Below are positions 1-64,000 of a DNA stretch of 64,000 nucleotides, piece after piece. Both the position numbers and the translations under genes were made by a program. The DNA is from Escherichia coli 042 (GTDB lineage Bacteria; Pseudomonadota; Gammaproteobacteria; Enterobacterales; Enterobacteriaceae). How positions within the stretch are numbered: position 1 is the first letter of the stretch; each line of letters starts with the position of its first letter. The stretch lies in the NCBI RefSeq assembly GCF_000027125.1, contig NC_017626.1; one strand, given 5' to 3'. The notes beneath the pieces were generated by a model. It was not told the DNA's origin, made no database searches, and was given only the letters and a program-made list of their open reading frames with translations.

Positions 1-99
1 GCAGCAATTGCAGCAGACTGTGATGACTCACGGCTGGATTTACACCGACGCCCAGCTGTTACGCGATGATATTCAAACACTTTTCACGGCAGAACGATA

Positions 100-978
100 T
101 TGACCAAGACGTTACTTGACGGCCCCGGTCGCGTGCTGGAGTCGGTTTATTCCCGCTTTTTAGTGGATTTGGCGCAGGGCGATGATGCCCGCCTTCCACA
201 AGCCCATCAGCAGCAGTTTCGTGAACGACTGATGCAGGAACTTCTTGCGCGCGTGCAGCTTCAGGCATGGACGAACGGCGGCATGTTAAATGCGCCGCTT
301 AGCCTGCGTCTGACATTGGTGGAAAAACTGGCGTCGATGCTGGATCCCGGTCATCTGGCGCTGACGCAGATCGCGCAGCATCTGGCGCTGCTGCAAAAAA
401 TGGATCACCGCCAGCACTCTGCTTTCCCGGAGCTCCCCCAGCAAATTGCCGCCTTGTATGAGTGGTTTTCAGCCCGTTGTCGCTGGAAGGAAAAGGCGTT
501 AACGCAACGAGGCCTACTGGTGCAGGCAGGTGAACAGAGCGAGCAAATTTTTACCCGCTGGCGTGCTGGGGCGTATAACGCCTGGTCGTTGCCTGGGCGC
601 TGTTTTATCGTTCTGGAGGAGTTACGCTGGGGGGCATTTGGCGATGCCTGCCGTCTGGGAAACCCGCAAGCGGTGGCGTTGTTGCTGGGTGATTTGCGCG
701 AGAAAGCGACACAACATCTGGCAGAGAGTATCAATGCGGCACCGACCACGCGTCACTATTACCATCAGTGGTTTGCCTCTTCGACCGTTCCGACGGGCGG
801 GGAGCATGCTGATTTTTTAAGTTGGCTGGGAAAGTGGACCACGGCAGATAAACAACCCGTTTGCTGGTCAGTGACCCAACGTTGGCAAACTGTCGCGCTG
901 GGGATGCCACGACTCTGTTCAGCGCAGCGTTTGGTGGGGGCAATGGTCGAGGAAATCTTCTCTGTAAATTTGGCGTAA
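100..978 (+). CDS. yjcZ: Uncharacterised protein YjcZ-like (292 aa), apparent TTG start
   Basis: Six-frame ORF of 292 aa directly upstream of proP, as in K-12. Codon at 100-102 is TTG; an in-frame stop lies at 67-69. Identity is from synteny and recalled length only. Confidence 0.6.
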   Translation: MTKTLLDGPGRVLESVYSRFLVDLAQGDDARLPQAHQQQFRERLMQELLARVQLQAWTNGGMLNAPLSLRLTLVEKLASMLDPGHLALTQIAQHLALLQKMDHRQHSAFPELPQQIAALYEWFSARCRWKEKALTQRGLLVQAGEQSEQIFTRWRAGAYNAWSLPGRCFIVLEELRWGAFGDACRLGNPQAVALLLGDLREKATQHLAESINAAPTTRHYYHQWFASSTVPTGGEHADFLSWLGKWTTADKQPVCWSVTQRWQTVALGMPRLCSAQRLVGAMVEEIFSVNLA

Positions 979-1241
979 ATAATCAGTTACATCAATGAGT
1001 CCTAAACGAAATCCATATGTGAAGTTGATCACAAATTTAAACACTGGTAGGGTAAAAAGGTCATTAACTGCCCAATTCAGGCGTCAACTGGTTTGATTGT
1101 ACATTCCTTAACCGGAGGGTGTAAGCAAACCCGCTACGCTTGTTACAGAGATTGCATCCTGCAATTCCCGCTCCCCTTTTGCGGCCGTCGCGCTGATTTT
1201 TCTGGCGTTTGCGGAAATGGGCCAACTCTGCGAGGAAAGCT

Positions 1242-2744
1242 ATGCTGAAAAGGAAAAAAGTAAAACCAATTACCCTTCGTGATGTCACCATTATTGATGA
1301 CGGTAAACTGCGTAAAGCCATTACCGCAGCATCACTGGGTAATGCAATGGAATGGTTTGATTTTGGTGTTTATGGTTTTGTTGCTTACGCATTAGGTAAA
1401 GTTTTTTTCCCGGGGGCTGACCCCAGCGTGCAGATGGTTGCTGCACTTGCCACTTTCTCCGTTCCCTTTCTGATTCGACCGCTTGGCGGACTCTTCTTTG
1501 GTATGTTGGGCGATAAATATGGTCGCCAGAAGATCCTCGCTATCACTATTGTGATTATGTCGATCAGTACGTTCTGTATTGGCTTAATACCGTCCTACGA
1601 CACGATTGGTATTTGGGCACCGATTCTGCTGTTGATCTGTAAGATGGCACAAGGTTTCTCGGTCGGCGGTGAATATACCGGGGCGTCGATATTTGTTGCG
1701 GAATACTCCCCTGACCGTAAACGTGGATTTATGGGCAGCTGGCTGGACTTCGGTTCTATTGCCGGGTTTGTGCTGGGTGCGGGCGTGGTGGTGTTAATTT
1801 CGACCATTGTCGGCGAAGCGAACTTCCTCGACTGGGGCTGGCGTATTCCGTTCTTTATTGCTCTGCCGTTAGGGATTATCGGGCTTTACCTGCGCCATGC
1901 GCTGGAAGAGACCCCGGCGTTCCAGCAGCATGTTGATAAACTGGAGCAGGGCGACCGCGAAGGTTTGCAGGATGGCCCGAAAGTCTCGTTTAAAGAGATT
2001 GCCACCAAACACTGGCGCAGCCTGTTGACATGTATTGGTCTGGTAATTGCCACCAACGTGACTTACTACATGTTGCTGACCTATATGCCGAGTTATTTGT
2101 CGCATAACCTGCATTACTCCGAAGACCACGGGGTGCTGATTATTATCGCCATTATGATCGGTATGCTGTTTGTCCAGCCGGTGATGGGCTTGCTGAGTGA
2201 CCGTTTTGGCCGTCGTCCGTTTGTGCTGCTTGGTAGTGTTGCACTGTTTGTGTTGGCGATCCCGGCGTTTATTCTGATTAACAGTAACGTCATCGGCCTG
2301 ATTTTTGCCGGGTTACTGATGCTGGCGGTGATCCTTAACTGCTTTACGGGCGTTATGGCTTCTACCTTGCCAGCGATGTTCCCGACGCATATCCGATACA
2401 GCGCGCTGGCGGCGGCATTTAATATTTCGGTGCTGGTTGCCGGTCTGACGCCAACACTGGCGGCCTGGCTGGTCGAAAGCTCGCAGAATCTGATGATGCC
2501 TGCCTATTACCTGATGGTAGTGGCGGTGGTTGGTTTAATCACCGGCGTAACCATGAAAGAGACGGCAAATCGTCCGTTGAAAGGTGCGACACCGGCGGCG
2601 TCAGATATACAGGAAGCGAAGGAAATTCTCGTCGAGCATTACGATAATATCGAGCAGAAAATCGATGATATTGACCACGAGATTGCCGATTTGCAGGCGA
2701 AACGTACTCGCCTGGTGCAGCAACATCCGCGAATTGATGAATAA
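1242..2744 (+). CDS. proP: Proline/glycine-betaine:H+ symporter ProP (MFS)
   Basis: ORF 1209-2744; N-terminus MLKRKKVKPITLRDVTIIDDGKLRK and C-terminal coiled-coil tail match ProP. Internal Met at codon 12 gives the expected 500 aa. Confidence 0.93.
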   Translation: MLKRKKVKPITLRDVTIIDDGKLRKAITAASLGNAMEWFDFGVYGFVAYALGKVFFPGADPSVQMVAALATFSVPFLIRPLGGLFFGMLGDKYGRQKILAITIVIMSISTFCIGLIPSYDTIGIWAPILLLICKMAQGFSVGGEYTGASIFVAEYSPDRKRGFMGSWLDFGSIAGFVLGAGVVVLISTIVGEANFLDWGWRIPFFIALPLGIIGLYLRHALEETPAFQQHVDKLEQGDREGLQDGPKVSFKEIATKHWRSLLTCIGLVIATNVTYYMLLTYMPSYLSHNLHYSEDHGVLIIIAIMIGMLFVQPVMGLLSDRFGRRPFVLLGSVALFVLAIPAFILINSNVIGLIFAGLLMLAVILNCFTGVMASTLPAMFPTHIRYSALAAAFNISVLVAGLTPTLAAWLVESSQNLMMPAYYLMVVAVVGLITGVTMKETANRPLKGATPAASDIQEAKEILVEHYDNIEQKIDDIDHEIADLQAKRTRLVQQHPRIDE

Positions 2745-2756
2745 GCTGAAACGGAT

Positions 2757-2785
2757 GGCCTGATGTGACGCTGTCTTATCAGGCC
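2757..2785. repeat. REP-like palindromic unit downstream of proP
   Basis: Imperfect palindrome ggcctgatg...cttatcaggcc just after the proP stop, resembling E. coli REP/PU elements. Confidence 0.45.
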
Positions 2786-2855
2786 AATTGAAGTCTTAAG
2801 GTTCACTTAATCTCTGACGCGCATACTCTCCTCCAGGTTAACGGAGGAGAGTGCA

Positions 2856-2945
2856 ATGAAAAACCGTGTTTATGAAAGTTTAACTACCGTGTTCAGCGTG
2901 CTGGTGGTCAGCAGCTTTCTTTATATCTGGTTTGCCACGTACTGA
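2856..2945 (+). CDS. pmrR: 29-aa membrane peptide PmrR-like (not in the supplied ORF track)
   Basis: Manual translation of atg at 2856 gives MKNRVYESLTTVFSVLVVSSFLYIWFATY then TGA. Hydrophobic single-TM peptide located between proP and basS, convergently overlapping the basS 3' end; preceded by hairpin ctctcctcc-aggttaac-ggaggagag. Confidence 0.6.
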   Translation: MKNRVYESLTTVFSVLVVSSFLYIWFATY

Positions 2946-4021
2946 TCTTTCTTCAGCCGTACCCAGGCCCGCGTGCCGGAAGTCTCTTGCCGGTTTTGCA
3001 GGAAAAACTGCCCGTGATGCAACTGTGTAATGCGGCTGACAATACTTAACCCCAGACCAATCCCGCCATAACGGCTGTCCATACGTACAAACGCTTTACT
3101 CAACTCCCCGCATTTACTCTCATCAATACCCGGTCCTTCATCTTCAACGGCCATGACCGCTCCGCCATCTTCTTGCAGCTTAATCATAATGTTGCTGCCT
3201 TGCGGGCTGTAACGATGGGCGTTTTCTACCAGGTTTCGCAATAACATCCGCAGCAGGGTTGCATCACCTTGAACGGTGATGTCGGCGGCGCTCTCTGGCA
3301 ATAGCAGGGTTTGCTGTCGCTGGTCGAGCATGGTACTGAGTTCGTCATACGAGGGGAGAATGACATCTTCCAGCAGTTTTACATGTTGATAATTACCGGA
3401 AGAAAATGACTGTCCGGCACGCGCCAGTTGCAGCAGCTGGGAGACACTCTCCATCATCTGATCAAGCCGTGCCACTAACGGTGCTACATCAATGTGATGC
3501 GTTTTCGCCAGCAGTTCCAGATGCAAACGCACCCCCGCCAGTGGCGTTCGCAGTTCGTGCGCGACGTCAGCGGTAAACAACCTTTCGTTATCCAGCGTGC
3601 TGGTCAGGCGACTGACCAGATCGTTCAACGCCGAAACCACCGCTTCGATTTCGAGGGTGGCGCTGTGAATGGCAATAGGCGTTAAGTTGTCGGCGGTGCG
3701 CGCTTCCAGCTCTTTTTGCAGCTCCGCCAGCGGCCGGGTGATGCGGCGTACCGCCTGATAGCAGATAAATAGCGTCAGGCTGACCATAAAGACGCCGGGG
3801 ACGATCAGGCTGGCGACCGCCTCGCGGATCTCACGCATGATGTGGCGATCGTTGTTGCGATTGTCGCGTAGCGCCTGCTCAAACAGCTGAATCTGCTCGG
3901 TACTTTCATGCCATAGCCAGAAGACGCTGATCAGCTCAAACACCAACAAAATGGCCCCAATGGTCAATATCAGCCGTTGGCGCAGCGATATTGGTCGGCG
4001 CAGAAAACGCATCAGATTCAA
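2921..4021 (-). CDS. basS: Sensor histidine kinase BasS/PmrB
   Basis: ORF with HisKA motif (FTADVAHELRTPLAG) and HATPase region (GGIGLGLSIV), directly downstream of basR. True start may be the Met three codons in (MRFLRRP, coordinate 4012). Confidence 0.92.
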   Translation of the reverse strand: MNLMRFLRRPISLRQRLILTIGAILLVFELISVFWLWHESTEQIQLFEQALRDNRNNDRHIMREIREAVASLIVPGVFMVSLTLFICYQAVRRITRPLAELQKELEARTADNLTPIAIHSATLEIEAVVSALNDLVSRLTSTLDNERLFTADVAHELRTPLAGVRLHLELLAKTHHIDVAPLVARLDQMMESVSQLLQLARAGQSFSSGNYQHVKLLEDVILPSYDELSTMLDQRQQTLLLPESAADITVQGDATLLRMLLRNLVENAHRYSPQGSNIMIKLQEDGGAVMAVEDEGPGIDESKCGELSKAFVRMDSRYGGIGLGLSIVSRITQLHHGQFFLQNRQETSGTRAWVRLKKDQYVANQI

Positions 4022-4690
4022 TTAGTTTTCCTCATTCGCGACCAGCATATAGCCAAATCCGCGCACGGTGCGGATACGGGCTTTGCCCACTTTGTCGCGC
4101 AGATTGTGGATATGCACTTCCAGGGTGTTGGTCGAGGGTTCATTGTCCCAGTTATAGATGTCGTTGTAGAGAATTTCCCGATGCACCGGGCTGCCTGCTT
4201 TAAGCATCAGGCGCGACAGCAGAGCATATTCTTTGGGCGTCAGAATCAGTTCTTCTCCGCTCATCCATACCTGGCGGCGACCCATATTCAGCGTCAGATT
4301 GCCAACAATCAGCTCACTTTCGCCCTGATTATTATGGCGTCGTAGCAGGGCGCGGATACGGGCGTGTAACTCTTCCAGCGCAAAAGGCTTCACCAGATAG
4401 TCATCGGCACCGACATCCAGCCCGGCGATTTTGTCGGTCAGCGTATCGCGAGCGGTGAGGATCAGTACCGGCAGGGTGTATTTTTTCTGCCGGATACGGG
4501 CGAGAAAATGCAGTCCATCTTCGTCGGGTAACCCTAAATCCAGTACCACCAGGCTGTAATGACCGGCCTCAAGGCTTTGTTCCGCCATCCGCGCGGTTGT
4601 CACGCCATCGCACGCGTAGCCTTCGGTTTGCGCCGCCAGAATCAATCCCTGCAATAACAGCGTATCGTCTTCAACAATCAGAATTTTCAT
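4022..4690 (-). CDS. basR: Response regulator BasR/PmrA (OmpR family)
   Basis: 222 aa; [16 protein letters not shown] receiver domain plus winged-helix C-terminus; operon with eptA and basS. Confidence 0.95.
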
Positions 4691-6330
4691 TCACTCACTC
4701 TCCTGCAAGTTTGCAGAATATCATCCGCAGCCTGGTAATACTTCGTCTCAACGCCAGTTAATCCCAATAGCGTGGAGAATAAATTATCTTGTGAATAGTG
4801 TTGCGTTTGCGCCTGTTTTTGCAGGCAGTTCTGGTCAACCTGATACCGTTTTTGATAATCCTCCGACAGCCACAGCAGCATCGGCACCTGTTTTTGGCTA
4901 TCCGGGGCGATGGCATAAGGCAGACCGTGCAGATAGATGCCATTTTCACCTAACGACTCACCGTGGTCAGAAAGATAAACCAGGCTGGTGGTGAATTTAT
5001 CCTGATGTTCTTTCAGCAGATTAATCGCTTTATCAACAATATAGTCGACGTAAACCAGCGTGTTGTCGTAAGTGTTCACCAGTTGCTCTTTGGTACAGGT
5101 CTGGATCTCGTTAGTGTCGCAGGTTGGGGTAAATTTCCTGAACTGCGGCGGATAGCGGTTGTAATAGGTCGGACCGTGGCTGCCGATGGTGTGTAAGACA
5201 ATCACGCCATCACCCTGCAGGTTATTGATGTACTCTTCCAGCCCGTGGAACAGCACTTCGTCATAGCATTCGCCGTTGATGCACTGACCAGGCAGATTCA
5301 GCGCGGTGACGTTCTGGTGAGGCACGCGGTCGCAGGCACCTTTACAGCCGCCATCGTTGTCATTCCACAGCACGTTGATGCCCGCTCGCTGAATGATATC
5401 CAGCACGCCTTCCTGGTGCTGTGCCAGCTCTTCTTTGTAGTGCTCACGCGGCATATCCGAGAACATGCACGGTACTGAAACTGCCGTTGCCGTGCCGCAA
5501 GATGCGGTATTAGGGAAATAGACCACGTTATCTTTTGCCAGCCGCGGGTTAGTTTCACGCGGATAGCCATTGAGGGAGAAGTTCTCCGCCCGCGAGGTTT
5601 CGCCGACAATCAGGATGGTCAAATTTTTACGTTTCTCTTTCTGCATTAATGGGTTGCGGTGCGCGTCTTCACCAATTCGCACCAGCGGCAGATTTGCCAG
5701 TCGCTGATGGGAGTACCATGACCAGCTGGCAACAATGCTGTTAGAGGGGCTTAAGGATTTCACCAGCTCTTTGTTGTTGCGGAACAATGAGGCGTAGTCT
5801 TTATAAAACAGTGCGGCGACCAGCAAAATCAGCAGTACAGACACCAGAATATTGGCTCCACGGAAAAGAACACTGCGCAGGCGCGAGGTGGCAGGTTTGA
5901 TTTTAATCCAGCAGGCAATCAGCGCAGCAAGCACGCCGCTGAATCCCAGCGTTAATAACATTTGCGGCGTCATCAACGCATAACTTTCTGCCGGAGTGGT
6001 ATCAATAATATTGGCAATCATCGAGCGGTCGATGACGATGCCGTAAGTCATTATGAAATATTGTGCAGCCGCGCCGACCAGAATAAACAGGCAGGCCAGC
6101 GGTCGATTAAGCCATAAGAAAGAGCTTAGTGTCAGGACAATATTAATCACGCTGAAGGCGACGACTGGCATCGACAAGAAAACCAGTACGTTATGCAGCG
6201 AGTCCAGCGGCAGCGCCTGCAACACCTGTTTAAAAAAGGCAATATTCAGGCAGATAGAGATATAAAAAGCGGCCAACAATAGCCAGGCGAGTAAATTCAA
6301 AGAGGGTCTTTTTAGTAGGCGCTTCAACAT
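4687..6330 (-). CDS. eptA: Lipid A phosphoethanolamine transferase EptA/PmrC
   Basis: ORF 4687-6375; internal Met ([14 protein letters not shown]) gives 547 aa. Multi-TM N-terminus plus sulfatase-like domain; 4-nt overlap with the basR start. Confidence 0.92.
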
Positions 6331-6378
6331 CACGGTGTTTCCATCGAACAAAGTGCGCATATGCTCGCAAAGCAAAAT

Positions 6379-6412
6379 TAAGCCAACCTTAAGTTCTTAA
6401 GGTTGGCTTTTA
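6379..6412 (-). terminator. Rho-independent terminator downstream of adiC
   Basis: Perfect stem agccaaccttaag/cttaaggttggct with T-run, between the adiC stop and the eptA start. Confidence 0.55.
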
Positions 6413-6433
6413 TGTTTGCTGGATTAAGGGGAA

Positions 6434-7771
6434 TTAATCTTTGCTTATTGGTGCATCTAAGGGATACGGGTTTTTATGCAGCCGGTTGTAATTCAGCGCA
6501 TACATGGCGGTGATGACCATCAGGGTGACAAATGACCACATAACCTCTTTCGCCCCGGACCCCACCACGGCCCAGATGCAGTAGAGGAAGGCAATGGTAG
6601 TAACTGCCAGATATACCGGGCGTGCTTTACCAAAGTGGCCGTGGCCGAGCAGCAGTAACGCCGCACAGGTGTAAAGATATGGCACCAGTGTAAAGATGAC
6701 CGAGACGGAAGAAACCAGACCGAACTCTTTGGTCGCGTTTGGTGAAATGCTGCTGAGCTGGAAGATGGTCATCAAAATACCGACGATAATCAGCCCCGCC
6801 ACTGGCGTACCCGCTTTATTAACACGGGCAAAAATCGGTGGGAACAGTCCGTCATCGGCAGCGGCTTTCGCCGTTTGACCCGCCAGCAACGTCCAGCCGC
6901 CCAGTGAACCTAAGCAACCCGCAGCTGCGCAGAAGGAAACAATGGCCCCGGCGGTGTCACCCAACGCCATCCGTGCGGCATCACCGAATGGCGAGGCAGA
7001 AACGCGCAGTGCGGCATTAGGGATCATCCCCATAATCGCGGTGGTGGAGAGTACATAGCAAACGGCGGCAATCAATACCCCACCAATGGTGGCGATAGGG
7101 ACGTTGCGTTTCGGGTTTTTCACCACACCTGCGGCAACGGAGGCACTTTCCACACCGATGAACGACCACAGCGTAACGTTAAGGGTACTTTGAATTGCAC
7201 CGAAGGTGCCCAGGCCGCTGACGTTCCATGCCGCCATATAGGTTTCACCACGGAACCAGAACCAGCCAAATACGGCAATCCCGACGATGGGGATCAGCGC
7301 CAGCACGGTGGCAACGGCCTGCACGCGGGTGATCATTTTCGGACCGACAATATTCAGCAGGACGAAGATCCACAGCACCACGACGCAGGTGATGGTTAAT
7401 ACCAATGGATCTTTCAGAATCGGGAAGAAGTAACTTAAATAACCTACGCCAATGACCACCATGGCGATATTGCCGATCCAGCAGGCCAGCCAGTAGAGGA
7501 CGTTGGTTTGATAACCGAGAAACGGCCCAAAGCAGCGACGGGCGTAAGCGTAAGAACCACCAGGACTTGGGTCGAGGAACGACATTTTGGCGTATACCAT
7601 CGAGAGCCCCAGCGCACCGATAATCGTCACCAACCATCCATAAATGGCAATCCCGCCAGTGGAGGCCAGGTTTGCAGGTAACAGAAAAACACCTGACCCC
7701 ATAATATTCCCCGACACCATCAGGGTGACGGGGATTAAGCCCACTTTGTGAGCATCAGCATCCGAAGACAT
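6434..7771 (-). CDS. adiC: Arginine:agmatine antiporter AdiC (APC family)
   Basis: 445 aa; [36 protein letters not shown]; 12-TM profile; synteny with adiY and adiA. Confidence 0.95.
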
Positions 7772-7907
7772 AATTAAACTCCTGCGAAGGCGAGCTTCGT
7801 GACAATAAATTACGTCATATCATACGCCTGCATTCGATAGTTGAATTATTATCGACCGGGTTATCGCTGATGCCGTTATTAATATAGCTCTTCGTTAAGG
7901 TTAAAAA

Positions 7908-8669
7908 TCAGGCGACAGTGCGTTCTCTGTGCTGACTAACATAATGCAGAGGCGTCATACCGTAGAAGTCTTTAAAGACAGAAATAAAGTACGACGTACT
8001 GTTGTAGCCGCAGGATTGTGATACCTGAGAGATATTTTTACCGTCCATCATTAATTCATTGACGGCATAACGCATGCGGCAGGTGGTGATTATTTGGCTA
8101 TAACTGGTGTTTTCGCTTTTCAGCTTTTTCTTTAACAGACTCGGGCTAAGACATAAACAACCGGCTACCATACTAAGATTCCAGTCTTTGTGGATATCGC
8201 TTTCAATAATTTGATAAACGCTGTCACTTACACAATTACGTAACATATACATCATTAATGAAAGGAATTTTTTACTGTCGAGAAAACGGGATAGCACAGT
8301 GAATAATAATGCACGTGTTCGTTCCTTTTCTGACTCAGTTTCAGCGGGCATCATGCTATGTTGCGCGGCAACGCGAAAGACGTCTGGCGTCAGGCATGGC
8401 AGGGTGAGGATGGGCGTAGCGCTACGTTGCCATACTGGTATTTGCGAGAGATCTTTATTCAGAAACCGGAGGTAATCTTTGATGATGTCGTGACTAATAT
8501 GAGCAACCAAAGTGTTATTAAGAGAGGAGACGTCGATAATATTATTTTCACAATTTAATAACGCCATATGGTTAGCTTTAAGGCTAATAGGTTCTTTCCC
8601 ATTCACCCTTATCCAGACATCTTTTTCAGTCAATAAAACAATACAAGGTTGGTCGCTGCAAATCCTCAT
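7908..8669 (-). CDS. adiY: AraC-family regulator AdiY
   Basis: 253 aa; C-terminal AraC-type HTH; lies between adiC and adiA. Confidence 0.9.
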   Translation of the reverse strand: MRICSDQPCIVLLTEKDVWIRVNGKEPISLKANHMALLNCENNIIDVSSLNNTLVAHISHDIIKDYLRFLNKDLSQIPVWQRSATPILTLPCLTPDVFRVAAQHSMMPAETESEKERTRALLFTVLSRFLDSKKFLSLMMYMLRNCVSDSVYQIIESDIHKDWNLSMVAGCLCLSPSLLKKKLKSENTSYSQIITTCRMRYAVNELMMDGKNISQVSQSCGYNSTSYFISVFKDFYGMTPLHYVSQHRERTVA

Positions 8670-9004
8670 ACATGTACTCCTGAGTGCGAATAAAAGACCA
8701 GTTCTCGCTAAAGCGAAGCGATACCGGGAAATGGTTATATAATTGTATGATGAATATAAACATGCATAAAAATAACGAGTTTTACTAATATTACAAATTT
8801 TTATAGTAATTTCTCATGTACATATTTTTTTACAGGCTAAAAAAAGGATAAATAACAGGCAAAAAAAAGCGCGGGGTGGGACCGCGCAAAAAGCATGACA
8901 TTTTTTGTTTGCAGCAATTTTTATGAAAACGTTGCCATACTTAAAAGGCCTCAAGCCAGGCGGCGTAATGTTATTTAACAATTACGCCTTCAGCGGAATA
9001 GTGG

Positions 9005-11272
9005 TTACGCTTTCACACACATAACGTGGTAAATACCGTCAATAATTTCTGTCCCTTCTGTTTCGTGTTCAAATCCAGGGAAATGATGGTCCCAGGATTG
9101 CAGCGAGCGTAAATAACTTACTTGCGGACTGTTTTTATCGCCGAAGTTTTCACCAGACAGCAGCATCGGGATTCCTGGCGGATACGGGATAACTGAGTTT
9201 GCCGCGATGCGTCCTGGCAGATTTTCAATGGATACCAGTTCGACATTGTTGTCGACAATCGCGTTGTACGCTTCACGCGGGGTGATTTCCGCCACCGGCA
9301 GGCCGGAATAGGCTTCGTTCAACCGTGCGCCAGGGTTGTTTTCTTTCAGCCAGGCAAACATGGTGTCACCCAGATCGTGAATCCCCATGTTCGCGTAAGT
9401 GTCAGGATATTGTTCAACAAGTTCCGGCATCACCTGCGCCAGCGGTGTGTTGGCGTCATAGTGGCGTTTGAAGGAGCAAAGGGTGTTAACCAGAGTCCCC
9501 CATTTCCCACGGGTTATGCCCATAGAGAACAGGAACATGATTTGGAAGTCAGTGGTGCGGGTAGGCACAATGCCGTGGCGACCAAGCCAGGCAGTGACCA
9601 GCGCCGCCGGAACACCGGTTTCTTCCAGTTCACCATCTTCACCCATTCCCGGAGCAAGGATGCTGACTTTAATCGGGTCGAGCATACTCCAGTTATCCGG
9701 AATATCTTTGAAGCCGTGCCAGCTTTCGCCCGGATGCATGACCCAGCAGTCCTGAACGGTGGTCAGCAGTTTGGTTGGTGCGTCAGCAAAGTCATAGGTT
9801 TTGCCGGTTTGTGGGTCGGTGACGACTTCTTTGTTCCACGGTTTGAAGAACCAGCTACCGTCAGCGGTGAACTCTTTATACAGCCGCGCCATCGCCTGAC
9901 GGAAATCAACCGCTTCGTCGATCACTTCCTGGGTCAGTGACAGGCCGCTGTTGCCGTCCATCATCGACACTGCCACGTCGTTGGATGCACAGATGGCATA
10001 CAGCGGGGAGGTGGTGGCATGCATCATGTAGGCCTGGTTGAAGCGGGAGAAGTTAATCGCCCCACGACCTTCACGTACATGAATATAAGAGGCCTGTGAC
10101 AGTGCATTCAGTAGTTTGTGGGTGGAGTGGGTGGCGAAAACGGTAGGACCGTTGTGATCGCCAGGTTCGCCGCGCATGGCATAGTGATCGGCATAGATCG
10201 GGTTGAAACGTGCATAGCCGTACCAGGCTTCGTCAAAGTGCAGACGATCGGAGGTTTTTTCCAGCAGATCCTGCGCTTCTTTAGCGTTATAACACACGCC
10301 GTCATAGGTACAGTTGGTCACTACGCAGTAAGACGGTTTTTGCCCGGCTTTGTCTTTAGTCAGCGGGCTTTCACTGATTTTCTTCTGCAAGGTTTCAGGT
10401 TGCATTTCCTGCGGATAGATTGGCCCGATAATGCCGTAGCGGTTGCGGCTTGGCACCATGTAGACCGGTTTCGCGCCCGTCAGCATCAAGCCTTGTTCGA
10501 TGGATTTATGGCAGTTACGGTCAACGACCACGACATCGTTATCGGTCATGCAAGCCTGCATGATGGTGCGGTTAGAGCCGGAAGTACCGACGACTACCGA
10601 CCAGGAGCGATCGGCACCAAATACGCGTGCGGCATATTTTTCGCTTTCGCCAAATGCGCCAGTATGGTCAAGCAAAGAACCGAGGGAAGTTCGTTCGATG
10701 CCCATGTCGGTGCGGAACAGATTTTCACCATAGAAGTCATGGTAGAAACGTCCGGCGGGTGTTTTGGTAAAACCAACGCCACCCTGGTGGCCTGGCGCTG
10801 CCCAGGAATATTCATGGATGTCGCTATATTTCATCAGCGCGCTGAACAGTGGCGGCAACAGTTGCTGGCGGTAGCGGGTCATCGCGGCAACGGCGCGTCC
10901 GGCGATAAAGTCGGCGGTATCTTCCAGAATCCAGGCGAATTCATCGACAAGCTCCAGCAGATCCCGGTCCATTGCGGCGAGGGCTTTTTCCCGATCGCCC
11001 AACAGGAAGACCGGCACGTTTTGTTGGCGCTCATGAAGCTTACCGATCAATTGTCTGACGTTTTGATGTTCGTCCGGATGTTCCATTTGATAGCTGAACA
11101 TCAGGCAGTCAATGGCTTCGTTTGAAGAGAGAATGGCAAAACCATCATCAAAGGAGGTGGATTTAATCACGGTAACATTTTGCTGGCTTAAAGCATCTGC
11201 CAGACGCTCAACGGCGTTACCGACCCAGGTGTCTTGATGGAGAAACTCGCTTTCAACAATTAATACTTTCAT
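9005..11272 (-). CDS. adiA: Biodegradative (acid-inducible) arginine decarboxylase AdiA
   Basis: ORF of 756 aa starting MMKVLIV; fold-type I PLP decarboxylase motifs (STHKLL); paralogous to the cadA product in this same window. Confidence 0.95.
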   Translation of the reverse strand: MKVLIVESEFLHQDTWVGNAVERLADALSQQNVTVIKSTSFDDGFAILSSNEAIDCLMFSYQMEHPDEHQNVRQLIGKLHERQQNVPVFLLGDREKALAAMDRDLLELVDEFAWILEDTADFIAGRAVAAMTRYRQQLLPPLFSALMKYSDIHEYSWAAPGHQGGVGFTKTPAGRFYHDFYGENLFRTDMGIERTSLGSLLDHTGAFGESEKYAARVFGADRSWSVVVGTSGSNRTIMQACMTDNDVVVVDRNCHKSIEQGLMLTGAKPVYMVPSRNRYGIIGPIYPQEMQPETLQKKISESPLTKDKAGQKPSYCVVTNCTYDGVCYNAKEAQDLLEKTSDRLHFDEAWYGYARFNPIYADHYAMRGEPGDHNGPTVFATHSTHKLLNALSQASYIHVREGRGAINFSRFNQAYMMHATTSPLYAICASNDVAVSMMDGNSGLSLTQEVIDEAVDFRQAMARLYKEFTADGSWFFKPWNKEVVTDPQTGKTYDFADAPTKLLTTVQDCWVMHPGESWHGFKDIPDNWSMLDPIKVSILAPGMGEDGELEETGVPAALVTAWLGRHGIVPTRTTDFQIMFLFSMGITRGKWGTLVNTLCSFKRHYDANTPLAQVMPELVEQYPDTYANMGIHDLGDTMFAWLKENNPGARLNEAYSGLPVAEITPREAYNAIVDNNVELVSIENLPGRIAANSVIPYPPGIPMLLSGENFGDKNSPQVSYLRSLQSWDHHFPGFEHETEGTEIIDGIYHVMCVKA

Positions 11273-11470
11273 CATTGCTTACCCGGTTATGAAGGAATCT
11301 TCGTTGCGGGCAAGTATCTTCCGGCCTTTTCGGGCTGTAAAGCGCGTGAAAAACAAACATTTTTGAAATATTTGTTTTTATAAACAATATGTTATGTGAT
11401 TATTTTAAATTATTTTCACTGCTTATTATCGACGGCTAAACTATTTTTTTGGCTGATACTGATATCGTCT

Positions 11471-12379
11471 TTAGCCGGGAAACGTCTGGCGGCGCTGTTG
11501 GCTAAGTTTGCGGTATTGTTGCGGCGACATGCCGACATATTTGCCGAACGTGCTGTAAAAACGACTACTTGAACGAAAGCCTGCCGTCAGGGCAATATCG
11601 AGAATACTTTTATCGGTATCGCTCAGTAACGCGCGAACGTGGTTGATGCGCATCGCGGTTATGTACTGTTTCATCGTCAATTGCATGACCCGCTGGAATA
11701 TCCCCATTGCATAGTTGGCGTTAAGTTTGACGTGCTCAGCCACATCGTTGATGGTCAGCGCCTGATCATAGTTTTCGGCAATAAAGCCCAGCATCTGGCT
11801 AACATAAAATTGCGCATGGCGCGAGACGCTGTTTTTGTGTGTGCGCGAGGTTTTATTGACCAGAATCGGTTCCCAGCCAGAGAGGCTAAATCGCTTGAGC
11901 ATCAGGCCAATTTCATCAATGGCGAGCTGGCGAATTTGCTCGTTCGGACTGTTCAATTCCTGCTGCCAGCGGCGCACTTCAAACGGGCTAAGTTGCTGTG
12001 TGGCCAGTGATTTGATCACCATGCCGTGAGTGACGTGGTTAATCAGGTCTTTATCCAGCGGCCAGGAGAGAAACAGATGCATCGGCAGATTAAAAATCGC
12101 CATGCTCTGACAGGTTCCTGTATCTGTTAGTTGGTGCGGTGTACAGGCCCAGAACAGCGTGATATGACCCTGATTGATATTCACTTTTTCATTGTTGATC
12201 AGGTATTCCACATCGCCATCGAAAGGCACATTCACTTCGACCTGGCCATGCCAGTGGCTGGTGGGCATGATATGCGGTGCGCGAAACTCAATCTCCATCC
12301 GCTGGTATTCCGAATACAGCGACAGCGGGCTGCGGGTCTGTTTTTCGTCGCTGCTGCACATAAACGTATCTGTATTCAT
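11471..12379 (-). CDS. melR: Melibiose operon regulator MelR (AraC family)
   Basis: 302 aa; N-terminus MNTDTFMCSSDEKQTRSPLSLYSEYQRMEIEF; C-terminal AraC HTH; divergent from melA. Confidence 0.93.
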   Translation of the reverse strand: MNTDTFMCSSDEKQTRSPLSLYSEYQRMEIEFRAPHIMPTSHWHGQVEVNVPFDGDVEYLINNEKVNINQGHITLFWACTPHQLTDTGTCQSMAIFNLPMHLFLSWPLDKDLINHVTHGMVIKSLATQQLSPFEVRRWQQELNSPNEQIRQLAIDEIGLMLKRFSLSGWEPILVNKTSRTHKNSVSRHAQFYVSQMLGFIAENYDQALTINDVAEHVKLNANYAMGIFQRVMQLTMKQYITAMRINHVRALLSDTDKSILDIALTAGFRSSSRFYSTFGKYVGMSPQQYRKLSQQRRQTFPG

Positions 12380-12531
12380 GGATGGCTCTCTTTCCTGGAA
12401 TATCAGAATTATGGCAGGAGTGAGGGAGGATGACTGCGAGTGGGAGCACGGTTTTCACCCTCTTCCCACAGCGGCGAGGGGAGCGTCCGAGCATCATGAG
12501 GCCGAAAACTCTGCTTTTCAGGTAACTTATT

Positions 12532-12581
12532 CCCATAAACTCAGATTTATTGATGCTTCACGTAGGATCTGAGTTTATGGG
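12532..12581. promoter_or_regulatory. melA promoter region with MelR-site-like inverted repeat
   Basis: cccataaactcagat (12532-12546) and its inverted copy atctgagtttatggg (12567-12581), ~80 bp upstream of the melA start codon. Confidence 0.5.
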
Positions 12582-12661
12582 AATGCTCAACCTGGAAGCC
12601 GGAGGTTTTCTGCAGATTCGCCTGCCATGATGAAGTTATTCAAGCAAGCCAGGAGATCTGC

Positions 12662-14017
12662 ATGATGTCTGCACCCAAAATTACATTTATCGGCGCTGGT
12701 TCGACGATTTTCGTTAAAAATATTCTTGGTGATGTGTTCCATCGCGAGGCGCTGAAAACGGCGCATATTGCCCTGATGGACATTGATCCCACCCGCCTGG
12801 AAGAGTCGCATATTGTGGTGCGCAAGCTGATGGATTCAGCAGGGGCCAGCGGCAAAATCACCTGCCACACCCAACAGAAAGAAGCCTTACAGGATGCCGA
12901 TTTTGTCGTGGTGGCATTTCAGATTGGCGGTTATGAACCTTGCACGGTGACTGATTTCGAGGTCTGTAAGCGGCATGGTCTGGAACAAACCATTGCCGAT
13001 ACGTTGGGGCCGGGCGGTATTATGCGCGCGCTACGTACCATTCCGCATCTGTGGCAAATTTGCGAGGACATGACGGAAGTCTGCCCCGATGCCACCATGC
13101 TCAACTACGTTAACCCAATGGCGATGAATACCTGGGCGATGTATGCCCGCTATCCGCATATCAAACAGGTAGGGCTGTGCCATTCGGTGCAGGGAACGGC
13201 GGAAGAGCTGGCGCGTGACCTCAATATCGACCCGGCTACGCTGCGTTACCGTTGCGCAGGTATCAACCATATGGCGTTTTACCTGGAACTGGAGCGCAAA
13301 ACCGCCGACGGCAGTTACGTGAATCTCTACCCGGAACTGCTGGCGGCTTATGAAGCAGGGCAGGCACCGAAGCCGAATATTCATGGCAATACTCGCTGCC
13401 AGAATATTGTGCGCTATGAAATGTTCAAAAAGCTGGGCTACTTCGTCACGGAATCGTCAGAACATTTTGCTGAGTACACACCGTGGTTTATTAAGCCAGG
13501 TCGTGAGGATTTGATTGAGCGTTATAAAGTACCGCTGGATGAGTACCCGAAACGCTGCGTCGAGCAGCTGGCGAACTGGCATAAAGAGCTGGAGGAGTAT
13601 AAAAACGCCTCCCGGATTGATATTAAACCGTCACGGGAATATGCCAGCACAATCATGAACGCTATCTGGACTGGCGAGCCGAGTGTGATTTACGGCAACG
13701 TCCGTAACGATGTTTTGATTGATAACCTGCCACAAGGATGTTGCGTGGAAGTAGCCTGTCTGGTTGATGCTAATGGCATTCAGCCGACCAAAGTCGGTAC
13801 GCTACCTTCGCATCTGGCCGCTCTGATGCAAACCAACATCAACGTACAGACGCTGCTGACCGAAGCCATTCTTACGGAAAATCGCGACCGTGTTTACCAC
13901 GCCGCGATGATGGACCCGCATACTGCCGCCGTGCTGGGCATTGACGAAATATATGCTCTTGTTGACGACCTGATTGCTGCCCACGGCGACTGGCTGCCAG
14001 GCTGGTTGCACCGCTAA
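12662..14017 (+). CDS. melA: Alpha-galactosidase MelA (GH4, NAD/Mn-dependent)
   Basis: 451 aa; N-terminal Rossmann motif KITFIGAGSTIF; full length as in K-12. Confidence 0.95.
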   Translation: MMSAPKITFIGAGSTIFVKNILGDVFHREALKTAHIALMDIDPTRLEESHIVVRKLMDSAGASGKITCHTQQKEALQDADFVVVAFQIGGYEPCTVTDFEVCKRHGLEQTIADTLGPGGIMRALRTIPHLWQICEDMTEVCPDATMLNYVNPMAMNTWAMYARYPHIKQVGLCHSVQGTAEELARDLNIDPATLRYRCAGINHMAFYLELERKTADGSYVNLYPELLAAYEAGQAPKPNIHGNTRCQNIVRYEMFKKLGYFVTESSEHFAEYTPWFIKPGREDLIERYKVPLDEYPKRCVEQLANWHKELEEYKNASRIDIKPSREYASTIMNAIWTGEPSVIYGNVRNDVLIDNLPQGCCVEVACLVDANGIQPTKVGTLPSHLAALMQTNINVQTLLTEAILTENRDRVYHAAMMDPHTAAVLGIDEIYALVDDLIAAHGDWLPGWLHR

Positions 14018-14664
14018 GGGGTTATCGCTTCCGGCGCTCTGGTTATCAAGCCAAAGCGCCGTAGCTGGCGGCAATGCAAGCGAGCGAGGAATATCACCGT
14101 CGTTAATGCGCCAAGCAGCGCGCAGAACATATCGGATTGCGTGTCCCACTGGTCGCCCTGGGTGCCGAGAAAATCATCCGCTCCCTGACCCATTGCCAGC
14201 GCCGCCCACCACTCGATTAATTCATACATCGCGCTTATCGCCAGCGCCACGCAACAGACCAGAAACGCCACCATTTTACGTCCGCGAACGTACATCCCGC
14301 GCACAAGGATCTCACGTGCCACCAGTGCAGGCACCAGCCCCTGGAAAAAATGCCCCAGCTTGTCATACGGATTACGGCTCAACCCCAGCCATTCCTGCAC
14401 CTCAAAACCAACGGGGACTTTCGCGTAGGTGTATTGTCCGCCGACCATCAGGATGATGGCGTGAAAGAAAATGAGCGTATAGAGCAGCGGCGTTAACGGA
14501 TAACGTCTGGCGGTGGCAAGCAGTAGCGGCACGACAATAATCACCGGTGTCACTTCCATCAGCCAGGTGAGTTTGTCATGGGCCGAAATGCCGGTATAAA
14601 TCAGGATTAACGTTAGCGCCAGTGCGCCGGTGTTAAGAATTAACGGCTTGAGTGTGCGGGTCAT
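14014..14664 (-). CDS. yjdF: Inner-membrane protein YjdF (DUF2238)
   Basis: 216-aa multi-TM ORF beginning MTRTLKPLILNTGALALTLILIY. Its stop codon overlaps the melA stop; the last ~8 codons read antisense to the sequence immediately after melA. Confidence 0.85.
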   Translation of the reverse strand: MTRTLKPLILNTGALALTLILIYTGISAHDKLTWLMEVTPVIIVVPLLLATARRYPLTPLLYTLIFFHAIILMVGGQYTYAKVPVGFEVQEWLGLSRNPYDKLGHFFQGLVPALVAREILVRGMYVRGRKMVAFLVCCVALAISAMYELIEWWAALAMGQGADDFLGTQGDQWDTQSDMFCALLGALTTVIFLARLHCRQLRRFGLITRAPEAITP

Positions 14665-14786
14665 GGTGAGTTCGCAAGTCAGGGAAAATACTGACTATTC
14701 ACCAGCAAGCGTGAAATTACAATCGTAAAAGAGGTGGCCCAGGGGGATCACCTGGCAGCATGCTGCCAGGCGCTGGGCCGAAGAGG

Positions 14787-16433
14787 TTACTTAGTGCAGT
14801 TCGCGCACTGTTTGTTGACGATTTGCTGGAAGAAGTCGTTACCTTTGTCATCGACCAGGATAAACGCCGGGAAATCTTCTACTTCGATTTTCCAGATAGC
14901 TTCCATACCCAGCTCTGGATAAGCGACGCATTCCAGATGCTTGATGCTCTGCTGCGCCAGTACCGCCGCCGGACCGCCGATGCTACCGAGGTAGAAGCCG
15001 CCGTGTTTATGACACGCGTCGGTAACCTGCTGACTGCGGTTACCTTTCGCCAGCATGATCATGCTGCCGCCGTGGGATTGCAGCAGATCCACGTAGGAGT
15101 CCATACGACCTGCGGTAGTTGGGCCAAGTGAACCTGATGGATAACCGGCAGGGGTTTTCGCCGGACCCGCGTAGTAGATCGGGTGATCTTTGATGTACTG
15201 CGGAAGTTCTTTACCGGCGTCAATCAGCTCTTTCAGCTTGGCGTGTGCAATATCTCGACCCACAATAATGGTGCCGGTGAGCGACAAACGAGTGGAAACC
15301 GGATATTGCGAAAGCTGGGCGAGGATCTCTTTCATCGGGCGGTTAAGGTCGACCTTCACCGCTTCGCCTTCACCGGCCTGACGCAGTTCTTGTGGAATGT
15401 ACTGGCCTGGATTGTGTTCCAGTTTTTCGATCCAGATACCTTCGCGGTTGATTTTCGCTTTAATGTTACGGTCAGCGGAGCAGGAGACGCCCATGCCTAC
15501 CGGGCAGGATGCGCCGTGACGTGGCAGACGGATAACGCGAATGTCGTGCGCGAAGTATTTACCGCCAAACTGCGCGCCAAGACCGAGTTTCTGGGCCTCT
15601 TCCAGCAGTTCCTGTTCCAGCTGGACATCGCGGAACGCCTGACCATGTTCGTTCCCTTCCGTCGGCAGCTCATCATAATAGTGAGCGCTTGCTAACTTGA
15701 CGGTTTTCAGGTTGGTTTCCGCAGACGTACCGCCAATCACAAACGCGATATGGTACGGCGGGCAGGCTGCCGTACCGAGGGTACGCATTTTCTCAACGAG
15801 GAAGTTTTTCAGTTTGCCGGGAGTCAGCAGAGCTTTGGTTTCCTGGTAGAGATAGGTTTTGTTGGCAGAGCCGCCGCCTTTAGCGACACAGAGGAATTTG
15901 TACTCATCGCCATCTACCGCGTACAGGTCGATTTGCGCAGGCAGGTTAGTGCCGGTGTTGACCTCTTTGTACATGTCCAGCGCCGCATTCTGTGAATAGC
16001 GCAGGTTATCTTCGATATAGGTGTTATAGACGCCTTTCGACAGCGCTTCTTCATCACCGCCGCCGGTCCACACGCGCTGACCTTTTTTACCGACGATGAT
16101 CGCGGTGCCGGTGTCCTGGCAGGTCGGCAGCACGCCTTTGGCGGCGATTTCGGAGTTTCTTAAGAATTGCAGCGCCACGTACTTGTCGTTTTCGCTGGCT
16201 TCTGGATCTTGAAGAATAGCCGCGACCTGTTTCTGGTGTGCCGGGCGGAGCATGAAAGAAGCGTCGTGAAAGGCTTGCTGCGCCAGCAGAGTCAGGGCTT
16301 CTGGTTCCACTTTCAGGATGGTTTCACCGTCGAAGTCGGCAACGCTAACGTAATCGGAAGTGAGTAGATAGTATTCGGTATTGTCTTTCCCCATCGGGAA
16401 AGGTGCCTGGTAGATAAAGGGTTTGTTTGACAT
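14787..16433 (-). CDS. fumB: Class I fumarate hydratase FumB (anaerobic, Fe-S)
   Basis: 548 aa; [31 protein letters not shown]; upstream of and co-oriented with dcuB. Confidence 0.95.
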
Positions 16434-16510
16434 AGCTTCCAGCCTGTAACTCTGTATTTGTTATTCGAAAATGGCGTGCCGCGTAGTGACGGGCGGCACG
16501 CAAAGTGCAT

Positions 16511-17851
16511 TTATAAGAACCCGTACATCGCGGCGAAGATCCAGCCGAAGACGCACGATACGCTCACACCAATCAACCCCGGCAGAATAAAGCTGTGGTT
16601 AATGACGAAGCGACCGATGTGGGTGGTGCCGGAACGGTCAAACTGAATCGCTGCCAGATCGCTCGGATAAGTCGGCAGGATGTAATAACCGTAGCAAGCC
16701 GGTGCTGAAGCCACGATGTATGCCGGATCAACGCCGATCGCCAGCGCGACCGGAACAATCGCCGCCAGCGCCGCAGCCTGAGAGTTTACAAACTTGGAAA
16801 CCAGCAGCAGAACAATGGCATAGGCCCACGGATACTCTTTCACCATTTCGCCCAGTACGCCCTGAATTTCAGACATATGTGCACCGAACATGGTTTCTGC
16901 CATCCATGCGATACCGTACACCGCCACGATGGCGATCATACCGGAACGGAAGACTTCGTTTTTTGAGATAGACGCGGGATTGGTTTTGGTCAGGATAATA
17001 ATCAGCGCCCCGGTCAGCAGCATAAACATCTGAATAACCAGTACCATCGACAGCGGTTTGCCACCGAAGGATGGACGCAGGTCCGAATCAGCACCAAGAA
17101 GGGCGACTACAGCGATTGCCCCGAGGAAAATCCACATTGCCAGCCAGTTGCTTTTCGGCAGTTTTTTATCCAGCAGCGTCGCGGTATCACCGTAAACATA
17201 CTCACGGTTTTCCGGTACGGAGATGAATTTCTGGAACTCTTCGTCTTTATCCAGATCTTTACCGCGGAACCAGCTGAAGATACCGATCGCCAGGATACCG
17301 ATTAACGTCGATGGAATGGTGATTGCCAGCAGGTCGAGGAACTCAAGATGGCGACCATCAAAGGTGACATTACCCAGCATCGCAACCAGAGACACGACTG
17401 CAACCGACACCGGACTGGCGATAATCCCCATCTGTGCACCAATAGAACTTGCCGCCATCGGACGTTCCGGACGGATATTGTTCTTAATAGCAACGTCGTA
17501 GATGATCGGCAGAATGGTGTAAACCACATGACCCGTACCGCAAAGAATGGTCAGCGTACAGGTCACAAACGGCGCGACAATTGAGACATATTTCGGGTTA
17601 CGGCGCAGCAGCTTCTCGGCAATTTGCAGCATGACATCAAGACCGCCCGAAGCTTGCAAGGTCGCCGATGCCGCCACCACCGCAATGATAACCAGCATGA
17701 CATCAACCGGTGGTTTACCTGGCTGAAGGTGGAAGACGAAGACCAGAATGACCAGACCGATACCGCCTAATAAACCCAGCGCGATACCACCCTTTCTGGC
17801 ACCATAAAACAGACATATCAGTATTATGATAAGTTGGATAGTAAATAACAT
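16511..17851 (-). CDS. dcuB: Anaerobic C4-dicarboxylate antiporter DcuB
   Basis: 446 aa polytopic membrane protein; [22 protein letters not shown]; synteny with fumB and dcuRS. Confidence 0.95.
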
Positions 17852-18421
17852 GTGTGAACCCTCGCGATAATCCTATTTAAATTTTTGCTGAATAGATCAC
17901 AGTCACGTTCTGTTTTGTATGAACTGTTTTCAGAGCCTGACTAAATATCCGTTTGGTCGTTACCGGCTTGAGCAAATACCTCACAGTGAATATTGGCTGA
18001 TTAAAGCAGCGGCAAATTTATGCACTGTGATAAGCGGCTTTTTCAGAGAGAAAGACTCTCTGGCGATGGGTTTATAGTTTGTACAACGCAGATGTTAATG
18101 TTTTGTTTGCTTCTATCTTATTGATATTTATCGGTCTGTTTTTTGTTCTCAGGGCAGATGTCATTAGGTTTATAGATTAATCTGATCTACCCATTTGTGG
18201 GTAAAAATACACATAATGCGGGTGACATAATAGTTAATTAACTTTTGTTAGCGTTTTGAAATTAAAAACACCGTTCATCTGAAGAGATATTAATTTTTAA
18301 CGATGATGGAGGGATAATTATATTTGATCTGGCACAAGTTTTACTGATGAAGAATGTAACTTGTGCCAGGAATATTTTGCATTACAGTAATAATTATTAC
18401 TTACAGATAACCAGCGATCCG

Positions 18422-19141
18422 TTATTGGCAATATTGTTTCAGCAGTGAGTAGTGTTCTGCCTGAATTCGGTAACGGTAAACCGGACGCCCCGTTACGCCA
18501 TAATGGATACTGGTGAACAAGATGTGGCAGTTGACCAGCCAGATGAGGTATTTACGGCAGGAAACACGTGAGATGTTAACCTCGTTGGCCAGCTCGTCGG
18601 TTGAAAACTCATAGTCCTGATGCGCGTCAATCCACTGGCACAGCGTGCGTAACGTCTGCGGCGTTAAGCCTTTTGGCAAGCGACGAGGATCCTGTTCGTT
18701 GGAGCTGCTGCCGTGGATTAGCTGATCAAGCTCGGCCTGGTCATAATACTGATGTTTTTCCAGCGCCATTTTCTTTTGCCGCCAGCCGGTGAGCGCCTCT
18801 TCAAAGCGGGAAGCCTGGAAGGGTTTGATCAGGTAATCCACGACACCGTAATGCAGCGAATCTTTAATGGTTGCCGCATCGGCTGCGGAGGAGATGACAA
18901 TCACATCACTTTTGCAACGCGCGTTATGCAGGACAGGCAGTAAATCGAGCCCGTTCTCTTTTTGCATATAGATATCGAGCAATATCAGGTCGATAGGCGT
19001 ATCGCTATCGAAGATAATCTCTTTGGCTTTCTCCAGCGTCGAGGCTGTTCCACAGCATTGAAAGCCCGGGATTTGTGCCACGTATCGGCGATTCAGCTCC
19101 GCGACCATTGCGTCGTCATCGATAATTAATACATTGATCAT
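18422..19141 (-). CDS. dcuR: Response regulator DcuR
   Basis: 239 aa; receiver domain MINVLIIDDDAMVAELNRRYV; 4-nt overlap with the dcuS stop. Confidence 0.93.
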   Translation of the reverse strand: MINVLIIDDDAMVAELNRRYVAQIPGFQCCGTASTLEKAKEIIFDSDTPIDLILLDIYMQKENGLDLLPVLHNARCKSDVIVISSAADAATIKDSLHYGVVDYLIKPFQASRFEEALTGWRQKKMALEKHQYYDQAELDQLIHGSSSNEQDPRRLPKGLTPQTLRTLCQWIDAHQDYEFSTDELANEVNISRVSCRKYLIWLVNCHILFTSIHYGVTGRPVYRYRIQAEHYSLLKQYCQ

Positions 19142-20769
19142 CTGTTCGACCTCTCCCCGTCCCAGGGTATCTGGACAAAAAATTGTGTGAAAATCCCGGG
19201 TTCCGATTCCACGGCGATGCTGCCGCCGAGATTTTCTACCTGTTGTTTGACAAGTGCTAAACCGACGCCTCGCTCGCTTCCTTTTGTCGAGACACCTTTG
19301 TCAAAAATGTGATCGATTTTGTCGGGTGCGATCCCCGGTCCATCATCGTTAACTTCACAGTGCAGCCAGCCGTGACGGTAGTGCAATGTTACGCTAATTT
19401 CGCCACCGGGTTCCGGCCCTAATGCTTCCAGCGCGTTTTCTATCAGATTTCCCAACGTGGTAATCAGCGTCGCGACCTGGTCTTCACTGCCGCTGTCTGG
19501 CAGCTGGCTTTCACTGTTTAAAATCAGCGTATGGCCTAAATCGGTCGCGCGGTTAATCTTGCTGATTAAAAAACCAGCGATAACCGGAGATTTGATCTTA
19601 CCCAGCAGAGAGCCAATCTCTTCCTGATAGTTATTGGCTGTTTTGAGAATGTAATCTTCCAACTGCTTATAACTCTTCAGATGCAATAATCCGAGAATCA
19701 CATGCAATTTATTCATAAATTCGTGGGACCGTTCACGAAGTGCGTCAGCATAGTTGACCAGACCGTCGAGTCGTTGCATCAGTTTACGTACTTCAGTTTT
19801 GTCCCTGAAGGTTGAAATGGCACCGATGATAACGCCATTACTGCGCACCGGAACGGTGTTGATCAGTAATAGCCGGTCTTTAATCGTAATCTCTTCGTCG
19901 CGGCGCGGGGTACCGTCGCGTAACACTTCCGAGACATCTACCACCTGTGACCACGAGTGGCTTAGCGTCGACAGTTTCTCATCGTCCTGCGACTTACGGT
20001 AATTCAGCAATTCTTGTGCGGCATCGTTGATCAGCGTGACCTCGCCGCGATCGTCCACGGCAACGACGCCTTCTTTGATAGACTGCAACATGGCCTGGCG
20101 TTGCTCAAACAGCGTGGAGATTTCGTAGGGTTCCAGGCCGAAAAGGATTTTTTTCAGTACTTTAACCAGAATGCAGGTGCCAATCAGTCCGACCAGCATG
20201 CCAAATAATACTGACCAGATAATGCTCCAGCGACTGTCATTGATCTGTTGGGTCACGCGGCTTAACTCAAGGCCGATCGCCACCACGCCAATTTGTTTAT
20301 GATTTTCATCGTAGATGGGGGTAAATACGCGTAAAGCCTGCGCCAGAAAACCGCGATTGATAGCGACATTTTCTTCGCCATTCAGCGCTTTAAGGATGTC
20401 ATCACCTTTAAATGGCTGACCAATACGCTGGGCTTCAGGATGCGAGTAGCGAAGACTTTGCATATCGGTAACGACAATAAACAGCAGATCGTTGCGTTTG
20501 CGTACGGCTTCCGCGATGGCCTGGATGCCGCTCTCCTGCGGTTTTTTCTGCAAGCCCTGACGGATTTCCGGCGAGTCGGCGAGAGTACGCGCCACTGCCA
20601 GTGCCTTGTTGGCTAGCCCGTCTCGCGTCATATCACTGATTTGCGAGAAGTAAATCAGATGCACCACCAATAGCACCGAGAACAGTACCGCGCTGACCAT
20701 TAAGATCACAGTGGTACTCAATTTCATCGGACGTTTGCGTAACATGCGGTAGGGCAATGAATGTCTCAT
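19138..20769 (-). CDS. dcuS: C4-dicarboxylate sensor histidine kinase DcuS
   Basis: 543 aa; two TM segments flanking a periplasmic domain, then PAS and kinase domains. Confidence 0.93.
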   Translation of the reverse strand: MRHSLPYRMLRKRPMKLSTTVILMVSAVLFSVLLVVHLIYFSQISDMTRDGLANKALAVARTLADSPEIRQGLQKKPQESGIQAIAEAVRKRNDLLFIVVTDMQSLRYSHPEAQRIGQPFKGDDILKALNGEENVAINRGFLAQALRVFTPIYDENHKQIGVVAIGLELSRVTQQINDSRWSIIWSVLFGMLVGLIGTCILVKVLKKILFGLEPYEISTLFEQRQAMLQSIKEGVVAVDDRGEVTLINDAAQELLNYRKSQDDEKLSTLSHSWSQVVDVSEVLRDGTPRRDEEITIKDRLLLINTVPVRSNGVIIGAISTFRDKTEVRKLMQRLDGLVNYADALRERSHEFMNKLHVILGLLHLKSYKQLEDYILKTANNYQEEIGSLLGKIKSPVIAGFLISKINRATDLGHTLILNSESQLPDSGSEDQVATLITTLGNLIENALEALGPEPGGEISVTLHYRHGWLHCEVNDDGPGIAPDKIDHIFDKGVSTKGSERGVGLALVKQQVENLGGSIAVESEPGIFTQFFVQIPWDGERSNR

Positions 20770-20949
20770 CAGCTTCCTTGTGTGACAAATTTCTTAAGCA
20801 TTATCTCTGATGAGGCGGGTAATTCAAAGGGAGTAAGAATGATTGGCTATATAGGGGAAGAGACTCTGGCAACGGAAACTGCCAGTGCTGTATGAAGATT
20901 CCAGGGCTATGCTTATAGTGAAAACCATACTGATGAGAGAGGGAAGGTC

Positions 20950-21180
20950 ATGGATCAGGCGCTACTGGACGGGGGTTATCGCTGTTATACCGGCGAAAAG
21001 ATCGATGTCTATTTCAATACTGCGATATGTCAGCATTCTGGCAATTGCGTACGTGGCAACGGCAAGTTATTTAATCTCAAACGAAAGCCGTGGATCATGC
21101 CGGATGAAGTCGACGTTGCCACTGTGGTTAAAGTGATTGATACGTGCCCGAGCGGCGCGCTGAAATACCGTCATAAATAA
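20950..21180 (+). CDS. yjdI: Small Cys-rich protein YjdI (DUF1271-like)
   Basis: 76 aa with several Cys; directly upstream of yjdJ as in K-12. Confidence 0.8.
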
Positions 21181-21191
21181 GCGAGGGTAAA

Positions 21192-21464
21192 ATGGAAATA
21201 CGCGAAGGCCACAATAAATTTTACATTAATGACGAACAGGGCAAGCAAATCGCTGAAATTGTCTTTGTGCCGACCGGAGAGAATTTAGCGATTATCGAAC
21301 ATACCGATGTCGATGAAAGCCTGAAAGGGCAAGGGATTGGTAAACAGCTGGTTGCGAAAGTCGTGGAAAAAATGCGTCGGGAAAAACGAAAAATTATCCC
21401 ACTATGCCCATTTGCGAAACACGAATTTGATAAAACGCGTGAGTATGATGATATTCGAAGTTGA
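21192..21464 (+). CDS. yjdJ: GNAT-like acyltransferase YjdJ
   Basis: 90 aa; [25 protein letters not shown]... with a GNAT-like QGIGKQLV motif. Confidence 0.8.
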
Positions 21465-21692
21465 TGGGAGAGTACAGAGTCACGATATTTTTCTTGCTCT
21501 CCGCGGTGTGATGCAGGAGAGTATCTGAAGGGTAGGGGGATGCACAAAGAATGGTCAGAGAGAGCGTTTTTTTGTCCCAAGTCATCCCCTTTACTGAGCA
21601 AAAAAAAAAGAATATCTCCTATATGAAAATCATCGATCGGGGTTAATAAGTTTTGCGTCCCCAGAGCGTTCAATATTGATAGGAGTCATATT

Positions 21693-21989
21693 ATGGAAGG
21701 TAAAAACAAGTTCAATACTTATGTTGTTTCTTTTGATTATCCATCATCTTATTCCTCAGTGTTCTTAAGGTTAAGATCATTGATGTATGATATGAATTTC
21801 TCCTCTATCGTGGCTGATGAATATGGGATACCACGACAATTGAATGAAAACTCCTTCGCAATAACGACATCGTTAGCCGCAAGTGAAATCGAAGATTTAA
21901 TCAGGCTTAAATGCTTAGACTTACCGGATATTGACTTTGACCTCAACATTATGACAGTTGATGATTATTTCCGTCAGTTTTACAAGTAG
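21693..21989 (+). CDS. ghoS: Type V antitoxin GhoS (endoribonuclease)
   Basis: 98 aa; MEGKNKFNTYVVSFDYPSSYSSVFLRL; immediately followed by a ghoT-like small ORF. Confidence 0.85.
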   Translation: MEGKNKFNTYVVSFDYPSSYSSVFLRLRSLMYDMNFSSIVADEYGIPRQLNENSFAITTSLAASEIEDLIRLKCLDLPDIDFDLNIMTVDDYFRQFYK

Positions 21990-22016
21990 CCAGGAAGGAT
22001 AAGAAGAACATAAAAA

Positions 22017-22190
22017 ATGGCACTATTCTCTAAAATATTAATTTTTTATGTGATTGGTGTGAACATATCCTTTGTCATTATCTGGTTTATCTCACATGAG
22101 AAAACACATATTCGTTTACTTAGTGCATTCCTGGTCGGAATAACCTGGCCAATGAGTCTGCCTGTGGCATTACTTTTTTCTCTCTTTTAG
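22017..22190 (+). CDS. ghoT: Membrane-lytic toxin GhoT (57 aa; not in the supplied ORF track)
   Basis: Manual translation from atg 22017: MALFSKILIFYVIGVNISFVIIWFISHEKTHIRLLSAFLVGITWPMSLPVALLFSLF then TAG; two hydrophobic helices; 27 nt downstream of ghoS. Confidence 0.8.
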   Translation: MALFSKILIFYVIGVNISFVIIWFISHEKTHIRLLSAFLVGITWPMSLPVALLFSLF

Positions 22191-22265
22191 GAGCTGTAGT
22201 TGAGTGGACCCGCTGGTTATCTTGAAACGAAGCGTCTCTCCTCATAACTGGATTTGCGGAACGAC

Positions 22266-22295
22266 GAACGAAGCAGTCGCCTGACTGCTTCGTTC
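22266..22295. terminator. Hairpin between the convergent ghoT and lysU genes (possible bidirectional terminator)
   Basis: gaacgaagcagtc-gcc-tgactgcttcgttc stem-loop with T-rich flank. Confidence 0.45.
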
Positions 22296-22308
22296 ATTTA
22301 AGTGAAAT

Positions 22309-23826
22309 TTATTTCTGTGGGCGCATCGCCGGGAAGAGAATAACGTCGCGAATAGTATGGCTGTTAGTAAACAGCATAATCATTCGGTCGATACCAATAC
22401 CCAGACCAGCGGTTGGCGGCAGACCATATTCCAGCGCAGTCACGTAATCTTCGTCATAGAACATGGCTTCGTCGTCACCTGCAGCTTTAGCGTTAACCTG
22501 TTCCTGGAAACGTTCAGCCTGATCTTCTGCGTCGTTTAATTCGCTAAAACCATTACCGATTTCACGACCACCGATGAAGAATTCAAATCGGTCGGTGATT
22601 TCCGGGTTAACATCATTACGGCGCGCCAGCGGAGACACTTCTGCCGGATATTCCGTAATAAAGGTTGGCTGAATCAGATGTGCTTCTGCCACTTCATCAA
22701 AGATCTCCGTAACAATACGTCCCAGACCCCAGCTTTTCTCTACCGTAATTCCGATAGATTCAGCTAATGCTTTAGCAGCATCAAAATTATCCAGGTCGGC
22801 CATATCGGTTTCTGGACGATATTTTTTGATTGCTTCGCGCATGGTGAGTTTTTCAAACGGTTTGCCGAAATCAAACACATGCTCGCCATAAGTGACTTTA
22901 GTGGTACCAAGAACCTCTTGTGCCAGGGTGCGGAACAGGGACTCCGTCAGTTCAATCAAATCGTGGTAATCCGCATACGCCATGTAGAGTTCCATCATTG
23001 TGAACTCAGGATTATGGCGAACAGAAATACCTTCATTACGGAAGTTACGGTTGATTTCGAATACCCGTTCAAAACCGCCTACAACCAGACGTTTCAGATA
23101 CAGCTCTGGCGCGATACGCAGGTACATATCTAAATCCAGAGCGTTATGATGGGTAATAAACGGGCGAGCAGATGCCCCACCTGGAATTACCTGCATCATC
23201 GGGGTTTCTACTTCCATAAAGCCGCGCGCGACCATGAACTGACGGATAGCGGCCAGAATTTTTGAACGGACAACAAACGTTTGACGGGATTTATCGTTAG
23301 CGATGAGGTCCAGATAACGTTGACGATAACGGACTTCCTGATCCTGCAGACCATGGAATTTATCTGGTAAAGGACGTAGTGCTTTAGTCAGCAGGCGCAG
23401 CTCAGTACAGTGAATGGAAAGCTCACCCGTTTGCGTCTTAAACAGCGTACCGCGGGCACCGATAATGTCACCCAGATCCCATTTTTTAAACTGATCGTTA
23501 TAAACACCTTCTGGCAGGCTATCTCTTGCAACGTACAGTTGAATACGGCCACCGACATCCTGCAACGTTACAAAGGAGGCTTTCCCCATGATACGACGGG
23601 TCATCATTCGGCCAGCAACCGAGACTTCAATGTTTAAGGATTCCAGTTCCTGGTTATCCTTCGCATCAAACTCTTCGTGCAACTGGTCAGAGGTATGGTC
23701 GCGGCGAAAATCATTGGGAAACGCCACACCTTGCTGACGTAGTGCCGCCAGTTTTTCGCGGCGATTTCTCAGTTCATCGTTAAAATCAATAGCCTCATTG
23801 GCTCCCCGTGTTTCTCGTTCAGACAT
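22309..23826 (-). CDS. lysU: Lysyl-tRNA synthetase, inducible isoform LysU
   Basis: ORF 22309-23853; internal Met ([33 protein letters not shown]) gives 505 aa; class II aaRS motifs; positioned next to dtpC and cadA. Confidence 0.95.
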
Positions 23827-24062
23827 TTTGGTTCCTCTAAATCCAGCTTTCAATTTAGCGTAGATAAAGAGACAGATCGGTACACTGTATTATCTGCCTC
23901 GACTATTAATAACTCAGTTTATCTTATCGAAACTAACGCTTACCTCAAGTTGATATCACTAATAAATAACCATAAAAATGGTTTAAATGACTTATTAATC
24001 TCGATTTGCTAGTGTGATAAACTGAAAGTTAATTTATTCATAACCAATTGTTTTTACGACAG

Positions 24063-25520
24063 TTAATCGTTGCTCTCCTGTATCATATTCGTCGGCGTGC
24101 TAAACAGAAAACGGGTAGCAAAGGCCAATACCACGATGATCGCGACACAAGCCAACGTCCACTCTCCCATCTGAGAAAAGAATCGCTGGTAAGCGGCAAT
24201 TGCCATACCGCTAATTTGCGACTCTGTCGTCTGCTGTGCCACGACGCCTGCCAGCCAGTTGGCGACCGCGCCTGTTGCCAGCATATAAATACCGGTTAAT
24301 ACGCCAGACATTTTCAGACGCGTGATTTGCGCAATCGCCACCGGGTCAATAAAGAGTTCAGCAAAGCCCATTAGCGCCAGCCCGGATACCATCACGCCCA
24401 TTGACGCTTGACCGCCAGCCGCTGCATGTCGGGCATCAAATGCCAGCAACATAAAGCCACAAGCCATCAGCAGTAAGCCAAAGGCAAACTTCAGCCAGAC
24501 GCGCAATGCTGAATTGCCGCGGCTTTCTGGCGACGCCAGCCAGGCCAGAACAACCCCAGCGAGCATCACCGCAATGGCATTCACCGACTGGAATAGTGCT
24601 GTAGGTACTTCAATATTGAATGCCTGACGATTCACAAAGCGATCGATAAACAAGCTGATGGTACTGCCGCCCTGTTGTGCCAGTACCCAGAACAACGTCC
24701 CGACAAACATCAACAATACAATTTGCCAAAGAGCACGGCGGTGTTCGGGGAATTTGATCATCATGCGGGCAATGATTTGTGCTGCAATGAGGCAAACGAT
24801 CGCCAGCAAATATCCGGACCAGTCGTTCTCCAGCAGCAGGGTAAAAAATACTGGGGCTAAACAGAGCATCACCACTAACCAGCTCCATACTGGTAAGGCA
24901 AATTTGACGCTAGTGAGCGCTTTCTTATCCATACTACGCGTGGACTGGAAATGACGATGACCGCTTAAGAAAATCAACAAACCGATAAACATGCCGCCAC
25001 CCGCAAGGGCAAAGCCAACATGCCATCCATACCACTGAGCAGCCAGGCCGCAGGCGATGGGGGCGGCGATAGAACCGATATTGCCTGCAGCATACAGCAG
25101 CGAAAAACCGCCATCACGTCGATGATCGTTCTCGTCGTAGAGCTCGCCAAGCAAACAGCTGATGTTTGATTTGAATAAACCGTAGCCACAAATAATGATT
25201 GCCAGCGCCAGATACAGGCTAAAGGTTGAATTTGTATCAATGCCCAGCACTACATGGCCAAGGGTCATTAACAGCGCGCCGGCAATCACTGCAGTGCGGT
25301 TGCCGAGCAGGCGGTCGGCAAGCCAGCCGCCGAGAATAGGGGTAACGTAAACCAGAGAAGCATATGCGCTGAACAGGCTGATGGCATGGTTATCATCAAA
25401 ACCAAGCTGATGGGTGAGATAGAGAATGAGTAAGGCACGCATGCCGTAAAAACTGAAGTACTCCCAGATTTGGATCGCCACGATATAGTATATCGCGCGC
25501 GGCTGTGAGGGTGTTTTCAT
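24063..25520 (-). CDS. dtpC: Dipeptide/tripeptide:H+ permease DtpC (YjdL), POT family
   Basis: 485 aa; [36 protein letters not shown], a typical POT-family start. Confidence 0.93.
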
Positions 25521-25578
25521 GTGTTCTCCTTATGAGCAAAAAAGGGAAGTGGCAAGCCACTTCCCTTGTACGAGCTAA

Positions 25579-27726
25579 TTATTTTTTGCTTTCTTCTTTC
25601 AATACCTTAACGGTATAGCGGCCATCAGCCTGACGGTATGCACCGTGAATATCGGTTTCAAAGCCCGGATAGTGAGCGCCGATTTCACACAGCATCTGCA
25701 GGAACTCCAGAACCGGACGGCTTTCTTCGGTGATCATTTCACCCGGCATTACCAGAGGAACTCCCGGCGGATACGGAAGGATCATATTGGCGTTAATACG
25801 ACCGACCATTTCGTCGAGGTAAACTTCTTCGGTCATACCGTGCAGCTCTTTCTGGAACGCAGCATACGGAGTCATTACCATTGTCGGCAGCACTTCAAAT
25901 GCGCGATACATCAGATCCGGCAGATTGTGGTGAACAATCAGTTTGTGGATATTCTGAGCCAGTTCCTGAATACGCATGTTTTCATAGAATTCAGGATCTT
26001 CACGATACAGAGACGGCAGCATGTTTTTCACACGCAGGTTCAGATCGAACGCACGTTTGAAGTCAGTCAGAGCACGCAGCAGGCTCAGTGCTTTGGTCTT
26101 ATCGATACCGATGCTGAACAGGAACAGCAGGTTATACGGACCGGTTTTCTCAACAACGATGCCATGTTCGTCGAGGTATTTCGCCACGATGCTGGCCGGA
26201 ATACCGAAGTCGCTCATGGTGCCGTCTTTTTCCATCCCCGGAGTCAGCAGGGTGACTTTGATCGGGTCAAGATACATGTGCTCGTTATCGATGTTTTTGA
26301 AGCCGTGCCAGGTGCTGTCAGAACGCAGCGGCCAGCATTCAGTCGTATCGATATGATCCGGCTGCCATACATCAAAGAACCAGCCATCAGATTCCGTTCT
26401 CAGGCGTTTGATCTCTTTACGGAATTTGATCGCACGTTCAATGGAACCGTTGATCAGACGCTTACCAGCATTACCTTTCATCATCGCCGCAGCGGTTTCA
26501 GTGGACGCCACGATACCGTAGTGCGGAGAAGTGGTGGTGTGCATCATGTAGGCTTCGTTAAAGGTTTCTTCGTTTACGTCACCTTTAACGTGGATCATGG
26601 AAGCCTGAGAGAATGCCGCCAGCAGTTTGTGAGTGGACTGGGTTTCGTAAATCACTTTCCCTTCTACACGGCCACCGCTCATACCGCATTTACCTTCGTA
26701 AATCGGTGAGAAGTTGGTGTAAGGCACCCACGCGGAGTCAAAGTGGATGGATTTGACATCCAGTGTTTTCTTGATGAAGTCGGTGTTGTACAGCAGACCA
26801 TCATAGGTAGAGTTAGTAATTACAGCATGTACCGGCCAGGTTGCGTTTGGTGTTTCTTTCACGCGCTTAGCAATGGTAGCGTGCTGGAATTCACTCTGTG
26901 GGATACCACCAAGAATACCGTAAGCGTTACGGGTCGGGCGGAAATAGATTGGCGTAACATCGCTCATCATCATCAGGTGGGTCAGCGATTTGTGGCAGTT
27001 ACGGTCAATCAGAATGGTGCTGCCTGCCGGAGCTGAGTACATACCAACAATTTTGTTCGCAGTGGAAGTACCGTTGGTCACCATGTAGCTGCGGTCTGCG
27101 TTAAAGACGCGAGCAATATACTGTTCTGCTTCTTTGTGTGGACCACTGTGATCCAGCAGAGAACCCAGTTCAGATACTGAAATGGAAATATCAGATTTCA
27201 TGGTGTTCGGACCAAAGAAATCATAGAACAGGCTACCTACCGGGCTTTTCTGGAATGCAGTACCGCCCATGTGACCAGGAGTACAGAAAGTATATTTACC
27301 TTCACGAACATATTTAAACAATGCTTTGGTCAGCGGAGGCAGAATAGTGTTGATATATTCGTCAGTGGTCTGCTTGATCTTGTTAGCAATATCTTCAGCA
27401 GCACCCAGCGCATATTCAAAGAAGCTAATCTGTAAACGCAGGTCATTCAGGCTTACATCGAGAGTGGAATACGTATTAGCGAACGCGTACAACGGCAGGT
27501 TCTCGTTCATTTTGCTAATTTCTTCGCACAGCTCGAGATTATATTTATCCCAGTCAAAAATAACGCCGCACAGACGCGCATTGTTTTCGATCAGTTTTAA
27601 TAAGTCGTCACGGTCGTTCGGGTAAACAATCTGGAAGTTCAGACGTTCAAGCGCGCGATGAAGTTCACGGATGGGTTCTTCTTTAAAATAAACCCCCATG
27701 TGATTCAATATTGCAATAACGTTCAT
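25579..27726 (-). CDS. cadA: Inducible lysine decarboxylase CadA
   Basis: ORF 25579-27765; internal Met (MNVIAILNHMGVYFKEEPIREL) gives 715 aa; PLP fold-type I; operon with cadB. Confidence 0.95.
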   Translation of the reverse strand: MNVIAILNHMGVYFKEEPIRELHRALERLNFQIVYPNDRDDLLKLIENNARLCGVIFDWDKYNLELCEEISKMNENLPLYAFANTYSTLDVSLNDLRLQISFFEYALGAAEDIANKIKQTTDEYINTILPPLTKALFKYVREGKYTFCTPGHMGGTAFQKSPVGSLFYDFFGPNTMKSDISISVSELGSLLDHSGPHKEAEQYIARVFNADRSYMVTNGTSTANKIVGMYSAPAGSTILIDRNCHKSLTHLMMMSDVTPIYFRPTRNAYGILGGIPQSEFQHATIAKRVKETPNATWPVHAVITNSTYDGLLYNTDFIKKTLDVKSIHFDSAWVPYTNFSPIYEGKCGMSGGRVEGKVIYETQSTHKLLAAFSQASMIHVKGDVNEETFNEAYMMHTTTSPHYGIVASTETAAAMMKGNAGKRLINGSIERAIKFRKEIKRLRTESDGWFFDVWQPDHIDTTECWPLRSDSTWHGFKNIDNEHMYLDPIKVTLLTPGMEKDGTMSDFGIPASIVAKYLDEHGIVVEKTGPYNLLFLFSIGIDKTKALSLLRALTDFKRAFDLNLRVKNMLPSLYREDPEFYENMRIQELAQNIHKLIVHHNLPDLMYRAFEVLPTMVMTPYAAFQKELHGMTEEVYLDEMVGRINANMILPYPPGVPLVMPGEMITEESRPVLEFLQMLCEIGAHYPGFETDIHGAYRQADGRYTVKVLKEESKK

Positions 27727-27805
27727 AGTCATATCTCCAGGTAAAAAAGGCCCCTCCCAACACATGGGACAAAATGAAAGGAGGAGCCTCGGAAAATACT
27801 TTTAA

Positions 27806-29140
27806 TTAATGTGCGTTAGACGCGGTGTGGTTATCCATTGAGTGGCTCTGGCGCTCGTGCATTTTGCGAGCGTAGAACATCAGAATAATCAGGCTGACGA
27901 TGAAGGTACCTGCCAGCTCGAAGGAGCTTGCGCCCATCAGCGCGATGAAGCAGAACACGCAACCCAGTACAGAGCAGATCAGGCTGACAAAGTTGCGGAT
28001 GTTAACGCCTTCAAAACGAATCAGGTCAACGCAAGAGTAGAAGTACGGCAGCATAGTCAGCAGTACTGCGATACCGGTCAGTTCACCGAACAGGTCAGAT
28101 GCTTTACCACCGGCAGAGTTCATCAGAGTGATGAGGATCATCAGGGCAGTCATTTTCACTGCAGCCAGCAGCAGACCTTTTTTCGGAATACCGTTGCTGT
28201 CGACTTCACCATAAACTTTCGGGAAGTTACCGTCGTTAGCGGCACGTACACCTGCCTGGCCTACCAACATCATCCAGGAGCCCAGAGAAGTCAGGCACGC
28301 AAAGGCGGTGAATGCAGAAACCAGCGGCGCAGCCCAGTTACCGAGGATAGTTGAAGCACTGATTGCAAACGGAGCACCGGAAGCTGCCATTACAGAAGAC
28401 GGATACATACCGGAAAGCACCTGAGTCGCAGCGATATAAACAATACCTGCTAAACCAGTACCCAGCATGGTTGCCAGCGGAACGGTACGTTTCGGGTTTT
28501 TAACCATACCAGTACTTACTGCTGCGGATTCAACACCCACGAAGGCCCACAGGCAGAGCAGAATACTTTTAATGATCGCATGACCATCAGTGGTATCCGC
28601 AGTATTCCAGTTAGCTGCATAAGTTGCAGCATCAAACCAATGCCAGCCAACAATAGCAGTCATCACCACAGGAATAAGAACCAGCACCAGACCAATAGTG
28701 GTTAAACGGCTTACCCAGGTACCGCCGAGCATATTTACAAAGGTAAATACCCAGACGATAGCAATACAGGCGATACCCGCCGGAACAGGATCATTTAATA
28801 CTGGGAAGAAGGTGGAAAGATAAGATACAGCGGTAATACCAATCGCCAGGTTACCAATCCAGTTAGCATGGTAATAAAGAACACCTGTCTGAAAACCAAA
28901 TGCAGGGGAAATTTCTCCGGCATAAGCAATTGGGCCACCTTGTTGCGGGTTTTTTGTTGCCAGTCGGGCATATACATACGCCAGCGACATTGCACCAATA
29001 ATAGAGATAATCCAACCCCAGATAGCAATACCACCGATACTTGCTAGGTTCGCAGGTAATAATGCAATACCGCTCCCCATCATATTACCGGCAACCACAC
29101 CGGTACAGGCAAATAGCCCGATCTTCTTGGCAGAACTCAT
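27806..29140 (-). CDS. cadB: Lysine:cadaverine antiporter CadB
   Basis: 444 aa APC-family transporter; MSSAKKIGLFACTGVVAGNMMGSG. Confidence 0.95.
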   Translation of the reverse strand: MSSAKKIGLFACTGVVAGNMMGSGIALLPANLASIGGIAIWGWIISIIGAMSLAYVYARLATKNPQQGGPIAYAGEISPAFGFQTGVLYYHANWIGNLAIGITAVSYLSTFFPVLNDPVPAGIACIAIVWVFTFVNMLGGTWVSRLTTIGLVLVLIPVVMTAIVGWHWFDAATYAANWNTADTTDGHAIIKSILLCLWAFVGVESAAVSTGMVKNPKRTVPLATMLGTGLAGIVYIAATQVLSGMYPSSVMAASGAPFAISASTILGNWAAPLVSAFTAFACLTSLGSWMMLVGQAGVRAANDGNFPKVYGEVDSNGIPKKGLLLAAVKMTALMILITLMNSAGGKASDLFGELTGIAVLLTMLPYFYSCVDLIRFEGVNIRNFVSLICSVLGCVFCFIALMGASSFELAGTFIVSLIILMFYARKMHERQSHSMDNHTASNAH

Positions 29141-29505
29141 GCTCTTCTCCTAATTTCATTTTTGAATTTGGAGTCCGGGTCATGATGTATAACTATTTCC
29201 TGACCAGACCAAACTGGCGCTAAGAATACTCACGAAAAAAGGATTAATCCTAAAGATTAGGTGAAATAACACAAAAGTTTCTGTAAGTGAGAACTTGAGG
29301 TTTTTTATTAACACATCAGGATCGCAAGTTGATATCATGAAAAGATAAACATTCAATGTTTACAATGGATTGCGGGACATTTTCTGGTTAAATTTATGTA
29401 ATAAAAATTATGCGGCAAATAAATTGCCGCAACATATTATACCAACAGAAACATACAAAAACTCAACAATAAATATTGCCGAGCATAAATCAACCCGGGA
29501 GTTAC

Positions 29506-31044
29506 TTATTCTGAAGCGAGAAATTTGTCGAGATAAGGTACAACATAAGGAACAGAAGTCTGGAATATACCATTTTCAATCCAGTAAAGGGTGTTTGCCC
29601 CTGGGCGTAAATTAAAGGCGGTGAGATATGCATCAGCTGCTTCCCGGTTCATCCCCTTCATTTCATAAACCTTGCCAAGCAACACATAATTTAGCCAGGA
29701 CATTTCAAGATCAATGCCAGTATTTATCGCCTGGTAAGACTCATCTGTTTTACCTTTTACCAGAGCACTGACCGCTTTTATTTGATATATAATGGACAGG
29801 TTATTCAATTCCGGTAGTGTAACAATGTTATCTATTTCTGTGTTCAGTGCTGCTAATTGTTTTTCATCTAAAGGATGTTGAGAATGGCGCACGATATCAA
29901 CTAATGCTTTTTCTGCTCTCGCGTAGGTAAATTCTGGGGATGATTGAACAATCTCACCTAATAATTCACTGGCACGGTTCAATGATTTATCATCGCCATG
30001 CAGTAAATAATCATGTGCCTGATAAAAATTAGTTAATAACGCACCACGATGAGGCAAAATTTGCTGGAGCATCTCCTGCATTCGTTGTGGCCACGGTTGG
30101 TTTAACGCTTTTGATAAACTCTGGAGTAAATCATTTTGAATCGCCAGCTGATTACCGTTAGTGATGACATAACGTTTATCCAGCATGGTTGAACCATCTG
30201 CATTGTCTACCAATTTTACCGACATAAAGCATTGTTGAGCACGGTATTGGCGCTGATTAACAAACGCAATAGATAATGTTTTACCGGAACTGCTCGGTTC
30301 ATCAATGTTGTAGTTGATTTTGTCATGCACCATAAAGGTGGAGAAGGTGTTAAGTGATGTCGCCACCAAATCACCCACGCCTATCGCGTAAGAGAGCTGA
30401 TACGGGGAACTCCAGCTGTTACAACTTTTATTTACCATATTAATGTCAATATCGCGTGGATTGAGCAAAATACGCGATTTGCTCATCGGAAGACGTGTAT
30501 CAAGACTTGAAAACGCTACCAGTGCTACACAGATACCTAACGACAACAGGAAAAAAAACCATACCCAAAAGGTAGTGAATCGTTTGCTTTTAACTGGGGA
30601 TTGTTCAGGTGGCGTTGCGGTGTTTTGAATGTTAAGACTGTGGGAGGGAGAATCTGTGTCAGGAACCGCCTCTGGTATAGGGGGAGGCGAAGATAGCATT
30701 ATTTCCTCTCCCTCTTCTTCGCTGTACCAGATAACCGGCACCATTAATTTATAGCCGCGCTTTGGTACAGTAGCGATATAGACAGGACTATCTTCATCAT
30801 TATCTTTTAATGACTTACGTAGTTCTGAGATACTCTGCGTCACAACGTGATTGGTGACAATACTTCTCTTCCAGACATTATCGATAAGTTCATCCCTGCT
30901 AAGTACTTCGCCACTGTGTTGAGCAAAGAAAACCAGAAGATCGATTAATCTCGGCTCAAGGGTAAGTTGACGCCCATTGCGGCTAATTTGGTTTATGGAC
31001 GGAGTAACAAGCCATTCGCCAACGCGAACTACAGGTTGTTGCAT
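29506..31044 (-). CDS. cadC: Membrane-bound transcriptional activator CadC (ToxR-like)
   Basis: 512 aa; N-terminal winged-helix (MQQPVVRVGEWLVTPSINQISRNGRQLTLEPRLIDLL), single TM, periplasmic sensor domain. Confidence 0.93.
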   Translation of the reverse strand: MQQPVVRVGEWLVTPSINQISRNGRQLTLEPRLIDLLVFFAQHSGEVLSRDELIDNVWKRSIVTNHVVTQSISELRKSLKDNDEDSPVYIATVPKRGYKLMVPVIWYSEEEGEEIMLSSPPPIPEAVPDTDSPSHSLNIQNTATPPEQSPVKSKRFTTFWVWFFFLLSLGICVALVAFSSLDTRLPMSKSRILLNPRDIDINMVNKSCNSWSSPYQLSYAIGVGDLVATSLNTFSTFMVHDKINYNIDEPSSSGKTLSIAFVNQRQYRAQQCFMSVKLVDNADGSTMLDKRYVITNGNQLAIQNDLLQSLSKALNQPWPQRMQEMLQQILPHRGALLTNFYQAHDYLLHGDDKSLNRASELLGEIVQSSPEFTYARAEKALVDIVRHSQHPLDEKQLAALNTEIDNIVTLPELNNLSIIYQIKAVSALVKGKTDESYQAINTGIDLEMSWLNYVLLGKVYEMKGMNREAADAYLTAFNLRPGANTLYWIENGIFQTSVPYVVPYLDKFLASE

Positions 31045-31624
31045 AATAGAAACTCATTCGAAAAGGGAATGATGCAATGATAATTGCCACAACCTATTTT
31101 TACCATCTATAGATGGGTTTATTTACATATTATTGGTGAATGCAAGACGTTATTTTTACCAGACATAAACTTCTTGATCACATAGTATTGAGAAAGGATT
31201 TTACTGAGAACCAGAAGTAATATTCCTTACCATCAAAATTCATCATCTTTGCCAAAGAAAAATGTTCAGAAAATAATCCATGGAAAATTGTCCGGAGCGC
31301 TTACTATTTTAATGGATTGTTAGTCTTTGCATGAGCAAGCGGACTGATACATTTCTCTTTGTTCTCATTCAGAAAATCTCATCAGTCGGCGTTCAGACCG
31401 GTGTTGTGCTTTATGGATGCGTTACGCTCCTGATGACGTCATTTGACATTCAACAGCATCACGGGGTCGCACGACATTTCACGTCAGTCAGCGCTATAGC
31501 TCAGGAACAAATTTTCCCGAATTGGGATATACCCGCAAAATGCTGGTGTTGTGGGGAGAATTTGGTTGAGTTCGGTAGAAATGATTTTTAGGCAGAACGC
31601 TTAAATTGTGGCGTCCTGAAACGA

Positions 31625-31652
31625 AAAACGGACCTCCGTGGAGGTCCGTTTA
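31625..31652 (-). terminator. Rho-independent terminator next to the tRNA-Phe remnant (likely the former pheU terminator)
   Basis: On the minus strand: cggacctccacggaggtccg stem followed by TTTTT, immediately 3' of the tRNA-Phe 3'-end remnant. Confidence 0.5.
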
Positions 31653-31660
31653 TATGAATT

Positions 31661-31682
31661 TGGTGCCGGACTCGGAATCGAA
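31661..31682 (-). repeat. att-like degenerate copy of the tRNA-Phe 3' end, marking the island boundary
   Basis: tggtgccggactcggaatcgaa matches the reverse complement of the tRNA-Phe 3' end (GGTTCGATTCCGAGTCCGGGCACCA) with one C missing; no D-arm or anticodon arm follows, so the tRNA body is not here. Confidence 0.7.
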
Positions 31683-31792
31683 AATTTCTTTTATCATATT
31701 GATATTAATATAATTTATTTGGTTTGATTAAAAATGTACCCTCAATTATACCCGCAGTCCCTTTTGATATCGAAAGGGAATCACACTCGGGA

Positions 31793-32635
31793 TCAGGCTG
31801 AGAGCACAGAAGGAAAGTACCTGGCTATTATATCGTTAATTCTGTCAATCAGTTCCAGCCTTTTGAAAGTGATGTGTGCAGATCCCTTCTTAAAGTATTT
31901 AATGATGAACATCTCGTCTTCATAGCGCTCTTTACCCTGAACGGACTGGATGTGACCATCCAGACGAATAGTGATGTTTTCCCGGTTGTCGGGGATCGGT
32001 TTGCCGCTGAACAGATGTAGCATTCTTTCCAGGTCGACGAGTCGGTCAGTCTGTTGCCCGGTGATAAGATGAAACCCCCACCGGTCCCACCTCACTAGGT
32101 TGTTGACGATAATTTTACTGCCAAATTTGCAGGGGCAATTGGTTTTGTAATTCCAGTTCAGTCCCCTGAAGACGTTGATCACCCCTCGCTCAAACACCTC
32201 ATCCTTATTCTGGTGTAGTTGTTCAAATGTGCTCAGAATGTTCGCTTCACTGATTTCCGGAAAATTATCGTGCTCCAGTGACCGGTACCATGTATCACGG
32301 GCCTGTGCATCCATTAAGGAAAGCATCCCTGAACGTTGCATCAGGTCACGCCAGATTTCGCGATCGAGATTGCGTGTGATGGCTTTCATTGCGGTTTCCG
32401 GTTTCTCCATCAGCCAGCAGCCGCAGCGAAAATCCTGTTTCATGGCCCAGTCCGGGGCGGCTTTACCGCCAATACTTTCTGTCATTGCTGATATTTCAGC
32501 CAGTTGCCGGATAAGTGTGTCGATTTGCAGCAGTGTACTCTTTCGTACAGCCAGAATGTGGCGGATACTGGTTGAGCAGATAACGTCCGTATGCCCGGTG
32601 ACCACTTCCGGACGGGAGATTGTGATGTCTGACAT
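31793..32635 (-). CDS. Conserved island protein of unknown function (280 aa)
   Basis: Long ORF at the island edge downstream of the yeeW-like gene; no recognisable catalytic motif. Family assignment is uncertain (possibly a DUF-type protein common at the ends of CP4-like islands). Confidence 0.55.
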   Translation of the reverse strand: MSDITISRPEVVTGHTDVICSTSIRHILAVRKSTLLQIDTLIRQLAEISAMTESIGGKAAPDWAMKQDFRCGCWLMEKPETAMKAITRNLDREIWRDLMQRSGMLSLMDAQARDTWYRSLEHDNFPEISEANILSTFEQLHQNKDEVFERGVINVFRGLNWNYKTNCPCKFGSKIIVNNLVRWDRWGFHLITGQQTDRLVDLERMLHLFSGKPIPDNRENITIRLDGHIQSVQGKERYEDEMFIIKYFKKGSAHITFKRLELIDRINDIIARYFPSVLSA

Positions 32636-32719
32636 TATCGGTTTCCCTTTTGGTTTATAAACGAAAACGCCAGCCCTGTTCAGGCTGACGTCAGTGGAAT
32701 GAAGTATGGTGAGTGATAT

Positions 32720-33142
32720 TTACCGGTTCTGGTGCAGAAGCTGCAGATGACGAAGAGTACGGACATCCTCCCGGGCCTGTTCGATACAGGGCAACAGTGC
32801 TACCGAATCCGTTTTATCCTCATCGTTGTCAAAGATAATTCCCGATTCGCAGTCGATATTGTCCTGCAGCCACGCAATGAGGATATCCAGCGCTGTTTCA
32901 GTGGTTAATGGCATCACGCTCTGTATCACTGTATTGTCTTCCGGCAACTGATGAGGGCTGGCAGAAGTCGCCGGTGTTTCGGTAGCGTCACGTTCATTCA
33001 CCACGCGGAGTGAATAACCGTTTTCAGCGACTTTGTTAATCAGTTCAGCGAGCTCAATACCATCGACGTCAACGACAATGCGCCCCATGTTCAGCGCCTG
33101 CGCATTAATGCTGTCGGCTTCCAGCGTCAGGGCCAGTTTCAT
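32720..33142 (-). CDS. YeeW-like protein (140 aa)
   Basis: Immediately downstream of, and overlapping by 4 nt with, the cbtA-like toxin gene, as yeeW follows yeeV in CP4-44. Confidence 0.6.
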   Translation of the reverse strand: MKLALTLEADSINAQALNMGRIVVDVDGIELAELINKVAENGYSLRVVNERDATETPATSASPHQLPEDNTVIQSVMPLTTETALDILIAWLQDNIDCESGIIFDNDEDKTDSVALLPCIEQAREDVRTLRHLQLLHQNR

Positions 33143-33516
33143 TGTTTCGCCCCCGGATGTTTACCCAGGGTAATGTTATTTACCGTTCTGTAGTTGTCGC
33201 GTGTCATCAGGCCGGTTGCCCGGCGTGCCCGGAGAATATCAATGCTGTTGATTAACTGCGACGGGGCTCCTGCGCTGAATCCCGGCTGGTCGGTACGTAC
33301 CAGCGCGTATTTTTCAACGAGAAAGTTCACCGCGTCACACAGTGAAATCCCTGCCTCAATATGCTGCTCAATCACACGTTCATCAGCGAACGGTGTGTCA
33401 TTCAGCGTGAGGCCATAGTGCTGGTCCAGCAGTCGGGTGAGCAGTGTCTGCCAGATGGTGATGGGAGACGGGCAGCCCGATGCCTCCCGTACGTGAGTGT
33501 CGGGTAATGTATTCAT
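33139..33516 (-). CDS. cbtA: Type IV toxin, CbtA/YeeV/YkfI family (cytoskeleton inhibitor)
   Basis: ORF 33139-33621; from the internal Met (MNTLPDTH...) gives ~125 aa with LLDQHYGLTLNDTPFADERVIEQHIEAGISLCDAVNFLVEKYALVRTDQPGFSA, closely matching the CbtA family. Confidence 0.85.
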   Translation of the reverse strand: MNTLPDTHVREASGCPSPITIWQTLLTRLLDQHYGLTLNDTPFADERVIEQHIEAGISLCDAVNFLVEKYALVRTDQPGFSAGAPSQLINSIDILRARRATGLMTRDNYRTVNNITLGKHPGAKQ

Positions 33517-33562
33517 CTTAAGTTCTCTGTAACAGGTGGTTATAAAGGGGAGATATCCGGTG

Positions 33563-33940
33563 TTATACGGTGGTTGCGGGCGCTGCCGGTGTCGGATAAA
33601 CAGCCAGATAAACGTAACCACAGGAGCCGAGGGTGTCGGCTTCGCAGGTCAGCCCTTTCGCATACAGTGTCACGGTATGCTGATGGCGGGGATTCAGTTC
33701 ACCACTGGTGAGCATGAGCTCCAGTTGTTTCATCAGCAGCGGAAAGGCCTGGTCCAGGTGGTATGCATCTGCATCGCTGAACCGGCCTCTGATACCGGCG
33801 CGGTCGGCAAGGTAATGCAACCGGTTACCCTTCTGCACCAGACGTGCCCCGAAACAGGGCGTCACGGTGCAGGGCAGTCCCCACCAGAGGCGGTCGTGAT
33901 TGTCGTCGGGAGGCGTTGTCCCGGGGAGTGTGTCTGACAC
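33563..33940 (-). CDS. cbeA: Type IV antitoxin, CbeA/YeeU/YfjZ family
   Basis: 125 aa beginning MSDTLPGTTPPDDNHDRLWWGLPCTVTPCFGARLVQ; sits upstream of the toxin gene. Confidence 0.85.
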   Translation of the reverse strand: MSDTLPGTTPPDDNHDRLWWGLPCTVTPCFGARLVQKGNRLHYLADRAGIRGRFSDADAYHLDQAFPLLMKQLELMLTSGELNPRHQHTVTLYAKGLTCEADTLGSCGYVYLAVYPTPAAPATTV

Positions 33941-34019
33941 GATAAAGTCCTCACAGAAAATCGGTTAAGAATGGTCCGGTAGTGGCGATAATTCTGCTCA
34001 TCAGAATTCCCTTCCAGAC

Positions 34020-34241
34020 TCAGTTCAGGGTGACGCTCATCAGCCGGACATACGGACCAAAACTGTCCTTACGGCGTTCTGCAAACACAGCCAGTACACC
34101 GGGAATATCCTGCACTTCACGGCCGGTATATGTATCCGTGCTACCGTGCCAGCGGTATTTACCGGTACAGAACGGAAAAAGACGGGATGCAGGATGCTGA
34201 CGGTGAATACGCATGGCTTCACCACGGGTGATGATTTTCAT
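34020..34241 (-). CDS. yeeT: DUF987 protein, YeeT/YpjJ family
   Basis: 73 aa; MKIITRGEAMRIHRQHPASRLFPFCTGKYRWHGSTDTYTGREVQDIPGVLAVFAERRKDSFGPYVRLMSVTLN, near-identical to recalled K-12 YeeT. Confidence 0.8.
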   Translation of the reverse strand: MKIITRGEAMRIHRQHPASRLFPFCTGKYRWHGSTDTYTGREVQDIPGVLAVFAERRKDSFGPYVRLMSVTLN

Positions 34242-34327
34242 GAGAATAGTCCTCCTGAATGTGAAAGTAAGAAACAGCTGAGAAAGAGAAACTGAAGTGA
34301 TATGAAGGTGATTGTGACGGTGACGGG

Positions 34328-34819
34328 TTAAAGCAGACCGTGTTCCGCAAAGGAGAAAACCTGGCTGCCACCGACTATCAGATGGTCCGGTACCCGGATA
34401 TCAACCAGGGCCAGTGCCTGTACCAGACGCTCAGTGATAAGGCGGTCTGCCTTGCTGGGGGGGACTTCACCGGACGGGTGATTGTGCGCCAGCACCACGG
34501 CAGCGGCATTGTGGTACAGGGCGCGTTTAATCACTTCCCGGGGATGGACTTCCGTACGGTTGATGGTGCCGGTGAAGAGGGTTTCACCGGCAATCAGCTG
34601 ATTCTGGTTGTTCAGATACAGCACCCGGAACTCTTCACGCTCCAGTCCCGCCATGTTCAGAATCAGCCATTCCCGTGCCGCATGCGTGGAGGTGAAGGCC
34701 ACGCCGGGTTCATGAAGATGGCGGTCCAGGGTTTTCAGGGCCCGCTGAATGAGGCTGCGCTCGCCGGGTGTCATCTCTCCGGGCAGAAAGGAAAGTTGTT
34801 GCATTGTGCTTCTCTCCAT
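34328..34819 (-). CDS. RadC-like JAB/MPN-domain protein (YeeS/YkfG/YfjY family)
   Basis: JAMM motif region HNHPSGEVPPSKAD; 163-aa ORF, true start possibly 5 codons in. Confidence 0.85.
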   Translation of the reverse strand: MERSTMQQLSFLPGEMTPGERSLIQRALKTLDRHLHEPGVAFTSTHAAREWLILNMAGLEREEFRVLYLNNQNQLIAGETLFTGTINRTEVHPREVIKRALYHNAAAVVLAHNHPSGEVPPSKADRLITERLVQALALVDIRVPDHLIVGGSQVFSFAEHGLL

Positions 34820-35293
34820 TCAATCGATGATGCGCATAATGGCGCTGCATTCCGGATGCTGCAGGGCGTAATCCCGCAGCCGGTAATAATGGACCGTCAT
34901 GGCATAACACTCCGTACGACAGGCATGATGACTGTACGTCATCAGACAGGCGGCAATGCCGGCGGCTTCCGGGCTCATTTCAGCGCGGTTACCGTTCATG
35001 GCATTGAACAGTACCCAGTTTTCGCCATCATCGTCATCCGGTTCGGGTGCCATAAATGCCCCGCCGTTGTTCAGGGTGTACAGATTCCAGATACCACCGC
35101 AGTAGTTTTCGCAAAGACGGTCCATCCAGCCGAAGACACGGGGCTCCAGGGTCACCCACTGTGGAATGAGGCCAAAGTGCTGCGGCCAGAAACTGATACG
35201 TTGTTCATCAGGGACGAGGCTGGCAACCAGTTGTTGCAGGTCAGTCTCCGGTGCTGAGACCGAAGAGGTGGTGTTCTGAGACAATGTTTTCAT
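34820..35293 (-). CDS. Antirestriction protein (YfjX/YafX/KlcA-ArdB-like)
   Basis: 157 aa; typical position upstream of radC in CP4-type islands; acidic DDDDGENW stretch. Confidence 0.78.
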   Translation of the reverse strand: MKTLSQNTTSSVSAPETDLQQLVASLVPDEQRISFWPQHFGLIPQWVTLEPRVFGWMDRLCENYCGGIWNLYTLNNGGAFMAPEPDDDDGENWVLFNAMNGNRAEMSPEAAGIAACLMTYSHHACRTECYAMTVHYYRLRDYALQHPECSAIMRIID

Positions 35294-35594
35294 ATGTGAA
35301 ATCCTTGTAGTGTGAATAAATGCGAGGAAGTAAAGGTCGGGTGGCTGATAACATCACGTTCATCACTGACCGTGAGACCCGGTAATATCAGGGATGAATG
35401 ATATTCGGCTGAAATTCCGGACAGCCGTACGCGTAACCGTTCCGGTCACAGACGGATGGCCTGATGCCATTGCCTGTACTCAGTCTGCACAGACTGATTT
35501 CTCCGGGACGGTAAAGCAGACGGGTATACCAGGCGCACAGGTCATCATCAGAAATGGAACGACATCCCGGCAGCGCCTTCAGGGACAGGCTGCA

Positions 35595-36413
35595 TCAGCG
35601 CAGGCTCTCCAGCAGCGTTTCCGCCATCACCCACAATGCGCGGTTGAGCTTAATATCGGTGTCGATGCTGTGAATGGCACGGGTGTGGATACGTTTTCCT
35701 CTGGCACTGCGACCGGAAATCCCGCCTTTCAGCATATTCTCCTGGATGGTCTGATAAGTACTCCACAGGTCCTTACCGTAATCCTCCCTGCGTCGCGGTG
35801 TCAGAATGTCAGCGGTGGTGACGGGCTGATGTTCGTCACCATAACGGTAAGTCAGTGCCGCCTGTGCCAGCGCCTGGCGTGCCGGTGGCGGCAGAATCAG
35901 CGACTGCATGGCATCACGCTTTTCCTCAATCCGGTCAAAAACCCCCACCACCTCGTAAGCCCCTTCAATGACTCTGTCCACCACATTTCCCCGGTGCGGA
36001 ACACGCACTTCCCCCAGAGACTGACCACAGACGCATCCGTTCTGGCAGACGAACCTGAAGTAACCCGGCAGCATCTGGTAGCTGGAGGTACCGTCATGAG
36101 AGTTGAGCAGAATAATTTCAGGGAAATGTTCTCCGTTTATCTCTCCGGCCCGCCGCAGACGCAGCATGTGTTTTGTGTATCCCCGGCGGCCCGGGTCGCG
36201 CACACGGGTCTGGCAGGCGAAGAATGGCTGAAAGCCTTCCCGCTGCAGGCTTTCCAGTACGGTGATGGTGGGGATGTACGTATAGTTCTGGCTTCGGGAC
36301 GTGTGTTTATCTTCCCCGAAAATCCCCGGCACATAGTGCATCAGTTCTTCGTGTGTCAGCGGACGGTCACGGCGTATCTGGTTCGCATAACCAAAACGAC
36401 TGGCTAGTCGCAT
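35595..36413 (-). CDS. DUF932-type protein (YafZ/YfjQ-like)
   Basis: 272 aa; conserved position in the CP4-like backbone; no catalytic motif recognised. Confidence 0.65.
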   Translation of the reverse strand: MRLASRFGYANQIRRDRPLTHEELMHYVPGIFGEDKHTSRSQNYTYIPTITVLESLQREGFQPFFACQTRVRDPGRRGYTKHMLRLRRAGEINGEHFPEIILLNSHDGTSSYQMLPGYFRFVCQNGCVCGQSLGEVRVPHRGNVVDRVIEGAYEVVGVFDRIEEKRDAMQSLILPPPARQALAQAALTYRYGDEHQPVTTADILTPRRREDYGKDLWSTYQTIQENMLKGGISGRSARGKRIHTRAIHSIDTDIKLNRALWVMAETLLESLR

Positions 36414-36512
36414 AATTTGCTCCTTATCGGTGGTTAAGATTTACTGGTGTAATAAATGAAAAAGCCACGTCTCCCGGAGAAGACGCGGCCTGATGGGTGA
36501 AATGAATGACGT

Positions 36513-36746
36513 TTATTGTCTGAGAAGACCGTCACTGGCGAGCCGCGTATTAAGCACCTTTCCGGCATCGGGTTCAGAATTCCGGCAGCGCCAGCGTCGC
36601 TGACCTTCCGCGTTGCGGATAACCCGACGGAAATGCATTCCCGGGTCATCCTGGATAAACACATTGCGGTAAGCTGTTATGACAGCAACCGCCTGCCCGT
36701 ATGAGAAAGATCCTTCAGCCAGGACATACTCTGTGTAACCCGGCAT
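36513..36746 (-). CDS. Small hypothetical protein (77 aa), possibly YkfF/YfjS-like
   Basis: Short ORF in backbone position; weak support. Confidence 0.35.
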
Positions 36747-36824
36747 ATCTGTTTTCTCCTGATAAATAAAAAGCCTCTGCCACGCGTTGTGACAGAGGCT
36801 GAAGCATGAAACTGACTTCAGGGA

Positions 36825-37280
36825 TCAGTTAACGTTTTTTCCGGAAACGGTAATTAGCAGTGGATGGTAGTCCTGGGGATCGAAAACCGATAACGGCAGA
36901 CTGACACGATGGCCGTTACTTTCTTCAGTTGCTTTAATGATTTCGGTTGTGGCGACATTTTCCACGCACTCCGTTTCCAGAAATGCGTCTGTGGTTCGCG
37001 TGGCATTACTGTCACCAAAAGCTTCCGTTTCCATTTTTCTGGTCACCAGCGTCTGACCATATTTGTCTTTGAGTTGCAGAGTGATGGTGAGGGGGCCAAA
37101 CCCTTCATCGTTTCCGCCATTATCCAGCCGGAACTGGTAAGCACAAATATTTCCCGGGAGCCATATCGTATCTGTATTGCGTATACTGATGTAACGTTGA
37201 TCCTGTGCCCGGAGTGGGGCAGACCACGTTAACCCCAGAATGAAGGCGGTAATCATGCAGGTTTTGAACAGGTGAATCAT
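36825..37280 (-). CDS. Secreted/periplasmic protein with signal peptide (151 aa), YfjT-like
   Basis: N-terminal hydrophobic signal MIHLFKTCMITAFILGLTWSAPLRA with an AQD cleavage-like site. Confidence 0.55.
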   Translation of the reverse strand: MIHLFKTCMITAFILGLTWSAPLRAQDQRYISIRNTDTIWLPGNICAYQFRLDNGGNDEGFGPLTITLQLKDKYGQTLVTRKMETEAFGDSNATRTTDAFLETECVENVATTEIIKATEESNGHRVSLPLSVFDPQDYHPLLITVSGKNVN

Positions 37281-37355
37281 GGTATTTACCTCTCTGAATC
37301 ATGACGATGACACTGACAAGTCAGGTGATAAAACGTAAAAGGTGCAGAATACTCG

Positions 37356-39878
37356 TTATGCCGGTAACTCCGGGGGTAATGCTTCTTCCAGCCGGTTAAC
37401 CATATTGCCGAGATGGGATGCATCATATTCCATGACGGGGCGTTGCCTGATGATACTGACCACCAGTGGTTTGATTAACATATTGGTCGCGGCCCGTTGT
37501 TGTATACCGGCGGCGAAAATGATCTCCAGAGCATTCTGATCGATAACACGGGCCAGATTCGCGTTCAGATTTTCTGTTTCATGTCCGGTCAGCAGGAAAC
37601 TGCCGGCAAGCCATGTCACCTGTTCCTGAATCATTGCCAGAATTTTGACGCGATCTTCTTCAACCAGCGCTCCGGCAATTTTTCCTGATACAGCGGAGGC
37701 AATCATTCCCCCCAGAACACCGCCAACCACACGCCCTGTCAGTGCACCAAATGGTCCCAGTGGACTGAACAGTATCCCGCCCGCCACTGACCCGACAGCT
37801 CCACCTGCCACACCGGAAGATGCCACGGCAAGATTCCTGATGAACTGCGTACCGGAGATCCGTCCCCGCAACATTTTGATCATGTCAGGGCCGGTTGTGA
37901 CAGCTACCAGTGCCAGAGATGTCACCAGCGTACCCTTCATCACTTTGTTCAGGGCACTGATATTTCCTGTACCGGTCCCCTTCTGAAGAGCCAGTCGGAC
38001 AGTCGGACTGGCCGTCGAAAAATCAATGTGCTTCAGCATACCCTGAACAACACTGAGCCGGTGAAGTTGCTGGGTTGTGACGTAGACAGCCAGTGTGCGG
38101 GTGAAGGTTTTTCCTGCCTGGACAGCAGCTGTCTGCAGGGCAGCATCGCGATCGCCGGTGCTGAGCCAGAAGACCGATGCCGTCAGGGCAAAACTGATCC
38201 CTCCGGCCGCCAGACTGACAACCGAACCCTCGGCAATATCATAAGTGACCGATTCGATGGTCCCGAACCGGGTGATATTACGGGCCTGGGTATAAGTCAG
38301 ATGTCCCCGACGAATCAGCCGGGACGCTTCTGCGGGATCGGTTACACCAGGTACTTTACCTTCGCGGATCTTATTCCTCATGGTTTCAACAGCGCCGGCA
38401 TACTGATCACGGGGGACTTCCAGTTGCATGGGGCCATGATTTCCCATGTAACGATACTGTCCGTTTTGTCCGTCGAATGCCGCACCGACGCTACGGGCTG
38501 CAGTTGAACAATATTTCGTCTGGATCTCTGTTCCGCTGACCAGTCTGTCTGCTCCATTTCTGGCATTATTATCACCGAGGATCCGTGCGTTTTTCAGACG
38601 GACTCTGTCGACAATATGGTTTCCCCGTTCAGCGGCAAACCCATGTCCCTGCCCTCCGGAAGCAAACATTTTCTCATTTGTACTCCAGGTTTCCGGCAGT
38701 TTCATGAGAATCAGACCATTCGCCGTTGCATCGGAAATAAAACTGTTGTAGGGGCGTTCATAAATTTCCTGACACAGTGTTTCTGTTTCGCGACAAAGAG
38801 AGGAGCAGTACCATTCCGGATCCGGCTTATGATTTTCCGGGGCATGATGTACTTCTGTCAGCCCGCAGGAGGCACAGATACGAAGCTCATCCACGTGATG
38901 GAATGATACAAAACGGCGACCTTCTGAAAAGGGATACCAGTCACCGCCGTCCAGGCAACGATCGAGAAAATCGTCATTCGCTTCCGGTGATAAATTCAGG
39001 CGGTTCCGGAAGAGGGTTTTCAGTTCATCAGGGGTAAATGACAGGCTCTCTCTCAGCTTTTCGTTGAAACCCGCCATGTTTCTTTCATACCAGGCATTGT
39101 CCAGTAGCCAGTTTCCGTCTGCCAGTTCAAATTCCCTCAGTTCTCCCCGGGAAATCCGTTGTGAAATGAGTGTCAGCCAGATGCGCTCCGTCAGCGTTTC
39201 AGGAAGGCTGTAATCGTTTTGCAAACTGCTCAGCCATGATTTACTGTTGAGCACCGGTTGTTCTTCCAGTGTCTGGCTGATGGCACTGGTCAGTCTTTTC
39301 AGCGCCTGGATCTGGCTGGCCGCCCATAGCAGCGTCACTAATGCAGCCAGCCAGTACAACAACCCGCCCCACCACATCAGTGAGGGTGAAATATCGAACT
39401 GCAATGCGATCAATGGTGCGTATGCAGAACACGCCATAAGGAAAAAGGCAGTATAAAAACAGCAGTAATACCCGTTAATTTCCTTGCTGATATCTTCAGG
39501 TGTGAGCCCGTTCTGCTGAATGGTTCTTATCTGCACGGGAAGAGCCAGCAGACCAGCGGCGAGAGCGGTGGTCAGAATAAATTTTACAGAGTCAAAAGTA
39601 TGAGCCTCCAGTGCGATATGTTTACCATCAAGTCCCCACATGAAGCTGATGATCATTCCGGCAATCGTCAGAAATACGCCTGCCAGCCAGCGAATATGGA
39701 ATAACCGGGTTATGCGTTCAGTGATATAGCCAGCCAGTAAAGCCGGACCGAACAGACACAGCAATATGAACCCTGCCAGCGCAGACGCTGTGCTGGTTAA
39801 TGCTCTGAACAAAAGGCGAAGAATGGCAAATCCTGCGATCAGCAGAATCAGCGCGCCGACTATCTGTAACATAGTCAC
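37356..39878 (-). CDS. YeeR-like inner-membrane protein (840 aa) with Gly-rich C-terminal segment
   Basis: Multiple N-terminal TM helices, Cys cluster (CASCGL...CSSLC), C-terminal Gly-zipper-like stretch GVAGGAVGSVAGGILFSPLGPFGALTGRVVGGVLGG; immediately downstream of flu as yeeR is in CP4-44. Confidence 0.7.
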   Translation of the reverse strand: MTMLQIVGALILLIAGFAILRLLFRALTSTASALAGFILLCLFGPALLAGYITERITRLFHIRWLAGVFLTIAGMIISFMWGLDGKHIALEAHTFDSVKFILTTALAAGLLALPVQIRTIQQNGLTPEDISKEINGYYCCFYTAFFLMACSAYAPLIALQFDISPSLMWWGGLLYWLAALVTLLWAASQIQALKRLTSAISQTLEEQPVLNSKSWLSSLQNDYSLPETLTERIWLTLISQRISRGELREFELADGNWLLDNAWYERNMAGFNEKLRESLSFTPDELKTLFRNRLNLSPEANDDFLDRCLDGGDWYPFSEGRRFVSFHHVDELRICASCGLTEVHHAPENHKPDPEWYCSSLCRETETLCQEIYERPYNSFISDATANGLILMKLPETWSTNEKMFASGGQGHGFAAERGNHIVDRVRLKNARILGDNNARNGADRLVSGTEIQTKYCSTAARSVGAAFDGQNGQYRYMGNHGPMQLEVPRDQYAGAVETMRNKIREGKVPGVTDPAEASRLIRRGHLTYTQARNITRFGTIESVTYDIAEGSVVSLAAGGISFALTASVFWLSTGDRDAALQTAAVQAGKTFTRTLAVYVTTQQLHRLSVVQGMLKHIDFSTASPTVRLALQKGTGTGNISALNKVMKGTLVTSLALVAVTTGPDMIKMLRGRISGTQFIRNLAVASSGVAGGAVGSVAGGILFSPLGPFGALTGRVVGGVLGGMIASAVSGKIAGALVEEDRVKILAMIQEQVTWLAGSFLLTGHETENLNANLARVIDQNALEIIFAAGIQQRAATNMLIKPLVVSIIRQRPVMEYDASHLGNMVNRLEEALPPELPA

Positions 39879-39992
39879 TCCGTGATGAATATCATGTTAT
39901 TGTGAATGCCAGTGAATGTGGCACTGAAATGTTTTCCCCCGTCCGGGTCCCGGTCATGATGACCGGAACCACAGAGAGGCAATGCAGAATTA

Positions 39993-42900
39993 TCAGAAGG
40001 TCACATTCAGCGTGGCCTGACTGTTATAACCTTCAGCGCTGCTGCCGCTGACGCTGTGGGCATAACCGGCCTGAACGCCCAGGGTGATATTTTCCCGGAC
40101 ACGGGCTTCCAGTCCGGCCTGCAGATCCAGTGAAGTGCCATTCTGTGAGGGAGAGAACGTCATCCCGCTGCCTGCGGTGGAGGTCCCCACACGCATATCA
40201 CCCCGGGAGCTGAAGGTGCGGATAACGGAAGGCTGTACCCACCAGTTCACCGGCAGTTCACGCACACTGTGTTTTGCACTGTCACGCAGGGGGGCACGGG
40301 ATGAGGTGCCTTCACCAAAGGTCATATCGTTGTGGCTGCCCAGACGGAAACCGGCACGCACATGTTGTGCACTGCCATGCCCGAACTTCACATAACCGGC
40401 GTTGTCCTTACCGTCATCCAGCGAAAGCCCCTGCCAGGTGTACTGCAGCCGTGGCTCCAGCATCAGGTTGTCAGTAATACTGAAGGGCAGACCGGTTTCC
40501 AGTGAGCCCAGCCAGCCCCAGCCCCGTGCGCGGAAGTCGTTATTGCCCGATGACGCTTTCATACTGTGGCGGGTTCCCTGTGCCACAATGTCAGCCCACA
40601 GGCCGGAGGAGGTGTGTGTCAGGTTCATATATCCGCCCAGGCTGCCGGCATCATCCCGGACCGTGCCGGCGCGGGAGCCGTCATCATCCTTAACATCAAC
40701 GGAAGAATGGCCTGCAGCACCATACACTCCTGTCGTCAGTGACATACCGGCGACCTCTGTTCTGAGCAGGTCACCCTCCAGACGGACGAAGCCATAGCTG
40801 CCGCTGCTTTCCGGCGTGGCCCCACGGGCAATACCGCCGTTGTTATCGTGACCGAGATGGCCGCCCTGAATGCTGAGACGGACGCTGTTATTTTCACCGT
40901 TTACACCGGTCTGATGGCTGCGTGAGCCTGCCAGAATCCGGTCATAGTCCATTGCCTGTGTCAGCATGGAGGCGTACAGGGGGACTTCAGCACGATAACG
41001 TTCTTCACTGCGCAGATACCAGCTCTCATCACTGTCCCGGTTGAGGGTGTAGTTAAAGGCCCCGGCCTGCAGCATATTCCCCTGGACAAAAGCCCCTTCC
41101 TCCGTGGTGGCACCGTTAATGGCCTCAACCACCTGAATACCCTTACCGGTGGTCGCCAGCCCCGTACCACTGTTGCCGGCGTTCACCAGATTCAGGATGG
41201 TTTTTCCGGTTGCCCTGCCACCGTCAATGACCAGTCTGTCAGCATTGTTCTGCGCCATATCCGGGCGTACACGCAGGCTGATGGTGCCATTCTGCCCGTT
41301 CAGGTTTTTCACCTGCAGGGTTGCCGGTACGAACTTCCCTGTGCGGGTGGAGGTGAAATGAATCTGTCCGGCATGGCTGAGGTCATCCACCACCGACTGC
41401 ACCGTGGCGTTATCAGGGATATTCCAGGTGGCACCGGATGTCAGGGTGACATTCGTGGGGTCAATGGCACCGTTCAGCACTGTGCTGCCGGTCAGCTTCA
41501 GGGCCGTGCCGCGCTGAGCGATGACATCCGTGGTGACGGTACTGTCGTTCAGCGTCAGCGTGCCTTCATTCAGGTTGACGGTTTTCTGGGTGAGTGTGGT
41601 GTTGCTGACAGTGAGTGTGCCACTTCCTGATTTTTCCACCCTGCCGTTACCGGTAAGAGCGCCTCCCTGCAGGAGTGCATCACCTTCACGGATGGTCAGG
41701 GTATCGTTATTCACCGTTTTCCCGGAAAGGGTAAGCGTGGCACCGTTATTCAGCGTGGTGGTGCCCGCCAGCGAGCCCCCTCTGGCAGTGAACAGTCCGC
41801 CATTTACCGTGGTATCCGTGGCCGTATCACCGGCGTTCAGCGTGAATGAACTGCCTTTTTCCAGCATCAGGGCATCCGCCTGACCGCCCCCGATACGGAA
41901 TGCCGTTCCGTCGCTCCGGGTACCACTGACAGCGGCCCCGGAATCGGCCAGCAGTACACCGCCATTCCCCATGGATACGGTGGTGGCGGCACCACCGTTG
42001 CGGACATCCAGCGTTCCGCCATCATCCACACGGGTATTAGTGGCTGTGTGTCCGCTCAGCACATCCAGACGTCCGCCATTTTCCAGTACGACATTATCAG
42101 CCTTACCCGCCAGAACGGAGAATGCTCCCAGGCGGTTTGTGCCGGTGACGGTTGCAGCTGTGCTGGTAACCAGTGCACCTCCCGTGTTCTGGGTGACATC
42201 AGACGCTTTACCGCCGGCATTCACCTGCAGCTTTCCTTTCTGGTTGATGGTGGTATGCGCGGTAGTTCCTCCTTCCTTAATCACCTGCCAGCCCCCCTCG
42301 TTAATTACCGTGTTCAGCGCAAGTCCGTATTTGTGCACATACTGGTTTCCTCCCTCCAGCCGGGTGTTATGTGCCTCGCCGTGTACCGTCTGGTCACCGC
42401 CGGCGTAAATGAGGGTGTCCCGTGCCATCCCCGAAGACCAGATAACCTGCCGGCCATTTTTGTTGATGGTGGTGGATTCAGCCGTCCCTCCGACCATCTG
42501 ACCGCTGGACACATTTTCAGACTCCGGACCACCTTCTGCACCGGTGTTGACGATGGTTCCGGTTGCCTGCCCGCCATGTTTAATGGTCTGGTAGCCAGAC
42601 TGGTTAATCACCGTTCCGGATGCACTGCCGCCTGCATGTATCCATTGTTCACCACCGTTAAGGACAGTACCGTAAGCCTGCCCGCGCAGATTCTGTCCTC
42701 CACCGGCACTGATAACCGTATCCGTGGCACTGCCACCTGCCATGACATCCTGCAGACCGTTTGCGGTGACCGTGGTGTTTCTGGCAGTGCCACCCCGGGC
42801 TATCTGCTGACCGCCGGTGTTGTCATCAGAGTCCGGCCCCAGCTCAAGCCCGGTACTGACAGTCACGCCATCAGCTGTTCCGGATACAAACTGGTTGTCA

Positions 42901-43112
42901 TGGTTTACCAGTGTTCCGCCATTCACTGTTTCACCCGGGTGCACAACGATGTCAGCAGCCAGCACCGGGAGTGACGTGACTGCGGCAAGAGACAGTGCAA
43001 CCGCCACACCGCCACGTTTACCCCGTGCGCGGGCCAGTTCGGAGGCAACCACGAAAGCGCCCGTAATGTGATTCCATACCAGCCTGTAGCAGGTATTCAG
43101 ATGTCGTTTCAT
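39993..43112 (-). CDS. flu: Antigen 43 (Flu) self-associating autotransporter adhesin
   Basis: ORF 39993-43118; from the third Met (MKRHLNTCYRLVWNH...) gives 1039 aa; extended signal peptide, beta-helical passenger repeats, C-terminal beta-barrel ending ...ATLNVTF. Confidence 0.93.
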   Translation of the reverse strand: MKRHLNTCYRLVWNHITGAFVVASELARARGKRGGVAVALSLAAVTSLPVLAADIVVHPGETVNGGTLVNHDNQFVSGTADGVTVSTGLELGPDSDDNTGGQQIARGGTARNTTVTANGLQDVMAGGSATDTVISAGGGQNLRGQAYGTVLNGGEQWIHAGGSASGTVINQSGYQTIKHGGQATGTIVNTGAEGGPESENVSSGQMVGGTAESTTINKNGRQVIWSSGMARDTLIYAGGDQTVHGEAHNTRLEGGNQYVHKYGLALNTVINEGGWQVIKEGGTTAHTTINQKGKLQVNAGGKASDVTQNTGGALVTSTAATVTGTNRLGAFSVLAGKADNVVLENGGRLDVLSGHTATNTRVDDGGTLDVRNGGAATTVSMGNGGVLLADSGAAVSGTRSDGTAFRIGGGQADALMLEKGSSFTLNAGDTATDTTVNGGLFTARGGSLAGTTTLNNGATLTLSGKTVNNDTLTIREGDALLQGGALTGNGRVEKSGSGTLTVSNTTLTQKTVNLNEGTLTLNDSTVTTDVIAQRGTALKLTGSTVLNGAIDPTNVTLTSGATWNIPDNATVQSVVDDLSHAGQIHFTSTRTGKFVPATLQVKNLNGQNGTISLRVRPDMAQNNADRLVIDGGRATGKTILNLVNAGNSGTGLATTGKGIQVVEAINGATTEEGAFVQGNMLQAGAFNYTLNRDSDESWYLRSEERYRAEVPLYASMLTQAMDYDRILAGSRSHQTGVNGENNSVRLSIQGGHLGHDNNGGIARGATPESSGSYGFVRLEGDLLRTEVAGMSLTTGVYGAAGHSSVDVKDDDGSRAGTVRDDAGSLGGYMNLTHTSSGLWADIVAQGTRHSMKASSGNNDFRARGWGWLGSLETGLPFSITDNLMLEPRLQYTWQGLSLDDGKDNAGYVKFGHGSAQHVRAGFRLGSHNDMTFGEGTSSRAPLRDSAKHSVRELPVNWWVQPSVIRTFSSRGDMRVGTSTAGSGMTFSPSQNGTSLDLQAGLEARVRENITLGVQAGYAHSVSGSSAEGYNSQATLNVTF

Positions 43113-43304
43113 CAGCATTTCCTTAATCAGAGTGAGGGTGAATAAAAAAGCCGGTATCCACAGATGTGGATACCGGCAGGTAAAGGGTTACAGTGCCGGA
43201 GGTCCGGCTGACGGAAGTTTCTGACGTGTGGCTCTGTTGTTCCCTGAATCTCATGTCTGTGTGTATCTGCGCACGTTGCTAACAGGAGTTATTATTAGCA
43301 TGAC

Positions 43305-43340
43305 GATCGATATAAACGATCGATAAAATAGGTATCGATC
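43305..43340. promoter_or_regulatory. Ag43 phase-variation switch: three clustered GATC sites (Dam/OxyR)
   Basis: GATC at 43305, 43318 and 43337 within gacGATCgatataaacGATCgataaaataggtatcGATCg, ~190-230 bp upstream of the flu start codon. Confidence 0.7.
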
Positions 43341-43445
43341 GTTTTATTCTATTATCAGGCTATTGCACGGACAAGAGAGACAGTAACGAAAACAGCGCTT
43401 TTGTGAGCAGACTCAGAGGCAGGGAGGACATCATCCACAACAGGT

Positions 43446-44318
43446 TCAGAAGAAGATCCAGTTCCATACCGCGCGGGCAACAGAGACCACGGTGTCACGA
43501 ACAGCGCGCAGGGCCGTACGGACAACAGAGGCAACACAGACGCTCTCCGCTGTGTCAAATATCCGGTCCACCGCACCGGTAAACTGTTCACGGGCCTGAG
43601 AGCGGACAGACTCCGTGCGCAGCTCGTCCTGCAGTCGGGTCATCAGGGGGCTGGCGGCATGGTCGGGAAGCGCTGTCATGAGCGCACTGACCAGCGTATC
43701 CAGTTCCCAGCCGGTGCGGGCCGATACGGCAACAACCGGATGTACGGGCCGGAACAGACGGAATACCGCCTCCGTTTTCTCACGAATGTTCTGTTCCTGT
43801 GCGGGAGAAGGCTGAATACCTGCCATATCCCATTCATGGCAGGGTTCCGTTTTGTCAGCCTGCGTCACCACAAACAGCACCTGCTGATGTCCGCACTGCA
43901 GGATGTGTCGCCAGAAATACTCATCCACAGACAGGGCCCGGTCATCGGCTTTAATCAGCCACAGCACCAGGTCCAGTTCAGGCAGAATGTCACGGTACAG
44001 GGCTTCATACTCTGCATCCCTGTCCCGGCTCTCGCCCACCCCGGGCAGGTCAGTGATAACCATGCTGTGACCGTGACCACTCAGACGGAAGCGCTGCACT
44101 TCCCGGGTGCCGGCGTGAACATCACTGACCGGTGTGACCTCCCCCTGAAACAGTGCATTACAGAGTGAAGATTTACCGGCCCCGCTTTTACCCATAATGC
44201 CAATCACGGGTTCGTGACTGGTGAGTTTGCGCAGATGTTCCAGGATGTGACGGGAAAGTGAGTAAGGCAGGGAGGAGAGCGGTTTTTCAATTGCCTCAAT
44301 GGCATCAGACGGATTCAT
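43446..44318 (-). CDS. YeeP/YkfA/YfjP-family GTPase
   Basis: P-loop GIMGKSGAGKSS and DxxG motif DLPG; upstream of flu as yeeP is in CP4-44. ORF 43446-44357, internal Met start assumed. Confidence 0.8.
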   Translation of the reverse strand: MNPSDAIEAIEKPLSSLPYSLSRHILEHLRKLTSHEPVIGIMGKSGAGKSSLCNALFQGEVTPVSDVHAGTREVQRFRLSGHGHSMVITDLPGVGESRDRDAEYEALYRDILPELDLVLWLIKADDRALSVDEYFWRHILQCGHQQVLFVVTQADKTEPCHEWDMAGIQPSPAQEQNIREKTEAVFRLFRPVHPVVAVSARTGWELDTLVSALMTALPDHAASPLMTRLQDELRTESVRSQAREQFTGAVDRIFDTAESVCVASVVRTALRAVRDTVVSVARAVWNWIFF

Positions 44319-44427
44319 ACATGTATTCCCGGTGAAAAAAGACAAAACCCCGCGCACCGGAAAGGTGGCGGGGGATTCACGGAGATAATATCTGTCTGAG
44401 ATTATTTAGAATGTAACAGGTAATGAA

Positions 44428-45447
44428 TTACTTCCTTCGCTTGTGTTCAAGATATTTCTCTGTAATCAGCATTTCAAAAAACTCTCCTGTTCTCAGACCG
44501 TAAACAGTTCTGAGCTCATCAAGCATTTCTTTCACATTGCTTCTTATATGTATATTAATGGCCTTTTTACCATCACTCCGATATTTGTCCTTTTGTTTTT
44601 TCTGATGCCAGGCATGATTTATTCGTGTTCTGAACAGTTCAATGGTATCAGGCGCTTCTTTCCATAAAGCAAAGGCGACAAGAGAGGCAAGATAATATTC
44701 TTTCGTTGAAGATGGTATGAACCACCGGGTCACTGGGTTATGTACTGGATGTTTTTCATCCTGTTTTTGTTTCAGTCTTGTCCAGAACCACTGACACATT
44801 TCATCATCGTCAGGAAGGAACCACTTAAACTTTTGACAAGCGCTTTTCTTTTTAAGCCACGCCTGCCTGAGTTCCTCGAGGTATATGCTTTTTGCATTTT
44901 TATTAATTAAAGAATGGCAGGAGTCAAAATATGAAATGATTACTTTTATTCGTTCGTTATGGGATGATGGATTATCCGGAAGGTTACTTTTTTTGTAAGT
45001 ATTTAACGTTTCATCGGTAACTGTTCGTATTTTCCTGACTTCAATTCCGTTTTTTATTCCTGATGAATTATGGTTTATTTTCGGGAATTTTGTATGGTCT
45101 TCCTTCGACAGATAAATAGTAGTCCAGGTAAAGAAAGTCGCAAGTTCGTCAGTTTTCAACCAGAGAAAACTCTCTTCAGGCAGTATTGCCTGCCCTGCAA
45201 TAATTTCAAGTTCATTAATTTCTTTGCTGAGAGCTTCTTCTGCAGTCGAACCAAAAACACCAAAAGAATTGTTTGAAGCTTTATAATACTTTTCTTTTAA
45301 AAACGAATTAACATTTCTGATACAGTTTTGTGGGTTGTCAGGCGCAAACTGAGGGAATTCATTGGGGTATTTGTGATTCAGATATTCGGCATAAAACCGA
45401 CATTTACGGGGATCTTTGCATTTGATAAGCATCTGTTCGTTATTCAT
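44428..45447 (-). CDS. Orphan hypothetical protein (339 aa) in AT-rich segment
   Basis: Lys/Asn-rich ORF with low-GC codon usage unlike its neighbours; no motif recognised by eye. Confidence 0.55.
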   Translation of the reverse strand: MNNEQMLIKCKDPRKCRFYAEYLNHKYPNEFPQFAPDNPQNCIRNVNSFLKEKYYKASNNSFGVFGSTAEEALSKEINELEIIAGQAILPEESFLWLKTDELATFFTWTTIYLSKEDHTKFPKINHNSSGIKNGIEVRKIRTVTDETLNTYKKSNLPDNPSSHNERIKVIISYFDSCHSLINKNAKSIYLEELRQAWLKKKSACQKFKWFLPDDDEMCQWFWTRLKQKQDEKHPVHNPVTRWFIPSSTKEYYLASLVAFALWKEAPDTIELFRTRINHAWHQKKQKDKYRSDGKKAINIHIRSNVKEMLDELRTVYGLRTGEFFEMLITEKYLEHKRRK

Positions 45448-46941
45448 TATCTCACTCCATGTCGCCTCTCTTATAACAAAATCGTCTCAATTTTATTTTG
45501 TCACTAAGTGATTATCAAATGTTTTTGTTGTGATTTGTTTATGTTTTTAAATGTCTATGTCATGTTATCAGTGTTTTTATATAAAGATACATTGATGTTT
45601 TTATGATGGTGAAAAATCATATTTTCTTTTATATTCATTTGGTTATGATTGTTTGTTCTGCATTTGGGGGATGACAGAAAAGAATGGGCTGTGTTGATCA
45701 CATGCGCCGTATGCGCTGTCCAGGTTACAGCGCACCTCAATATTCAGTGTTTTCCTGTTGACTGGCATTGTTAATCTTATGTTTTTGGTTTTGTTTTATT
45801 GTGTGGTTGTGAATGTTGTGTTTGGTTTGATGGTTGAGAAAGAAAAAAGAAGACTATGATGCACTAATCAGGAAATATTTTCGACGCCGGTTGAGTTAAA
45901 AGAACAGATAGAGTGGACAGGTGTTGTGTTAATAGTTTACGGCTGACAGCATTCTTATTTTAATAACAGGTGTTATTATTTATGGATTTATACAGACGAT
46001 ACTCCCGCTAAATAGTCAGGTGATGATGGTCGTTGAGTGGTTTTATAAGCTACGTATAGCTCTGTAAGACTTATTAATTCAACGATGACTACCGTTTATT
46101 GATATACATGTATTCGGGAAATGTCATAAAAAATGTCACGTTGTTTGCAGAATCTTTTGTTTTTTAGTTTTTGATACGCAATGACTAAGCAGGAGGACTC
46201 ACTTTGTTTGTATGCTGACCGTGATCGTCAGTGGAGATGAACAATTGACTCTTACACTGAAAAATATACTCTCTTGTTTTTTATCGTTTATCTGCATGAA
46301 ATAAATAATCTTCAGCATTTTTCATGTGAATTTCATCATCTTACCCTGAATGTTCATTTTATCAGTATGATATTCCTTTGTTTACTGATAAAATTAACCG
46401 ATAAATGTTCTTGTTAAGATTGCCAGAATGACAGTTTTTGCTGATTCCGTGCAATGGAAGAGATATTATATCATCTATTTAAGCAATAAGTTTAATACAA
46501 ATTTCAGAAGATGTGTTGGTGAGTTGATGACTAATTTTCAGAGGGGGATGGAAAAGTGTATGGAATCCCACAAAGAAAAAATCGTTATTGTTCAGTTGAC
46601 GTTTATTTCTGGGTGATGACTCCAGTCAGCAGAATATGTTTTTTTCGATGAATGACCCAATAACTTTTTCGTGAATTTCCACGGAGCATGAAAAGCAAAT
46701 CGTTTTCCGGTCCAGCCGTTTGATGTGGGAACGGGGGCAGATGGTGGTGCTCAATGCGCCGGGTAAATATCAATACGATTTGAGGAACCATTTGCTGGTT
46801 AATCTCTTTCCGATAGCATTGGATGCAGCAATCACTACATCCAACGTGAATAACCATGAATTGCACAGAAACAATATACCTGCGACCCTCTCCGGAAATT
46901 CCGGTATCACTGACTACGTACCGCCCGGGAGTGATTATGAA

Positions 46942-47541
46942 TCAACAGGCGTATAACAGGTACTCGTCAATCATCAGTTCAAGCTCGCGCTTTTCCCGTT
47001 TGCGCGCCACAGCCCAGCTTTCAAGTTCTGCGTGTGATTTATGCTTTAACTCTTCAGTCCAGGGCTGCATGGAGTGGGCGCACATCAGATCATACCAGCA
47101 CAGCCATATCAGGGTGTGGTAGAGATCGCGATCGTCAAAACGCCGGAGCAGACTGTTCAGCCTGTTTGCCAGTCGGCTTTCTCCCAGACGATGTAGTTCA
47201 CTGAGTAAAACACCACCCAGGTTAAAATGTGTAAGTAACATGATTTCATGAGTCTGAATGCTGGTCATTAACCCTTCCTGAATGGCAGGAATGAACGGTG
47301 GCGTTGCCGGGTTGACTACCTGATAGAGTCCCTGTGGTGCCACCGAGATGATGGTGCCTTTTTCCGGCAGAAAAAAGTGGGCCAGGGTCAGGCGATGATA
47401 ACCATGAAGATGCGGAGAGCCCATTCCGTGAGCGACAATAAACCGGGTTACACTTGCCATCCATTTCTGATGCTGGGTGAGCAGCAGATCACACCGGTTT
47501 TCAAGTTTTTGCATAATATTCTCTCCTTTAGCACGCAGCAA
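46942..47541 (-). CDS. Hypothetical protein (199 aa) downstream of alpA-like gene
   Basis: Co-oriented with and adjacent to the alpA-like ORF; function unknown. Confidence 0.5.
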   Translation of the reverse strand: MLRAKGENIMQKLENRCDLLLTQHQKWMASVTRFIVAHGMGSPHLHGYHRLTLAHFFLPEKGTIISVAPQGLYQVVNPATPPFIPAIQEGLMTSIQTHEIMLLTHFNLGGVLLSELHRLGESRLANRLNSLLRRFDDRDLYHTLIWLCWYDLMCAHSMQPWTEELKHKSHAELESWAVARKREKRELELMIDEYLLYAC

Positions 47542-47599
47542 AATGCCTCCGGAGGCCGGATAGTGTATTCGCTGCGGTTGAACGGGTAATGGTCAGGAA

Positions 47600-47806
47600 T
47601 TACGGACGGGATTGTGCAATACGCGCCTGCAACCAGGCTTCCACTTCACTTTTCAGCCATCGGGAGCTGCGGCCGAGTTTGATGGGGGCCGGAAAGGCAC
47701 CATCCTTGATGAGCTTGTAAAACCACTTATCGGTTAAGCCGGTCAGTTGAGTGATAAACGCCATGTCGACCATCTGGTCATCCATCAGCGAAACTGGGGT
47801 ATTCAT
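47600..47806 (-). CDS. alpA: AlpA-family phage regulatory protein (excisionase-like HTH)
   Basis: ORF 47600-47878; from the internal Met, MNTPVSLMDDQMVDMAFITQLTGLTDKWFYKLIKDGAFPAPIKLGRSSRWLKSEVEAWL matches the AlpA/Phage_AlpA HTH pattern. Confidence 0.7.
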   Translation of the reverse strand: MNTPVSLMDDQMVDMAFITQLTGLTDKWFYKLIKDGAFPAPIKLGRSSRWLKSEVEAWLQARIAQSRP

Positions 47807-48504
47807 GAAAATGTTCCTCCGGATGTTGTTAATCTCAACCGGCGTTGGTGATGAAAAACGCACCACCTTCACTGGCATAACAACCGGGGAGAAACGTAAA
47901 AAATGAGCAGGGGAATATTCCTGTCGGGAGATAAACAGGGAGCATGATGCTGGGATACCCGGTGGCTACCGCGAAACGATGTTTCTCGCGCGTACGCACG
48001 ACAGAGAAGGGATGATTTTCGGGAGGATGAGGGGAAGAACCGTCGTTCTTATAATTGCAGAGTTATTTACGGGGCGGTTACGGTGGGGCAGCTCGTGCCT
48101 TGTGGGCAGGGACAGGTATCACCGATGGGATAAGACTGTCTGATTGGTATTATAAATATATAAGAGAGATCAAACACATGAGTTCATATCTGTGAAATAA
48201 ACACTGTGAGTGTGATCAGTGGGTATGAGAACGCAGTAGCAACAGATTACGTTGTACTCACAGGGCTATCCCTGATAGCTGGCGTATAACCTGCGTATAT
48301 AAAACGTACCTGCAACACACGTGAACAGAGTGCATTAAGCATCCGTCTGAGCGGTAAACGTATCCGACCTGGTGAGTGACAGTCTGAGAGACCGGTTAAG
48401 TGGTGGTGCGGGAGTAATGAGTTTGGGGTGGGTACCAGAATGCCAGTCAGGTGCGGTATGCTGGCAGTATCACGTTAATTGCAGCATAAAGTGATGAGAG
48501 GCTA

Positions 48505-48717
48505 ATGGAAGTTAAAACCAAAGAAGACTGGCTGTATCAGTTCCGTCGTTGTTCATCCCGGGAGACGCTGGAAAAAGTGATTTCCCACACACGTTATAAA
48601 CTTACCCTTGCGGAGCTGGAAGCCTTCAACTCTGCGGTTGATCACCGACTGGCAGAACTAACCATGAACAAACTTTACGATCGCGTTCCGGCTTCTGTCT
48701 GGAAATATGTTACCTGA
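48505..48717 (+). CDS. hha: Hha/YmoA-family nucleoid-associated modulator paralogue
   Basis: 70 aa; ...[56 protein letters not shown] aligns with core Hha (RRCQTIDTLERVIEK...[25 protein letters not shown]). Confidence 0.8.
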   Translation: [70 protein letters not shown]

Positions 48718-49333
48718 ACGTTCGGTAATCACAGCGGTATTGTGCCGGGCGTTATATGCCTGTGATTCTTTTGCTCTTCTCTGGTTGCTGCAAAGCTGAA
48801 TATGTTCCTGTTGTTGGAGGCCGAGGTAATACCGGGAACGTTAAGCGGTATAGCGACAACAAAGAATTCGAAATCAAAAGGGAATGGTGTACGGAGGTGC
48901 GGGCGGTAATGGGCCGATTTTCGGGCATTACCGACCTCTGCTGAGGTTTTCTCGTATTAGCCGGGGATCCGGTGCGTTGAATATTGACGGCATAAACCGA
49001 CAGGCAGAGTCAGCACCAGCAGTGACGTCAGTAGACAGCGCCGACGATCGGTATTCCGGTAATGGGCAACATCCGTATTATGAGTAATTGCCTTACCACA
49101 ATCCCTGCACACCGTTTTGTGTATCACCATAGCTCCCTCCTCACAGTCTTATCTGTAACCGGTTTTTGGCATTAAAAAAACAACGCTGAAAATTCAGCCG
49201 TCAGTCCGGAGACGACAATCGGGTTATCACAGAGTGCCTGAGATATTGCCCGGTTGGAGGTCACTTCAGGGACTCTGCGCATTTTTTACGGCGTGGTTAT
49301 TCCGTATGAACGAAACCATACGGAGATTTAACC

Positions 49334-49903
49334 ATGACATACGAGTACAACCCCTTCTGGCAACAACGTATCCGTGAGACGGTGCTGCGCGCACTGGATG
49401 TTCATCCCCGTCTGACGGCATTGCGGATTGACCTGCGTCTCCCGGATGTACCGGCAGCAACTGACGCAGCAGTGATATCCCGCTTCATCAATGCCCTGAA
49501 AGCCCGAATCGATGCTTATCAGAAGCGTAAGCGCCGTGAAGGCAAACGCGTGCATCCCACAACCCTGCATTACGTCTGGGCCCGGGAGTTTGGGGAGTGC
49601 AAAGGTAAAAAACACTATCACCTGATGCTGCTGGTCAACCGGGATACCTGGTGTCGTGCCGGCGATTACCGCGCTCCGGGATCACTGGCCGGGATGATTA
49701 AACAGGCGTGGTGCAGTGCCCTGGGAGTGGATACCGGAGATCATACCACGCTGGCGCATTTTCCGGTCAGGCCGGCGGTGTGGCTGGAACGCGATGATGA
49801 CACCGGCTTTCAGCAGGTGCTGGAGCGTGCTGACTATCTGGCGAAGGAGAGTACCAAAGCTTACGGCACCGGTGAGCGCAACTTTGGCTGCAGTCGTGGC
49901 TGA
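49334..49903 (+). CDS. YagK/YfjJ-family protein
   Basis: 189 aa; MTYEYNPFWQQRIRETVLRALDVHPRLTALRIDLRLPD, typical of the YagK/YfjJ family found in CP4-6/CP4-57-type elements. Confidence 0.7.
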   Translation: MTYEYNPFWQQRIRETVLRALDVHPRLTALRIDLRLPDVPAATDAAVISRFINALKARIDAYQKRKRREGKRVHPTTLHYVWAREFGECKGKKHYHLMLLVNRDTWCRAGDYRAPGSLAGMIKQAWCSALGVDTGDHTTLAHFPVRPAVWLERDDDTGFQQVLERADYLAKESTKAYGTGERNFGCSRG

Positions 49904-50064
49904 GCCCGACAGACGACTTATCTGACCTTAGTGTGATGACGTGTTCACAGCGACCACACTGATTTTCCCTTCTGAGACTGAACTGAAAACCGCCATTCAC
50001 ACCCTGACCACGCTGCCCGTACCGGGACGGCTGTTGCCTGCGTGTCGTCTGGCGGCTGAGGAAT

Positions 50065-50454
50065 ATGACGATGTACGCAAAATCCTTTCTCGCACTTGAT
50101 GGCAACGGACGTCTGACCGGTGCCCGTACCGCACAGACAGCGCCATACGATCGTTACACCTGCCACCTCTGTGGCAGTGCTCTCAGATACCACCCGCAAT
50201 ACGACACTGAACGTCCCTGGTTTGAACACACTGACGACGGGCTGACTGAGCATGGTCATGAGTGCCCTTATGTCAGACCGGAGCGCAGAGAAATACTGTT
50301 GATTAAACGCTTACGGCAATTCGTACCGGACGCCTTACCCGTAGTGCGTAAAGCCAGCTGGCACTGCAGACAATGTCACCACGATTATTATGGGGAGCAG
50401 TACTGCACACACTGTCATACAGGGCGCTTCAGTGAGGAGGTGGTTGCAGAATGA
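50065..50454 (+). CDS. Cys/His-rich zinc-ribbon-like protein (129 aa)
   Basis: Motifs CHLCGSAL...WFEH...HECPY...WHCRQCHHDYYGEQYCTHCHTG. Confidence 0.5.
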   Translation: MTMYAKSFLALDGNGRLTGARTAQTAPYDRYTCHLCGSALRYHPQYDTERPWFEHTDDGLTEHGHECPYVRPERREILLIKRLRQFVPDALPVVRKASWHCRQCHHDYYGEQYCTHCHTGRFSEEVVAE

Positions 50455-50863
50455 ACGGTATAAAAACGGGGCTGGGATCACGCCGGGTGAGCACATTATC
50501 AGTGCCGATTCTGCGCTCAGCAGAAATATCCGGCATTGTTTCTGTCTTTCCTGTCGTGGCCGGTTGATTTTGCAGACAGATGCTCAGGGGGCGTGGTTTG
50601 AGCACGATTTACATGCCCTGAGCGCGCAACAGAAGGCGGCCTGCGTGGTGCTGAATCCGGAAAAATCCCATCCTTACATTGATGATATGGCGATGTTTTT
50701 ATCGCCATTACCTGTCGTGCTGGAGTGGCATTGTGTGATGTGCGGGCAGCATTTTTCCGGGAAAAAGTTCTGTGAAGCCTGTGGCACGGGGATTTATTGC
50801 AGAGCGGCATGTACGAAGTATGTTTACAGATACCAGCCAGATTTGCTCCGGGACCAGGAGTGA
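50390..50863 (+). CDS. Second zinc-ribbon-like paralogue; start unclear, possibly frameshifted
   Basis: Repeats the neighbour's pattern (CFCLSC...WFEH...WHCVMCGQHF..FCEACGTG.YC) in a different frame. The only in-frame ATG (50390) lies 65 nt inside the upstream ORF; a strong SD plus ATG at ~50450 is in a third frame. Confidence 0.4.
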   Translation: MGSSTAHTVIQGASVRRWLQNERYKNGAGITPGEHIISADSALSRNIRHCFCLSCRGRLILQTDAQGAWFEHDLHALSAQQKAACVVLNPEKSHPYIDDMAMFLSPLPVVLEWHCVMCGQHFSGKKFCEACGTGIYCRAACTKYVYRYQPDLLRDQE

Positions 50864-51135
50864 GGGAGATGCGACATAATTACTTGATCATGCCAGTCAT
50901 GCCCCTGCCGGATCCGGATGTGGTCCGGCGCTTTGTTCCGCGGACGGTGGCTCACTGGCTGTGTCTGCTGATGATCCTCTTTATGCGACATTCAGACAGG
51001 GGAGACATCGATAAACATCATCATCTGCGGGCAAATAGTTACACAGAATGATCATTGCTACCGGTTATGGCAAAACTTGGTGATGACCAGGTGAACCATC
51101 GGTGCTTCCGTTGATTCTTATGGACTGATAAAGTT

Positions 51136-51795
51136 TTGTCAGCTGAATCTTTATACGGAATGCTCTTCAGTATGCGTACACAAATTGACTATCTGGCGGA
51201 TAAATACTGTTTTACAGAACGGAACGAATCGCCCCGTCTTCGCCAGCAGTGGCAGGATGTTCTGGAGGAGTGCCGGCAGACAGAGGCCGGGCCAGAAGAA
51301 CGGCTGCGTATTGCACTGCTGAATGTGGATTACGTCACCAGTTTTGAACTGCCTTTTCGCTTGTTGCTTACCCGTACACCACAACTGATTGCTGCGCTGC
51401 GTGAAGAATGGGGAATCAGCCAGAAAAATGTGGTGTTTAACGATAAACGGTTTGGCTGCGTGTACAGCCTGAAGGCCAGCCTTTCTGGTGTGCCGGATAC
51501 ATTCCGGTATCATCTGTCTCATCGTATTCGTCGCGTGGTTGGGAATGAAAACACATCATTGCCATATCAGCAGGTTGCCCGGGAAGTGAAAGCGCCCCGT
51601 GAACGGCTGAAGTATGCACTGGAGGCGGGTTTACTGGTGACTGCACTGGACGGCCTGTTCTGGTTTGGCAGTCAGCGTATTGCGGCTGATGTTCTGAGGC
51701 TGAGAAAGGCCGGAATGCCGGTGGTGACCACGACCGTGGAGGTGCACGATAACCTGACAGGAACAACCCGCAAAGTACCGGCATACCATCTCTGA
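51136..51795 (+). CDS. Putative DNA-binding protein (219 aa), YagL/YfjR-like by position
   Basis: C-terminal HTH-like segment LPYQQVAREVKAPRERLKYALEAGLL; downstream of the yagK-like gene. Confidence 0.45.
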   Translation: MSAESLYGMLFSMRTQIDYLADKYCFTERNESPRLRQQWQDVLEECRQTEAGPEERLRIALLNVDYVTSFELPFRLLLTRTPQLIAALREEWGISQKNVVFNDKRFGCVYSLKASLSGVPDTFRYHLSHRIRRVVGNENTSLPYQQVAREVKAPRERLKYALEAGLLVTALDGLFWFGSQRIAADVLRLRKAGMPVVTTTVEVHDNLTGTTRKVPAYHL

Positions 51796-52176
51796 TACAA
51801 CCATCAGGGGGAATATTGCTCTGGCAGCAGCAGTACGACATTCTTTATACTTTATCCCCGTGCCTGAAAACATGTGCTAAGGAAACGGGAATGGCAAGGT
51901 CCGATTACGATATTATCAATCTGTCTCTGGAACATGAACTGAATGAGTGGCTGGCAGAGAGAGGTTATGCCGGACTGGTGGATAACCGGAACCGCCTGGC
52001 AGAGGTGGTTACCCGGAAATTGCAGGACAGCTTTTATATCAACGTTTCCTGGGATGCGCTGAACACAGCATACAGTGAACACCCGGAGTGGTTTTCAGGG
52101 CTTGTCTCCGGGGATGAGAATTAATAAGTGGATTATGCTGCCATCAGGCAATGTGATTGCCGGCAGGGATTTCGTT

Positions 52177-52368
52177 TTATTCTGTTTCTTCCCGGGGTTC
52201 GGGTTTGAATTTTCCCAGGAAGTTGTACATCGGTCGCATGCAGGGATGCGGATAGCCGTCCCGCATAAACACCACCCGGGTTTCCTCAACACTGGTCACG
52301 GTGACAAGCGCACCATGATCGTCTCTGTATCGCTGATTGATTTTCGGTAATGGAATATCTTCTGACAT
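52177..52368 (-). CDS. Small hypothetical protein (63 aa)
   Basis: Short ORF with plausible start, between the island regulator-like gene and the T6SS promoter; weak support. Confidence 0.3.
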   Translation of the reverse strand: MSEDIPLPKINQRYRDDHGALVTVTSVEETRVVFMRDGYPHPCMRPMYNFLGKFKPEPREETE

Positions 52369-52745
52369 AGATTTCAGAACGGTAACAGTTAACTAAATTT
52401 TCATGTGGTAGCACTGAATCAGGAGTCTCTGCCTCCTGATGTGTTTTGTTAATCTTCTGTTTTTACTAGAAATCCCCTCACTCCTTCTTTCATTGCATTT
52501 TGTTGGGCCCTTCCTCCATATCTTTCCCGCTTTCCAGAAATCACGTCAATGCTGCTGAAACTTTACTCATTGTGATTTTCAATGACTGAAATCAAGAAAA
52601 TACAGTGTTTATGTTAACTGGCTGTATCAAAAGTGTTTTGTGGAATAATTTTCTGTATTTTTACATTAACAATGGTTATAAGCTTTGAATATTCATTATT
52701 TTGCGACATTCCATAGAATAAAGTCCTGATTATTTGCATTATATC

Positions 52746-52798
52746 GATCGATGTATCTGTTATATTGAGATTTTTCAGATCTTCGTCCTATAATGATC
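52746..52798 (+). promoter_or_regulatory. T6SS promoter candidate: TATAAT -10 flanked by three GATC sites in an AT-rich Fur-box-like context
   Basis: GATC at 52746, 52778 and 52795; TATAAT at 52789-52794 abuts the third GATC; ataatgatcaaaatta resembles the Fur-box core; ~80 nt upstream of tssB. Confidence 0.6.
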
Positions 52799-52874
52799 AA
52801 AATTAAATCAGTGCACAAGGGGAGGCATCTGCGGTGATGGAACCCCTGAGATGCAGGTTTCACAGGAGAGAGCC

Positions 52875-53372
52875 ATGAGCAGTTCGTTTCAGAATGAAAT
52901 CCCGAAAGCAAGGGTAAATCTGAAATTAGACCTACATACGGGTGGTGGGCAGAAGAAAGTGGAGCTTCCGCTCAAACTTCTGGTTGCCGGTGATTTCAGT
53001 AACGGACAGGAAGAGCGTCCACTGTCAGAGCGTGTAAAAACGGATATTAATAAAAACAATTTTAATGATGTTCTGGCAGATATCTCCCCGTCTGTACATC
53101 TGAATGTGGAGAACACGCTTGCCGGTGATGGCTCTGAAGAGAGCATCAGCCTGACTTTCCGCAATATGAACGATTTCACGCCAGAGCAGGTCGCCCGACA
53201 GATTCCCCGTCTTAAAGCCATGCTGGCCATGCGTAGCCTTCTGCGGGACCTGAAAGCCAATCTGCTGGATAACGTGACTTTCCGTAAAGAGCTGGAAAAA
53301 ATTCTGCGTGACCCGGCACTGAGTCAGACGCTGCGTGATGAACTGCGTGCACTGGTGCCGGAAAAGGCGTGA
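52875..53372 (+). CDS. tssB: T6SS contractile sheath small subunit TssB
   Basis: ORF 52851-53372; from the internal Met, MSSSFQNEIPKARVNLKLDL...VELPLKLLVAGDF, a typical TssB/VipA N-terminus; RBS aggagag upstream. Confidence 0.93.
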   Translation: MSSSFQNEIPKARVNLKLDLHTGGGQKKVELPLKLLVAGDFSNGQEERPLSERVKTDINKNNFNDVLADISPSVHLNVENTLAGDGSEESISLTFRNMNDFTPEQVARQIPRLKAMLAMRSLLRDLKANLLDNVTFRKELEKILRDPALSQTLRDELRALVPEKA

Positions 53373-53393
53373 TTTAACGGATTACGAGAGAAA

Positions 53394-54938
53394 ATGCTGA
53401 TGTCTGTACAGAAAGAAAAGAACGTTGCAGAGAGCGTGGTATCTGAAGCGCATGCCGGCGACAGCGTATATGCTTCCCTGTTTGAAAAAATTAACCTGAG
53501 TCCGGTATCTGCCCTGAGTGCACTGGATATCTGGCAGGATCCACAGGCCATGTCAGAAGCATCTGCAGATGAACGTCTGACGGCAGGGATGCAGGTGTTT
53601 ATGGAGTGTCTGGCAAAAGCCGGCACGCAGGTGGAAAAACTCGATAAAGCGCTGATTGACCATCATATTGCAGAGCTTGATTATCAGATCAGCCGTCAAC
53701 TGGATGCTGTGCTTCATCATCCGGAATTTCAGAAAGTGGAGTCGCTGTGGCGGGGCGTGAAGTCCCTGGTGGATAAAACGGACTTCCGCCGTAATGTGAA
53801 AATTGAGCTGCTGGATCTGTCCAAAGACGATCTGCGTCAGGATTTTGAGGATGCGCCGGAAATTATTCAGAGCGGCCTTTATCTGCAGACCTATGTGGCT
53901 GAGTATGACACGCCGGGTGGTGAGCCCATTGCCGCCCTGGTTTCAGCCTGGGAGTTTGATGCATCTGCACAGGACGTGGCGTTGCTGAAAAATATTTCCC
54001 GGGTGGCGGCATCTGCACATATGCCGTTTATTGGTTCAGTTGGCCCGGCGTTCTTCCAGAAAGAAACCATGGAAGAGGTGGCTGCCATCAAGGATATTGG
54101 CAACCACTTTGAGCGTGCCGAGTACATCAAGTGGAATGCTTTCCGTGAGACGGACGATGCCCGCTATATTGGCCTGGTGATGCCCCGTGTACTGGGACGC
54201 CTGCCGTATGGCCCGGATACCGTACCTGTCCGCAGCTTTAACTATGTTGAAGAGGTGAAAGGACCGGACCACCATAAATATCTCTGGACGAACGCGTCTT
54301 TTGCCTTTGCAGCCAACATGGTGCGCAGTTTTGTCACCAACGGCTGGTGTGTTCAGATCCGTGGGCCTCAGGCCGGTGGTGCGGTGCAGGATTTGCCAAT
54401 CCATTTGTATGATCTGGGAACCGGTAATCAGGTCAAAATTCCGTCAGAGGTGATGATCCCGGAAACGCGGGAGTTTGAATTCGCGAATCTGGGCTTTATT
54501 CCGCTCTCTTACTACAAGAACCGGGATTATGCCTGCTTCTTCTCTGCTAACTCCGCCCAGAAACCGGCGCTGTACGATACGCCGGATGCAACGGCGAACA
54601 GTCGTATTAATGCCCGTCTTCCCTATATCTTCCTGCTGTCCCGTATTGCGCATTACCTGAAGATCATTCAGCGGGAAAATATCGGTACCACCAAAGATCG
54701 CCGTCTGCTTGAGCTGGAGCTGAATAACTGGATCCGGGGACTGGTGACGGAGATGACCGATCCGGGTGATGAACTGCAGGCCTCGCATCCGCTGCGTGAC
54801 GGAAAAGTGGTGGTGGAAGATATCGAAGACAATCCGGGATTCTTCCGCGTGAAACTCTACGCCGTACCGCATTTCCAGGTAGAAGGTATGGACGTCAGCC
54901 TGTCACTGGTTTCGCAGATGCCGAAGGCAAAAGCGTAA
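53394..54938 (+). CDS. tssC: T6SS contractile sheath large subunit TssC
   Basis: 514 aa directly after tssB; TssC/VipB-like sequence throughout. Confidence 0.95.
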   Translation: MLMSVQKEKNVAESVVSEAHAGDSVYASLFEKINLSPVSALSALDIWQDPQAMSEASADERLTAGMQVFMECLAKAGTQVEKLDKALIDHHIAELDYQISRQLDAVLHHPEFQKVESLWRGVKSLVDKTDFRRNVKIELLDLSKDDLRQDFEDAPEIIQSGLYLQTYVAEYDTPGGEPIAALVSAWEFDASAQDVALLKNISRVAASAHMPFIGSVGPAFFQKETMEEVAAIKDIGNHFERAEYIKWNAFRETDDARYIGLVMPRVLGRLPYGPDTVPVRSFNYVEEVKGPDHHKYLWTNASFAFAANMVRSFVTNGWCVQIRGPQAGGAVQDLPIHLYDLGTGNQVKIPSEVMIPETREFEFANLGFIPLSYYKNRDYACFFSANSAQKPALYDTPDATANSRINARLPYIFLLSRIAHYLKIIQRENIGTTKDRRLLELELNNWIRGLVTEMTDPGDELQASHPLRDGKVVVEDIEDNPGFFRVKLYAVPHFQVEGMDVSLSLVSQMPKAKA

Positions 54939-54953
54939 GGCAGGTGTCGGGAA

Positions 54954-56291
54954 ATGAAGATTTATCGCCCATTATGGGAAGACGGGGCTTTTCTGATGCC
55001 CCAGCAGTTTCAGCAGCAGGCTGCCTGGGATGTTCATCTGGCAGACAGCGTTGCCAGAATGGGGCTGGCGCATCCATGGGGCGTGGTGGCTGCAGAGTTT
55101 GATGACTCTCTGTTACCGCTTTCACGGTTGAATGCCACCCGTCTGATTGTTCGTTTCCCGGACGGAACGCTTATTGATACGGAACGCGCGGATAATCTGC
55201 CTCCGGTCTGTGATTTATCGACGGTTTCTGATCGTTCCCTGGTGGATATTGTGCTGGCACTACCGTTACTGAATGCTAACGGTGGCAACCTTGATAATGG
55301 CAGTGAGAGCGAGCGTCCGCGTCGCTGGAAATCAGAAAGGGTGAATGTGCAGGAGCTGGCCGGGCATGAGCAAAGCGAAGTGGCGGTATTGCGGCATAAC
55401 CTGACTCTGCGCATGGCTCATCAGGAAAATGCTGCCTGGCTGACCTGTCCCGTTACCCGTCTTGTTCGTGATGCACAGGGACAGTGGTGCAGGGACCCGC
55501 GTTTTATTCCCCCTCTGCTGACGCTGTCTGCCAGTCCTTCGCTGATGACTGAACTTGCGGAGTTGCTTCATCACCTGCAGGCGCGTCGCCAGCGACTGAT
55601 GTCCATGCGTCGGGAGAACAATGCCCGTCTTGCGGATTTTGCTGTGGCGGACGTGTCGTTGTTCTGGTTGCTGAATGCCCTGAACAGTGCGGAGCCTGTT
55701 CTGAAAGAGTTGCTTGACATGCCTTACCGCCACCCGGAACTGTTGTACAGGGAGCTTGCCCGGCTGGCAGGCTCCCTGCTCACATTCTCGCTTGAGCATA
55801 ATGTGGATGCGGTTCCGGCATACCATCATGAAACACCTGAAAATGTTTTCCCACCATTGCTTTCTTTGCTGAACCGGCTGCTGGAGGCAAGCCTGCCTTC
55901 CCGTGTGGTTTTCATTGAACTGAAACAAAAGGGTGTGATGTGGGAGGGGGCATTACATGATGCGCGTCTGCGCGAAGGGGCTGATTTCTGGCTTTCAGTG
56001 CGCTCTTCCATGCCCGGGCATGAACTGCAGACGAAGTTTCCGCAGCTATGCAAAGCCGGGAGCCCCGATGATGTGTCTGAGGTGGTGAATGTGGCGCTGA
56101 GCGGGGTCATTATCCGTCCGGTTACGCATGTACCGGCGGCCATTCCGCTCCGGCTGGAAAACCAGTATTTCGCGCTGGATTTAAGTACGGATGCGGCCCG
56201 GGCGATGCTGGACGCGGGGCGTTGTACTTTCTACACCCCGGCATCGCTGGGAGATGTGAAACTGGAACTTTTTGCGGTGCTGCGGACATGA
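54954..56291 (+). CDS. tssK: T6SS baseplate protein TssK
   Basis: 445 aa; MKIYRPLWEDGAFLMPQQFQQQ, canonical TssK N-terminus. Confidence 0.9.
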   Translation: MKIYRPLWEDGAFLMPQQFQQQAAWDVHLADSVARMGLAHPWGVVAAEFDDSLLPLSRLNATRLIVRFPDGTLIDTERADNLPPVCDLSTVSDRSLVDIVLALPLLNANGGNLDNGSESERPRRWKSERVNVQELAGHEQSEVAVLRHNLTLRMAHQENAAWLTCPVTRLVRDAQGQWCRDPRFIPPLLTLSASPSLMTELAELLHHLQARRQRLMSMRRENNARLADFAVADVSLFWLLNALNSAEPVLKELLDMPYRHPELLYRELARLAGSLLTFSLEHNVDAVPAYHHETPENVFPPLLSLLNRLLEASLPSRVVFIELKQKGVMWEGALHDARLREGADFWLSVRSSMPGHELQTKFPQLCKAGSPDDVSEVVNVALSGVIIRPVTHVPAAIPLRLENQYFALDLSTDAARAMLDAGRCTFYTPASLGDVKLELFAVLRT

Positions 56292-56941
56292 ATAAACCTG
56301 TTATCTCCCGGGCTGAACAGATTTTTTATCCCGGCTGGCTGATGGTCAGCCAGCTGCGCAGCGGGCAACCGGTTGAGGATGGTAAGGCCCTGTATCGCCG
56401 TGCCTGTCAGCTGGTGAAACAGGCGCGTGAAGAGCTGGCCGAAGCAGGATTCAGTCAGAAAAGCAGTGACATCATGTTGTATGCCTTCTGCGCCCTGCTG
56501 GACGAGAGTGTACTGAACCGCGAAAAAACAGACGATGGCTGGCGCACCTGGCAGCAGGACCCGCTGCAGGCTCATTTTTTTGGTACGCTCAATGCCGGTG
56601 AAGAGCTCTGGGAGCGTATTCGTGAACAACTGAAATTACCAGCGCCGGATGTGGCGGTACTGACATGCCTCTGCCGTACGCTTCAGCTCGGTTTTACCGG
56701 TCAGTACCGGTCGCAGGATGATGAGCGTCGCGAAGATGTAATACGCGCACTGACAGCGCGTGTTCCTGCATTTACTTTCGCACAGGATGCGCCGGTGGTG
56801 GTGCGTGCACCGGGTTACCGTGCTGGCAGAACGATGTACTGGTTGTCATGGGGGGCGGGTATTGTGACGCTGGCTGGTCTCTGGTGTGTGCTTTCTTCTG
56901 TGCTTGCAGACCAGGTGGCACGGCTTACCGGGCAGGGATAA
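56288..56941 (+). CDS. tssL: T6SS membrane-complex protein TssL (DotU-like)
   Basis: ORF 56222-56941; start taken at the ATGA overlap with the tssK stop (MNKPVISRAEQIFYPGWL...); cytoplasmic DotU domain plus single C-terminal TM helix. Confidence 0.88.
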   Translation: MNKPVISRAEQIFYPGWLMVSQLRSGQPVEDGKALYRRACQLVKQAREELAEAGFSQKSSDIMLYAFCALLDESVLNREKTDDGWRTWQQDPLQAHFFGTLNAGEELWERIREQLKLPAPDVAVLTCLCRTLQLGFTGQYRSQDDERREDVIRALTARVPAFTFAQDAPVVVRAPGYRAGRTMYWLSWGAGIVTLAGLWCVLSSVLADQVARLTGQG

Positions 56942-56943
56942 CC

Positions 56944-58674
56944 ATGCACGTACGTTCCCGTCTCTGGCTGACAATACTGAGTCTGTTCCTGACACTGTGG
57001 CTGATTTCGGGATTCCTGCCGCTGTCTGCAGTAAACCAGATAATACTGACCCTGGTTTCAGTTGTGGCGGCGGGGCTTGTGCTGTGGTACCAGTGGCGTT
57101 GTCTGTCTTCCCGTCGTGATATCCCGGAGAAGGCCGGCGATGACGGTCTGCCGCCTGAGTATTTTCAGGGACATGTGCTGCTTGTTGCCGGAAACTCAGA
57201 TGCGTGGTTCGAACCCGGTCAGGCATACCGGGAAACAGCATCGGGATGGTATCTTCGTGTGGATACGCCGGAGCAGATGAGAATACTGGCAGAACGGTTG
57301 TCGTACAGCCGTCCGGCCCTGTGTGGCCAGGTCGTGGTCATGCTGGGACTTTTACCGGAGCAGCATACCTCAGATGAAGCTTTCCTGTCGTGGTTGCGGA
57401 ACTGGCAGCGTGCAGTCATGCAGTGCCGGCAGTGGCTGAATACCACGCCACCGGTGCTGGTTACATTGATGGTTTCAGAGCCGTCACCACAAAACACATC
57501 CTTAAATAAGCACTCTACACACTGGTTTACACTGACACCGGACCTGCCGGGAATGCATATACGCCTGACGGAAGCCGGAGCAATTCCGGCAGAGGAATGG
57601 CTGCAGGCGTGTGATGCAGCGTCCAGGCTCCGGTGCGTCAGTGAACTGTTATGGCTGAATGCCATGTTGTCCTGGTACAACCGGGTTACTGATGCCCTGA
57701 CAGCTATTTGCCGGCAGGAGCACTTTTATTTCCGGCCGGTTGCCGTTGGATTCTGTCTGACGTCGGTTGCGGCCCGCCCCGGTAATCTCTGGCAACAACA
57801 ACTGACGTCCCTCACTGCATTGCCACCGCCTGCCGGCGTGTCATCACAGGTATTGCCGTTGCCGGATATTCTGCTGTCCGGTATTCCCCGTCATCGTGGA
57901 CTCAGTCACTGGCACAGACTTTGTCGCCAGACGGGGGCGATTGTCGGTGTTTTTCTTCTGCTGGCTATGCTGGCGTCTTTTATGAATAACCAGCGGCTGG
58001 TTCGCAGCGTGGGGGAACACCTGACGGCCTGGCACCGGATGCGCGGATATTCATCTGAATCGAAAACAACAGCACTGCAACGTCTTCAGGCTGACAGCCA
58101 GTTACTGAACGACTGGCAGCAACGTGGTGTGCCACAGCGTTACGGACTGGGATTGTATCAGGGAATGTGGCTGATACCGCCGGTTGAGCGTGCGACTGGT
58201 GAGTGGGTTGCACCACGGCCTCCCCGTCCGGTGATACAGAAAGTTACTCAGACGCCGAAAACGGTTCGCCTTAACAGCCTGGCACTGTTTGATGCCGGTA
58301 AATGGACGCTGAAGCCGGGCGCCACAAAATGGCTGGTGAATGCCCTGGTGGATATTAAGGCAAAAGCAGGCTGGCTGATTGTGGTCAGTGGTCACACGGA
58401 TAATACCGGTGACCCGCTGCGCAACCAGGCCTTGTCCCTGAAGCGTGCAGAGGCCGTTCGCGACTGGATGCGGGATACCGGCGATATTCCCCAAAGCTGT
58501 TTTGCCGTACAGGGATACGGTGAAAGCCGCCCTGTGGCCCCGAATGACACGGCGGAAGGCCGTGCGCGTAACCGCCGTGTTGAAATCAGTCTGGTACCGC
58601 AGGCCGATGCCTGTCGTCTGCCGGACGTTTCCCCTGCGCCGGAAGAGGGCGCATCAGAAAACATAACGGAGTAA
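56944..58674 (+). CDS. tagL: TagL-like T6SS accessory protein: polytopic membrane domain plus C-terminal OmpA/MotB-type peptidoglycan-binding domain
   Basis: ORF 56848-58674; Met at 56944 immediately after the tssL stop gives 576 aa; N-terminal TM helices; C-terminal VSGHTDNTGDPLRNQALSLKRAEAVRDWM...NRRVEI OmpA-like motif. Confidence 0.8.
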   Translation: MHVRSRLWLTILSLFLTLWLISGFLPLSAVNQIILTLVSVVAAGLVLWYQWRCLSSRRDIPEKAGDDGLPPEYFQGHVLLVAGNSDAWFEPGQAYRETASGWYLRVDTPEQMRILAERLSYSRPALCGQVVVMLGLLPEQHTSDEAFLSWLRNWQRAVMQCRQWLNTTPPVLVTLMVSEPSPQNTSLNKHSTHWFTLTPDLPGMHIRLTEAGAIPAEEWLQACDAASRLRCVSELLWLNAMLSWYNRVTDALTAICRQEHFYFRPVAVGFCLTSVAARPGNLWQQQLTSLTALPPPAGVSSQVLPLPDILLSGIPRHRGLSHWHRLCRQTGAIVGVFLLLAMLASFMNNQRLVRSVGEHLTAWHRMRGYSSESKTTALQRLQADSQLLNDWQQRGVPQRYGLGLYQGMWLIPPVERATGEWVAPRPPRPVIQKVTQTPKTVRLNSLALFDAGKWTLKPGATKWLVNALVDIKAKAGWLIVVSGHTDNTGDPLRNQALSLKRAEAVRDWMRDTGDIPQSCFAVQGYGESRPVAPNDTAEGRARNRRVEISLVPQADACRLPDVSPAPEEGASENITE

Positions 58675-58679
58675 TTTTT

Positions 58680-59171
58680 ATGGCAATTCCAGTTTATCTG
58701 TGGCTGAAAGATGATGGCGGTGCAGATATCAAAGGGTCCGTGGATGTTCAGGACCGTGAGGGCAGCATTGAGGTGGTGGCTCAGGAGCACTGCCTCTACA
58801 TCCCGACGGATAACAATACCGGTAAGCTGACCGGTACCCGTATTCACACGCCGTTTCTGTTTACCAAGGAAATTGATTCTTCCAGCCCGTACCTTTACAA
58901 GGCCGTGACCACCGGGCAGACCCTGAAGTCTGCTGAGTTTAAGTGGTACAAAATCAATGATGCCGGTCAGGAGGTGGAGTATTTCAATACGAAGCTTGAG
59001 AACGTGAAGGTGGTGAAGGTTAACCCGGTCATGCACGACATCAAGAATCCCGCTTACGAGAAGCATAACCACCTTGAGCAGGTGGAACTGCGCTACGAGA
59101 AAATCACCTGGACTTACAAGGACGGCAACATCATTCATTCCGACGCATGGAGTGAGCGTACCACCGCGTAA
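58680..59171 (+). CDS. hcp: T6SS inner tube protein Hcp (TssD)
   Basis: 163 aa; MAIPVYLWLKDDGGADIKGSVDV, classic Hcp. Confidence 0.93.
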   Translation: MAIPVYLWLKDDGGADIKGSVDVQDREGSIEVVAQEHCLYIPTDNNTGKLTGTRIHTPFLFTKEIDSSSPYLYKAVTTGQTLKSAEFKWYKINDAGQEVEYFNTKLENVKVVKVNPVMHDIKNPAYEKHNHLEQVELRYEKITWTYKDGNIIHSDAWSERTTA

Positions 59172-59330
59172 TTCTGCCGGACGGACAGGGCATCCTGTCC
59201 GTCATTTTTATTTTTTCTTCAGCATCTGTTGGCGGGTGCTGAAGAAAGAATTCTCAATCCTGAACACAGACCTGATGCGCCTGGGTTACGGCGAAGGGCG
59301 GTAGCGTGCCTGACGGTCTCCTGACAGTGA

Positions 59331-61997
59331 GTGAATAACATGGAAAATTCGGCAGCCCTGTTACGTCGTCTTAATCATTACTGTGCCCGTGCACTGGAAG
59401 GCGCAGCCTCCCTTTGCCAGACCCGGGCCCATGCGGAAATCACCCCGGAGCACTGGTTACTGAAACTGCTGGAGCAGGGGGAAGGAGACCTTACCGTGCT
59501 GGGCAGGCGTTATGACTGGGATATGGACGCGATATGGCAGTCGCTGCTCGGCTGGCTGGATAACCAGCCCCGTAGCGTACGCAGTCGCCCGCAGCTTGCG
59601 CAGTCCCTGAATGCTCTGCTGAAACAGGCCTGGATGGTGGCCTCATTACAGGGAGAAGAACATATCCGCAGCGTGCATCTGCTGGGTGCCCTGACGGAAA
59701 ATCCGCACCTGGTTCGCTGTGACGGGCTGTGGCCTCTGCTGACACTGAGTCAGAGCCAGTTGCAGCGTCTGTCCCCGCTGCTGGATGCGCAGTCTGATGA
59801 GTGTCCGGAGACGTTACAGGATGCAGAGCCTGTGCTGCCTCAGGGAGACAGTGTGACCTTTATCGGGCGCCCTGTCGGTGCGGATACGGCAGGTATACCG
59901 TCAGGTGACCTGCCGCCGGTGTTACAGGGTGCGCTGGATAAATTCACCCGGGACATCACGGCCAGCGCGAGAGAGGGGAAAATTGACCCGGTATCGGGAC
60001 GCGATACGGAAATCCGTCAGATGGTGGATATTCTCTCCCGCCGTCGCAAGAATAACCCGATTCTGGTGGGGGACCCCGGTGTGGGGAAAACGGCTCTGGT
60101 GGAAGGGCTCGCCCTGCGTATTGTGGAAGGTAACGTACCAGAATCTCTCAGACCCGTCACCCTGCGCACCCTTGACCTCGGCCTGCTGCAGGCCGGTGCC
60201 GGCGTGAAAGGTGAATTTGAACAGCGTCTGAAAAACGTGATTGATGCCGTGCAGCTGTCACCGGCTCCTGTACTGCTGTTTATAGATGAAGCCCATACCC
60301 TTATCGGTGCCGGTAATCAGGCCGGTGGCGCGGATGCGGCCAACCTGCTGAAGCCTGCGCTGGCGCGAGGCGAACTGCGCACCATTGCTGCCACCACCTG
60401 GTCTGAGTACAAACAATACCTGGAACGTGACGCGGCTCTGGAGCGGCGTTTTCAGATGGTCAAAGTGGACGAGCCGGATGATGAGACGGCCTGTCTGATG
60501 CTGCGCTCCCTGAAATCCCGTTATGCGGAACATCATAACGTGCATATCACCGATGAGGCAGTACGTGCTGCCGTCACACTCTCGCGCCGTTATCTGACAG
60601 AACGTCAGTTACCGGACAAGGCCGTTGACCTGCTTGATACTGCTGCTGCCCGTGTGCGGATGAGCCTCGACACGGTGCCGGAACAGCTGACCCGAATCCG
60701 TTCACAGCTCGCTTCCCTCGGTATGGAAAAACAGGCACTGCTGGAAGATATTGCCGTTGGTCATCAGAATCACGGCGAACGCCTGTCTGCCATTGAGCAG
60801 GAAGAGAACGTGCTGATGACAGCACGTGATGACCTGGAGCAGCAGTACGCCCGTGAGTGCGAACTCACCGGTGAGTTACTTGAAAGCCGCAGCGATATTT
60901 CCCGCCAGAGTGAGACACATCACCTGCAGCAGGCACTGCACGACATTCAGCAGAATCAGCCCCTGCTCAGTGTGGATGTTGACGTACGCACCGTTGCCGG
61001 TGTGGTCGCGGACTGGACCGGAGTGCCGTTATCCTCACTGATGAAGGATGAACAGACGGAACTGCTGCATCTGGAAAAGGATATCGGCAGACGGGTGGTC
61101 GGACAGGACGTGGCACTGGAATCCATTGCACAGCGTCTGCGTGCGGCGAAAACGGGTCTGACATCCGGTAACGGCCCCCAGGAGGTGTTCCTGCTGGTCG
61201 GCCCCAGTGGTGTGGGAAAAACCGAAACGGCACTGGCGCTGGCAGATGTGATGTACGGCGGCGAAAAATCACTGATTACCATCAATCTGTCGGAATATCA
61301 GGAGCCCCATACGGTTTCCCAGCTTAAGGGTTCACCGCCCGGGTACGTGGGATACGGTCAGGGGGGTATTCTGACGGAAGCTGTACGTAAGCGCCCTTAC
61401 AGCGTGGTGCTGCTGGATGAAGTGGAAAAGGCCCACCGGGATGTGCTGAATCTGTTCTACCAGGTGTTTGACCGGGGCTTTATGCGCGACGGTGAGGGGC
61501 GTGAAATTGACTTCCGTAATACGGTCATTCTGATGACCTCCAATCTGGGCAGTGACCTTCTGATGCAGCAACTGAGCGAAAAGCCGGAGACAACGGAATC
61601 GGAGCTGCATGAGCTTATCCGTCCACTGCTGCGCGACCACTTCCAGCCAGCACTGCTTGCCCGTTTCCAGACCGTGATTTACCGTCCGCTGACACCGTCT
61701 GCTATGCGCACCATTGTGGAGATGAAGCTTGCACAGGTCTGCGAACGCCTGCACTGCCATTATGGGCTGAGCACATCGGTTGATGAACGTGTGTACGATG
61801 CCCTGACATCCGCCTGCCTGCTGCCGGATACGGGCGCCCGGAATGTGGAGAGTCTGCTGAACCAGCAACTGCTGCCGGTACTGAGCCGGCAGTTGCTGAG
61901 CCATATGGCCGCGAAGCAGAAACCGCAGGCGCTGGCTCTGGCATGGAGTGACGAAGACGGTATGGTGATTGAGCTGCGGCAGGAATGCGCGTTATGA
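59331..61997 (+). CDS. clpV: T6SS AAA+ ATPase ClpV (TssH)
   Basis: 888 aa; two AAA+ modules with Walker A GDPGVGKT and GPSGVGKT; ClpB-like N-domain. Confidence 0.95.
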
Positions 61998-62560
61998 CCG
62001 GCTATGGCAGAAATCAGGACGCTGGCGCAGGTAAAAATCAAAGGGAAGAAGGCTCATTGCGGTTACTGACGCCGGGAGAGATTGCGCTGGCGAGGCTGGT
62101 ATTCAGGTTGACAATCCCTTATGAAAAGGTCTGGATCCACCATGACAGTTTTCTGCCTTTTGGTCTTCAGAATAAGCAAACTGCCATGCCCCCCGATGGT
62201 AAGATTTATTTCCGTGAGCACTATCGGGATGATTATTCACTCAGCGTTCCCTTTTATCAGCATATGTTTATTCATGAAATGGCGCATGTCTGGCAGCGTG
62301 AAAAGGGAATGAATGTCATCGGTCGGGGGATGTTCAGTTGGGCGGTGAATTACCGTTATGTTCTGGACGGGCGTCTGTTAAGCGAATATCCCATGGAGCA
62401 GCAGGCACAAATTATTGCTGATCATTTTACTTTGCAGGCTGAAGGATACGGGACATGGTGTGATATGAGAAGGGACGGTGATATCACACTGGACGGAAAT
62501 ATGTCTGAGTATGTTATTCGCAGCCTGTATACCAGCACGTTGCGGGGGTTCCCATGGTAA
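61994..62560 (+). CDS. HExxH-motif protein (putative Zn-metallopeptidase-like), T6SS-associated, function unknown
   Basis: ORF 61985-62560; ATGA overlap with the clpV stop suggests translational coupling; motif FIHEMAHVWQ; no signal peptide. Confidence 0.55.
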   Translation: MTGYGRNQDAGAGKNQREEGSLRLLTPGEIALARLVFRLTIPYEKVWIHHDSFLPFGLQNKQTAMPPDGKIYFREHYRDDYSLSVPFYQHMFIHEMAHVWQREKGMNVIGRGMFSWAVNYRYVLDGRLLSEYPMEQQAQIIADHFTLQAEGYGTWCDMRRDGDITLDGNMSEYVIRSLYTSTLRGFPW

Positions 62561-63096
62561 AAATAAGAGCCTTTCGTTATCGTTCTGCTTTACTGCTCTG
62601 TCTGACGTTACTGACAGGATGCCCCGGACGCGGGGATTATTATCGGTTTGATGAAACAGTAACGGTCAGCACAAGAGGCGACAATGTGTGTTTCAGTGTC
62701 CCGGAGCCAGAGGACTACCAGCCAGTCAGCGTTTCCATCGCTCCACGGGGAACCCGATTCAGGGAGCGGCAAATTACATCTGAACCCTCGCTTCGTATCG
62801 TGAACGGCCAGCTGTGCATTCCGCCTTCATTCTGTCTTTTTCCTGATAAAGGCCAGTTCATTGTCAGGTCTGTTCTGCACTCTGAGCGCGATAAGGACAC
62901 ACCGCGCATCATGGTTGCCGGCATAGAGATTGCCGACGGGTGTATTTTCGATATCCCGCTTAATGACATGGAGGTCGTGAGGCCATACGGTGAGCTGAAA
63001 AGCAGTAATGTTCAGACTGACCAGAGCGAACGTCATGGTCCCTGCAAATACCCTTTCAGAGCTGTTCGTGGAGTGATAAATCATGAATCTCACTGA
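62554..63096 (+). CDS. Predicted lipoprotein (180 aa), T6SS-associated
   Basis: Signal peptide plus lipobox LLTGC (MVKIRAFRYRSALLLCLTLLTGC); overlaps the HExxH ORF upstream and vgrG downstream. Confidence 0.55.
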   Translation: MVKIRAFRYRSALLLCLTLLTGCPGRGDYYRFDETVTVSTRGDNVCFSVPEPEDYQPVSVSIAPRGTRFRERQITSEPSLRIVNGQLCIPPSFCLFPDKGQFIVRSVLHSERDKDTPRIMVAGIEIADGCIFDIPLNDMEVVRPYGELKSSNVQTDQSERHGPCKYPFRAVRGVINHESH

Positions 63097-64000
63097 CTCC
63101 CTGCAAAATGTTTTATCCGGGGTGGGAACCCTGAACCGCTACAGACTGGATATACCTTCCTGCCCGTCATCGCTGGATGTTGAAGATTTCAGCGGAACTG
63201 AAGGCATAAGTAAGATTTACCGGTATGACATCATTTTTACCAGTACGGACAGGTATCCTGATGCTGCCTGGTTCCTGCGTAAATCCGCAACCCTGATAAT
63301 GGGAACCGGATTACTGGAAAGCCTGACTGAACAGAAAAAAGTGCACGGTGTTATTACTGATTTCAGACGTATTTCTGGCTCTGAGGACCAGGCACAATAC
63401 CGGATCACACTTAAACCTTTCATTTCCCTGCTGGATAAACAGTTCCGTACACACCGTTTTTTCGTTAATAAATCAGTGCCTGAGGTGGTGGAGCAAATCC
63501 TGACGGAACACGGGCTGAAAGGCTGGGAGTATGAGTTCAGCCTCAAAAGGACATATCCGAAGCGCGAACAGATTAACCAGTATCAGGAAAGCGATCTGAG
63601 ATTTATCCAGCGCCTGCTGGCAGAAGTGGGCATTTTTTACTTCTTTACGTTGCACCCGGATGCGCAGACAGAGGTGATCCACTTCGGTGACGTCCAGGCG
63701 GCGTTGATATTTGATAAAACACTGCCCGTTAACAGCCCGTCCGGTATGAGTGACAGTGGCACAGACTCAGTATGGGCATTGAATGTGGAGCACCGGGTGG
63801 TGGAAAGCCGTGTTATCACGAACGACTATAACCACCGCGAGGCCCAGAACATACTGATGTCCGTACCGGCGGACATGACCCGTGGAGAAGGTTACGACAC
63901 CAGTTATGGCGAGGTTTATCATTACCGGCCACGCCATACAGAAAGGGGCGATAAAATTGACCCTGCGCCGGAGACGGCTAACTTCTGGGCCCGGCTCGAT
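63083..64000 (+). CDS. vgrG: T6SS spike protein VgrG (TssI), N-terminal part; runs off the window end
   Basis: Manual translation from atg 63083: MNLTDSLQNVLSGVGTLNRYRLDIPSCPSSLDVEDFSGTEGISKIYRYDIIFTS...; open to position 64000; typical VgrG gp27-like N-terminus. Not in the ORF track because no stop is reached. Confidence 0.85.
   Translation, partial: MNLTDSLQNVLSGVGTLNRYRLDIPSCPSSLDVEDFSGTEGISKIYRYDIIFTSTDRYPDAAWFLRKSATLIMGTGLLESLTEQKKVHGVITDFRRISGSEDQAQYRITLKPFISLLDKQFRTHRFFVNKSVPEVVEQILTEHGLKGWEYEFSLKRTYPKREQINQYQESDLRFIQRLLAEVGIFYFFTLHPDAQTEVIHFGDVQAALIFDKTLPVNSPSGMSDSGTDSVWALNVEHRVVESRVITNDYNHREAQNILMSVPADMTRGEGYDTSYGEVYHYRPRHTERGDKIDPAPETANFWARLD

Follow-up and report, generated by a model that had tools for sequence, protein, structure and literature searches.

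The conserved unit of YeeR, a protein encoded between agn43 and irmA in Escherichia coli, is not its N-terminal membrane part; it is a module of about 440 residues, consisting of a 150-residue core followed by a tail of about 290 residues. The core is predicted, from structural modelling and residue conservation, to adopt the PD-(D/E)xK restriction-endonuclease fold with catalytic-type residues at the canonical positions, and YeeR may tentatively be read as an intact polytopic inner-membrane protein that acts as a membrane-tethered nuclease in phage or mobile-element conflict. Coordinates refer to the window, that is, to the whole 64,000-nucleotide stretch of E. coli 042 DNA (contig NC_017626.1) that was analysed. 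New here are the core plus tail as the conserved unit, the nuclease-like residue pattern, the predicted cytoplasmic topology and the neighbourhoods outside E. coli.

Literature mentioning YeeR calls it uncharacterized (PMC4807369), and a literature search for yeeR found no functional study beyond papers on irmA and on gene duplication. About half of the complete E. coli genomes carry the gene, which shares a transcript with a much-studied adhesin and with a protein considered as a vaccine candidate; the remnant in the K-12 reference hides the conserved part of YeeR. The domain reading given below provides a concrete handle: a core predicted to face the cytoplasm at the membrane, a glycine-zipper module conserved across phyla, and defence-gene neighbours.

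Length of YeeR and the K-12 remnant

The locus comprises the following features:

37356..39872, minus strand: yeeR coding sequence, full length, 838 aa (ATG at 39872; stop codon 37356-37358)
39878..39881, minus strand: GGAG, Shine-Dalgarno-like, 5 nt 5' of the yeeR ATG (read from the sequence)
39993..43118, minus strand: agn43 (Ag43 autotransporter), upstream of yeeR on the same strand (annotations)
36825..37280, minus strand: irmA, downstream of yeeR (annotations)
36772-36800: terminator-like hairpin after irmA, the sole strong one of the agn43-yeeR-irmA region
34781..38351: stretch of 3,571 bp missing from K-12 (blastn of the K-12 locus against the window, with annotations)

The long open reading frame that a first-pass annotation reported in the yeeR position is real. 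Called mechanically, it spans 37356..39878 on the minus strand and encodes 840 aa from a GTG at 39878, two codons upstream of the ATG at 39872. This ATG is the likely start (yielding 838 aa), as it has the GGAG 5 nt upstream and agrees with the RefSeq annotation of the 100%-identical protein WP_001387066.1. The genes agn43, yeeR and irmA form a published operon, which is co-transcribed in EC958 and repressed by OxyR (PMC4807369).

K-12 YeeR (b2001, 'CP4-44 prophage inner membrane protein YeeR') belongs to the same family and occupies the same position after agn43; it is 510 aa long, and its match to the 042 protein is limited to the first 507 codons, across which the DNA is 96% identical. The stretch absent from K-12 holds yeeR codons 508-838, irmA, DUF905 and DUF932 genes, an antirestriction gene and the first codons of radC/yeeS, and at the K-12 junction yeeR codon 507 is fused to the 5' end of yeeS/radC. 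Hence the 3,571-bp deletion reduced K-12 yeeR to its first 507 codons, a truncation described in the literature together with the loss of irmA and three more genes (PMC4807369, PMC6480617). That the long gene is the intact form and the K-12 copy a deletion remnant is already published, and nothing is added to the literature on this point. The K-12 protein represents the family poorly, since it lacks residues 508-838, which cover the last part of the core domain, every C-terminal membrane segment, the glycine zipper and the helical domain.

YeeR proteins normally have about 840 aa. Homologues in Gamma- and Betaproteobacteria have 815-855 aa and are collinear end to end, an alignment of 30 YeeR sequences shows collinearity over all 838 residues, and the 90%-identity protein cluster of YeeR has 15,556 member sequences and an 838-aa representative, to which the 042 protein is 96% identical. 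Among 5426 complete E. coli genomes, 2582 (about half) carry yeeR, and at least 80% of the query is present in 1797. The first-pass annotation had taken the K-12 protein to be considerably shorter and had suggested that the 042 gene may be the intact form of one truncated in K-12; the 510-aa length, the deletion and the family length bear out both points, as does the alignment with K-12 yeeR that it proposed as a check. A fusion or frameshift artefact as the source of the extra length is excluded by the full-length collinear homologues in two proteobacterial classes and by the 1797 E. coli genomes. Pfam already covers the family as YeeR_C (PF27347), membership in which is precomputed for the 96%-identical cluster representative and for nearly all of the 120 homologues listed.

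Domain architecture, predicted core and topology

The protein can be divided as follows:

39303..39872, minus strand: residues 1-190, six TM helices, poorly conserved, predicted N-in/C-in (hydropathy; AF2 pLDDT about 80-92)
38883..39260, minus strand: residues 205-330, two predicted winged-helix-like alpha/beta units (AF2 secondary structure, pLDDT 85-90)
38772..38876, minus strand: residues 333-367, Cys cluster CxxC-x19-CxxxC-x6-C (30-homologue alignment)
38235..38663, minus strand: residues 404-546, conserved core, predicted PD-(D/E)xK-like fold
37662..38228, minus strand: residues 549-737, membrane module (hydrophobic helices 549-570 and 645-662 plus glycine-zipper hairpin 681-735)
37668-37832, minus strand: glycine-zipper hairpin, residues 681-735, 28% Gly
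37359..37661, minus strand: residues 738-838, C-terminal helical domain (alignment, AF2)

Three of these elements had been proposed from the letters alone and are confirmed here: the N-terminal TM helices appear as six hydrophobic segments within residues 1-190, while the cysteine cluster and the C-terminal glycine zipper are invariant in the 30-homologue alignment (C333, C336, C356, C360 and C367 in homologues of 30-67% identity; G694-x3-G698 and G713-x3-G717-x3-G721 for the zipper). The nuclease-like core, which lies between the cysteine cluster and the glycine zipper, was overlooked in that annotation and is the most informative part of the protein. The cysteine cluster is probably a zinc ribbon or treble clef; a Pfam search with 25 core-domain sequences returned only faint zinc-finger noise (zf-MYND, DUF2116). 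Foldseek matched residues 205-330 locally to the winged helices of ESCRT-II, SelB and F93 (probability 0.90-0.99, E about 0.1-0.7).

The YeeR_C module is found in many bacterial phyla, joined to varied N-terminal parts, and the core profile is matched by 1026 cluster representatives. The tail, made up of hydrophobic helices, glycine zipper and helical domain, extends 281-302 aa beyond the core in the middle half of 224 homologues. Within its last part (residues 738-838) F759, L761, E765, N772, N797, K801, P802, Q810 and R811 are conserved. The glycine-zipper region is modelled at low confidence (AF2 pLDDT <50 over residues 670-737).

The core was modelled separately, since Foldseek of the whole 838-aa model recovered nothing beyond the winged-helix part and noise from membrane proteins. 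The resulting subdomain model (pLDDT 87.3, pTM 0.81) has the order helix-strand-strand-strand-helix-strand, and its top Foldseek matches are Hjc and CdiA-CT. Its invariant columns, which recur in sets of 30, 62 and 53 sequences, are H410, E415, N418 and D422 in helix 1, D442-R443 at the start of strand 2, Q451-T-K453 on strand 3, and E485-V-P on strand 4. In the model E415 lies within helix 410-424, D442 directly precedes strand 2 (443-445), Q451 lies inside strand 3 (448-452) and K453 just after it. The residues characteristic of PD-(D/E)xK enzymes--an acidic residue in helix 1, an Asp at the start of strand 2 and a (D/E/Q)xK motif on strand 3--are thus all present, and they are invariant in 53-62 distant homologues. 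This arrangement suggests the 'PD-QxK' configuration of Mrr-like enzymes, a documented active subgroup (PMC11347163, PMC11037411). With EcoKMrr and BisI/NhoI, however, YeeR has only the D...QxK pattern in common: its core is flanked by membrane segments, it has no recognised NTPase or modification-reader domain, and an hhalign comparison of the 53-sequence core profile with EcoKMrr returned a probability of 1.1% and left the motif unaligned, so that homology to Mrr itself is not supported. Nor does any Pfam, NCBIfam or PDB sequence profile tie the core to a nuclease family, and PDB searches with the full-length and core profiles found no solved-structure relative.

The distribution of positive charge points to a core on the cytoplasmic side. 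Across 30 homologues the K+R counts per loop are 2.1/3.9/4.0 for loops predicted to be inside versus 1.1/0.2/0.3 for those predicted to be outside. The core is predicted to be cytoplasmic together with the winged-helix-like units and the probable zinc ribbon, all of them held at the membrane from both sides; in view of the charge counts and of the cysteine ribbon, a periplasmic core was judged less likely.

Searches of Pfam-A, NCBIfam and PHROGs with full-length YeeR gave only weak matches to Gly-rich families, namely C19orf12 and tape-measure proteins (PF20721, phrog_167 and, in the PDB, the tape-measure protein 9ki1; E about 1e-3). Glycine-zipper proteins such as those of PF20721 and the Gly-rich segments of phage tape-measure proteins have, like YeeR, repeated GxxxG within a hydrophobic hairpin; the score for the C19orf12-like family PF20721 is 18.6 bits, below the Pfam cut-off of 30, and the aligned homologues all keep the GxxxGxxxG motif. 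The likeness may be compositional only.

Neighbourhoods and comparison with known systems

YeeR-type loci number 345 in 100,044 species genomes when sought with one peptide pattern, and occur in Proteobacteria, Firmicutes, Cyanobacteria and others. At the non-E. coli loci that were read, neighbours include a RES-Xre toxin-antitoxin pair, HicAB with a TIR protein, an integrase island, Dnd, type II CBASS and IS elements, these being raw occurrences and not enrichment over genome background. All-against-all BLASTP of 507 neighbours from 79 loci found no universal partner gene; WYL, Sel1, HTH and AAA_14 genes recur in subsets, with WYL-WCX regulators upstream of the YeeR homologue in 12 of the 79. 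A Dyella locus, flanked by genes for a GGDEF protein and a TonB receptor, looks like ordinary chromosome. The island contexts, together with the patchy, phylum-spanning distribution, point to horizontally moving cargo.

In Enterobacter and Serratia the gene order is WYL, PDC-M09A, PDC-M09B, YeeR, and the 67%-identical Enterobacteriaceae orthologue is preceded by WYL and PDC-M09AB, not by agn43. PDC-M09 is a PADLOC 'phage defence candidate', unpublished and unvalidated (PMC11811056); literature searches for 'PDC-M09', 'YeeR_C' and 'PF27347' found nothing relevant. PDC-M09A is a membrane protein with a coiled coil and a Gly/Ala zipper. PDC-M09B (about 483 aa) appears, from its sequence, to be a distant YeeR_C homologue: it is collinear with the module and keeps HGE...D...VQSK and a Gly-rich hydrophobic region. 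BLASTP between the two was not significant, and hhalign covered only the D...QxK stretch. YeeR itself is not a member of the PDC-M09 pair: its match to PDC-M09B is weak and partial (E 1.6e-5, whereas real PDC-M09AB pairs score 1e-119 to 1e-216), and the 042 gene has agn43 and irmA, not PDC-M09A, beside it. Among PADLOC 2.0 models, no validated defence model matched YeeR and only this one unvalidated candidate did so, weakly.

A parallel in design, and a precedent for a membrane-anchored nuclease in defence, is SNIPE, a membrane-bound anti-phage nuclease with one TM helix, a DUF4041 domain and a GIY-YIG nuclease, in which tethering prevents self-cleavage and positions the enzyme where phage DNA enters (bioRxiv 10.1101/2025.11.03.685801). 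The predicted YeeR is built on the same principle: a single chain would combine an anchor in the inner membrane with a DNA-binding module and a nuclease domain on the cytoplasmic side. The two proteins are not homologous, however: YeeR has six or more TM helices, winged-helix and zinc-ribbon units, a PD-(D/E)xK-like core and a glycine-zipper tail, and a Pfam search found neither DUF4041 nor GIY-YIG in it. A defence phenotype is on record for SNIPE and none for YeeR.

Readings of function

On the tentatively favoured reading, YeeR would be cargo of integrative elements and would cut nucleic acid at the inner membrane. Against this, a cytoplasmic nuclease without an adjacent immunity or modification gene needs self-protection, for which the mechanism conjectured here is that membrane confinement, the glycine-zipper module or both would keep YeeR off the host chromosome. 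In E. coli the gene would be driven by the phase-variable, OxyR/Dam-controlled agn43 promoter, and its position under that promoter would reflect a landing site in the island rather than a service to Ag43. If YeeR is such an enzyme, it would be a second, unrelated case after SNIPE of a nuclease parked at the membrane.

A broader and rather doubtful proposal is that YeeR_C proteins at large form a widespread class of PD-QxK nucleases built into the inner membrane, where they would restrict phage or plasmid DNA on its way into the cell, alone or with the glycine zipper as gate or effector. Because the E. coli gene rides the Dam/OxyR-switched agn43 transcript, such a defence would be phase-variable there; Ag43 phase variation would then be linked to immunity, and the aggregating, Ag43-ON cells would be those armed with YeeR.

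It is unlikely that YeeR is instead an abortive-infection or stress effector whose glycine-zipper hairpin (with helices 549-570 and 645-662), once triggered, forms a pore or depolarises the membrane; on this view the winged helices, the zinc ribbon and the PD-(D/E)xK-like core would sense nucleic acid rather than cut it. The tail is conserved as universally as the core, the neighbours are defence-island genes, PDC-M09A is also a zipper membrane protein, and there is the weak likeness to C19orf12-type zippers and tape-measure segments; those Gly-rich matches, however, may be compositional, and the full E, D, QxK, E constellation is invariant even in very remote homologues, and this suggests a chemical role beyond mere binding.

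An equally improbable alternative is a non-catalytic scaffold or housekeeping membrane-stress protein, the core of which would bind a ligand or partner and for which the island location would be incidental. The absence of any profile-level link to nuclease families fits this alternative, as do loci without obvious mobile or defence neighbours (such as that of Dyella), associations with TerB and Sel1, which are also known in stress systems, and the dispensability of yeeR in K-12; it accords poorly with the patchy distribution (345 loci), the island contexts and the invariant acidic, Gln and Lys residues at canonical catalytic positions in the core model.

A role for YeeR as an accessory to Ag43 (or IrmA), whether in secretion, in display at the surface or in autoaggregation, is very improbable: the three genes are adjacent, co-transcribed and OxyR-repressed (PMC4807369), with no terminator-like site between them, but the release of IrmA into the supernatant depends on neither of the other two proteins (PMC4807369), no autotransporter adjoins homologues at the non-E. 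coli loci with called genes that were read or appears among the recurring neighbour clusters and listed family matches of the 79 genome loci, and the 67%-identical orthologue lies behind WYL and PDC-M09AB. Linkage to an autotransporter is therefore not conserved across the taxa represented by these loci, and the functional tie to Ag43 implied by the first-pass annotation is unsupported; moreover, the conserved YeeR domains are predicted to be cytoplasmic. K-12, which has only the YeeR remnant, displays functional Ag43 despite the loss of the whole conserved YeeR_C tail.

The yeeR gene and its K-12 remnant

YeeR is encoded between the genes for the adhesin Ag43 and for IrmA, past which lie DUF905, DUF932, antirestriction, radC and DUF987 genes and a YeeU/CbtA toxin-antitoxin pair; the gene order after irmA is that of a CP4-44-type island.

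Genes of the agn43-yeeR-irmA segment
39993..43118, minus strand: agn43, upstream neighbour of yeeR
37356..39878, minus strand: yeeR open reading frame, 840 aa counted from a GTG
36825..37280, minus strand: irmA, downstream neighbour of yeeR

Read from the sequence, an ATG at 39872, two codons 3' of the GTG, has a GGAG 5 nt ahead of it; this ATG is the RefSeq start of the 100% identical gene of E. coli O104:H4 FDAARGOS_349 (an 838-aa 'membrane protein', WP_001387066.1), and residue numbering throughout follows the 838-aa form. In strains EC958 and CFT073 agn43, yeeR and irmA form one OxyR-repressed transcript, in strain 042 irmA has its own promoter, and YeeR itself is termed 'uncharacterized' in print (PMC4807369, PMC6480617, PMC9431211). 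In the 120-bp agn43-yeeR spacer the agn43 stop is closely followed by an inverted repeat of 12 bp (GGTTCCGGTCAT/ATGACCGGGACC; window 39946-39970, minus strand), imperfect and lacking a T-run; it could be a within-operon mRNA stability or attenuation element.

The first-pass annotation had suggested that this long YeeR may be the intact ancestral form of a gene truncated in K-12. The match to K-12 yeeR (510 aa) stops after the first 507 codons (window 38352-39872), where the K-12 gene runs directly into yeeS; the K-12 locus lacks 3,571 bp (window 34781-38351) comprising yeeR codons 508-838, irmA, DUF905, DUF932, the antirestriction gene and the radC/yeeS start. A search of 5.8 billion proteins found full-length homologues of 815-855 aa, collinear across 94-100% of the query, in Enterobacteriaceae, Pseudomonas, Shewanella, Methylomonas, Dyella, Cupriavidus, Herbaspirillum, Alcaligenes, Stenotrophomonas and others. 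Given these lengths and the K-12 deletion, the suggestion is correct, and YeeR is of unusual length only against the K-12 copy. The suggestion is also already known from the literature, where the truncation is attributed to an irmA-removing deletion (Moriel et al. 2016, PMC4807369; Bernabeu et al. 2019, PMC6480617). The cluster formed by the E. coli protein at 90% identity comprises 15,556 sequences. A yeeR match is present in 2582 of 5426 complete E. coli genomes and covers at least 80% of the query in 1797 of the 5426.

Homology between the window and the FDAARGOS_349 record is confined to 31653-54620 (99.9% identity there). To the left of the island the window has cadCBA and an integrase (27000-31653), whereas in FDAARGOS_349 the same island adjoins gsp/yghD; the chromosomal site of near-identical copies of the element therefore varies between strains. 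ARAGORN found no tRNA gene within the window. The island also carries an extra hha paralogue (about 48505-48717, placed through the FDAARGOS_349 annotation) in the vicinity of inovirus-Gp2-family and 'zinc ribbon' genes; hha2 has been tied to yeeR/irmA (PMC6480617).

Protein architecture and the YeeR_C module

The whole-protein AlphaFold model (mean pLDDT 73.9) resolves the following segments.

Segments of YeeR
1-190: six long N-terminal helices, pLDDT 80-92
205-330: two alpha/beta units, whose Foldseek local matches are winged-helix domains (ESCRT-II, SelB, F93; probability 0.90-0.99, E about 0.1-0.7)
C333/C336 and C356/C360/C367: Cys cluster, between the winged-helix-like units and the core
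about 404-546: alpha/beta core
539-668: long helices, with hydrophobic stretches 549-570 and 645-662
681-735: glycine-zipper hairpin, poorly modelled, with invariant G694-x3-G698 and G713-x3-G717-x3-G721
downstream of the hairpin: helical C-terminal domain, pLDDT 75-84

The features listed in the first-pass annotation are all present: the N-terminal membrane helices are six in number and hydrophobic, the cysteines fall into a pair and a triplet, and the Gly-rich segment is 28% glycine across 681-720. Across an alignment of 30 sequences (30-67% identity) conservation is highly uneven, residues 1-330 being free to vary and about 75 columns being invariant from C333 on. Mean K+R counts among these 30 homologues are 2.1 in loop 2-3, 3.9 in loop 4-5 and 4.0 after TM6, as against 1.1, 0.2 and 0.3 in the alternate loops. 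This distribution indicates a predicted N-in/C-in topology, with the central domains on the cytoplasmic side, a location consistent with a cysteine zinc ribbon.

A profile of residues 326-548 matched 1026 representatives (50%-identity clusters) in a library of 1.84 billion proteins. Many matches lack the YeeR N-terminus, the core lying near their own N-terminus or after Sel1 repeats, TerB or a double zinc ribbon; almost all continue for about 290 residues past the core, with a tail consensus corresponding to the same Gly-zipper/helical region. The family-defining unit is therefore the core plus the Gly-zipper tail, and the six TM helices, predicted winged-helix units and probable zinc ribbon are particular to the proteobacterial YeeR clade. 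YeeR belongs to a named but uncharacterized family, PF27347 ('YeeR_C'), a precomputed Pfam label found on nearly all of the 120 homologues listed. Scanning 100,044 species genomes with one peptide pattern yielded 345 loci, from Proteobacteria, Firmicutes, Cyanobacteria, Lentisphaerae, Acidobacteria, Chlamydiae and Campylobacterota. The K-12 remnant retains the six TM helices, winged-helix units, zinc ribbon and about three-quarters of the core, the remainder being lost.

Residues 681-735 (window 37668-37832) weakly match phage tape-measure proteins (phrog_167, E 0.0017; PDB 9ki1 chain g, E 0.0013), a resemblance that could be mere composition. The Gly-rich segments of tape-measure proteins enter the inner membrane during DNA injection.

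A putative nuclease core at the membrane

Sequence profiles (Pfam, NCBIfam, PDB sequence) linked the core to no nuclease family. Modelled separately from 53 diverse sequences, it reached pLDDT 87.3 and pTM 0.81.

Element order of the modelled core (full-length numbering)
409-424: helix, bearing E415
429-431: strand
443-445: strand, directly preceded by D442
448-452: strand, with Q451 inside and K453 just beyond
458-463: short helix
483-486: strand, with E485
488-503: helix

In this model the invariant E415, D442, Q451, K453 and E485 are predicted to occupy canonical PD-(D/E)xK positions. Replacement of the second acidic residue by Gln is the hallmark of an active 'PD-QxK (Mrr-like)' subgroup (PMC11347163, PMC11037411). 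Foldseek's best local matches were Hjc and CdiA-CT, at no significant E-value. Direct profile comparison with EcoKMrr was negative; the claim therefore extends to a predicted PD-(D/E)xK fold and the PD-QxK motif, and not to membership of the Mrr family.

Whereas architecture, conservation and genomic contexts are shown by the data and fold and topology are predicted, an activity, target and biological role can be suggested only tentatively. In the reading favoured here YeeR may be an island-borne nuclease that is tethered to the membrane, faces the cytoplasm and would have foreign nucleic acid at the inner membrane as its substrate. In the proteobacterial clade nucleic-acid binding would fall to the winged-helix units and zinc ribbon, and control to membrane confinement, the Gly-zipper module or both. 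This logic has a precedent in SNIPE, whose domains are unrelated: SNIPE spans the membrane once, its GIY-YIG nuclease lies on the cytoplasmic side and cleaves phage DNA during injection, and the protein is toxic once freed from the membrane (bioRxiv 10.1101/2025.11.03.685801). YeeR could instead be a Gly-zipper pore or abortive-infection effector with the core as its sensor, which seems unlikely; equally unlikely is a non-catalytic role as a scaffold or stress protein of the membrane. What the nuclease reading adds is a testable structural hypothesis: a putative PD-QxK-type core at the membrane, kept with a glycine-zipper module and found among defence genes. Ag43 and YeeR share a phase-variable promoter, given which a restriction or abortive-infection phenotype, if true, would matter much.

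Genomic company

A role with Ag43, raised in the first-pass annotation, fares poorly: no autotransporter association of yeeR homologues was found outside E. coli (loci with called genes read; 79-locus neighbour set), and the link lies in their shared operon position and is probably not a functional one. Ag43 works in K-12, which has the YeeR remnant alone. That YeeR is an Ag43/IrmA accessory factor is therefore very improbable, the more so as IrmA is secreted without YeeR (PMC4807369).

The neighbours elsewhere differ from locus to locus. Pseudomonas has a RES-Xre toxin-antitoxin pair and Methylomonas has HicAB, IS66 and a TIR protein; in Herbaspirillum the setting is an integrase island that carries DUF6361/PLD genes. 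Alcaligenes has a type II CBASS together with antirestriction and integrase genes, and Stenotrophomonas has IS elements; the Dyella neighbourhood is apparently ordinary. All-against-all comparison of 507 neighbours from 79 of the 345 loci revealed no universal partner gene. By raw neighbour count, WYL-WCX regulators lie upstream in 12 of the 79, and Sel1 proteins, HTH_3 regulators, AAA_14-DUF4143 ATPases and TerB proteins form smaller recurring sets.

A 67%-identical Enterobacteriaceae orthologue resides in a CP4-type element like that of yeeR, in the order WYL regulator, 281-aa gene, 481-aa gene, YeeR and then dndBCDE, the two intervening genes being PDC-M09A (E 1e-119) and PDC-M09B (E 1e-216) of PADLOC. 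YeeR matches the PDC-M09B profile weakly and collinearly, and PDC-M09B retains 'KHGEIAEQ...ADYKIDGIEVQSKF...HIPKD'; judged by sequence, it is a remote YeeR_C relative. In PADLOC the PDC-x label denotes unpublished candidate systems (PMC11811056), so that the association is with a candidate rather than a proven system.

One strand of an Enterobacter metagenome-assembled genome (L022:5556-11323) encodes, in succession, a WYL-WCX regulator, the 281-aa PDC-M09A with its coiled coil and Gly/Ala-zipper, the 483-aa PDC-M09B, which is distantly homologous to YeeR_C, and a full-length YeeR orthologue, with dndBCDE following; such rows recur in L025, L032 and L010-L013, and may constitute a single multi-gene system with two paralogous YeeR_C-type proteins. 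A second instance of closely spaced paralogues is a metagenomic contig (JAUNIO010000017.1; L067 and L089) with two YeeR_C-core genes a few kb apart.

Sel1-repeat proteins are encoded next to the homologue in 8 loci, and Sel1 repeats are fused to the N-terminus of 4 of 62 distant homologues, so that Sel1 may be a partner domain that recurs. Upstream of the YeeR homologue of Pseudomonas sp. WN033, at a distance of about 1.5 kb or two called ORFs, lies a gene for a Ser/Thr kinase-DnaJ_C-Sel1 protein of 853 aa (L033:4703-7264).

Follow-up and report, generated by a model that had tools for sequence, protein, structure and literature searches.

An island-borne agn43 (flu) gene of Escherichia coli preceded by a probably intact Dam/OxyR phase-variation switch and leader RNA

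We analysed the 333 bp at positions 43113-43445 of a 64,000-nucleotide stretch of Escherichia coli DNA (in the following, the window). That is, we studied the whole intergenic gap from the flu ATG (43112, minus strand) to the GTPase gene upstream, whose stop codon is at 43446. This region is very probably the canonical epigenetic phase-variation switch of agn43 (flu) together with its leader RNA, intact in an island copy of the gene. A sequence-only reading of the window had already proposed a match to the Dam/OxyR-controlled agn43 switch, and this was borne out, i.e., all K-12 elements accessible to sequence analysis were found, each in the K-12 register. The evidence for the putative switch sites is their position-for-position homology to K-12 and their conservation across alleles, and no sequence evidence against the canonical-switch explanation was seen. 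The feature is already known and is annotated as agn43 in identical deposited genomes.

The Dam/OxyR mechanism of agn43 is established in K-12 (PMC3764049, PMC13337833, PMC4872104), and the region studied here would work as follows. A sigma-70 promoter (TTGTCC/TAGAAT) would start the transcript at 43340 (minus strand), the G of the first GATC, and a single OxyR tetramer site from about -16 to +42 would contain the GATCs at +1, +20 and +33. After replication, OxyR and Dam would compete for the hemimethylated or unmethylated site. Once bound, OxyR would block the promoter and shield the GATCs from Dam, which gives a heritable OFF state; if Dam came first, the GATCs would be methylated, OxyR excluded and the promoter would fire (ON). 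The transcript would then cross an IsrC/IS102 leader of about 228 nt with a strong terminator just ahead of the ribosome-binding site, such that Ag43 would be made from read-through only. OxyR binding, methylation sensitivity, switching and aggregation are expected for this allele by homology to K-12. The genes dam and oxyR lie outside the 64-kb window. Our literature search yielded no methylome or expression data for this allele; agn43 is cited only in passing by Beaulaurier 2015, Cooper 2014 and the O111 SMRT paper.

First, we considered the GATC sites and the promoter. Three GATCs had been placed within 36 bp at 43305-43340, which the sequence positions confirm: GATC-I at 43337-43340 (+1 to +4), GATC-II at 43318-43321 (+20 to +23) and GATC-III at 43305-43308 (+33 to +36), each a Dam target. 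Their overall span of 36 bp makes them the tightest GATC triplet of the window; the starts are 19 and 13 bp apart, with spacers of 15 nt and 9 nt. The region aligns end to end with the yeeP-flu intergenic region of K-12 MG1655 at about 89% nucleotide identity. This alignment with the K-12 agn43 regulatory region, which the earlier reading had suggested as a check, yields identical -35 and -10 boxes and three GATCs in register. The offsets +1, +20 and +33 are the same in the window, in K-12 and in 10 further genome alleles that cover the whole identity range, and GATC-I is kept in 12/12 genome alleles. The 3' end of the GTPase gene contains a fourth GATC (43455-43458), which precedes GATC-I by 115 bp. 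It is shared by this allele group, while K-12-type alleles have GATT, and we therefore place it outside the conserved switch.

A promoter scan identified the -35 hexamer TTGTCC at 43369-43374 and, after a 17-bp spacer, the -10 hexamer TAGAAT at 43346-43351 (both minus strand). Both are the same as in K-12; the -35 hexamer is nearly invariant in 12 alleles and the -10 hexamer is invariant in 12 genome alleles. The -10 box ends 5 nt ahead of GATC-I, whose G (43340, minus strand) is the predicted transcription start (+1) by homology, i.e., the homologous G is the start of the K-12 RefSeq IsrC feature. The start was reportedly mapped to this G by Wallecha et al. 2002, and the OxyR(C199S) DNase I footprint of the same study is reported to cover -16..+42 in K-12; the minimal region reportedly comprises 101 nt. 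With these footprint limits, the equivalent of the K-12 footprint is located at 43299-43356 (minus strand).

The predicted 37-bp core of the OxyR tetramer site (43306-43342, minus strand) is the best match to ATAGnTnnnAnCTAT-n7-ATAGnTnnnAnCTAT, with 14/20 specified positions. This score is the best in the region and ties the maximum of the whole window, and K-12 shows the same score and register; the next-best OxyR-consensus windows score at most 12. The predicted single tetramer site overlaps all three GATCs. The sequence-only reading had put the GATCs in the flu leader, which is a simplification; the first GATC contains the predicted start, and the OxyR site spans the boundary of promoter and leader. 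Promoter-like and terminator-like matches on the plus strand at 43300-43344 were discarded as mirror images of the palindromic OxyR site, i.e., they are not separate features.

Compared to K-12, the reported footprint contains five substitutions (+5, +9, +38, +39, +41), and at its 5' end the leader forms a more stable RNA hairpin (-11.5 kcal/mol vs. -6.5 kcal/mol in K-12). Both observations would fit a switch that is present but skewed or locked in this allele, that is, the substitutions might alter OxyR affinity or Dam kinetics such that cells are mostly ON or mostly OFF instead of switching at about 1e-3 per generation. We regard this as improbable. The changes at +5 and +9 are at unspecified (N) positions of the OxyR consensus, where G at +5 is even the majority state (9/12 genome alleles), and those at +38, +39 and +41 are outside the 37-bp core but fall within the edge of the reported footprint, where they might affect OxyR affinity. 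The three GATCs and their spacing are unchanged. Furthermore, 4 metagenome loci contain exactly the core haplotype of the window, and a region at least 99% identical to this 333-bp allele occurs in 127 complete genomes, which argues for a common and apparently maintained allele.

Next, we studied the leader RNA. With cmscan, the leader was assigned to Rfam RF00124 (IS102/IsrC) at 43137-43342 (minus strand) with 255.5 bits (gathering score 46, E = 1.4e-49), and the match is full-length (model positions 1-206 of 206). The fold of the leader is more stable than that of shuffled sequences (z = -5.0). Up to the ATG, the leader has about 228 nt and is thus 6 nt longer than in K-12 (222 nt). A terminator scan found an intrinsic terminator at 43140-43177 (minus strand), composed of a perfect 12-bp stem, an ATCT loop and a T6 run. 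Its hairpin has an energy of -24.1 kcal/mol vs. -23.5 kcal/mol in K-12, where the stem contains one G-U pair, and the stem is invariant across 12 alleles. The Shine-Dalgarno sequence AAGGA follows at 43120-43124 (minus strand), 7 nt ahead of the ATG at 43112, and is also invariant in 12 alleles. In the K-12 RefSeq annotation, IsrC begins with the G of GATC-I and ends in the T-run of the terminator, shortly before the flu ribosome-binding site.

The full-length Rfam match, the strong terminator ahead of the ribosome-binding site and the K-12 annotation, which lists IsrC as an ncRNA gene, could alternatively be taken to mean that IsrC (IS102) is a small RNA acting in trans and the main product of the region, with flu as a minor read-through by-product. 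We know of no trans target of IsrC. IsrC and the flu 5' UTR are colinear and share the flu promoter, and the literature takes it as the prematurely terminated flu leader, with flu expression governed by IsrC antitermination (PMC5389530, citing Wallecha 2014). A main role in trans is thus highly improbable, and it would in addition be compatible with the switch, which would control IsrC too.

We then asked how the GATC triplet compares to random expectation and how well it is maintained in populations. A triplet within 36 bp is present in 221/300 (74%) Markov-1 simulated 64-kb sequences, while simulations of the 333-bp region alone show one in 1.3% of the runs. Since triplets are common at the 64-kb scale, we rejected the tight clustering as evidence for a switch. 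Among complete E. coli genomes, 1917/5426 (about a third) carry the 333-bp region, with up to 4 copies per genome. Metagenome contigs were probed with the hairpin of the leader terminator, which is free of GATC, in order to avoid ascertainment bias. This provided 120 metagenome loci; of these and one MAG contig from a separate scan (see below), 117 carry the regulatory region. All three GATCs are found at fixed spacing in 110/117 loci (94%), and exactly one GATC is lost through a single substitution in the remaining 7/117.

With regard to single columns, we compared the number of variant haplotypes among 68 distinct 100-nt haplotypes, which is 0.42 per GATC column and 7.28 per other column between -16 and +42. 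No clear conservation signal was seen for the OxyR-consensus columns outside the GATCs when compared with the N columns (7.0 vs. 9.0 variant haplotypes), which means that the classical OxyR consensus describes this site only weakly. The GATC cluster could also have arisen by chance in an intergenic region that is AT-rich and palindromic, and have no regulatory role, in line with the equally tight triplets in 74% of the simulated sequences. This alternative has a negligible probability and is in effect refuted by the conservation data, i.e., 110/117 independently sampled loci keep three sites while neighbouring columns vary freely, and the sites are position for position identical with the experimentally characterised ones of K-12. 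The seven loci with one lost GATC (L020, L024, L036, L041, L068, L109, L111) show GATA, AATC, TATC or GATG instead and are candidates for altered or locked switches. A scan of species-representative genomes with the terminator probe produced a single match, the 2.3-kb contig L020 of a 'Collinsella' MAG, which is probably mis-binned E. coli-like DNA; for this reason, the scan is uninformative on the spread beyond E. coli.

Downstream of the putative switch, the flu/agn43 coding sequence (39993-43112, minus strand) encodes the self-associating autotransporter Ag43 with 1039 aa, as identified by alignment to K-12 Flu and by Pfam domains. The full length stated in the sequence-only reading stands up to both comparisons. 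Across 1039 aa, the product aligns to K-12 Flu with 88% identity and zero gaps, and ESPR (PF13018), the AIDA-type passenger (PF16168, 5 stretches), the AC_1 autochaperone (PF18883) and the autotransporter beta-barrel (PF03797) are all within one uninterrupted ORF, as is characteristic of the T5aSS protein Ag43. In the identical strain HH35 (100%), the gene is annotated as agn43 (WP_000820380.1). The ORF listing gives 1041 aa instead, based on an extra in-frame ATG at 43118 (43116-43118) two codons ahead of the flu start. The respective sequence is ATGCTGATG here and AAGCTGATG in K-12, i.e., K-12 has AAG instead of ATG, and the extra ATG is only 1 nt past the AAGGA Shine-Dalgarno sequence. Given this proximity and the AAG in K-12, we consider the ATG at 43112 the real start and 1039 aa the correct length.

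Phase-variable autoaggregation, as put forward in the sequence-only reading, can reasonably be expected to be functional here. Fimbriae or capsule can mask aggregation in wild strains. All four Ag43 passenger classes aggregate (PMC6668479), and so do all three EAEC 042 agn43 alleles when expressed (PMC2808357). Among the metagenome ORFs that end inside their contig, 91/101 (about 90%) are full-length. With 110/117 loci carrying three GATCs, the intact state observed here is therefore the common state. The other flu/cah ORFs ending inside their contig (about 10%, from L021-L140) are truncated to 82-644 aa and keep the regulatory region, and the flu/cah copies of RM10809-3 and BEN2908 are also annotated as frameshifted. 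Pseudogenisation downstream of an intact switch is thus fairly common.

On the other side of the region, a YeeP-like GTPase gene (43446-44318, minus strand; Pfam MMR_HSR1) is located upstream of flu in the same orientation, and its stop codon bounds the regulatory region; HH35 and SK1144 annotate it as 'GTPase family protein'. It is preceded by a 339-aa ORF at 44428-45447 (minus strand) with 37% G+C, which is hypothetical in SK1144 and HH35 and for which no Pfam match was found.

We also investigated the genomic context, given that flu had been called island-borne. Positions 1-31652 of the window are core chromosome including cadC, cadB and cadA, while 31653-64000 show 99.985% identity to the island of HH35 (locus L013, 13652-46001), i.e., the island comprises at least 32 kb. 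The segment adjoins cadCBA here and glc/gspL/yghD in HH35. The island consequently sits at different core loci in different strains, which upholds the earlier statement, and the two insertion loci are most likely the pheU and pheV sites. In SK1144, the same flu module adjoins cadC and is accompanied by an integrase remnant. The island content includes a CP4-44-like yeeS/T/U/V module, IrmA, the flu unit and the sci1 T6SS. There are no tRNA genes within the 64-kb window, which places the attachment-site tRNA at the far end of the island. HH35, PO06021 and BR1220 share the 12-kb neighbourhood with 100% identity, and the O104:H4 outbreak genomes share it with 99.9% identity.

As a discovery, these results have little weight, since the switch is a textbook example and three conserved GATCs in island-borne alleles are already part of the EAEC 042 genome paper. 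They are of value for annotation: heterogeneous expression is to be expected, and studies of expression, biofilm or methylome of the host strain should account for ON and OFF subpopulations. In addition, the population counts give a modest quantitative measure of the degree to which the GATC sites are maintained.

Beside the switch itself, we observed that GATC is nearly absent from the flu coding sequence, which contains 1 GATC here and 0 in K-12 and SK1144, while about 9 are expected from synonymous-codon shuffles; 0/2000 such shuffles are as GATC-poor. The GATC-poor stretch covers coding sequence and leader (40128-43304 of the window; 5354-8719 in the K-12 locus L001). There are 0-2 GATC in each of nine flu alleles, whose nucleotide identity goes down to 71%, and among 91 full-length flu alleles from metagenomes there are 74 with none, 12 with one and 5 with two. 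This manifests in the codon usage of flu, where Asp is encoded by GAC before codons starting with C and mostly by GAT elsewhere, and Ile is never encoded by ATC after codons ending with G. In K-12, the GATC desert extends from GATC-III to 61 bp beyond the flu stop codon, after which yeeR is GATC-dense; the yeeR-like gene downstream of flu in the window has 18 GATC vs. 13.6 expected.

GATC-free regions of at least 1 kb are known as a general phenomenon of E. coli islands (PMC4659465), and our literature search found no report of a GATC desert specific to flu. The scarcity of GATC in the flu coding sequence (0-2 in about 3 kb in all alleles examined, via context-dependent synonymous codons, and in K-12 with limits that coincide with those of the transcription unit) might be a selected part of the function of the locus, which we put forward only tentatively and consider rather doubtful. 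If it were true, the desert could insulate the regulatory GATCs from Dam/SeqA traffic and thereby let OxyR win the race after replication. Alternatively, it could weaken MutH-directed mismatch repair and thus favour allelic diversification and mosaic recombination of the surface antigen.

The host island carries two predicted Dam-dependent switches, flu and the sci1 T6SS. For the latter, we found three GATCs over 53 bp at 52746-52798 in the promoter upstream of tssB (52851), 9 kb from the flu switch, with a TATAAT -10 box immediately ahead of the last GATC. Their contexts (ATCGAT, TCAGA, TGATCA) presumably correspond to the restriction sites of Brunet et al. 2011, and the arrangement matches the Fur/Dam switch published for the EAEC sci1 T6SS (PMC3145626). 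A GATC-free stretch is also observed here, namely 6.9 kb at 55234-62133 (tssK to tssH), which is the longest gap in the window; tssH has 0 GATC vs. 8.5 expected. The gene tssC, which is the second gene after the sci1 switch and upstream of this gap, shows no depletion (11 GATC vs. 10 expected). A general rule by which Dam-regulated promoters are followed by GATC deserts is thereby weakened.

Finally, we compared the flu switch with known systems. Switches of the pap type depend on Lrp and Dam, with two GATC boxes about 102 bp apart in Lrp sites and a PapI-like co-regulator. The flu region differs from this architecture, i.e., 19 and 13 bp separate the starts of its GATCs, and a further GATC is located 115 bp upstream in the GTPase gene; no papI-like ORF is listed for the flu intergenic region.

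In Salmonella gtr (P22) and opvAB, OxyR and Dam likewise compete at GATCs in OxyR half-sites and thereby establish heritable ON and OFF states (PMC2909390, PMC4856963). Both have four GATCs, arranged as two pairs, and alternative OxyR sites that overlap the promoter or are located upstream of it, where OxyR is both activator and repressor (PMC2909390). The flu switch, in contrast, would use a single site whose three GATCs follow the -10 box, with OxyR as repressor only. An arrangement of three or four half-sites as in gtr/opvAB is not what we find here, given three GATCs, one 37-bp site and scores of at most 12 for other OxyR windows. The sci1 switch of the same island shares with flu the competition of a repressor and Dam at a GATC overlapping the promoter; it differs in that the repressor is Fur and not OxyR, that only GATC-I is protected and that it is driven by iron and not purely stochastic (PMC3145626).

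The Cah/Ag43-Cah group (alleles of 948 aa) resembles the region in its -10 box, the three GATCs (15-nt and 9-nt spacers), the leader terminator and the ribosome-binding site. Differences are an unrelated middle part of the leader, a shorter passenger domain and a lower OxyR-consensus score (10/20 in the K-12 register vs. 14 here). In addition, the 7-bp centre between GATC-I and GATC-II (43322-43336 in the window) is inverted in Cah-type loci, i.e., it reads AAACAGG or AAATAGG vs. CCTATTT here. The inverted centre is found in L012 (23CRST036) as well as in most 948-aa Cah-type metagenome loci, with AAATAGG in one locus, while the 9-bp inverted arms CGATCGATA/TATCGATCG are unchanged. The Cah-type centre corresponds to the reverse complement of the Ag43-type centre, exactly in one locus and with one mismatch in most, which looks like a hairpin-loop inversion of the palindrome. 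It is this inversion that lowers the OxyR-consensus score.

Among the closest known systems is agn43/flu of K-12, with which the region shares promoter hexamers, GATC positions, OxyR register and score, leader family, terminator, ribosome-binding site and the product length of 1039 aa. A YeeP-like GTPase gene flanks both, which is intact here and a pseudogene in K-12. Further differences concern the location, i.e., the CP4-44 prophage in K-12 and a pheU/pheV-type island beside cadC here, and the terminator stem, which is perfect here and has the single G-U pair there. For EAEC 042, the genome paper describes a pheU island with a T6SS and, for both agn43 allele groups, three similarly spaced GATCs (PMC2808357). 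Compared to the agn43 copies on the pheU islands of EAEC 042 and O104:H4, we see no difference of substance; the window contains the same element in another strain background.

Follow-up and report, generated by a model that had tools for sequence, protein, structure and literature searches.

An intact hha2 gene on a genomic island of pathogenic Escherichia coli, encoding a predicted H-NS co-silencer

Described relatives of the gene considered here include the core proteins Hha (encoded at hha-tomB) and YmoA (ymoBA), their paralogue YdgT/Cnu, Hha proteins borne on IncI1-type and IncX4 plasmids, and two island-borne genes of EAEC 042, hha2 (EC042_4516; Prieto et al. 2016, Sci Rep 6:25973; Bernabeu et al. 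2019, BMC Genomics 20:313) and hha3 (EC042_4796). In this strain the ag43 copy EC042_2242 responds to each of hha2, hha3 and hha, and hha2 transcription in the wild type almost reaches that of hha (PMC4864382). In a hha hha2 double mutant, all the genes listed for the duplicated flu-yeeR-irmA region are derepressed by more than 2-fold, with values of 2.2-6.2 fold for duplicated region 2 that are similar to those of an hns mutant (PMC6480617). A repressive effect of hha, hha2 and hha3 on ag43_2242, irmA_4509 and duplicated region 2 is on record; most of the published phenotypes are those of the double mutant, so the share of hha2 alone can be made out only poorly.

Here we analysed a 64,000-nucleotide stretch of E. 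coli DNA (hereafter the window) in which a 70-aa ORF had been singled out from the letters alone as a horizontally acquired Hha paralogue. That observation is correct and the gene is already published: it is hha2 of pathogenic E. coli, for which a gene name, a locus tag, mutants and transcriptomes exist. Our preferred reading, with a probability of roughly 0.78, is that this allele (EC042_4516 type) is an intact and expressed Hha/YmoA-family gene, acquired horizontally and residing on a CP4-like island at the cadC (pheU) site, and that it acts as a co-silencer with H-NS. Our own analysis shows that the gene belongs to the family, keeps its key residues, corresponds to hha2, lies in the published gene order and evolves under purifying selection. 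Extra copies of Hha and H-NS on mobile DNA are one way in which pathogenic E. coli hold acquired virulence genes (Ag43, IrmA and possibly the T6SS) silent until needed. To the published picture we make minor additions, namely the grouping with plasmid Hha, the purifying selection, the decayed island copies and a 5'-truncated hha3-type allele.

Identity and relatives of the island-borne gene

The ORF belongs to the Hha/YmoA family, as had been predicted. It matches Pfam HHA (PF05321) at E=2.3e-27 over model positions 3-57 of 57, exceeds the cutoff of the NCBIfam model for the hemolysin expression modulator Hha (NF008191; 106 bits versus 90), and over residues 5-69 recovers the solved structures of Hha (1jw2, E=4e-22; 4icg as well), YmoA (2k5s, E=5e-21) and Cnu (2jqt, E=2.5e-10). 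The protein WP_000453331.1 of 55989 and O104:H4 is 100% identical to that of the window, and PGAP annotates the gene as hha in 55989, O104:H4 and UPEC69. At approximately 58% identity to solved chains, Hha2 is predicted to adopt the helical fold of the Hha/YmoA/Cnu type.

Alignment against the three chromosomal relatives confirmed the family and placed Hha2 closer to Hha and YmoA than to Cnu, at identities that vary with the alignment: ~56-58% for Hha, 55-57% for YmoA and 48-49% for Cnu. Core Hha and YmoA share with it the Pfam and NCBIfam family, the length class and homology along the whole chain (1jw2, 4icg and 2k5s), as well as the equivalents of D48, E25, C18, R16 and R17 and a 14-residue motif. 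The conserved core motif named in the original prediction is indeed present, although it reads AVDHRL and not AADHRL. The N-terminus is divergent, as proposed: relative to K-12 Hha, 18 of 41 positions are identical in residues 1-41, against 21 of 29 in residues 42-70. YdgT/Cnu has the same Pfam family and fold but differs by two insertions, and assignment of Hha2 to YdgT was rejected on the corresponding NCBIfam equivalog (NF007703; 49 bits versus a cutoff of 101). Unlike core Hha and YmoA, Hha2 has no tomB or ymoB upstream, and its island location is variable where theirs is fixed.

Published reagents tie the window gene to hha2. Both PCR primers specific for hha2 have perfect sites, at 48601-48620 and 48686-48707 (0 mismatches each), and the knock-out arms designed for EC042_4516 (Prieto et al. 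2016) match 48469-48510 (0 mismatches) and 48712-48753 (1 mismatch). The last bases of arm P1 are ATGGAA (48505-48510) and arm P2 begins at the last codon before the stop, so that the two bracket the ORF exactly; the single mismatch of the 42-nt P2 arm lies just past the hha2 stop codon. For hha3 (4796), the forward primer finds no site in the window even with 3 mismatches allowed, and the reverse primer needs 2 to match. Since the hha2 primers and knock-out arms match and the hha3 primers do not, or only with mismatches, we assign the gene to the hha2 type. Judging from these oligonucleotides, the window ORF would be identical to EC042_4516 over its full length, and we see no substantive difference between the two. 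The order irmA - yeeR - ag43 - ... - alpA - hha2 is likewise that of the published gene in EAEC 042, where hha2 has been placed upstream of irmA_4509 (PMC9431211).

Outside the island copies, the closest proteins are plasmid Hha, at 75-78% identity for the IncI1-type (Salmonella, E. coli) and 69-71% for IncX4. These and Hha2 share the N-terminal signature TK(Q/E)(E/D)WL(Y/F)Q(L/F)R(R/K)C(S/T)S, which includes Gln at the position of Hha R14, and a neighbour-joining tree places them in one group with Hha2 that is separate from core Hha and YmoA. Because of this grouping we regard Hha2, on sequence grounds, as a xenologue and not a duplicate of core hha; its status as a horizontally acquired, island-borne member of the family is supported. 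The settings differ. IncX4 Hha lies in an operon topoisomerase-hha-hns, beside an H-NS homologue, whereas Hha2 has no adjacent H-NS homologue; the IncI1-type gene lies in the transfer region, whereas hha2 is chromosomal and flanked by alpA and yagK-type genes. Like Hha2, the plasmid proteins come without tomB.

Island neighbourhood and flanking DNA

The features of the locus are collected in Table 1. The original prediction had placed the gene between an alpA module and a yagK-like gene, near Ag43 and the T6SS, and Pfam and PGAP annotation agree. An alpA-type gene holds the same position in the paralogous loci L003-L005, and the yagK-type gene is conserved 3' of the hha-like gene in those paralogous loci that have an intact downstream region; in L017 an IS3 remnant replaces it. 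The irmA, yeeR and agn43 genes sit 5.4-11.7 kb to the left of hha2, and the island also carries a cbtA/cbeA toxin-antitoxin pair. No island-borne H-NS paralogue was found in the window (best tblastn E=3.1).

Table 1 Features of the hha2 locus in the window
Feature	Position	Strand	Evidence and remarks
irmA	36825-37280	-	PGAP annotation of identical DNA
yeeR-like membrane protein gene	37356-39872	-	PGAP annotation of identical DNA
agn43	39993-43112 or 43118	-	PGAP annotation of identical DNA
AlpA-family HTH gene	47600..47806	-	Phage_AlpA PF05930, E=5e-9; PGAP 'helix-turn-helix transcriptional regulator'; divergent from hha2
alpA-hha2 divergent spacer	47807..48504	.	698 bp; no ORF >54 aa; must contain the hha2 promoter
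Shine-Dalgarno-like GAGAGG (putative)	48496..48501	+	Read from the sequence; 3 nt upstream of the ATG
hha2 CDS	48505..48717	+	ATG start; 70 aa; intact allele identical to WP_000453331.1
Weak terminator-like hairpin with T-rich tail	48746..48762	+	Pattern scan; 29 nt past the hha2 stop
YagK/YfjJ-type (inovirus Gp2 family) gene	49334..49903	+	YagK_YfjJ_C PF11726, E=6.8e-48; downstream of hha2
T6SS cluster (tssB, tssC, tssK, tssL, OmpA-family gene, hcp, tssH ...)	52875..64000	+	55989 PGAP annotation mapped onto the window

The window island adjoins cadC, and the corresponding island in 55989 and O104:H4 abuts yghD/gsp. A match of the whole window to these two genomes was accordingly rejected: the locus itself is 100% identical, but the island flanks differ.

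The claim that the gene lies in AT-rich DNA did not hold. Base composition of hha2 and its immediate flanks is 45-50% GC (local GC 48-49%), about the E. coli average; AT-rich patches occur at 44400-46600 (29-42% GC) and at 52400-52800, the T6SS leader (28-40% GC).

Conservation of the divergent spacer across paralogous loci is ~85-88% and does not exceed that of the flanking genes, and a simple scan upstream of hha2 found no consensus sigma-70 site. No tomB-like partner lies upstream, in agreement with the original prediction: a TomB query, itself validated against NCBIfam NF007948 (234 bits), gave a best tblastn E of 0.48 in the window, 47879-48504 holds no ORF >54 aa, and the small spacer ORFs have no NCBIfam match. 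Rfam yielded no structured RNA or sRNA at E<=1 over 44000-53000. Support for the hairpin as a terminator is weak, because it folds no better than shuffled sequences (z = -0.24).

The feature had originally been drawn as 48505-48944, of which 48718-48944 is unrelated to the gene. A 62-aa ORF at 48756-48944 was considered as a partner gene and rejected, having no family match and lying where other genomes annotate different small ORFs; its 5' part falls in DNA that 4 of 5 paralogous loci do not conserve. It is probably not a gene, to judge from these comparisons.

Distribution and decay of island copies

A 701-bp region was matched in 2908 of 5426 complete E. coli genomes, with 5278 of the 5280 matching places chromosomal and a median of 2 (up to 6) places per genome; the exact Hha2 protein occurs on at least 1000 contigs. 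Both hha2 and hha3 have been put forward as markers by which PCR could identify high-risk clones, for example O104:H4 and ST131. Five intact alleles gave dN/dS values of 0.02-0.08 with dS up to 0.43, which shows strong purifying selection on the intact form.

Many paralogous island copies in other genomes are pseudogenes, inactivated by a 14-bp deletion (L004, L005 and L006), a 1-nt deletion (L019) or a replaced 5' end (L007). With so many decayed copies, hha2 is therefore dispensable in many backgrounds. The last of these loci holds an hha3-type allele, to which the hha3 primers and the knock-out arm for 4796 match. hha3 itself (EC042_4796) has the same type of island context, with a yagK-type gene downstream, and ~90% DNA identity over codons 20-70. 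In L007 the replaced 5' end is combined with a 1-nt deletion, leaving a GTG start and 58 aa that lack helix 1 and the equivalents of the Cys and of E25, whereas the window gene is full-length.

Predicted action and competing explanations

The residues tied to H-NS binding in Hha are retained. Hha2 D46 and E23 align with Hha D48 and E25, of which, in the account given by PMC4519777 with reference to de Alba 2011, the first is strictly required and the second important for H-NS binding. The equivalents of R17 (R15 in Hha2) and R16 are kept as well, and the position of Hha R14 is occupied by Q12, as it is by Gln in IncI1 and IncX4 plasmid Hha. This last substitution weighs against co-silencing, since R14 is one of two residues whose combined loss (R14A/R17A) removes silencing while leaving H-NS binding in place (PMC4231757). 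In the published work on hha2 we found no direct Hha2-H-NS binding assay.

As the likeliest mechanism, we postulate that the 8-kDa, four-helix Hha2 would dock on the N-terminal dimerisation domain of H-NS through an acidic patch (D46, E23), and probably on StpA or H-NS2 too, while its basic face (R14, R15, R30, R48 of Hha2) would favour DNA bridging. Hha2 could in this way add to the Hha pool of the cell and strengthen H-NS silencing of horizontally acquired genes, the co-travelling flu(ag43)-yeeR-irmA genes among them. Direct binding of H-NS by Hha2 is a prediction, as would be any effect on the adjacent T6SS cluster. The proposal that the island paralogue modulates silencing of Ag43 fits published data for ag43 EC042_2242, irmA_4509 and the duplicated region, but not for the neighbouring copy: by qRT-PCR the two other ag43 copies, including EC042_4511 beside hha2, were not significantly affected (PMC4864382). 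For the T6SS cluster we found no published data, and neither 'T6SS' nor 'type VI' occurs in PMC5861252.

A more elaborate version of co-silencing, which we consider doubtful, would make Hha2 a 'stealth' co-silencer of plasmid lineage that CP4-like islands have captured. Through its altered helix 1 (Q for R14, with the signature common to IncI1/IncX Hha) it might prefer other partners or targets than core Hha does, such as filaments of H-NS2 or StpA on island DNA; it might buffer the H-NS/Hha pool specifically for the co-transferred ag43/irmA and T6SS genes; and the frequent decay of extra copies might reflect dosage selection for one intact copy per genome.

Hha2 could also regulate island genes mainly without H-NS, either alone or via StpA or the third paralogue H-NS2. 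For Salmonella HhaD48N, a variant that retains binding to StpA, an Hha regulon independent of H-NS has been described (PMC4519777), and a hint in the same direction comes from IrmA_4509, the copy adjacent to hha2, which is raised when hha and hha2 are both mutated but not upon mutation of hns (PMC9431211). We nonetheless hold this route to be unlikely: Hha2 keeps the D48 and E25 equivalents on which H-NS binding depends, hha-null and hns mutations have similar effects on region-2 genes (PMC6480617), and a 70-aa Hha fold has no DNA-binding domain.

That Hha2 is instead an orphan toxin of the Hha/TomB (type VII) kind, affecting growth, biofilm or persistence and curbed in trans by core TomB via Cys oxidation, seems very improbable. 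The sole Cys of Hha2, C16, does align with Hha C18, the cysteine targeted by TomB-enhanced oxidation (PMC5155140), and an island that holds a cbtA/cbeA pair and no cognate tomB in the window would suit such a role. Hha toxicity, however, was seen by overexpression (PMC5155140), wild-type 042 transcribes hha2 near the hha level with no toxicity on record and deletion of the gene gives regulatory phenotypes (PMC4864382), and the plasmid relatives also do without tomB.

Just as little probability attaches to hha2 being a redundant passenger that does nothing beyond core Hha and YdgT and is heading for decay. Several independent inactivations in paralogous copies (L004-L007 and L019) and the multicopy state of the region would be expected of such a gene; against this, the dN/dS of the intact alleles over the dS observed cannot be reconciled with neutral drift, the exact protein recurs on at least 1000 contigs, and hha2 is expressed and gives phenotypes in 042 (PMC4864382). 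Least credible of all is an anti-silencer that binds H-NS without bridging, having lost the basic residue equivalent to R14, and competes with Hha to relieve island silencing: Hha R14A/R17A does bind H-NS without augmenting silencing or DNA collapse, an effect documented for the double mutant only (PMC4231757), but Hha2 retains the R17 equivalent and a net charge of +2, equal to that of core Hha, and joint loss of hha and hha2 leads to derepression, not repression (PMC9431211, PMC6480617).

Identity and family of the island hha gene

The island carries at 48505-48717 an ATG-initiated ORF of 70 aa ([70 protein letters not shown]). The original prediction of a Hha/YmoA protein was borne out by Pfam (HHA, PF05321, E=2.3e-27, entire model covered), by NCBIfam NF008191 'hemolysin expression modulator Hha' (106 bits; curated cutoff 90; the YdgT equivalog gave 49 bits, cutoff 101) and by matches over the full length to solved Hha (1jw2 and 2mw2, E=4e-22, also 4icg), YmoA (2k5s) and Cnu (2jqt) structures; by these scores, the ORF belongs unambiguously to the family. 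Depending on the alignment used, identity is ~56-58% to K-12 Hha, 55-57% to YmoA and 48-49% to YdgT/Cnu. The predicted N-terminal divergence also held, with 18/41 residues identical to K-12 Hha at positions 1-41 compared with 21/29 at 42-70, while the conserved motif, given earlier as AADHRL..., in fact reads [16 protein letters not shown]. Codon 35 (48607-48609), which aligns with core Hha D37, encodes Leu in the window, 55989 and O104:H4 allele and Pro in the four other intact alleles examined (KLTLAELE versus KLTPAELE).

Judged by sequence, this gene is the published hha2. EAEC 042 was reported to have two extra hha paralogues, hha2 (EC042_4516) and hha3 (EC042_4796), enriched in EAEC (including O104:H4), STEC and ST131, with variable map positions and IS flanks, from which spread by horizontal gene transfer was concluded (Prieto et al. 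2016, PMC4864382). Both PCR primers specific for hha2 match without mismatch, at 48601-48620 and 48686-48707, whereas of the hha3 primers the forward has no match in the window within 3 mismatches and the reverse matches only with 2. Knock-out arm '4516 P1' matches exactly at 48469-48510, ending at ATGGAA, and '4516 P2' matches 48712-48753 with one mismatch, beginning at the last sense codon, so the published boundaries are exactly those of the ORF. The placement of hha2 (ec042_4516) upstream of irmA_4509 (PMC9431211), taken together with ag43 EC042_4511, agrees with the gene order of the window. E. coli 55989, O104:H4 outbreak strains and other RefSeq genomes share an identical copy of a 701-bp region bearing hha2, and there the gene is already annotated 'hha' (WP_000453331.1). 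The gene is known, named, mutated and reviewed; a 2019 review already lists both paralogues (PMC6936261).

Apart from the island copies, Hha2 is closest to Hha proteins encoded on plasmids. IncI1-type Hha (69 aa, 75-78% identical; contigs L010-L013) is encoded in a transfer region after TraW, TraX and an exclusion protein and before a DotM-like gene, and IncX4 Hha (69-71% identical; pIPCEC42_3, L008:2504-3190) in a topoisomerase-hha-hns operon with an H-NS homologue directly 3' of hha. All three have in common the 'divergent' N-terminal signature, in which Q stands at the R14 position, and a neighbour-joining tree groups the plasmid Hha with Hha2, separate from core Hha and YmoA. On this shared signature and grouping, Hha2 is a plasmid-lineage xenologue and not, as the review words it (PMC6936261), a duplicate of core hha. 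It is almost exclusively chromosomal: this holds for 5278 of 5280 places of the 701-bp region, and only ~7 plasmid records reach at least 80% protein identity to Hha2.

Island setting

The gene lies, as first described, between the alpA module and the yagK-like gene (Table). The alpA/hha-like/yagK-type/zinc-ribbon order is kept in paralogous loci except where IS elements replaced a flank; in L006 and L007, loci from other E. coli genomes, IS remnants stand in place of the alpA side.

Table. Features of the window around hha2, in local order
Feature	Position	Strand	Remarks
adiC-adiY-adiA, melRAB, fumB, dcuB, dcuRS, ghoST, lysS-type, dtpC, cadABC			left flank of window
cadC to DUF4942 junction	~31045-31792
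cbtA/cbeA TA pair, radC, antirestriction gene, DUF932, DUF905			left of irmA
irmA	36825-37280		followed by yeeR-like membrane protein gene
agn43	39993-43118		right of yeeR-like gene
GTPase, hypothetical gene, IS1 remnant			in 2-kb AT-rich patch; a further hypothetical gene follows
339-aa hypothetical gene of the AT-rich patch	44428-45447	-
IS1 transposase fragment of the AT-rich patch	46626-46770
alpA-type HTH gene	47600-47806	-	PF05930
Spacer			698 bp, to hha-like gene
hha-like gene (hha2)	48505-48717	+
62-aa ORF	48756-48944	+	PGAP 'hypothetical protein'
Small ORF	48957-49130	-	PGAP 'hypothetical protein'
yagK/yfjJ-type gene	49334-49903		PF11726, E=7e-48
Two zinc-ribbon genes, several small genes, DUF4222			right of yagK/yfjJ-type gene
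Second zinc-ribbon gene	50451-50863		PGAP pseudogene, mapped from L001:14152-14564; 50390-50863 in ORF list
tssB, tssC, tssK, tssL, tagL-like, hcp, tssH			right end

The island adjoins cadC, since the left flank ends in cadABC; in K-12 this is the pheU tRNA site. No tRNA gene was found in the window, and the tRNA end of the island therefore lies beyond 64000. Next to the island in 55989 and O104:H4 stands yghD/gsp, not cadC. UPEC69 carries a frameshifted tyrosine-recombinase fragment at the cadC junction (L015:27211-27364), and in 55989 and UPEC69, whose DNA is identical here, the annotation gives the second zinc-ribbon gene a frameshift. Outside the window, the EAEC genomes O104:H4 (L014:1-3598) and 55989 (L002:32131-34724) have beside the glc operon a cluster for serine palmitoyltransferase, an acyl carrier protein, an epimerase and a fatty acyl-AMP ligase, a set unusual for E. 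coli, which in 55989 is truncated together with glcC by an IS1 insertion.

The gene had been described as lying in AT-rich DNA, but 48000-48999, which spans it and its flanks, is 45-50% GC. The GC profile places the AT-rich stretches nearby, at 44400-46600 and 52400-52800. The most AT-rich DNA near hha2 is a ~2.2-kb patch of 29-42% GC (44400-46800), where ~1.2 kb between the 339-aa gene and the IS1 fragment is free of ORFs of at least 150 aa; 52400-52800 is a leader of 28-40% GC directly upstream of tssB. This leader likely holds the promoter of the T6SS genes and is a candidate for silencing by H-NS/Hha, and together with the patch at 44.4-46.6 kb it could plausibly hold H-NS nucleation sites.

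The span proposed earlier, ending at 48944, took in the separate 62-aa ORF, which we regard as non-coding: it matched no family, and it begins within 48719-48832, a segment missing or replaced in 4/5 paralogous loci. Other genomes annotate different small ORFs at this place; both ORFs annotated in the window between hha2 and the yagK-type gene are probably not genes.

Proposed silencing role and rival readings

By alignment, Hha2 keeps core Hha D48, E25, C18, R16, R17 and R50 (as D46, E23, C16, R14, R15 and R48), K32 is R30 with basic charge kept, and R14 is replaced by Q12; like Hha, the protein has a net charge of +2. Binding of the H-NS N-terminal domain around R12 strictly requires D48 of core Hha, and E25 is important for it (PMC4519777). 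Because these residues and the charge are retained, Hha2 most likely acts by the canonical Hha mode: predicted to bind H-NS-type filaments, it would strengthen bridging and silencing of horizontally acquired DNA, and the island would enlarge the Hha pool. R14 and R17 belong to the basic face that points outward, and Hha R14A/R17A still binds H-NS without augmenting silencing or DNA collapse (PMC4231757); that Hha2 is instead an anti-silencer through the R14Q change is less likely, R17 and the net charge being kept.

Functional data come from the literature. In 042, transcripts of hha2 are slightly below those of hha and those of hha3 much lower, and deletion of any of the three changes expression of ag43 EC042_2242 (PMC4864382). 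Neither of the remaining ag43 copies, the one beside hha2 among them, responded significantly (PMC4864382). By RNA-seq of the hha hha2 double mutant, each of the 15 genes listed for the duplicated 'region 2' (flu-yeeR-irmA, a TA gene, antirestriction, radC and others) rose 2.2-6.2-fold, resembling an hns mutant (PMC6480617), and IrmA_4509 protein rose in hha hha2 and not in hns (PMC9431211). The most serious rival to the canonical mode is a role independent of H-NS or directed at StpA/H-NS2. No H-NS-like gene was found within the window. We found no literature report of a direct Hha2-H-NS binding assay, nor a published one of an hha2 effect on T6SS, including a test of the tssB leader. Overall, the observation behind the original prediction is confirmed and its interpretation supported.

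An orphan Hha/TomB-type toxin is a less likely reading. The cysteine at which TomB-enhanced oxidation inactivates Hha, C18, is conserved (PMC5155140). The absence of a tomB-like partner upstream, noted at the outset, was upheld: the ORF list has no ORF >54 aa at 47879-48504, the small spacer ORFs had no family match, and tblastn over the window with a TomB query, confirmed as such by its score of 234 bits to NCBIfam NF007948 (cutoff 108), gave a best E-value of 0.48. Rfam had no match over 44000-53000.

Constraint and decay among hha2 copies

A redundant passenger in decay is likewise less likely: across five intact alleles pairwise dN/dS is 0.02-0.08 with dS up to 0.43, which marks a strongly constrained protein. 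In other E. coli genomes, additional hha2-like copies have been inactivated repeatedly, by the same 14-bp deletion after codon 6 (L004:2501-2699, L005:2501-2699, L006:2501-2680), by a 1-nt deletion (L019:801-1012) or, in L007, by a replaced 5' end. Among the loci examined, only L007:2480-2656 (E. coli AR434, NZ_CP029122.1) matches the hha3 PCR primer as well as the 4796 knock-out arm. Its allele, with an IS2 remnant upstream, is 5'-truncated, lacks 1 nt present in hha2, and encodes from a GTG start 58 aa without helix 1 and the Cys18 and E25 equivalents. 'Hha3' as published may be such a crippled remnant, and the truncation may explain the low reported hha3 expression. Several inactivated copies still bear the PGAP names 'hha' or 'Hha/YmoA family', called at start codons inside the gene.

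Follow-up and report, generated by a model that had tools for sequence, protein, structure and literature searches.

A recent one-base deletion very probably explains the split frame in an old tandem pair of putative zinc-ribbon genes of Escherichia coli

Two adjacent reading frames at positions 50065–50863 of a 64,000-nucleotide stretch of Escherichia coli DNA (hereafter referred to as the window) encode proteins with the same Cys/His-rich layout, and the second of them appears to have no start codon in its own frame behind the stop codon of the first. This arrangement raises the question of how the second copy is, or was, expressed; the initial annotation had offered a recent tandem duplication with a frameshift (a pseudogene or a sequencing error) and an unusual overlapping or recoded gene pair as possible answers. 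With a probability of roughly 0.93, we conclude that the two genes, ORF1 and ORF2, are an old pair of tandem paralogues, of which ORF2 was broken by the recent loss of one G in the lineage of strain 55989 and O104:H4, ORF1 being intact. The positions of the features concerned are compiled in Table 1.

The Cys/His architecture reported for both reading frames is real and its motifs had been located correctly. They read CHLC...WFEH...WHCRQC(x9)CTHCHTG in ORF1 and CLSC...WFEH...WHCVMC(x9)CEACGTG in ORF2, and the same two Pfam domains were detected in both, with E-values of 1e-30 (DUF7828) and 1.2e-8 (Zn_ribbon_11) for ORF1 and of 5.6e-21 and 1.4e-16, respectively, for ORF2 when read with its frame restored. 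BLASTP aligned the two proteins with 31% identity over 83 aa (E 1e-10), and by these scores their resemblance is far beyond chance.

With regard to the start codons, PGAP begins ORF1 at ATG 50071, 9 nt 3' of a GAGG, which fits the conserved MYAKSF N-terminus of the homologues; an alternative ATG is found upstream at 50065, and the gene ends with the TGA at 50452–50454. The long frame of ORF2 is open from ATG 50390 to TGA 50863, and ATG 50451 sits in a third frame. The initial annotation was right that the second copy lacks a usable in-frame start, the coordinates given for the ATG at 50390 inside ORF1 being correct, and the GAGGAGG with an ATG (50451) in a third frame that it had described is indeed present, opening only the 38-codon ORF. 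ATG 50390 is very probably not a gene start. In-frame TTG codons of ORF2 past the lesion described below lie 3' of the CxxC, so that their products would lack zinc site 1. In intact orthologues of ORF2, PGAP places the start at the same ATG as that at 50451, and the GAGGAGG Shine-Dalgarno sequence is unchanged across the four aligned alleles. From this Shine-Dalgarno sequence and the ATGA overlap, a layout typical of coupled translation, we infer, with reasonable confidence, that ORF1 and ORF2 are translationally coupled, and that ORF2 is probably translated normally by coupling to ORF1 through the ATGA.

Table 1. Features in and around the tandem pair, in window coordinates.
Feature	Position	Strand	Description	Basis
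AlpA-type HTH regulator	about 47600..47806	-	74-82% identity	tblastn; PGAP
YagK/YfjJ ('inovirus Gp2 family')	49334..49903	+	Upstream neighbour; conserved partner of the family in the other loci examined	
Small hypothetical ORF	49941-50099	+	Flanks the pair	PGAP
ORF1	50071..50454	+	Intact; 127-aa 'putative zinc ribbon protein' WP_000271022.1	PGAP, Pfam, AlphaFold2, dN/dS
ORF1, DUF7828	50074-50331	+	aa 2-87	Pfam
ORF1, Zn_ribbon_11	50350-50442	+	aa 94-124	Pfam
ORF1, predicted zinc site 1			C31/C34/H53/C65	Family invariant residues
ORF1, predicted zinc site 2			C99/C102/C112/C115	Family invariant residues
Mechanical 157-aa ORF	50390..50863	+	Begins at the sole in-frame ATG, 65 nt inside ORF1; without Shine-Dalgarno sequence; not called by PGAP	
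ORF2 Shine-Dalgarno GAGGAGG	50434..50440	+	Within the 3' end of ORF1, 10 nt 5' of ATG 50451	Read from the sequence
ATGA overlap	50451..50454	+	ORF2 ATG (50451-50453) over ORF1 TGA (50452-50454)	Sequence; PGAP starts of intact orthologues
Short frame opened by ATG 50451	50451..50567	+	38 codons, MNGIKTGLGSRRVSTLSVPILRSAEISGIVSVFPVVAG, TGA 50565-50567	ORF list
ORF2 pseudogene EC55989_RS17190	50451..50863	+	'putative zinc ribbon protein, frameshifted'	PGAP
Lesion	50474..50476	+	GGG here, GGGG in intact alleles; 1-nt deletion after ORF2 codon 8	Alignments; match lengths 491 vs 492 nt
G-restored ORF2, DUF7828	50472-50704	+	aa 8-85	Pfam
G-restored ORF2, Zn_ribbon_11	50711-50818	+	aa 88-123	Pfam
Small hypothetical ORF	50869-51051	+	Flanks the pair	PGAP

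Positions 49900–51100 matched E. coli 55989, many O104:H4 genomes and further strains with 100% identity. In the RefSeq record of 55989 (NC_011748.1), PGAP annotates an intact gene at 50071–50454 and a 'frameshifted' pseudogene at 50451–50863; as the latter feature starts at ATG 50451, public annotation already reads the junction as a frameshift. The lesion itself was located by aligning positions 50380–50870 with strains E500002, M19 and 042, in all three of which the second gene is intact according to PGAP. The sole gap in this alignment fell in the window, which reads CTGGGATC where the others read CTGGGGATC. A further (fifth) allele agreed with GGGG, and the four other E. coli alleles aligned all carry GGGG. 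The A run at 50462–50466 was ruled out as the site of the indel, which the alignment puts in the G run at 50474–50476.

Read in the zero frame from 50451, the window gives ATG AAC GGT ATA AAA ACG GGG CTG followed by GGA TCA..., and with the G restored the same eight codons are followed by GGG ATC... and the frame encodes 137 aa. This restored protein was residue-for-residue identical to the CDS translation of WP_032255455.1 from strain E500002. In line with the 'frameshifted' label of PGAP, the suggestion that a frameshift lies at the junction and has made a pseudogene of the second copy was borne out for this DNA, where one G of GGGG is gone. The orthologous loci of E500002, M19 and 042 supplied the intact counterpart, with ORF2 in a single frame.

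The distribution of the deletion was surveyed among 5,426 complete E. coli genomes. The identical 491-nt allele was found in 42 complete, separately deposited genomes, including 55989, more than ten O104:H4 assemblies, FORC and NCCP strains, NCTC9082 and environmental isolates. Ten further genomes were 99.8% identical over 492 nt; E500002, the only one of these that was aligned, differs solely by the extra G and is annotated as intact. The genomes of approximately 95% identity among the matches listed were also one base longer than the query. The additional base was likewise present, with one exception, in the listed matches across the site from a spread sample drawn from the 2,921 matching records. 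The exception of equal length, H51, has both genes annotated as intact and its indels are located elsewhere.

These counts bear directly on the possibility of a sequencing or assembly error, according to which the gene would be intact in the cell and the G would have been dropped from a homopolymer in the assembly. A length change of 1 nt in a short homopolymer is the commonest type of sequencing error, and a G run of only 3–4 is not especially error-prone. The recurrence of the same 491-nt allele in 42 separately deposited complete genomes, next to ten otherwise identical ones that carry the extra base, speaks against this explanation, which we consider highly improbable; the sequencing error envisaged at first reading can be set aside on these grounds. 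The deletion is real and specific to a lineage (55989/O104:H4 and relatives), and it is very recent, since no further change has accumulated.

The occurrence of both GGG and GGGG on otherwise identical sequence would also be expected if the G run were a contingency tract by which ORF2 is turned on or off in a reversible manner. Slippage-prone contingency tracts typically comprise 7 or more residues, and the 3–4 G found here are far below the length of the known ones. Moreover, all listed O104:H4 and 55989 matches were in one 491-nt state, with no mixture within the named lineage, and the more distant alleles were uniformly GGGG. The uniform state in the listed O104:H4 and 55989 matches, together with the shortness of the tract, argues against phase variation, to which we attach a very slight probability.

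A different explanation would keep ORF2 expressed in spite of the deletion, either by programmed or fortuitous -1 frameshifting soon after ATG 50451, for example by Lys-tRNA slippage on A AAA A at 50462–50466 to give MNGIKNGAGITPGEH..., or by initiation at ATG 50390. To read ORF2 in a strain with the deletion, a -1 shift is needed between 50451 and about 50535. The shift required is thus of the -1 type, a run of five A occupies codons 4–6 of the short frame, and the stranded frame is open from 50390. Further, the downstream RNA at 50468–50567, in the 5' part of ORF2, was predicted to form one long and unusually stable hairpin (-42.2 kcal/mol, z = -3.5, no shuffled sequence being as stable). 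However, the zero frame from 50451 to the codons of the CxxC contained no X XXY YYZ heptamer, and ATG 50390 is devoid of a purine-rich Shine-Dalgarno sequence and is not used by PGAP. Across five E. coli alleles the hairpin had 0 compensatory changes and several broken pairs, and covariation support was nil (the covariation term was positive); without such support, nothing marks it as a frameshift stimulator. If the hairpin has a role, it might be, for example, to modulate coupled translation. An Rfam scan of positions 46000–53000 returned no match.

The split-frame arrangement is not conserved either. The four other aligned alleles, as well as the length-matched matches, have one continuous frame, running in the aligned alleles from ATG 50451, and only the 42-genome clade has the split. 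Together with the missing slippery heptamer and the lack of a Shine-Dalgarno sequence at ATG 50390, this argues against the unusual overlapping or recoded gene pair proposed initially, and we regard continued expression of the interrupted ORF2 by either route as very unlikely. Small amounts of a near-native ORF2 product might still be made, through initiation at ATG 50390 or infrequent -1 slippage on the five A at 50462–50466.

The course of events that we favor, a one-G deletion in an old gene pair, is as follows, and no observation contradicted the frameshift on which it is built. Among the backbone genes of the CP4-like integrative islands found in Enterobacterales is an old tandem pair encoding proteins of approximately 130 aa, in each of which a C2HC module (DUF7828) at the N-terminus is followed by a C4 ribbon (Zn_ribbon_11) at the C-terminus. 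Where the alleles are intact, ORF2 initiates at ATG 50451 behind the GAGGAGG and over the ORF1 stop codon (ATGA). Upon loss of one G at 50474–50476 in the 55989/O104:H4 lineage and its relatives, ribosomes starting at 50451 pass out of the ORF2 frame behind its eighth codon and terminate once 38 codons have been read, and the rest of ORF2, otherwise identical to the intact allele, is stranded in the -1 frame with no usable start. The outcome is a very recent ORF2 pseudogene next to an intact ORF1.

The recent tandem duplication that had been inferred from the two copies did not withstand closer inspection. The proteins share only the 31% identity given above, no DNA-level repeat was found between ORF1 and ORF2, and tandem pairs with overlapping genes were also present elsewhere, once on a Klebsiella IncFIB/HI1B plasmid, where the overlap measures 13 nt, and once on a further contig (L006). 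Taken together, these observations indicate an old duplication, the frameshift being the only recent event. For ORF1, dN/dS among E. coli alleles was 0.09–0.10 (0.09 against M19), and for ORF2 it was 0.15–0.23, values that indicate purifying selection on both genes. Chimeric proteins were also encountered in the database: P0095 combines the N-terminal half of ORF1 with the C-terminal half of ORF2, and in P0050 and P0075 a paralogue of a third type is fused to the C-terminal half of ORF2. Many truncated versions of the family are likewise present in the protein database. Decay and recombination at the locus are evidently common in view of these chimeras and truncations, which point to frequent unequal recombination and decay in the tandem array.

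Both window proteins are full-length matches to the family defined by DUF7828 (PF25165) and Zn_ribbon_11 (PF11682, formerly DUF3279), whose members are named 'putative zinc ribbon protein' in RefSeq and 'Ybl85' in UniProt. All of the invariant Cys and His residues of the family are present in both ORFs (CxxC, F-x-H and a distal C, then W-x-CxxC...CxxC), and the genomic context of the pair matches that of other members. The two differ in that an uninterrupted frame behind a ribosome-binding site is found for ORF1 and, owing to the 1-nt deletion at 50474–50476 and the stop after 38 codons, not for ORF2. No function has been assigned to the family, so that belonging to it is uninformative as to mechanism. 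Several UniProt entries, e.g., A0A2H3MKC2, bear the name 'DNA-directed RNA polymerase, beta subunit/140 kD subunit', evidently a misannotation that has been propagated, the protein being a zinc-ribbon protein of 127 aa.

Conservation was analyzed in 41 diverse family members (ORF1 numbering). C31, C34, F51, H53, C99, C102, C112 and C115 were invariant, and C65, W97, G108 and G118 were conserved in at least 90%. This pattern of conserved Cys and His points to two sites, one of C2HC and one of C4 type. The structure predicted for ORF1 with AlphaFold2 was confident (mean pLDDT 88.4, pTM 0.59) and comprised an N-terminal beta-hairpin/knuckle domain, a helix at residues 70–84 and a C-terminal ribbon; a search for structural neighbors of the model gave none beyond generic zinc knuckles. 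On the basis of the conserved residues and of these zinc-knuckle matches to the model, two zinc ions are predicted, with reasonable confidence, to be bound per chain.

The family is small and, in these searches, was seen only in Enterobacterales. When 1.84 billion representative proteins were searched exhaustively with a profile, no more than 249 matched at E<=1e-3, and fragments accounted for many of these. Matches in AFDB and on plasmids came from Escherichia, Salmonella, Shigella, Klebsiella, Citrobacter, Enterobacter and Leclercia and, further, from Buttiauxella, Budvicia, Yersinia, Serratia, Pectobacterium, Raoultella and Moellerella. A tblastn search with ORF1 against 50,697 phage records gave no match, PADLOC and PHROGs returned 0 families for ORF1 or ORF2, and neither ORF had an NCBIfam match, even with the threshold relaxed to E<=10. 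Nothing relevant was retrieved from the literature for DUF7828, Zn_ribbon_11, DUF3279, Ybl85 or the locus names.

Two candidate relatives of the N-terminal module were considered. In CoiA, a short beta-hairpin, a CxxC, an aromatic-F-x-H motif and a distal Cys follow one another, a layout similar to that of DUF7828. When the 41 members were scanned with Pfam, CoiA_N (PF25164) matched 0 of them at E<=0.001 and 9 at E<=0.1, all sub-threshold (best i-Evalue 1.3e-3), and DUF7830 gave sub-threshold matches in 8. CoiA is described as carrying a small putative zinc finger N-terminal to a PD-(D/E)XK nuclease domain (bioRxiv 10.1101/2024.02.06.579203). The proteins of the present family differ from this in having a helix and a C4 zinc ribbon after the finger, and no nuclease domain. 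Distant kinship between DUF7828 and the N-terminal finger of CoiA, to which the sub-threshold matches point, is plausible but unproven. A profile search against PDB sequences placed only the baculoviral IAP repeat (BIR) at the top, with E-values of 0.09–0.7. The alignment covers the CxxC...W-x-E-H stretch, and the spacing from Cys to His in ORF2 is the same 16 residues. Kinship with BIR was rejected, as these E-values are not significant and structure comparison was unsupportive.

The genomic context was examined in four lookups of distant relatives and in one Klebsiella plasmid. In these five other loci, a YagK/YfjJ gene (REP_ORF2-G2P/'inovirus Gp2'), an alpA gene and the zinc-ribbon gene or genes follow one another on the same strand. 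In three of the four lookups, the zinc-ribbon gene(s) were divergent from some or all of the CP4-like backbone of GTPase, DUF932, antirestriction, RadC and CbeA/CbtA genes. The genes 3' of the zinc-ribbon gene(s) in the other loci were varied, with an integrase in two of them. On the Klebsiella plasmid NZ_CP110517.1, inovirus-Gp2-type (YagK/YfjJ-like) genes stand on either side of the pair (L016 6900–7466), a double flanking that hints at a functional link of the two families. Some related islands contain a single zinc-ribbon copy, and in K-12 CP4-57 no gene of the DUF7828/Zn_ribbon_11 family is annotated.

The window contains the same backbone in a rearranged order: CbtA/CbeA ... Ag43 ... GTPase (-), AlpA (-), an hha paralogue at 48505–48717 (+) and YagK at 49334–49903; 3' of the pair are a 60-aa ORF, an ECs1377-family protein and, from 52875, type VI secretion genes. 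Here AlpA lies approximately 1.5 kb upstream on the opposite strand, with the hha paralogue inserted between. From this displacement and inversion of AlpA and the hha insertion, we conclude that the regulatory module of the island has been rearranged. A remnant of AlpA was sought in the spacer between YagK and ORF1, and none was found.

The two small hypothetical ORFs that flank the pair had no family match in PADLOC or PHROGs. The first overlaps the start of ORF1 by 29 nt, and the second begins 5 nt past the ORF2 stop codon and may lose translational coupling through the frameshift. The gene for the ECs1377-family 'DNA-binding protein' at 51172–51795 (+) is intact here and has an internal stop in E500002 (L002 2294–2917), where ORF2 is intact; different backbone genes are decaying in different sublineages. 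Similar decay of island neighbors is represented in the window by an IS1 remnant and a DUF5983 fragment. Ordinary frameshift pseudogenes of E. coli islands likewise show a single-base indel in a short homopolymer with the rest unchanged and are flagged by PGAP, and nothing notable sets ORF2 apart from such lineage-specific cases.

As to what the proteins do, it is possible, though we hold this only tentatively, that they are small zinc-dependent binders of nucleic acid or of a protein partner and act in the regulatory or replication module linked to AlpA/YagK, perhaps forming a heterodimer in islands with two copies. The pI of the family is close to neutral (median 7.6), which does not specifically favor DNA binding, and the single-copy islands mean that a heterodimer is not obligatory. 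A more specific proposal, which we think doubtful, is that the pair would be an uncharacterized zinc-finger heterodimer with a CoiA_N-like N-domain, binding DNA, the YagK/YfjJ Rep-like protein or AlpA, and thereby controlling excision, replication or establishment of CP4-like islands in Enterobacterales. If this heterodimer reading were true, the loss of ORF2 in 55989/O104:H4 would alter the behavior of the island beside the type VI secretion cluster; a still more exotic variant would have infrequent -1 slippage on the five A yield a near-native ORF2 product.

The frame junction is already known, being marked as a frameshifted pseudogene in RefSeq/PGAP, and no new biology is needed to explain this one-base deletion. 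What is now documented is the exact lesion and its distribution, with 42 genomes carrying the deletion and 10 otherwise identical ones that are one base longer. The pair is an old unit under purifying selection rather than a recent duplicate. Its family belongs to a YagK/YfjJ–AlpA–zinc-ribbon module that is conserved in CP4-like islands, which makes it a concrete knock-out candidate for studies of island excision or replication.

Follow-up and report, generated by a model that had tools for sequence, protein, structure and literature searches.

The closest described system is Psci1, the promoter of the sci1 (T6SS-1) gene cluster of EAEC, which has been dissected experimentally in strain 17-2. 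Brunet et al. (2011; PMC3145626) described three GATC sites spread over 53 nt, each within a restriction palindrome, and a Fur box (fur2) upstream of them, and found that a sci1-lacZ fusion was derepressed in fur transposon and deletion mutants and by an iron chelator. The promoter and each isolated Fur box titrated Fur in vivo (FURTA) and shifted with Fur in vitro in a metal-dependent manner, and Fur competed with RNA polymerase, reducing its binding. Fur protected GATC-I, and neither GATC-II nor GATC-III, from Dam in vitro and in vivo (the in vivo methylation assays used a plasmid-borne promoter), and Dam methylation lowered the affinity of fur1 for Fur. The -10 and -35 elements and the transcription start site (TSS) were “putative” (BProm) in that study, and TSS mapping for the sci1 promoter was reported neither there nor by Taillefer et al. 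(2026; PMC13262931).

The 2011 study had seen no subpopulations. Taillefer et al. described a reversible equilibrium of ~60% ON and 40% OFF in the wild type at low iron, with reversion within 15 to 20 generations. Chromosomal A>G changes at G1 or G3 lowered expression, the G3 and the G123 mutant were uniformly OFF, and Fur-box mutants were ON even with iron; the authors proposed that the ON/OFF ratio is tuned by promoter architecture. As published, the switch holds Fe-Fur on F1 (over the -10 hexamer and GATC-I) and on F2 when iron is present, leaving the promoter OFF and GATC-I unmethylated. When iron is scarce, Fur comes off, transcription begins and Dam methylates GATC-I. Because methylation lowers the affinity of Fur for F1, a methylated GATC-I hinders rebinding at that box and stabilizes the ON state, and a return to OFF would, in the authors' proposal, require both replication, with its hemimethylated DNA, and iron.

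The window studied here is the whole 64-kb stretch of Escherichia coli 042 DNA presented above. Its first-pass annotation called the sequence upstream of tssB consistent with the sci1 Fur/Dam switch, and the correspondence proved stronger than that wording, since primers, box oligonucleotides and coordinates identify the published locus itself. Psci1, the principal sigma-70 promoter that drives EAEC sci1, almost certainly has its core at positions 52725 to 52807 and works as the published epigenetic switch. This switch is already known in full molecular detail, and the finding is correct and not new.

Comparison with the characterized promoter, which the annotation had suggested as a check, gave agreement in published oligonucleotides, GATC spacings, restriction sites and coordinates (Table 1). 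All the oligonucleotides of Brunet et al. 2011, four amplification primers and two Fur-box inserts, match the window without mismatch, and the published EAEC 042 fragment, 4852298 to 4852892, equals window positions 52298 to 52892 plus 4,800,000; by this offset the window almost certainly corresponds to positions 4,800,001 to 4,864,000 of 042. The GATC spacings of 429, 32 and 17 nt are the Sau3AI fragment sizes of Fig. S1 in that paper, the diagnostic palindromes at the three promoter sites are all present, and the Fur-box scores of 13/19 for fur1 and 11/19 for fur2 equal the paper's figures. As published, GATC-I lies in fur1 on the 3′ side of the -10 hexamer, and GATC-II and GATC-III lie on either side of the -35 element. 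We considered an indel between strains for the end fragments of Fig. S1 (22/96 nt, against 19/98 computed) and for the SspI fragments (384/396 + 212, against 393 + 202), but dismissed it, since every internal distance is in agreement and the sizes given in the paper are inconsistent among themselves.

The bottom-strand mutagenic oligonucleotides of Taillefer et al. 2026 likewise equal the window except at their designed changes, with one further mismatch, at 52805, in oligonucleotide 3-G1. The 1-nt indels in the printed top-strand oligonucleotides (S3 Table) were taken as typographical, since the complementary bottom-strand oligonucleotides match. The 2026 oligonucleotides carry a T at 52761 that is allele-specific and absent in strain 55989. 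Primers, boxes, GATC number and spacing, palindromes, the downstream gene (sciH/tssB, EC042_4524) and coordinates are the same, with no detectable difference. The experiments were done in strain 17-2 and the window is from strain 042, and we infer that the two promoters are also equivalent beyond the bases covered by the oligonucleotides.

Table 1. Features of the tssB upstream region, with published primers, inserts and mutations placed on the window
Feature	Position	Strand	Remarks
DUF4222 gene, 63 aa	52177-52368	-	ORF; final gene of the island's conserved backbone; divergent from tssB
pT7 primer pair	ends at 52298 and 52892		Exact match
Prom sci1-5	52309-52333		Exact match
Distal GATC (“GATC-dis”, Brunet 2011 Fig. 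S1)	52317-52320		Inside the DUF4222 CDS; next GATC, 429 nt upstream of GATC-III
Intergenic region, 506 bp, 36% G+C	52369-52874	+	“sci1 promoter region” of the literature; published amplicon primers at 52298/52309 and 52892
Hairpin, 8-bp, conserved, followed by GTGTTTTGTT	52418-52440	+	Terminator-like on the + strand, judged from sequence
Distal box insert (Table S1 oligonucleotide)	52722-52746		Exact match
Distal Fur box fur2 / F2, CCTGATTATTTGCATTATA	52725-52743	+	11/19 to consensus on the + strand; upstream of the -35
Mutation F2, TTA>GGG	52739-52741		2026 study (PMC13262931), 17-2 chromosome
GATC-III / G3	52746-52749		Within PvuI (CGATCG) and BspDI (ATCGAT); 2 nt downstream of F2
Mutation G3, A>G	52747		2026 study (PMC13262931), 17-2 chromosome
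Predicted -35, TTGAGA	52765-52770	+	Consensus scan
GATC-II / G2	52778-52781		In the promoter spacer; within BglII (AGATCT) and Hpy188I (TCAGA)
Mutation G2, A>G	52779		2026 study (PMC13262931), 17-2 chromosome
Proximal box insert (Table S1 oligonucleotide)	52786-52811		Exact match
Predicted -10 hexamer, TATAAT	52789-52794	+	Invariant in 48 variants
Proximal Fur box fur1 / F1, TATAATGATCAAAATTAAA	52789-52807	+	13/19; overlaps the -10, contains GATC-I
GATC-I / G1	52795-52798		Within BclI (TGATCA); Fur blocks its methylation and its methylation lowers Fur affinity (published)
Mutation G1, A>G	52796		2026 study (PMC13262931), 17-2 chromosome
Expected transcription start	52801-52803	+	Inferred from the -10 position only
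Mutation F1, TTA>GGG	52803-52805		2026 study (PMC13262931), 17-2 chromosome
End of homology between T6SS-linked and cdiBCAI-linked promoter copies	52811-52812		~+10; alignments of both classes
Prom sci1-3	52866-52892	-	Exact match
tssB (sciH, EC042_4524)	52875-53372	+	NCBIfam TIGR03358 at 1.4e-49; first gene of the sci1 cluster

The sequence between the DUF4222 gene and the tssB start codon (ATG) is poorer in G+C than the window as a whole (~50.5%), and it holds three GATC sites and no others, within 53 nt in all. These three sites had been recognized in the first-pass annotation, as had the contact of one of them with a TATAAT hexamer and a Fur-box-like core, ataatgatcaaaatta, and each of these observations holds. 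The third GATC directly adjoins the hexamer inside the Fur-like 19-mer, 81 nt upstream of tssB; the 19-mer shares 13 of its 19 bases with the Fur consensus GATAATGATAATCATTATC, and TATAATGATC occurs a single time in the 64 kb. A consensus scan pairs TTGAGA with TATAAT across an 18-nt spacer (11 of 12 matches), and the 5′ untranslated region expected from this predicted promoter is only ~73 nt. The same annotation spoke of a ~450-bp AT-rich leader; the AT-rich region is there, but it is intergenic DNA, and its greater part, upstream of the promoter, is not leader.

The genes on either side agree with the published setting. The gene in the DUF4222 position is annotated as a DUF4222 domain protein in E. 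coli 55989, and a DUF4222 gene was found upstream of the promoter at every related locus examined. Downstream, NCBIfam equivalog models identify TssB (TIGR03358), TssC (TIGR03355) and TssK (TIGR03353), and the 55989 annotation gives the sci1 order tssB-tssC-tssK-tssL-tagL-hcp-tssH, so that tssB (sciH) of a sci1-type T6SS-1 cluster comes directly after the promoter. Scanned in full against Rfam, the window matched only the agn43 leader (RF00124) and STnc630, with no hit in the region upstream of tssB. We took two small minus-strand ORFs of the intergenic region, at 52614-52739 and 52696-52911, to be spurious.

Of 5426 complete E. coli genomes searched by megablast, 1378 have the 506-bp region. 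At least 99% identity was found in 41 records (55989, O104:H4 outbreak strains and others) and 100% identity in none, and the nearest RefSeq complete genomes (55989 and O104:H4) differ by one to three bases, all outside the named elements. We also compared 48 variants, all of them distinct, that came from E. coli genomes, from E. albertii and from gut metagenomes. They were gathered by means of a 19-nt anchor that lies 350 nt upstream of the GATC sites, which kept the choice of sequences independent of those sites. Across these variants 46% of the columns are invariant. The 15-nt run CTATAATGATCAAAA (52788-52802) is unchanged in all 48, fur1 is invariant at 16 of its 19 positions, no variant lacks GATC-I, 46 have GATC-II and 46 have GATC-III, and the 32/17 spacing is retained in almost all. 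Elsewhere the promoter varies: fur2 is weakly conserved, scoring 8 to 10 of 19 to the Fur consensus in most alleles, the -35 element reads TTGAGA or TTGCTG, and in many alleles, including some in each of the two promoter classes described below, a fourth GATC stands where the fur2 position has its 5′ edge, 23 nt upstream of GATC-III. When species-representative genomes were scanned with the backbone anchor, nothing but E. albertii and a single MAG contig came up, which essentially restricts the module to Escherichia.

Most of the related regions do not precede a T6SS cluster. The majority class, ~77% identical to the region studied here, has no tssB downstream; its homology takes in an ECs1377-family gene, a 234-nt hypothetical gene, the DUF4222 gene and the promoter, and stops at ~52811, roughly +10. 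Only two downstream classes were found, one entering the tssB leader (209 of 5426 complete E. coli genomes, ~4%) and the other a cdi leader that precedes a cdiBCAI locus or its remnants (1290 of 5426, ~24%). In the latter, the leader is ~230 nt long, and after it come a ShlB/FhaC-family gene, one for a lysine acyltransferase and one for a filamentous haemagglutinin-type protein that has an Ntox25 toxin domain; this is the cdiBCAI system of class IV in Halvorsen et al. 2021 (PMC8510554). Of the 1290 genomes with the cdi-linked form, 493 match 80% or more of a query comprising promoter, leader and ~0.7 kb of cdiB 5′ coding sequence, and in the remainder IS elements, integrase remnants or deletions cut the gene short.

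In the class IV locus of STEC_O31 the promoter is homologous DNA (~77 to 80% identity over ~440 bp), in which the TATAATGATCAAAA core and the three GATC sites are identical and keep the same 32/17 spacing. It differs in leading, through its ~230-nt leader, to cdiB and not to tssB, in having TTGCTG as its -35 and in scoring only 8 to 10 of 19 to the Fur consensus at the F2 position. The -35 of the cdi copy is weaker, and a simple scan calls no plus-strand promoter there. The stem of the hairpin in Table 1 is kept in both promoter classes, and its homologue is the annealing site of the Hayes-lab cdi cloning primer ZR258, the 3′ part of which is exact at the homologue of window positions 52419 to 52441, 325 nt upstream of GATC-III. 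Halvorsen et al. found that deleting the predicted native promoter abolished inhibition, and their paper mentions neither Fur nor Dam. A literature search for work linking cdiB or cdiBCAI with Fur or GATC found nothing relevant, which is not proof that such a link is unpublished; the only part of the present analysis that may be new is that class IV CDI loci have this promoter cassette in common with the T6SS.

Because the homology continues through the promoter and is followed by two different weapons, the promoter appears to be a backbone-borne cassette placed before two contact-dependent systems. It is possible, though we would stop short of calling it probable, that the Fur/Dam switch is not T6SS-specific and belongs to the outward end of the island backbone. 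In that case one would expect iron to repress class IV CDI by way of Fur, and cells to fall into Dam-dependent ON and OFF states like those of sci1, and the two weapons would have one epigenetic control cassette in common.

How much of the arrangement calls for a regulatory explanation depends on what chance would supply. The GATC/Fur pattern is only mildly improbable on sequence statistics alone: three GATC sites fell within 53 nt in 3.8% of the sequences simulated for the 506-bp region under a Markov-1 model, the window contains six such clusters where ~2 are expected (P ~0.02), four of the five others resembling ordinary coding-type sequence, and 17 window positions match the Fur consensus at 13 or more of 19. 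Chance features of AT-rich, horizontally acquired DNA with no regulatory role could produce figures of this kind, and yet we give that account practically no credence, for binding, protection and mutational data are published for the exact sequence, the published point mutants contradict it, and the core is invariant in 48 variants that differ at ~20% of other positions. Conservation and identity with an experimentally dissected promoter raise the pattern above chance. A further question is posed by the upstream elements. The strong G3 and F2 phenotypes of 2026 are unexplained by the original GATC-I-centered model, and since G3 lies 2 nt from F2, the simplest reading, from geometry, is that G3 may antagonize Fur at that adjacent box, though in the 2011 assays (PMC3145626) Fur did not protect G3. 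The switch could instead be real and partly independent of Fur, with GATC-III and GATC-II acting through a different methylation-sensitive factor, for example SeqA, H-NS, Lrp or OxyR, or by a direct effect of methylation on RNA polymerase, and F2 an allele-specific add-on. Such a division of labor would suit G3 mutants that are homogeneously OFF even though Fur leaves GATC-II and GATC-III unprotected in vitro and in vivo, and an F2 that is poorly matched in most natural alleles while GATC-III is 96% conserved and the block around it (52734-52768) is among the best conserved between the two promoter classes. It is harder to square with the ON cells that F2 mutation yields even in iron-rich medium and with the ability of F2 DNA alone to titrate Fur and to shift with it; there are no reports of another factor, and we consider a partly non-Fur switch unlikely. 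The O104:H4 and ST131 literature yielded no usable site list when searched for published chromosomal methylome evidence of unmethylated GATC-I.

With the Fur/Dam switch retained as the preferred reading of the promoter's function, its evolutionary origin can be considered separately. The promoter may not have evolved for the T6SS at all, being instead the promoter that faces outward from the end of a mobile island backbone for which the T6SS is one of two alternative cargoes. The extent of the homology between T6SS- and cdiBCAI-linked copies, which spans backbone genes through the promoter and ends at ~+10, fits this history, as does the greater number of genomes with the cdi-linked form (1290, against 209 with the tssB-linked form, of 5426), whereas these data do not reveal the direction of transfer, a truncated or interrupted cdiB follows most cdi-linked copies, and the -35 differs by class (TTGAGA versus TTGCTG). 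We regard the balance for and against a backbone origin as even.

As it stands, the value of the finding is one of annotation, in that the window holds the reference example of Fur/Dam epigenetic control of a T6SS. Should class IV CDI come under the same cassette in a quarter of E. coli genomes, iron-gated, bet-hedging deployment of contact-dependent weapons would belong to the island backbone and not to one secretion system. Were that true for CDI, the natural allelic series of F2 strengths, fourth GATC sites and -35 variants would be a ready-made test of the 2026 proposal on promoter architecture.

The first-pass annotation had further credited the island with two separate GATC-based switches, Psci1 and that of Ag43. 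The Ag43 switch is there, its agn43 leader (43305-43340) having three GATC sites in 36 nt at a distance of 9.4 kb on the same island, but the count is incomplete, as the literature has a third, P4532. P4532 (Brunet, Bernard and Cascales 2020, J Bacteriol) is described as an internal promoter of the sci1 cluster that shares the architecture of Psci1, with a Fur box over a Dam site and the -10; it is a separate site, inside the cluster, with a single GATC. A candidate for P4532 in the window is the sequence ATTATTGCTGATCATTTTA at 62411-62429 (12/19, with TGATCA), 134 nt upstream of the ORF at 62554. With Psci1, agn43 and P4532, there are therefore three Dam-sensitive promoters in one island.

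The OxyR/Dam switch of agn43 resembles Psci1 in its three clustered GATC sites in a repressor-binding region, in the mutual exclusion of repressor and Dam, and in its heritable ON and OFF states; it differs in that the repressor is OxyR and not Fur, the sites lie downstream of the TSS, and switching is stochastic and not iron-gated. The Lrp/Dam switch of pap is alike in the competition between a regulator and Dam at promoter-proximal and promoter-distal GATC sites, and differs in using Lrp with PapI, in having two sets of sites ~100 bp apart, and in working by activation rather than simple occlusion. The feature that marks agn43- and pap-type switches, a GATC inside the regulator's own site, is found at Psci1 in GATC-I within fur1, where mutual exclusion of Fur and Dam has been published (PMC3145626).

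The promoter of the sci1 type VI secretion system (T6SS) cluster in Escherichia coli 042, Psci1, lies in DNA that is also found in front of contact-dependent inhibition genes. Comparing window 52371-52811 with loci L004-L010 and the metagenome loci L013-L081, we found about 77 to 80% identity, extending to about +10 of the promoter, with DNA at class IV cdiBCAI loci or their remnants. Among complete E. coli genomes, the cdi-linked arrangement (remnants included) occurred in 1290 of 5426, versus 209 of 5426 for the tssB-linked arrangement. The core formed by the -10 element, the proximal Fur box (fur1) and GATC-I, as well as all three GATC sites, was kept in tssB- and cdi-linked promoters alike. 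The cdiBCAI loci sharing this DNA feature Ntox25 and CdiC, and ZR258, a Hayes-lab cloning primer, anneals within the cdi-linked region homologous to the sci1 promoter DNA.

Upstream of the promoter, a hairpin whose stem is conserved in both promoter classes and whose loop is variable could serve as a read-through insulator for Psci1 or form part of the DUF4222 5' untranslated region. In a cdi-linked allele (L009), a simple consensus scan returned a minus-strand promoter-like pair at 15409-15438 (TTGACT, 18 nt, AATAAT; 10 of 12 positions), which overlaps the fur1/-10 region and is directed towards DUF4222. The plus-strand -35 hexamer of this allele, TTGCTG, was too weak to be called by the same simple scan, and the window allele has no minus-strand pair of the L009 type.

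Natural alleles vary at the distal Fur box (fur2). In many of them, belonging to both promoter classes, an additional, fourth GATC (AGATCT) lies 23 nt upstream of GATC-III. The 042/55989 allele lacks this site, yet its fur2 box comes closest to the Fur consensus (11 to 12 of 19 positions, versus 8 to 10 of 19). Position 52761 is T in the window and C in 55989 and seven other aligned E. coli alleles; the T is also carried by the 17-2 mutagenic oligonucleotides.

Features of the promoter region and of other sites in the window
Feature	Position	Strand	Details
STnc630, enterobacterial sRNA	2787-2952	+	Rfam RF02052, 181 bits, gathering-score match
agn43 coding sequence	39993-43118	minus	
agn43 regulatory leader	43305-43340	minus	three GATC in 36 nt (aacgatcgatacctattttatcgatcgtttatatcgatcgtc)
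8-bp hairpin	52418-52440	+	ATCAGGAG...CTCCTGAT, then GTGTTTTGTT; between DUF4222 start and promoter
Fourth GATC	homologue of about 52723-52726		5' edge of fur2 position; L002, L003, L004, L020, L022 and others
Fur-like 19-mer	62411-62429		ATTATTGCTGATCATTTTA; 12/19; GATC at 62420 within BclI site

Window positions 52298-52892 plus 4,800,000 reproduce the EAEC 042 coordinates printed in Brunet 2011 (PMC3145626), and because of this offset the window very probably represents 042 positions 4,800,001-4,864,000. No 100% identical copy of the promoter region was present among the RefSeq complete genomes searched. The published fragment measures 595 nt on the window, not 596; in Table S1 of that study the Bfur1 oligonucleotide corresponds to the distal box and Bfur2 to the proximal one, the reverse of the naming in its text; and the end-fragment and SspI sizes in its Fig. 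S1 differ by a few nucleotides from the window values. These small inconsistencies have no effect on the identification of the promoter.

At the island end of E. coli AH19K002 (L010), 5' and 3' fragments, of cdiB and of a VasL-domain (T6SS) gene respectively, are joined at 14309-15129, downstream of the promoter, with Qat and other defence genes following. The fusion resembles a deletion scar, suggesting that modules for CDI and T6SS have lain side by side at this end of the island.

An Rfam match elsewhere in the window, to STnc630, bears no relation to the Psci1 finding. Another, RF00124 (IS102 RNA) at 43137-43342, covers the GATC cluster of the agn43 leader, which is the classical OxyR/Dam switch and lies 9.4 kb from Psci1. 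In strain W24, the agn43-to-DUF4222 backbone also stands before a cdi locus. The Fur-like 19-mer lies inside an open reading frame (61985-62560), 134 nt upstream of another beginning at 62554, and is a candidate for P4532, the Fur/Dam promoter published as internal to the cluster.
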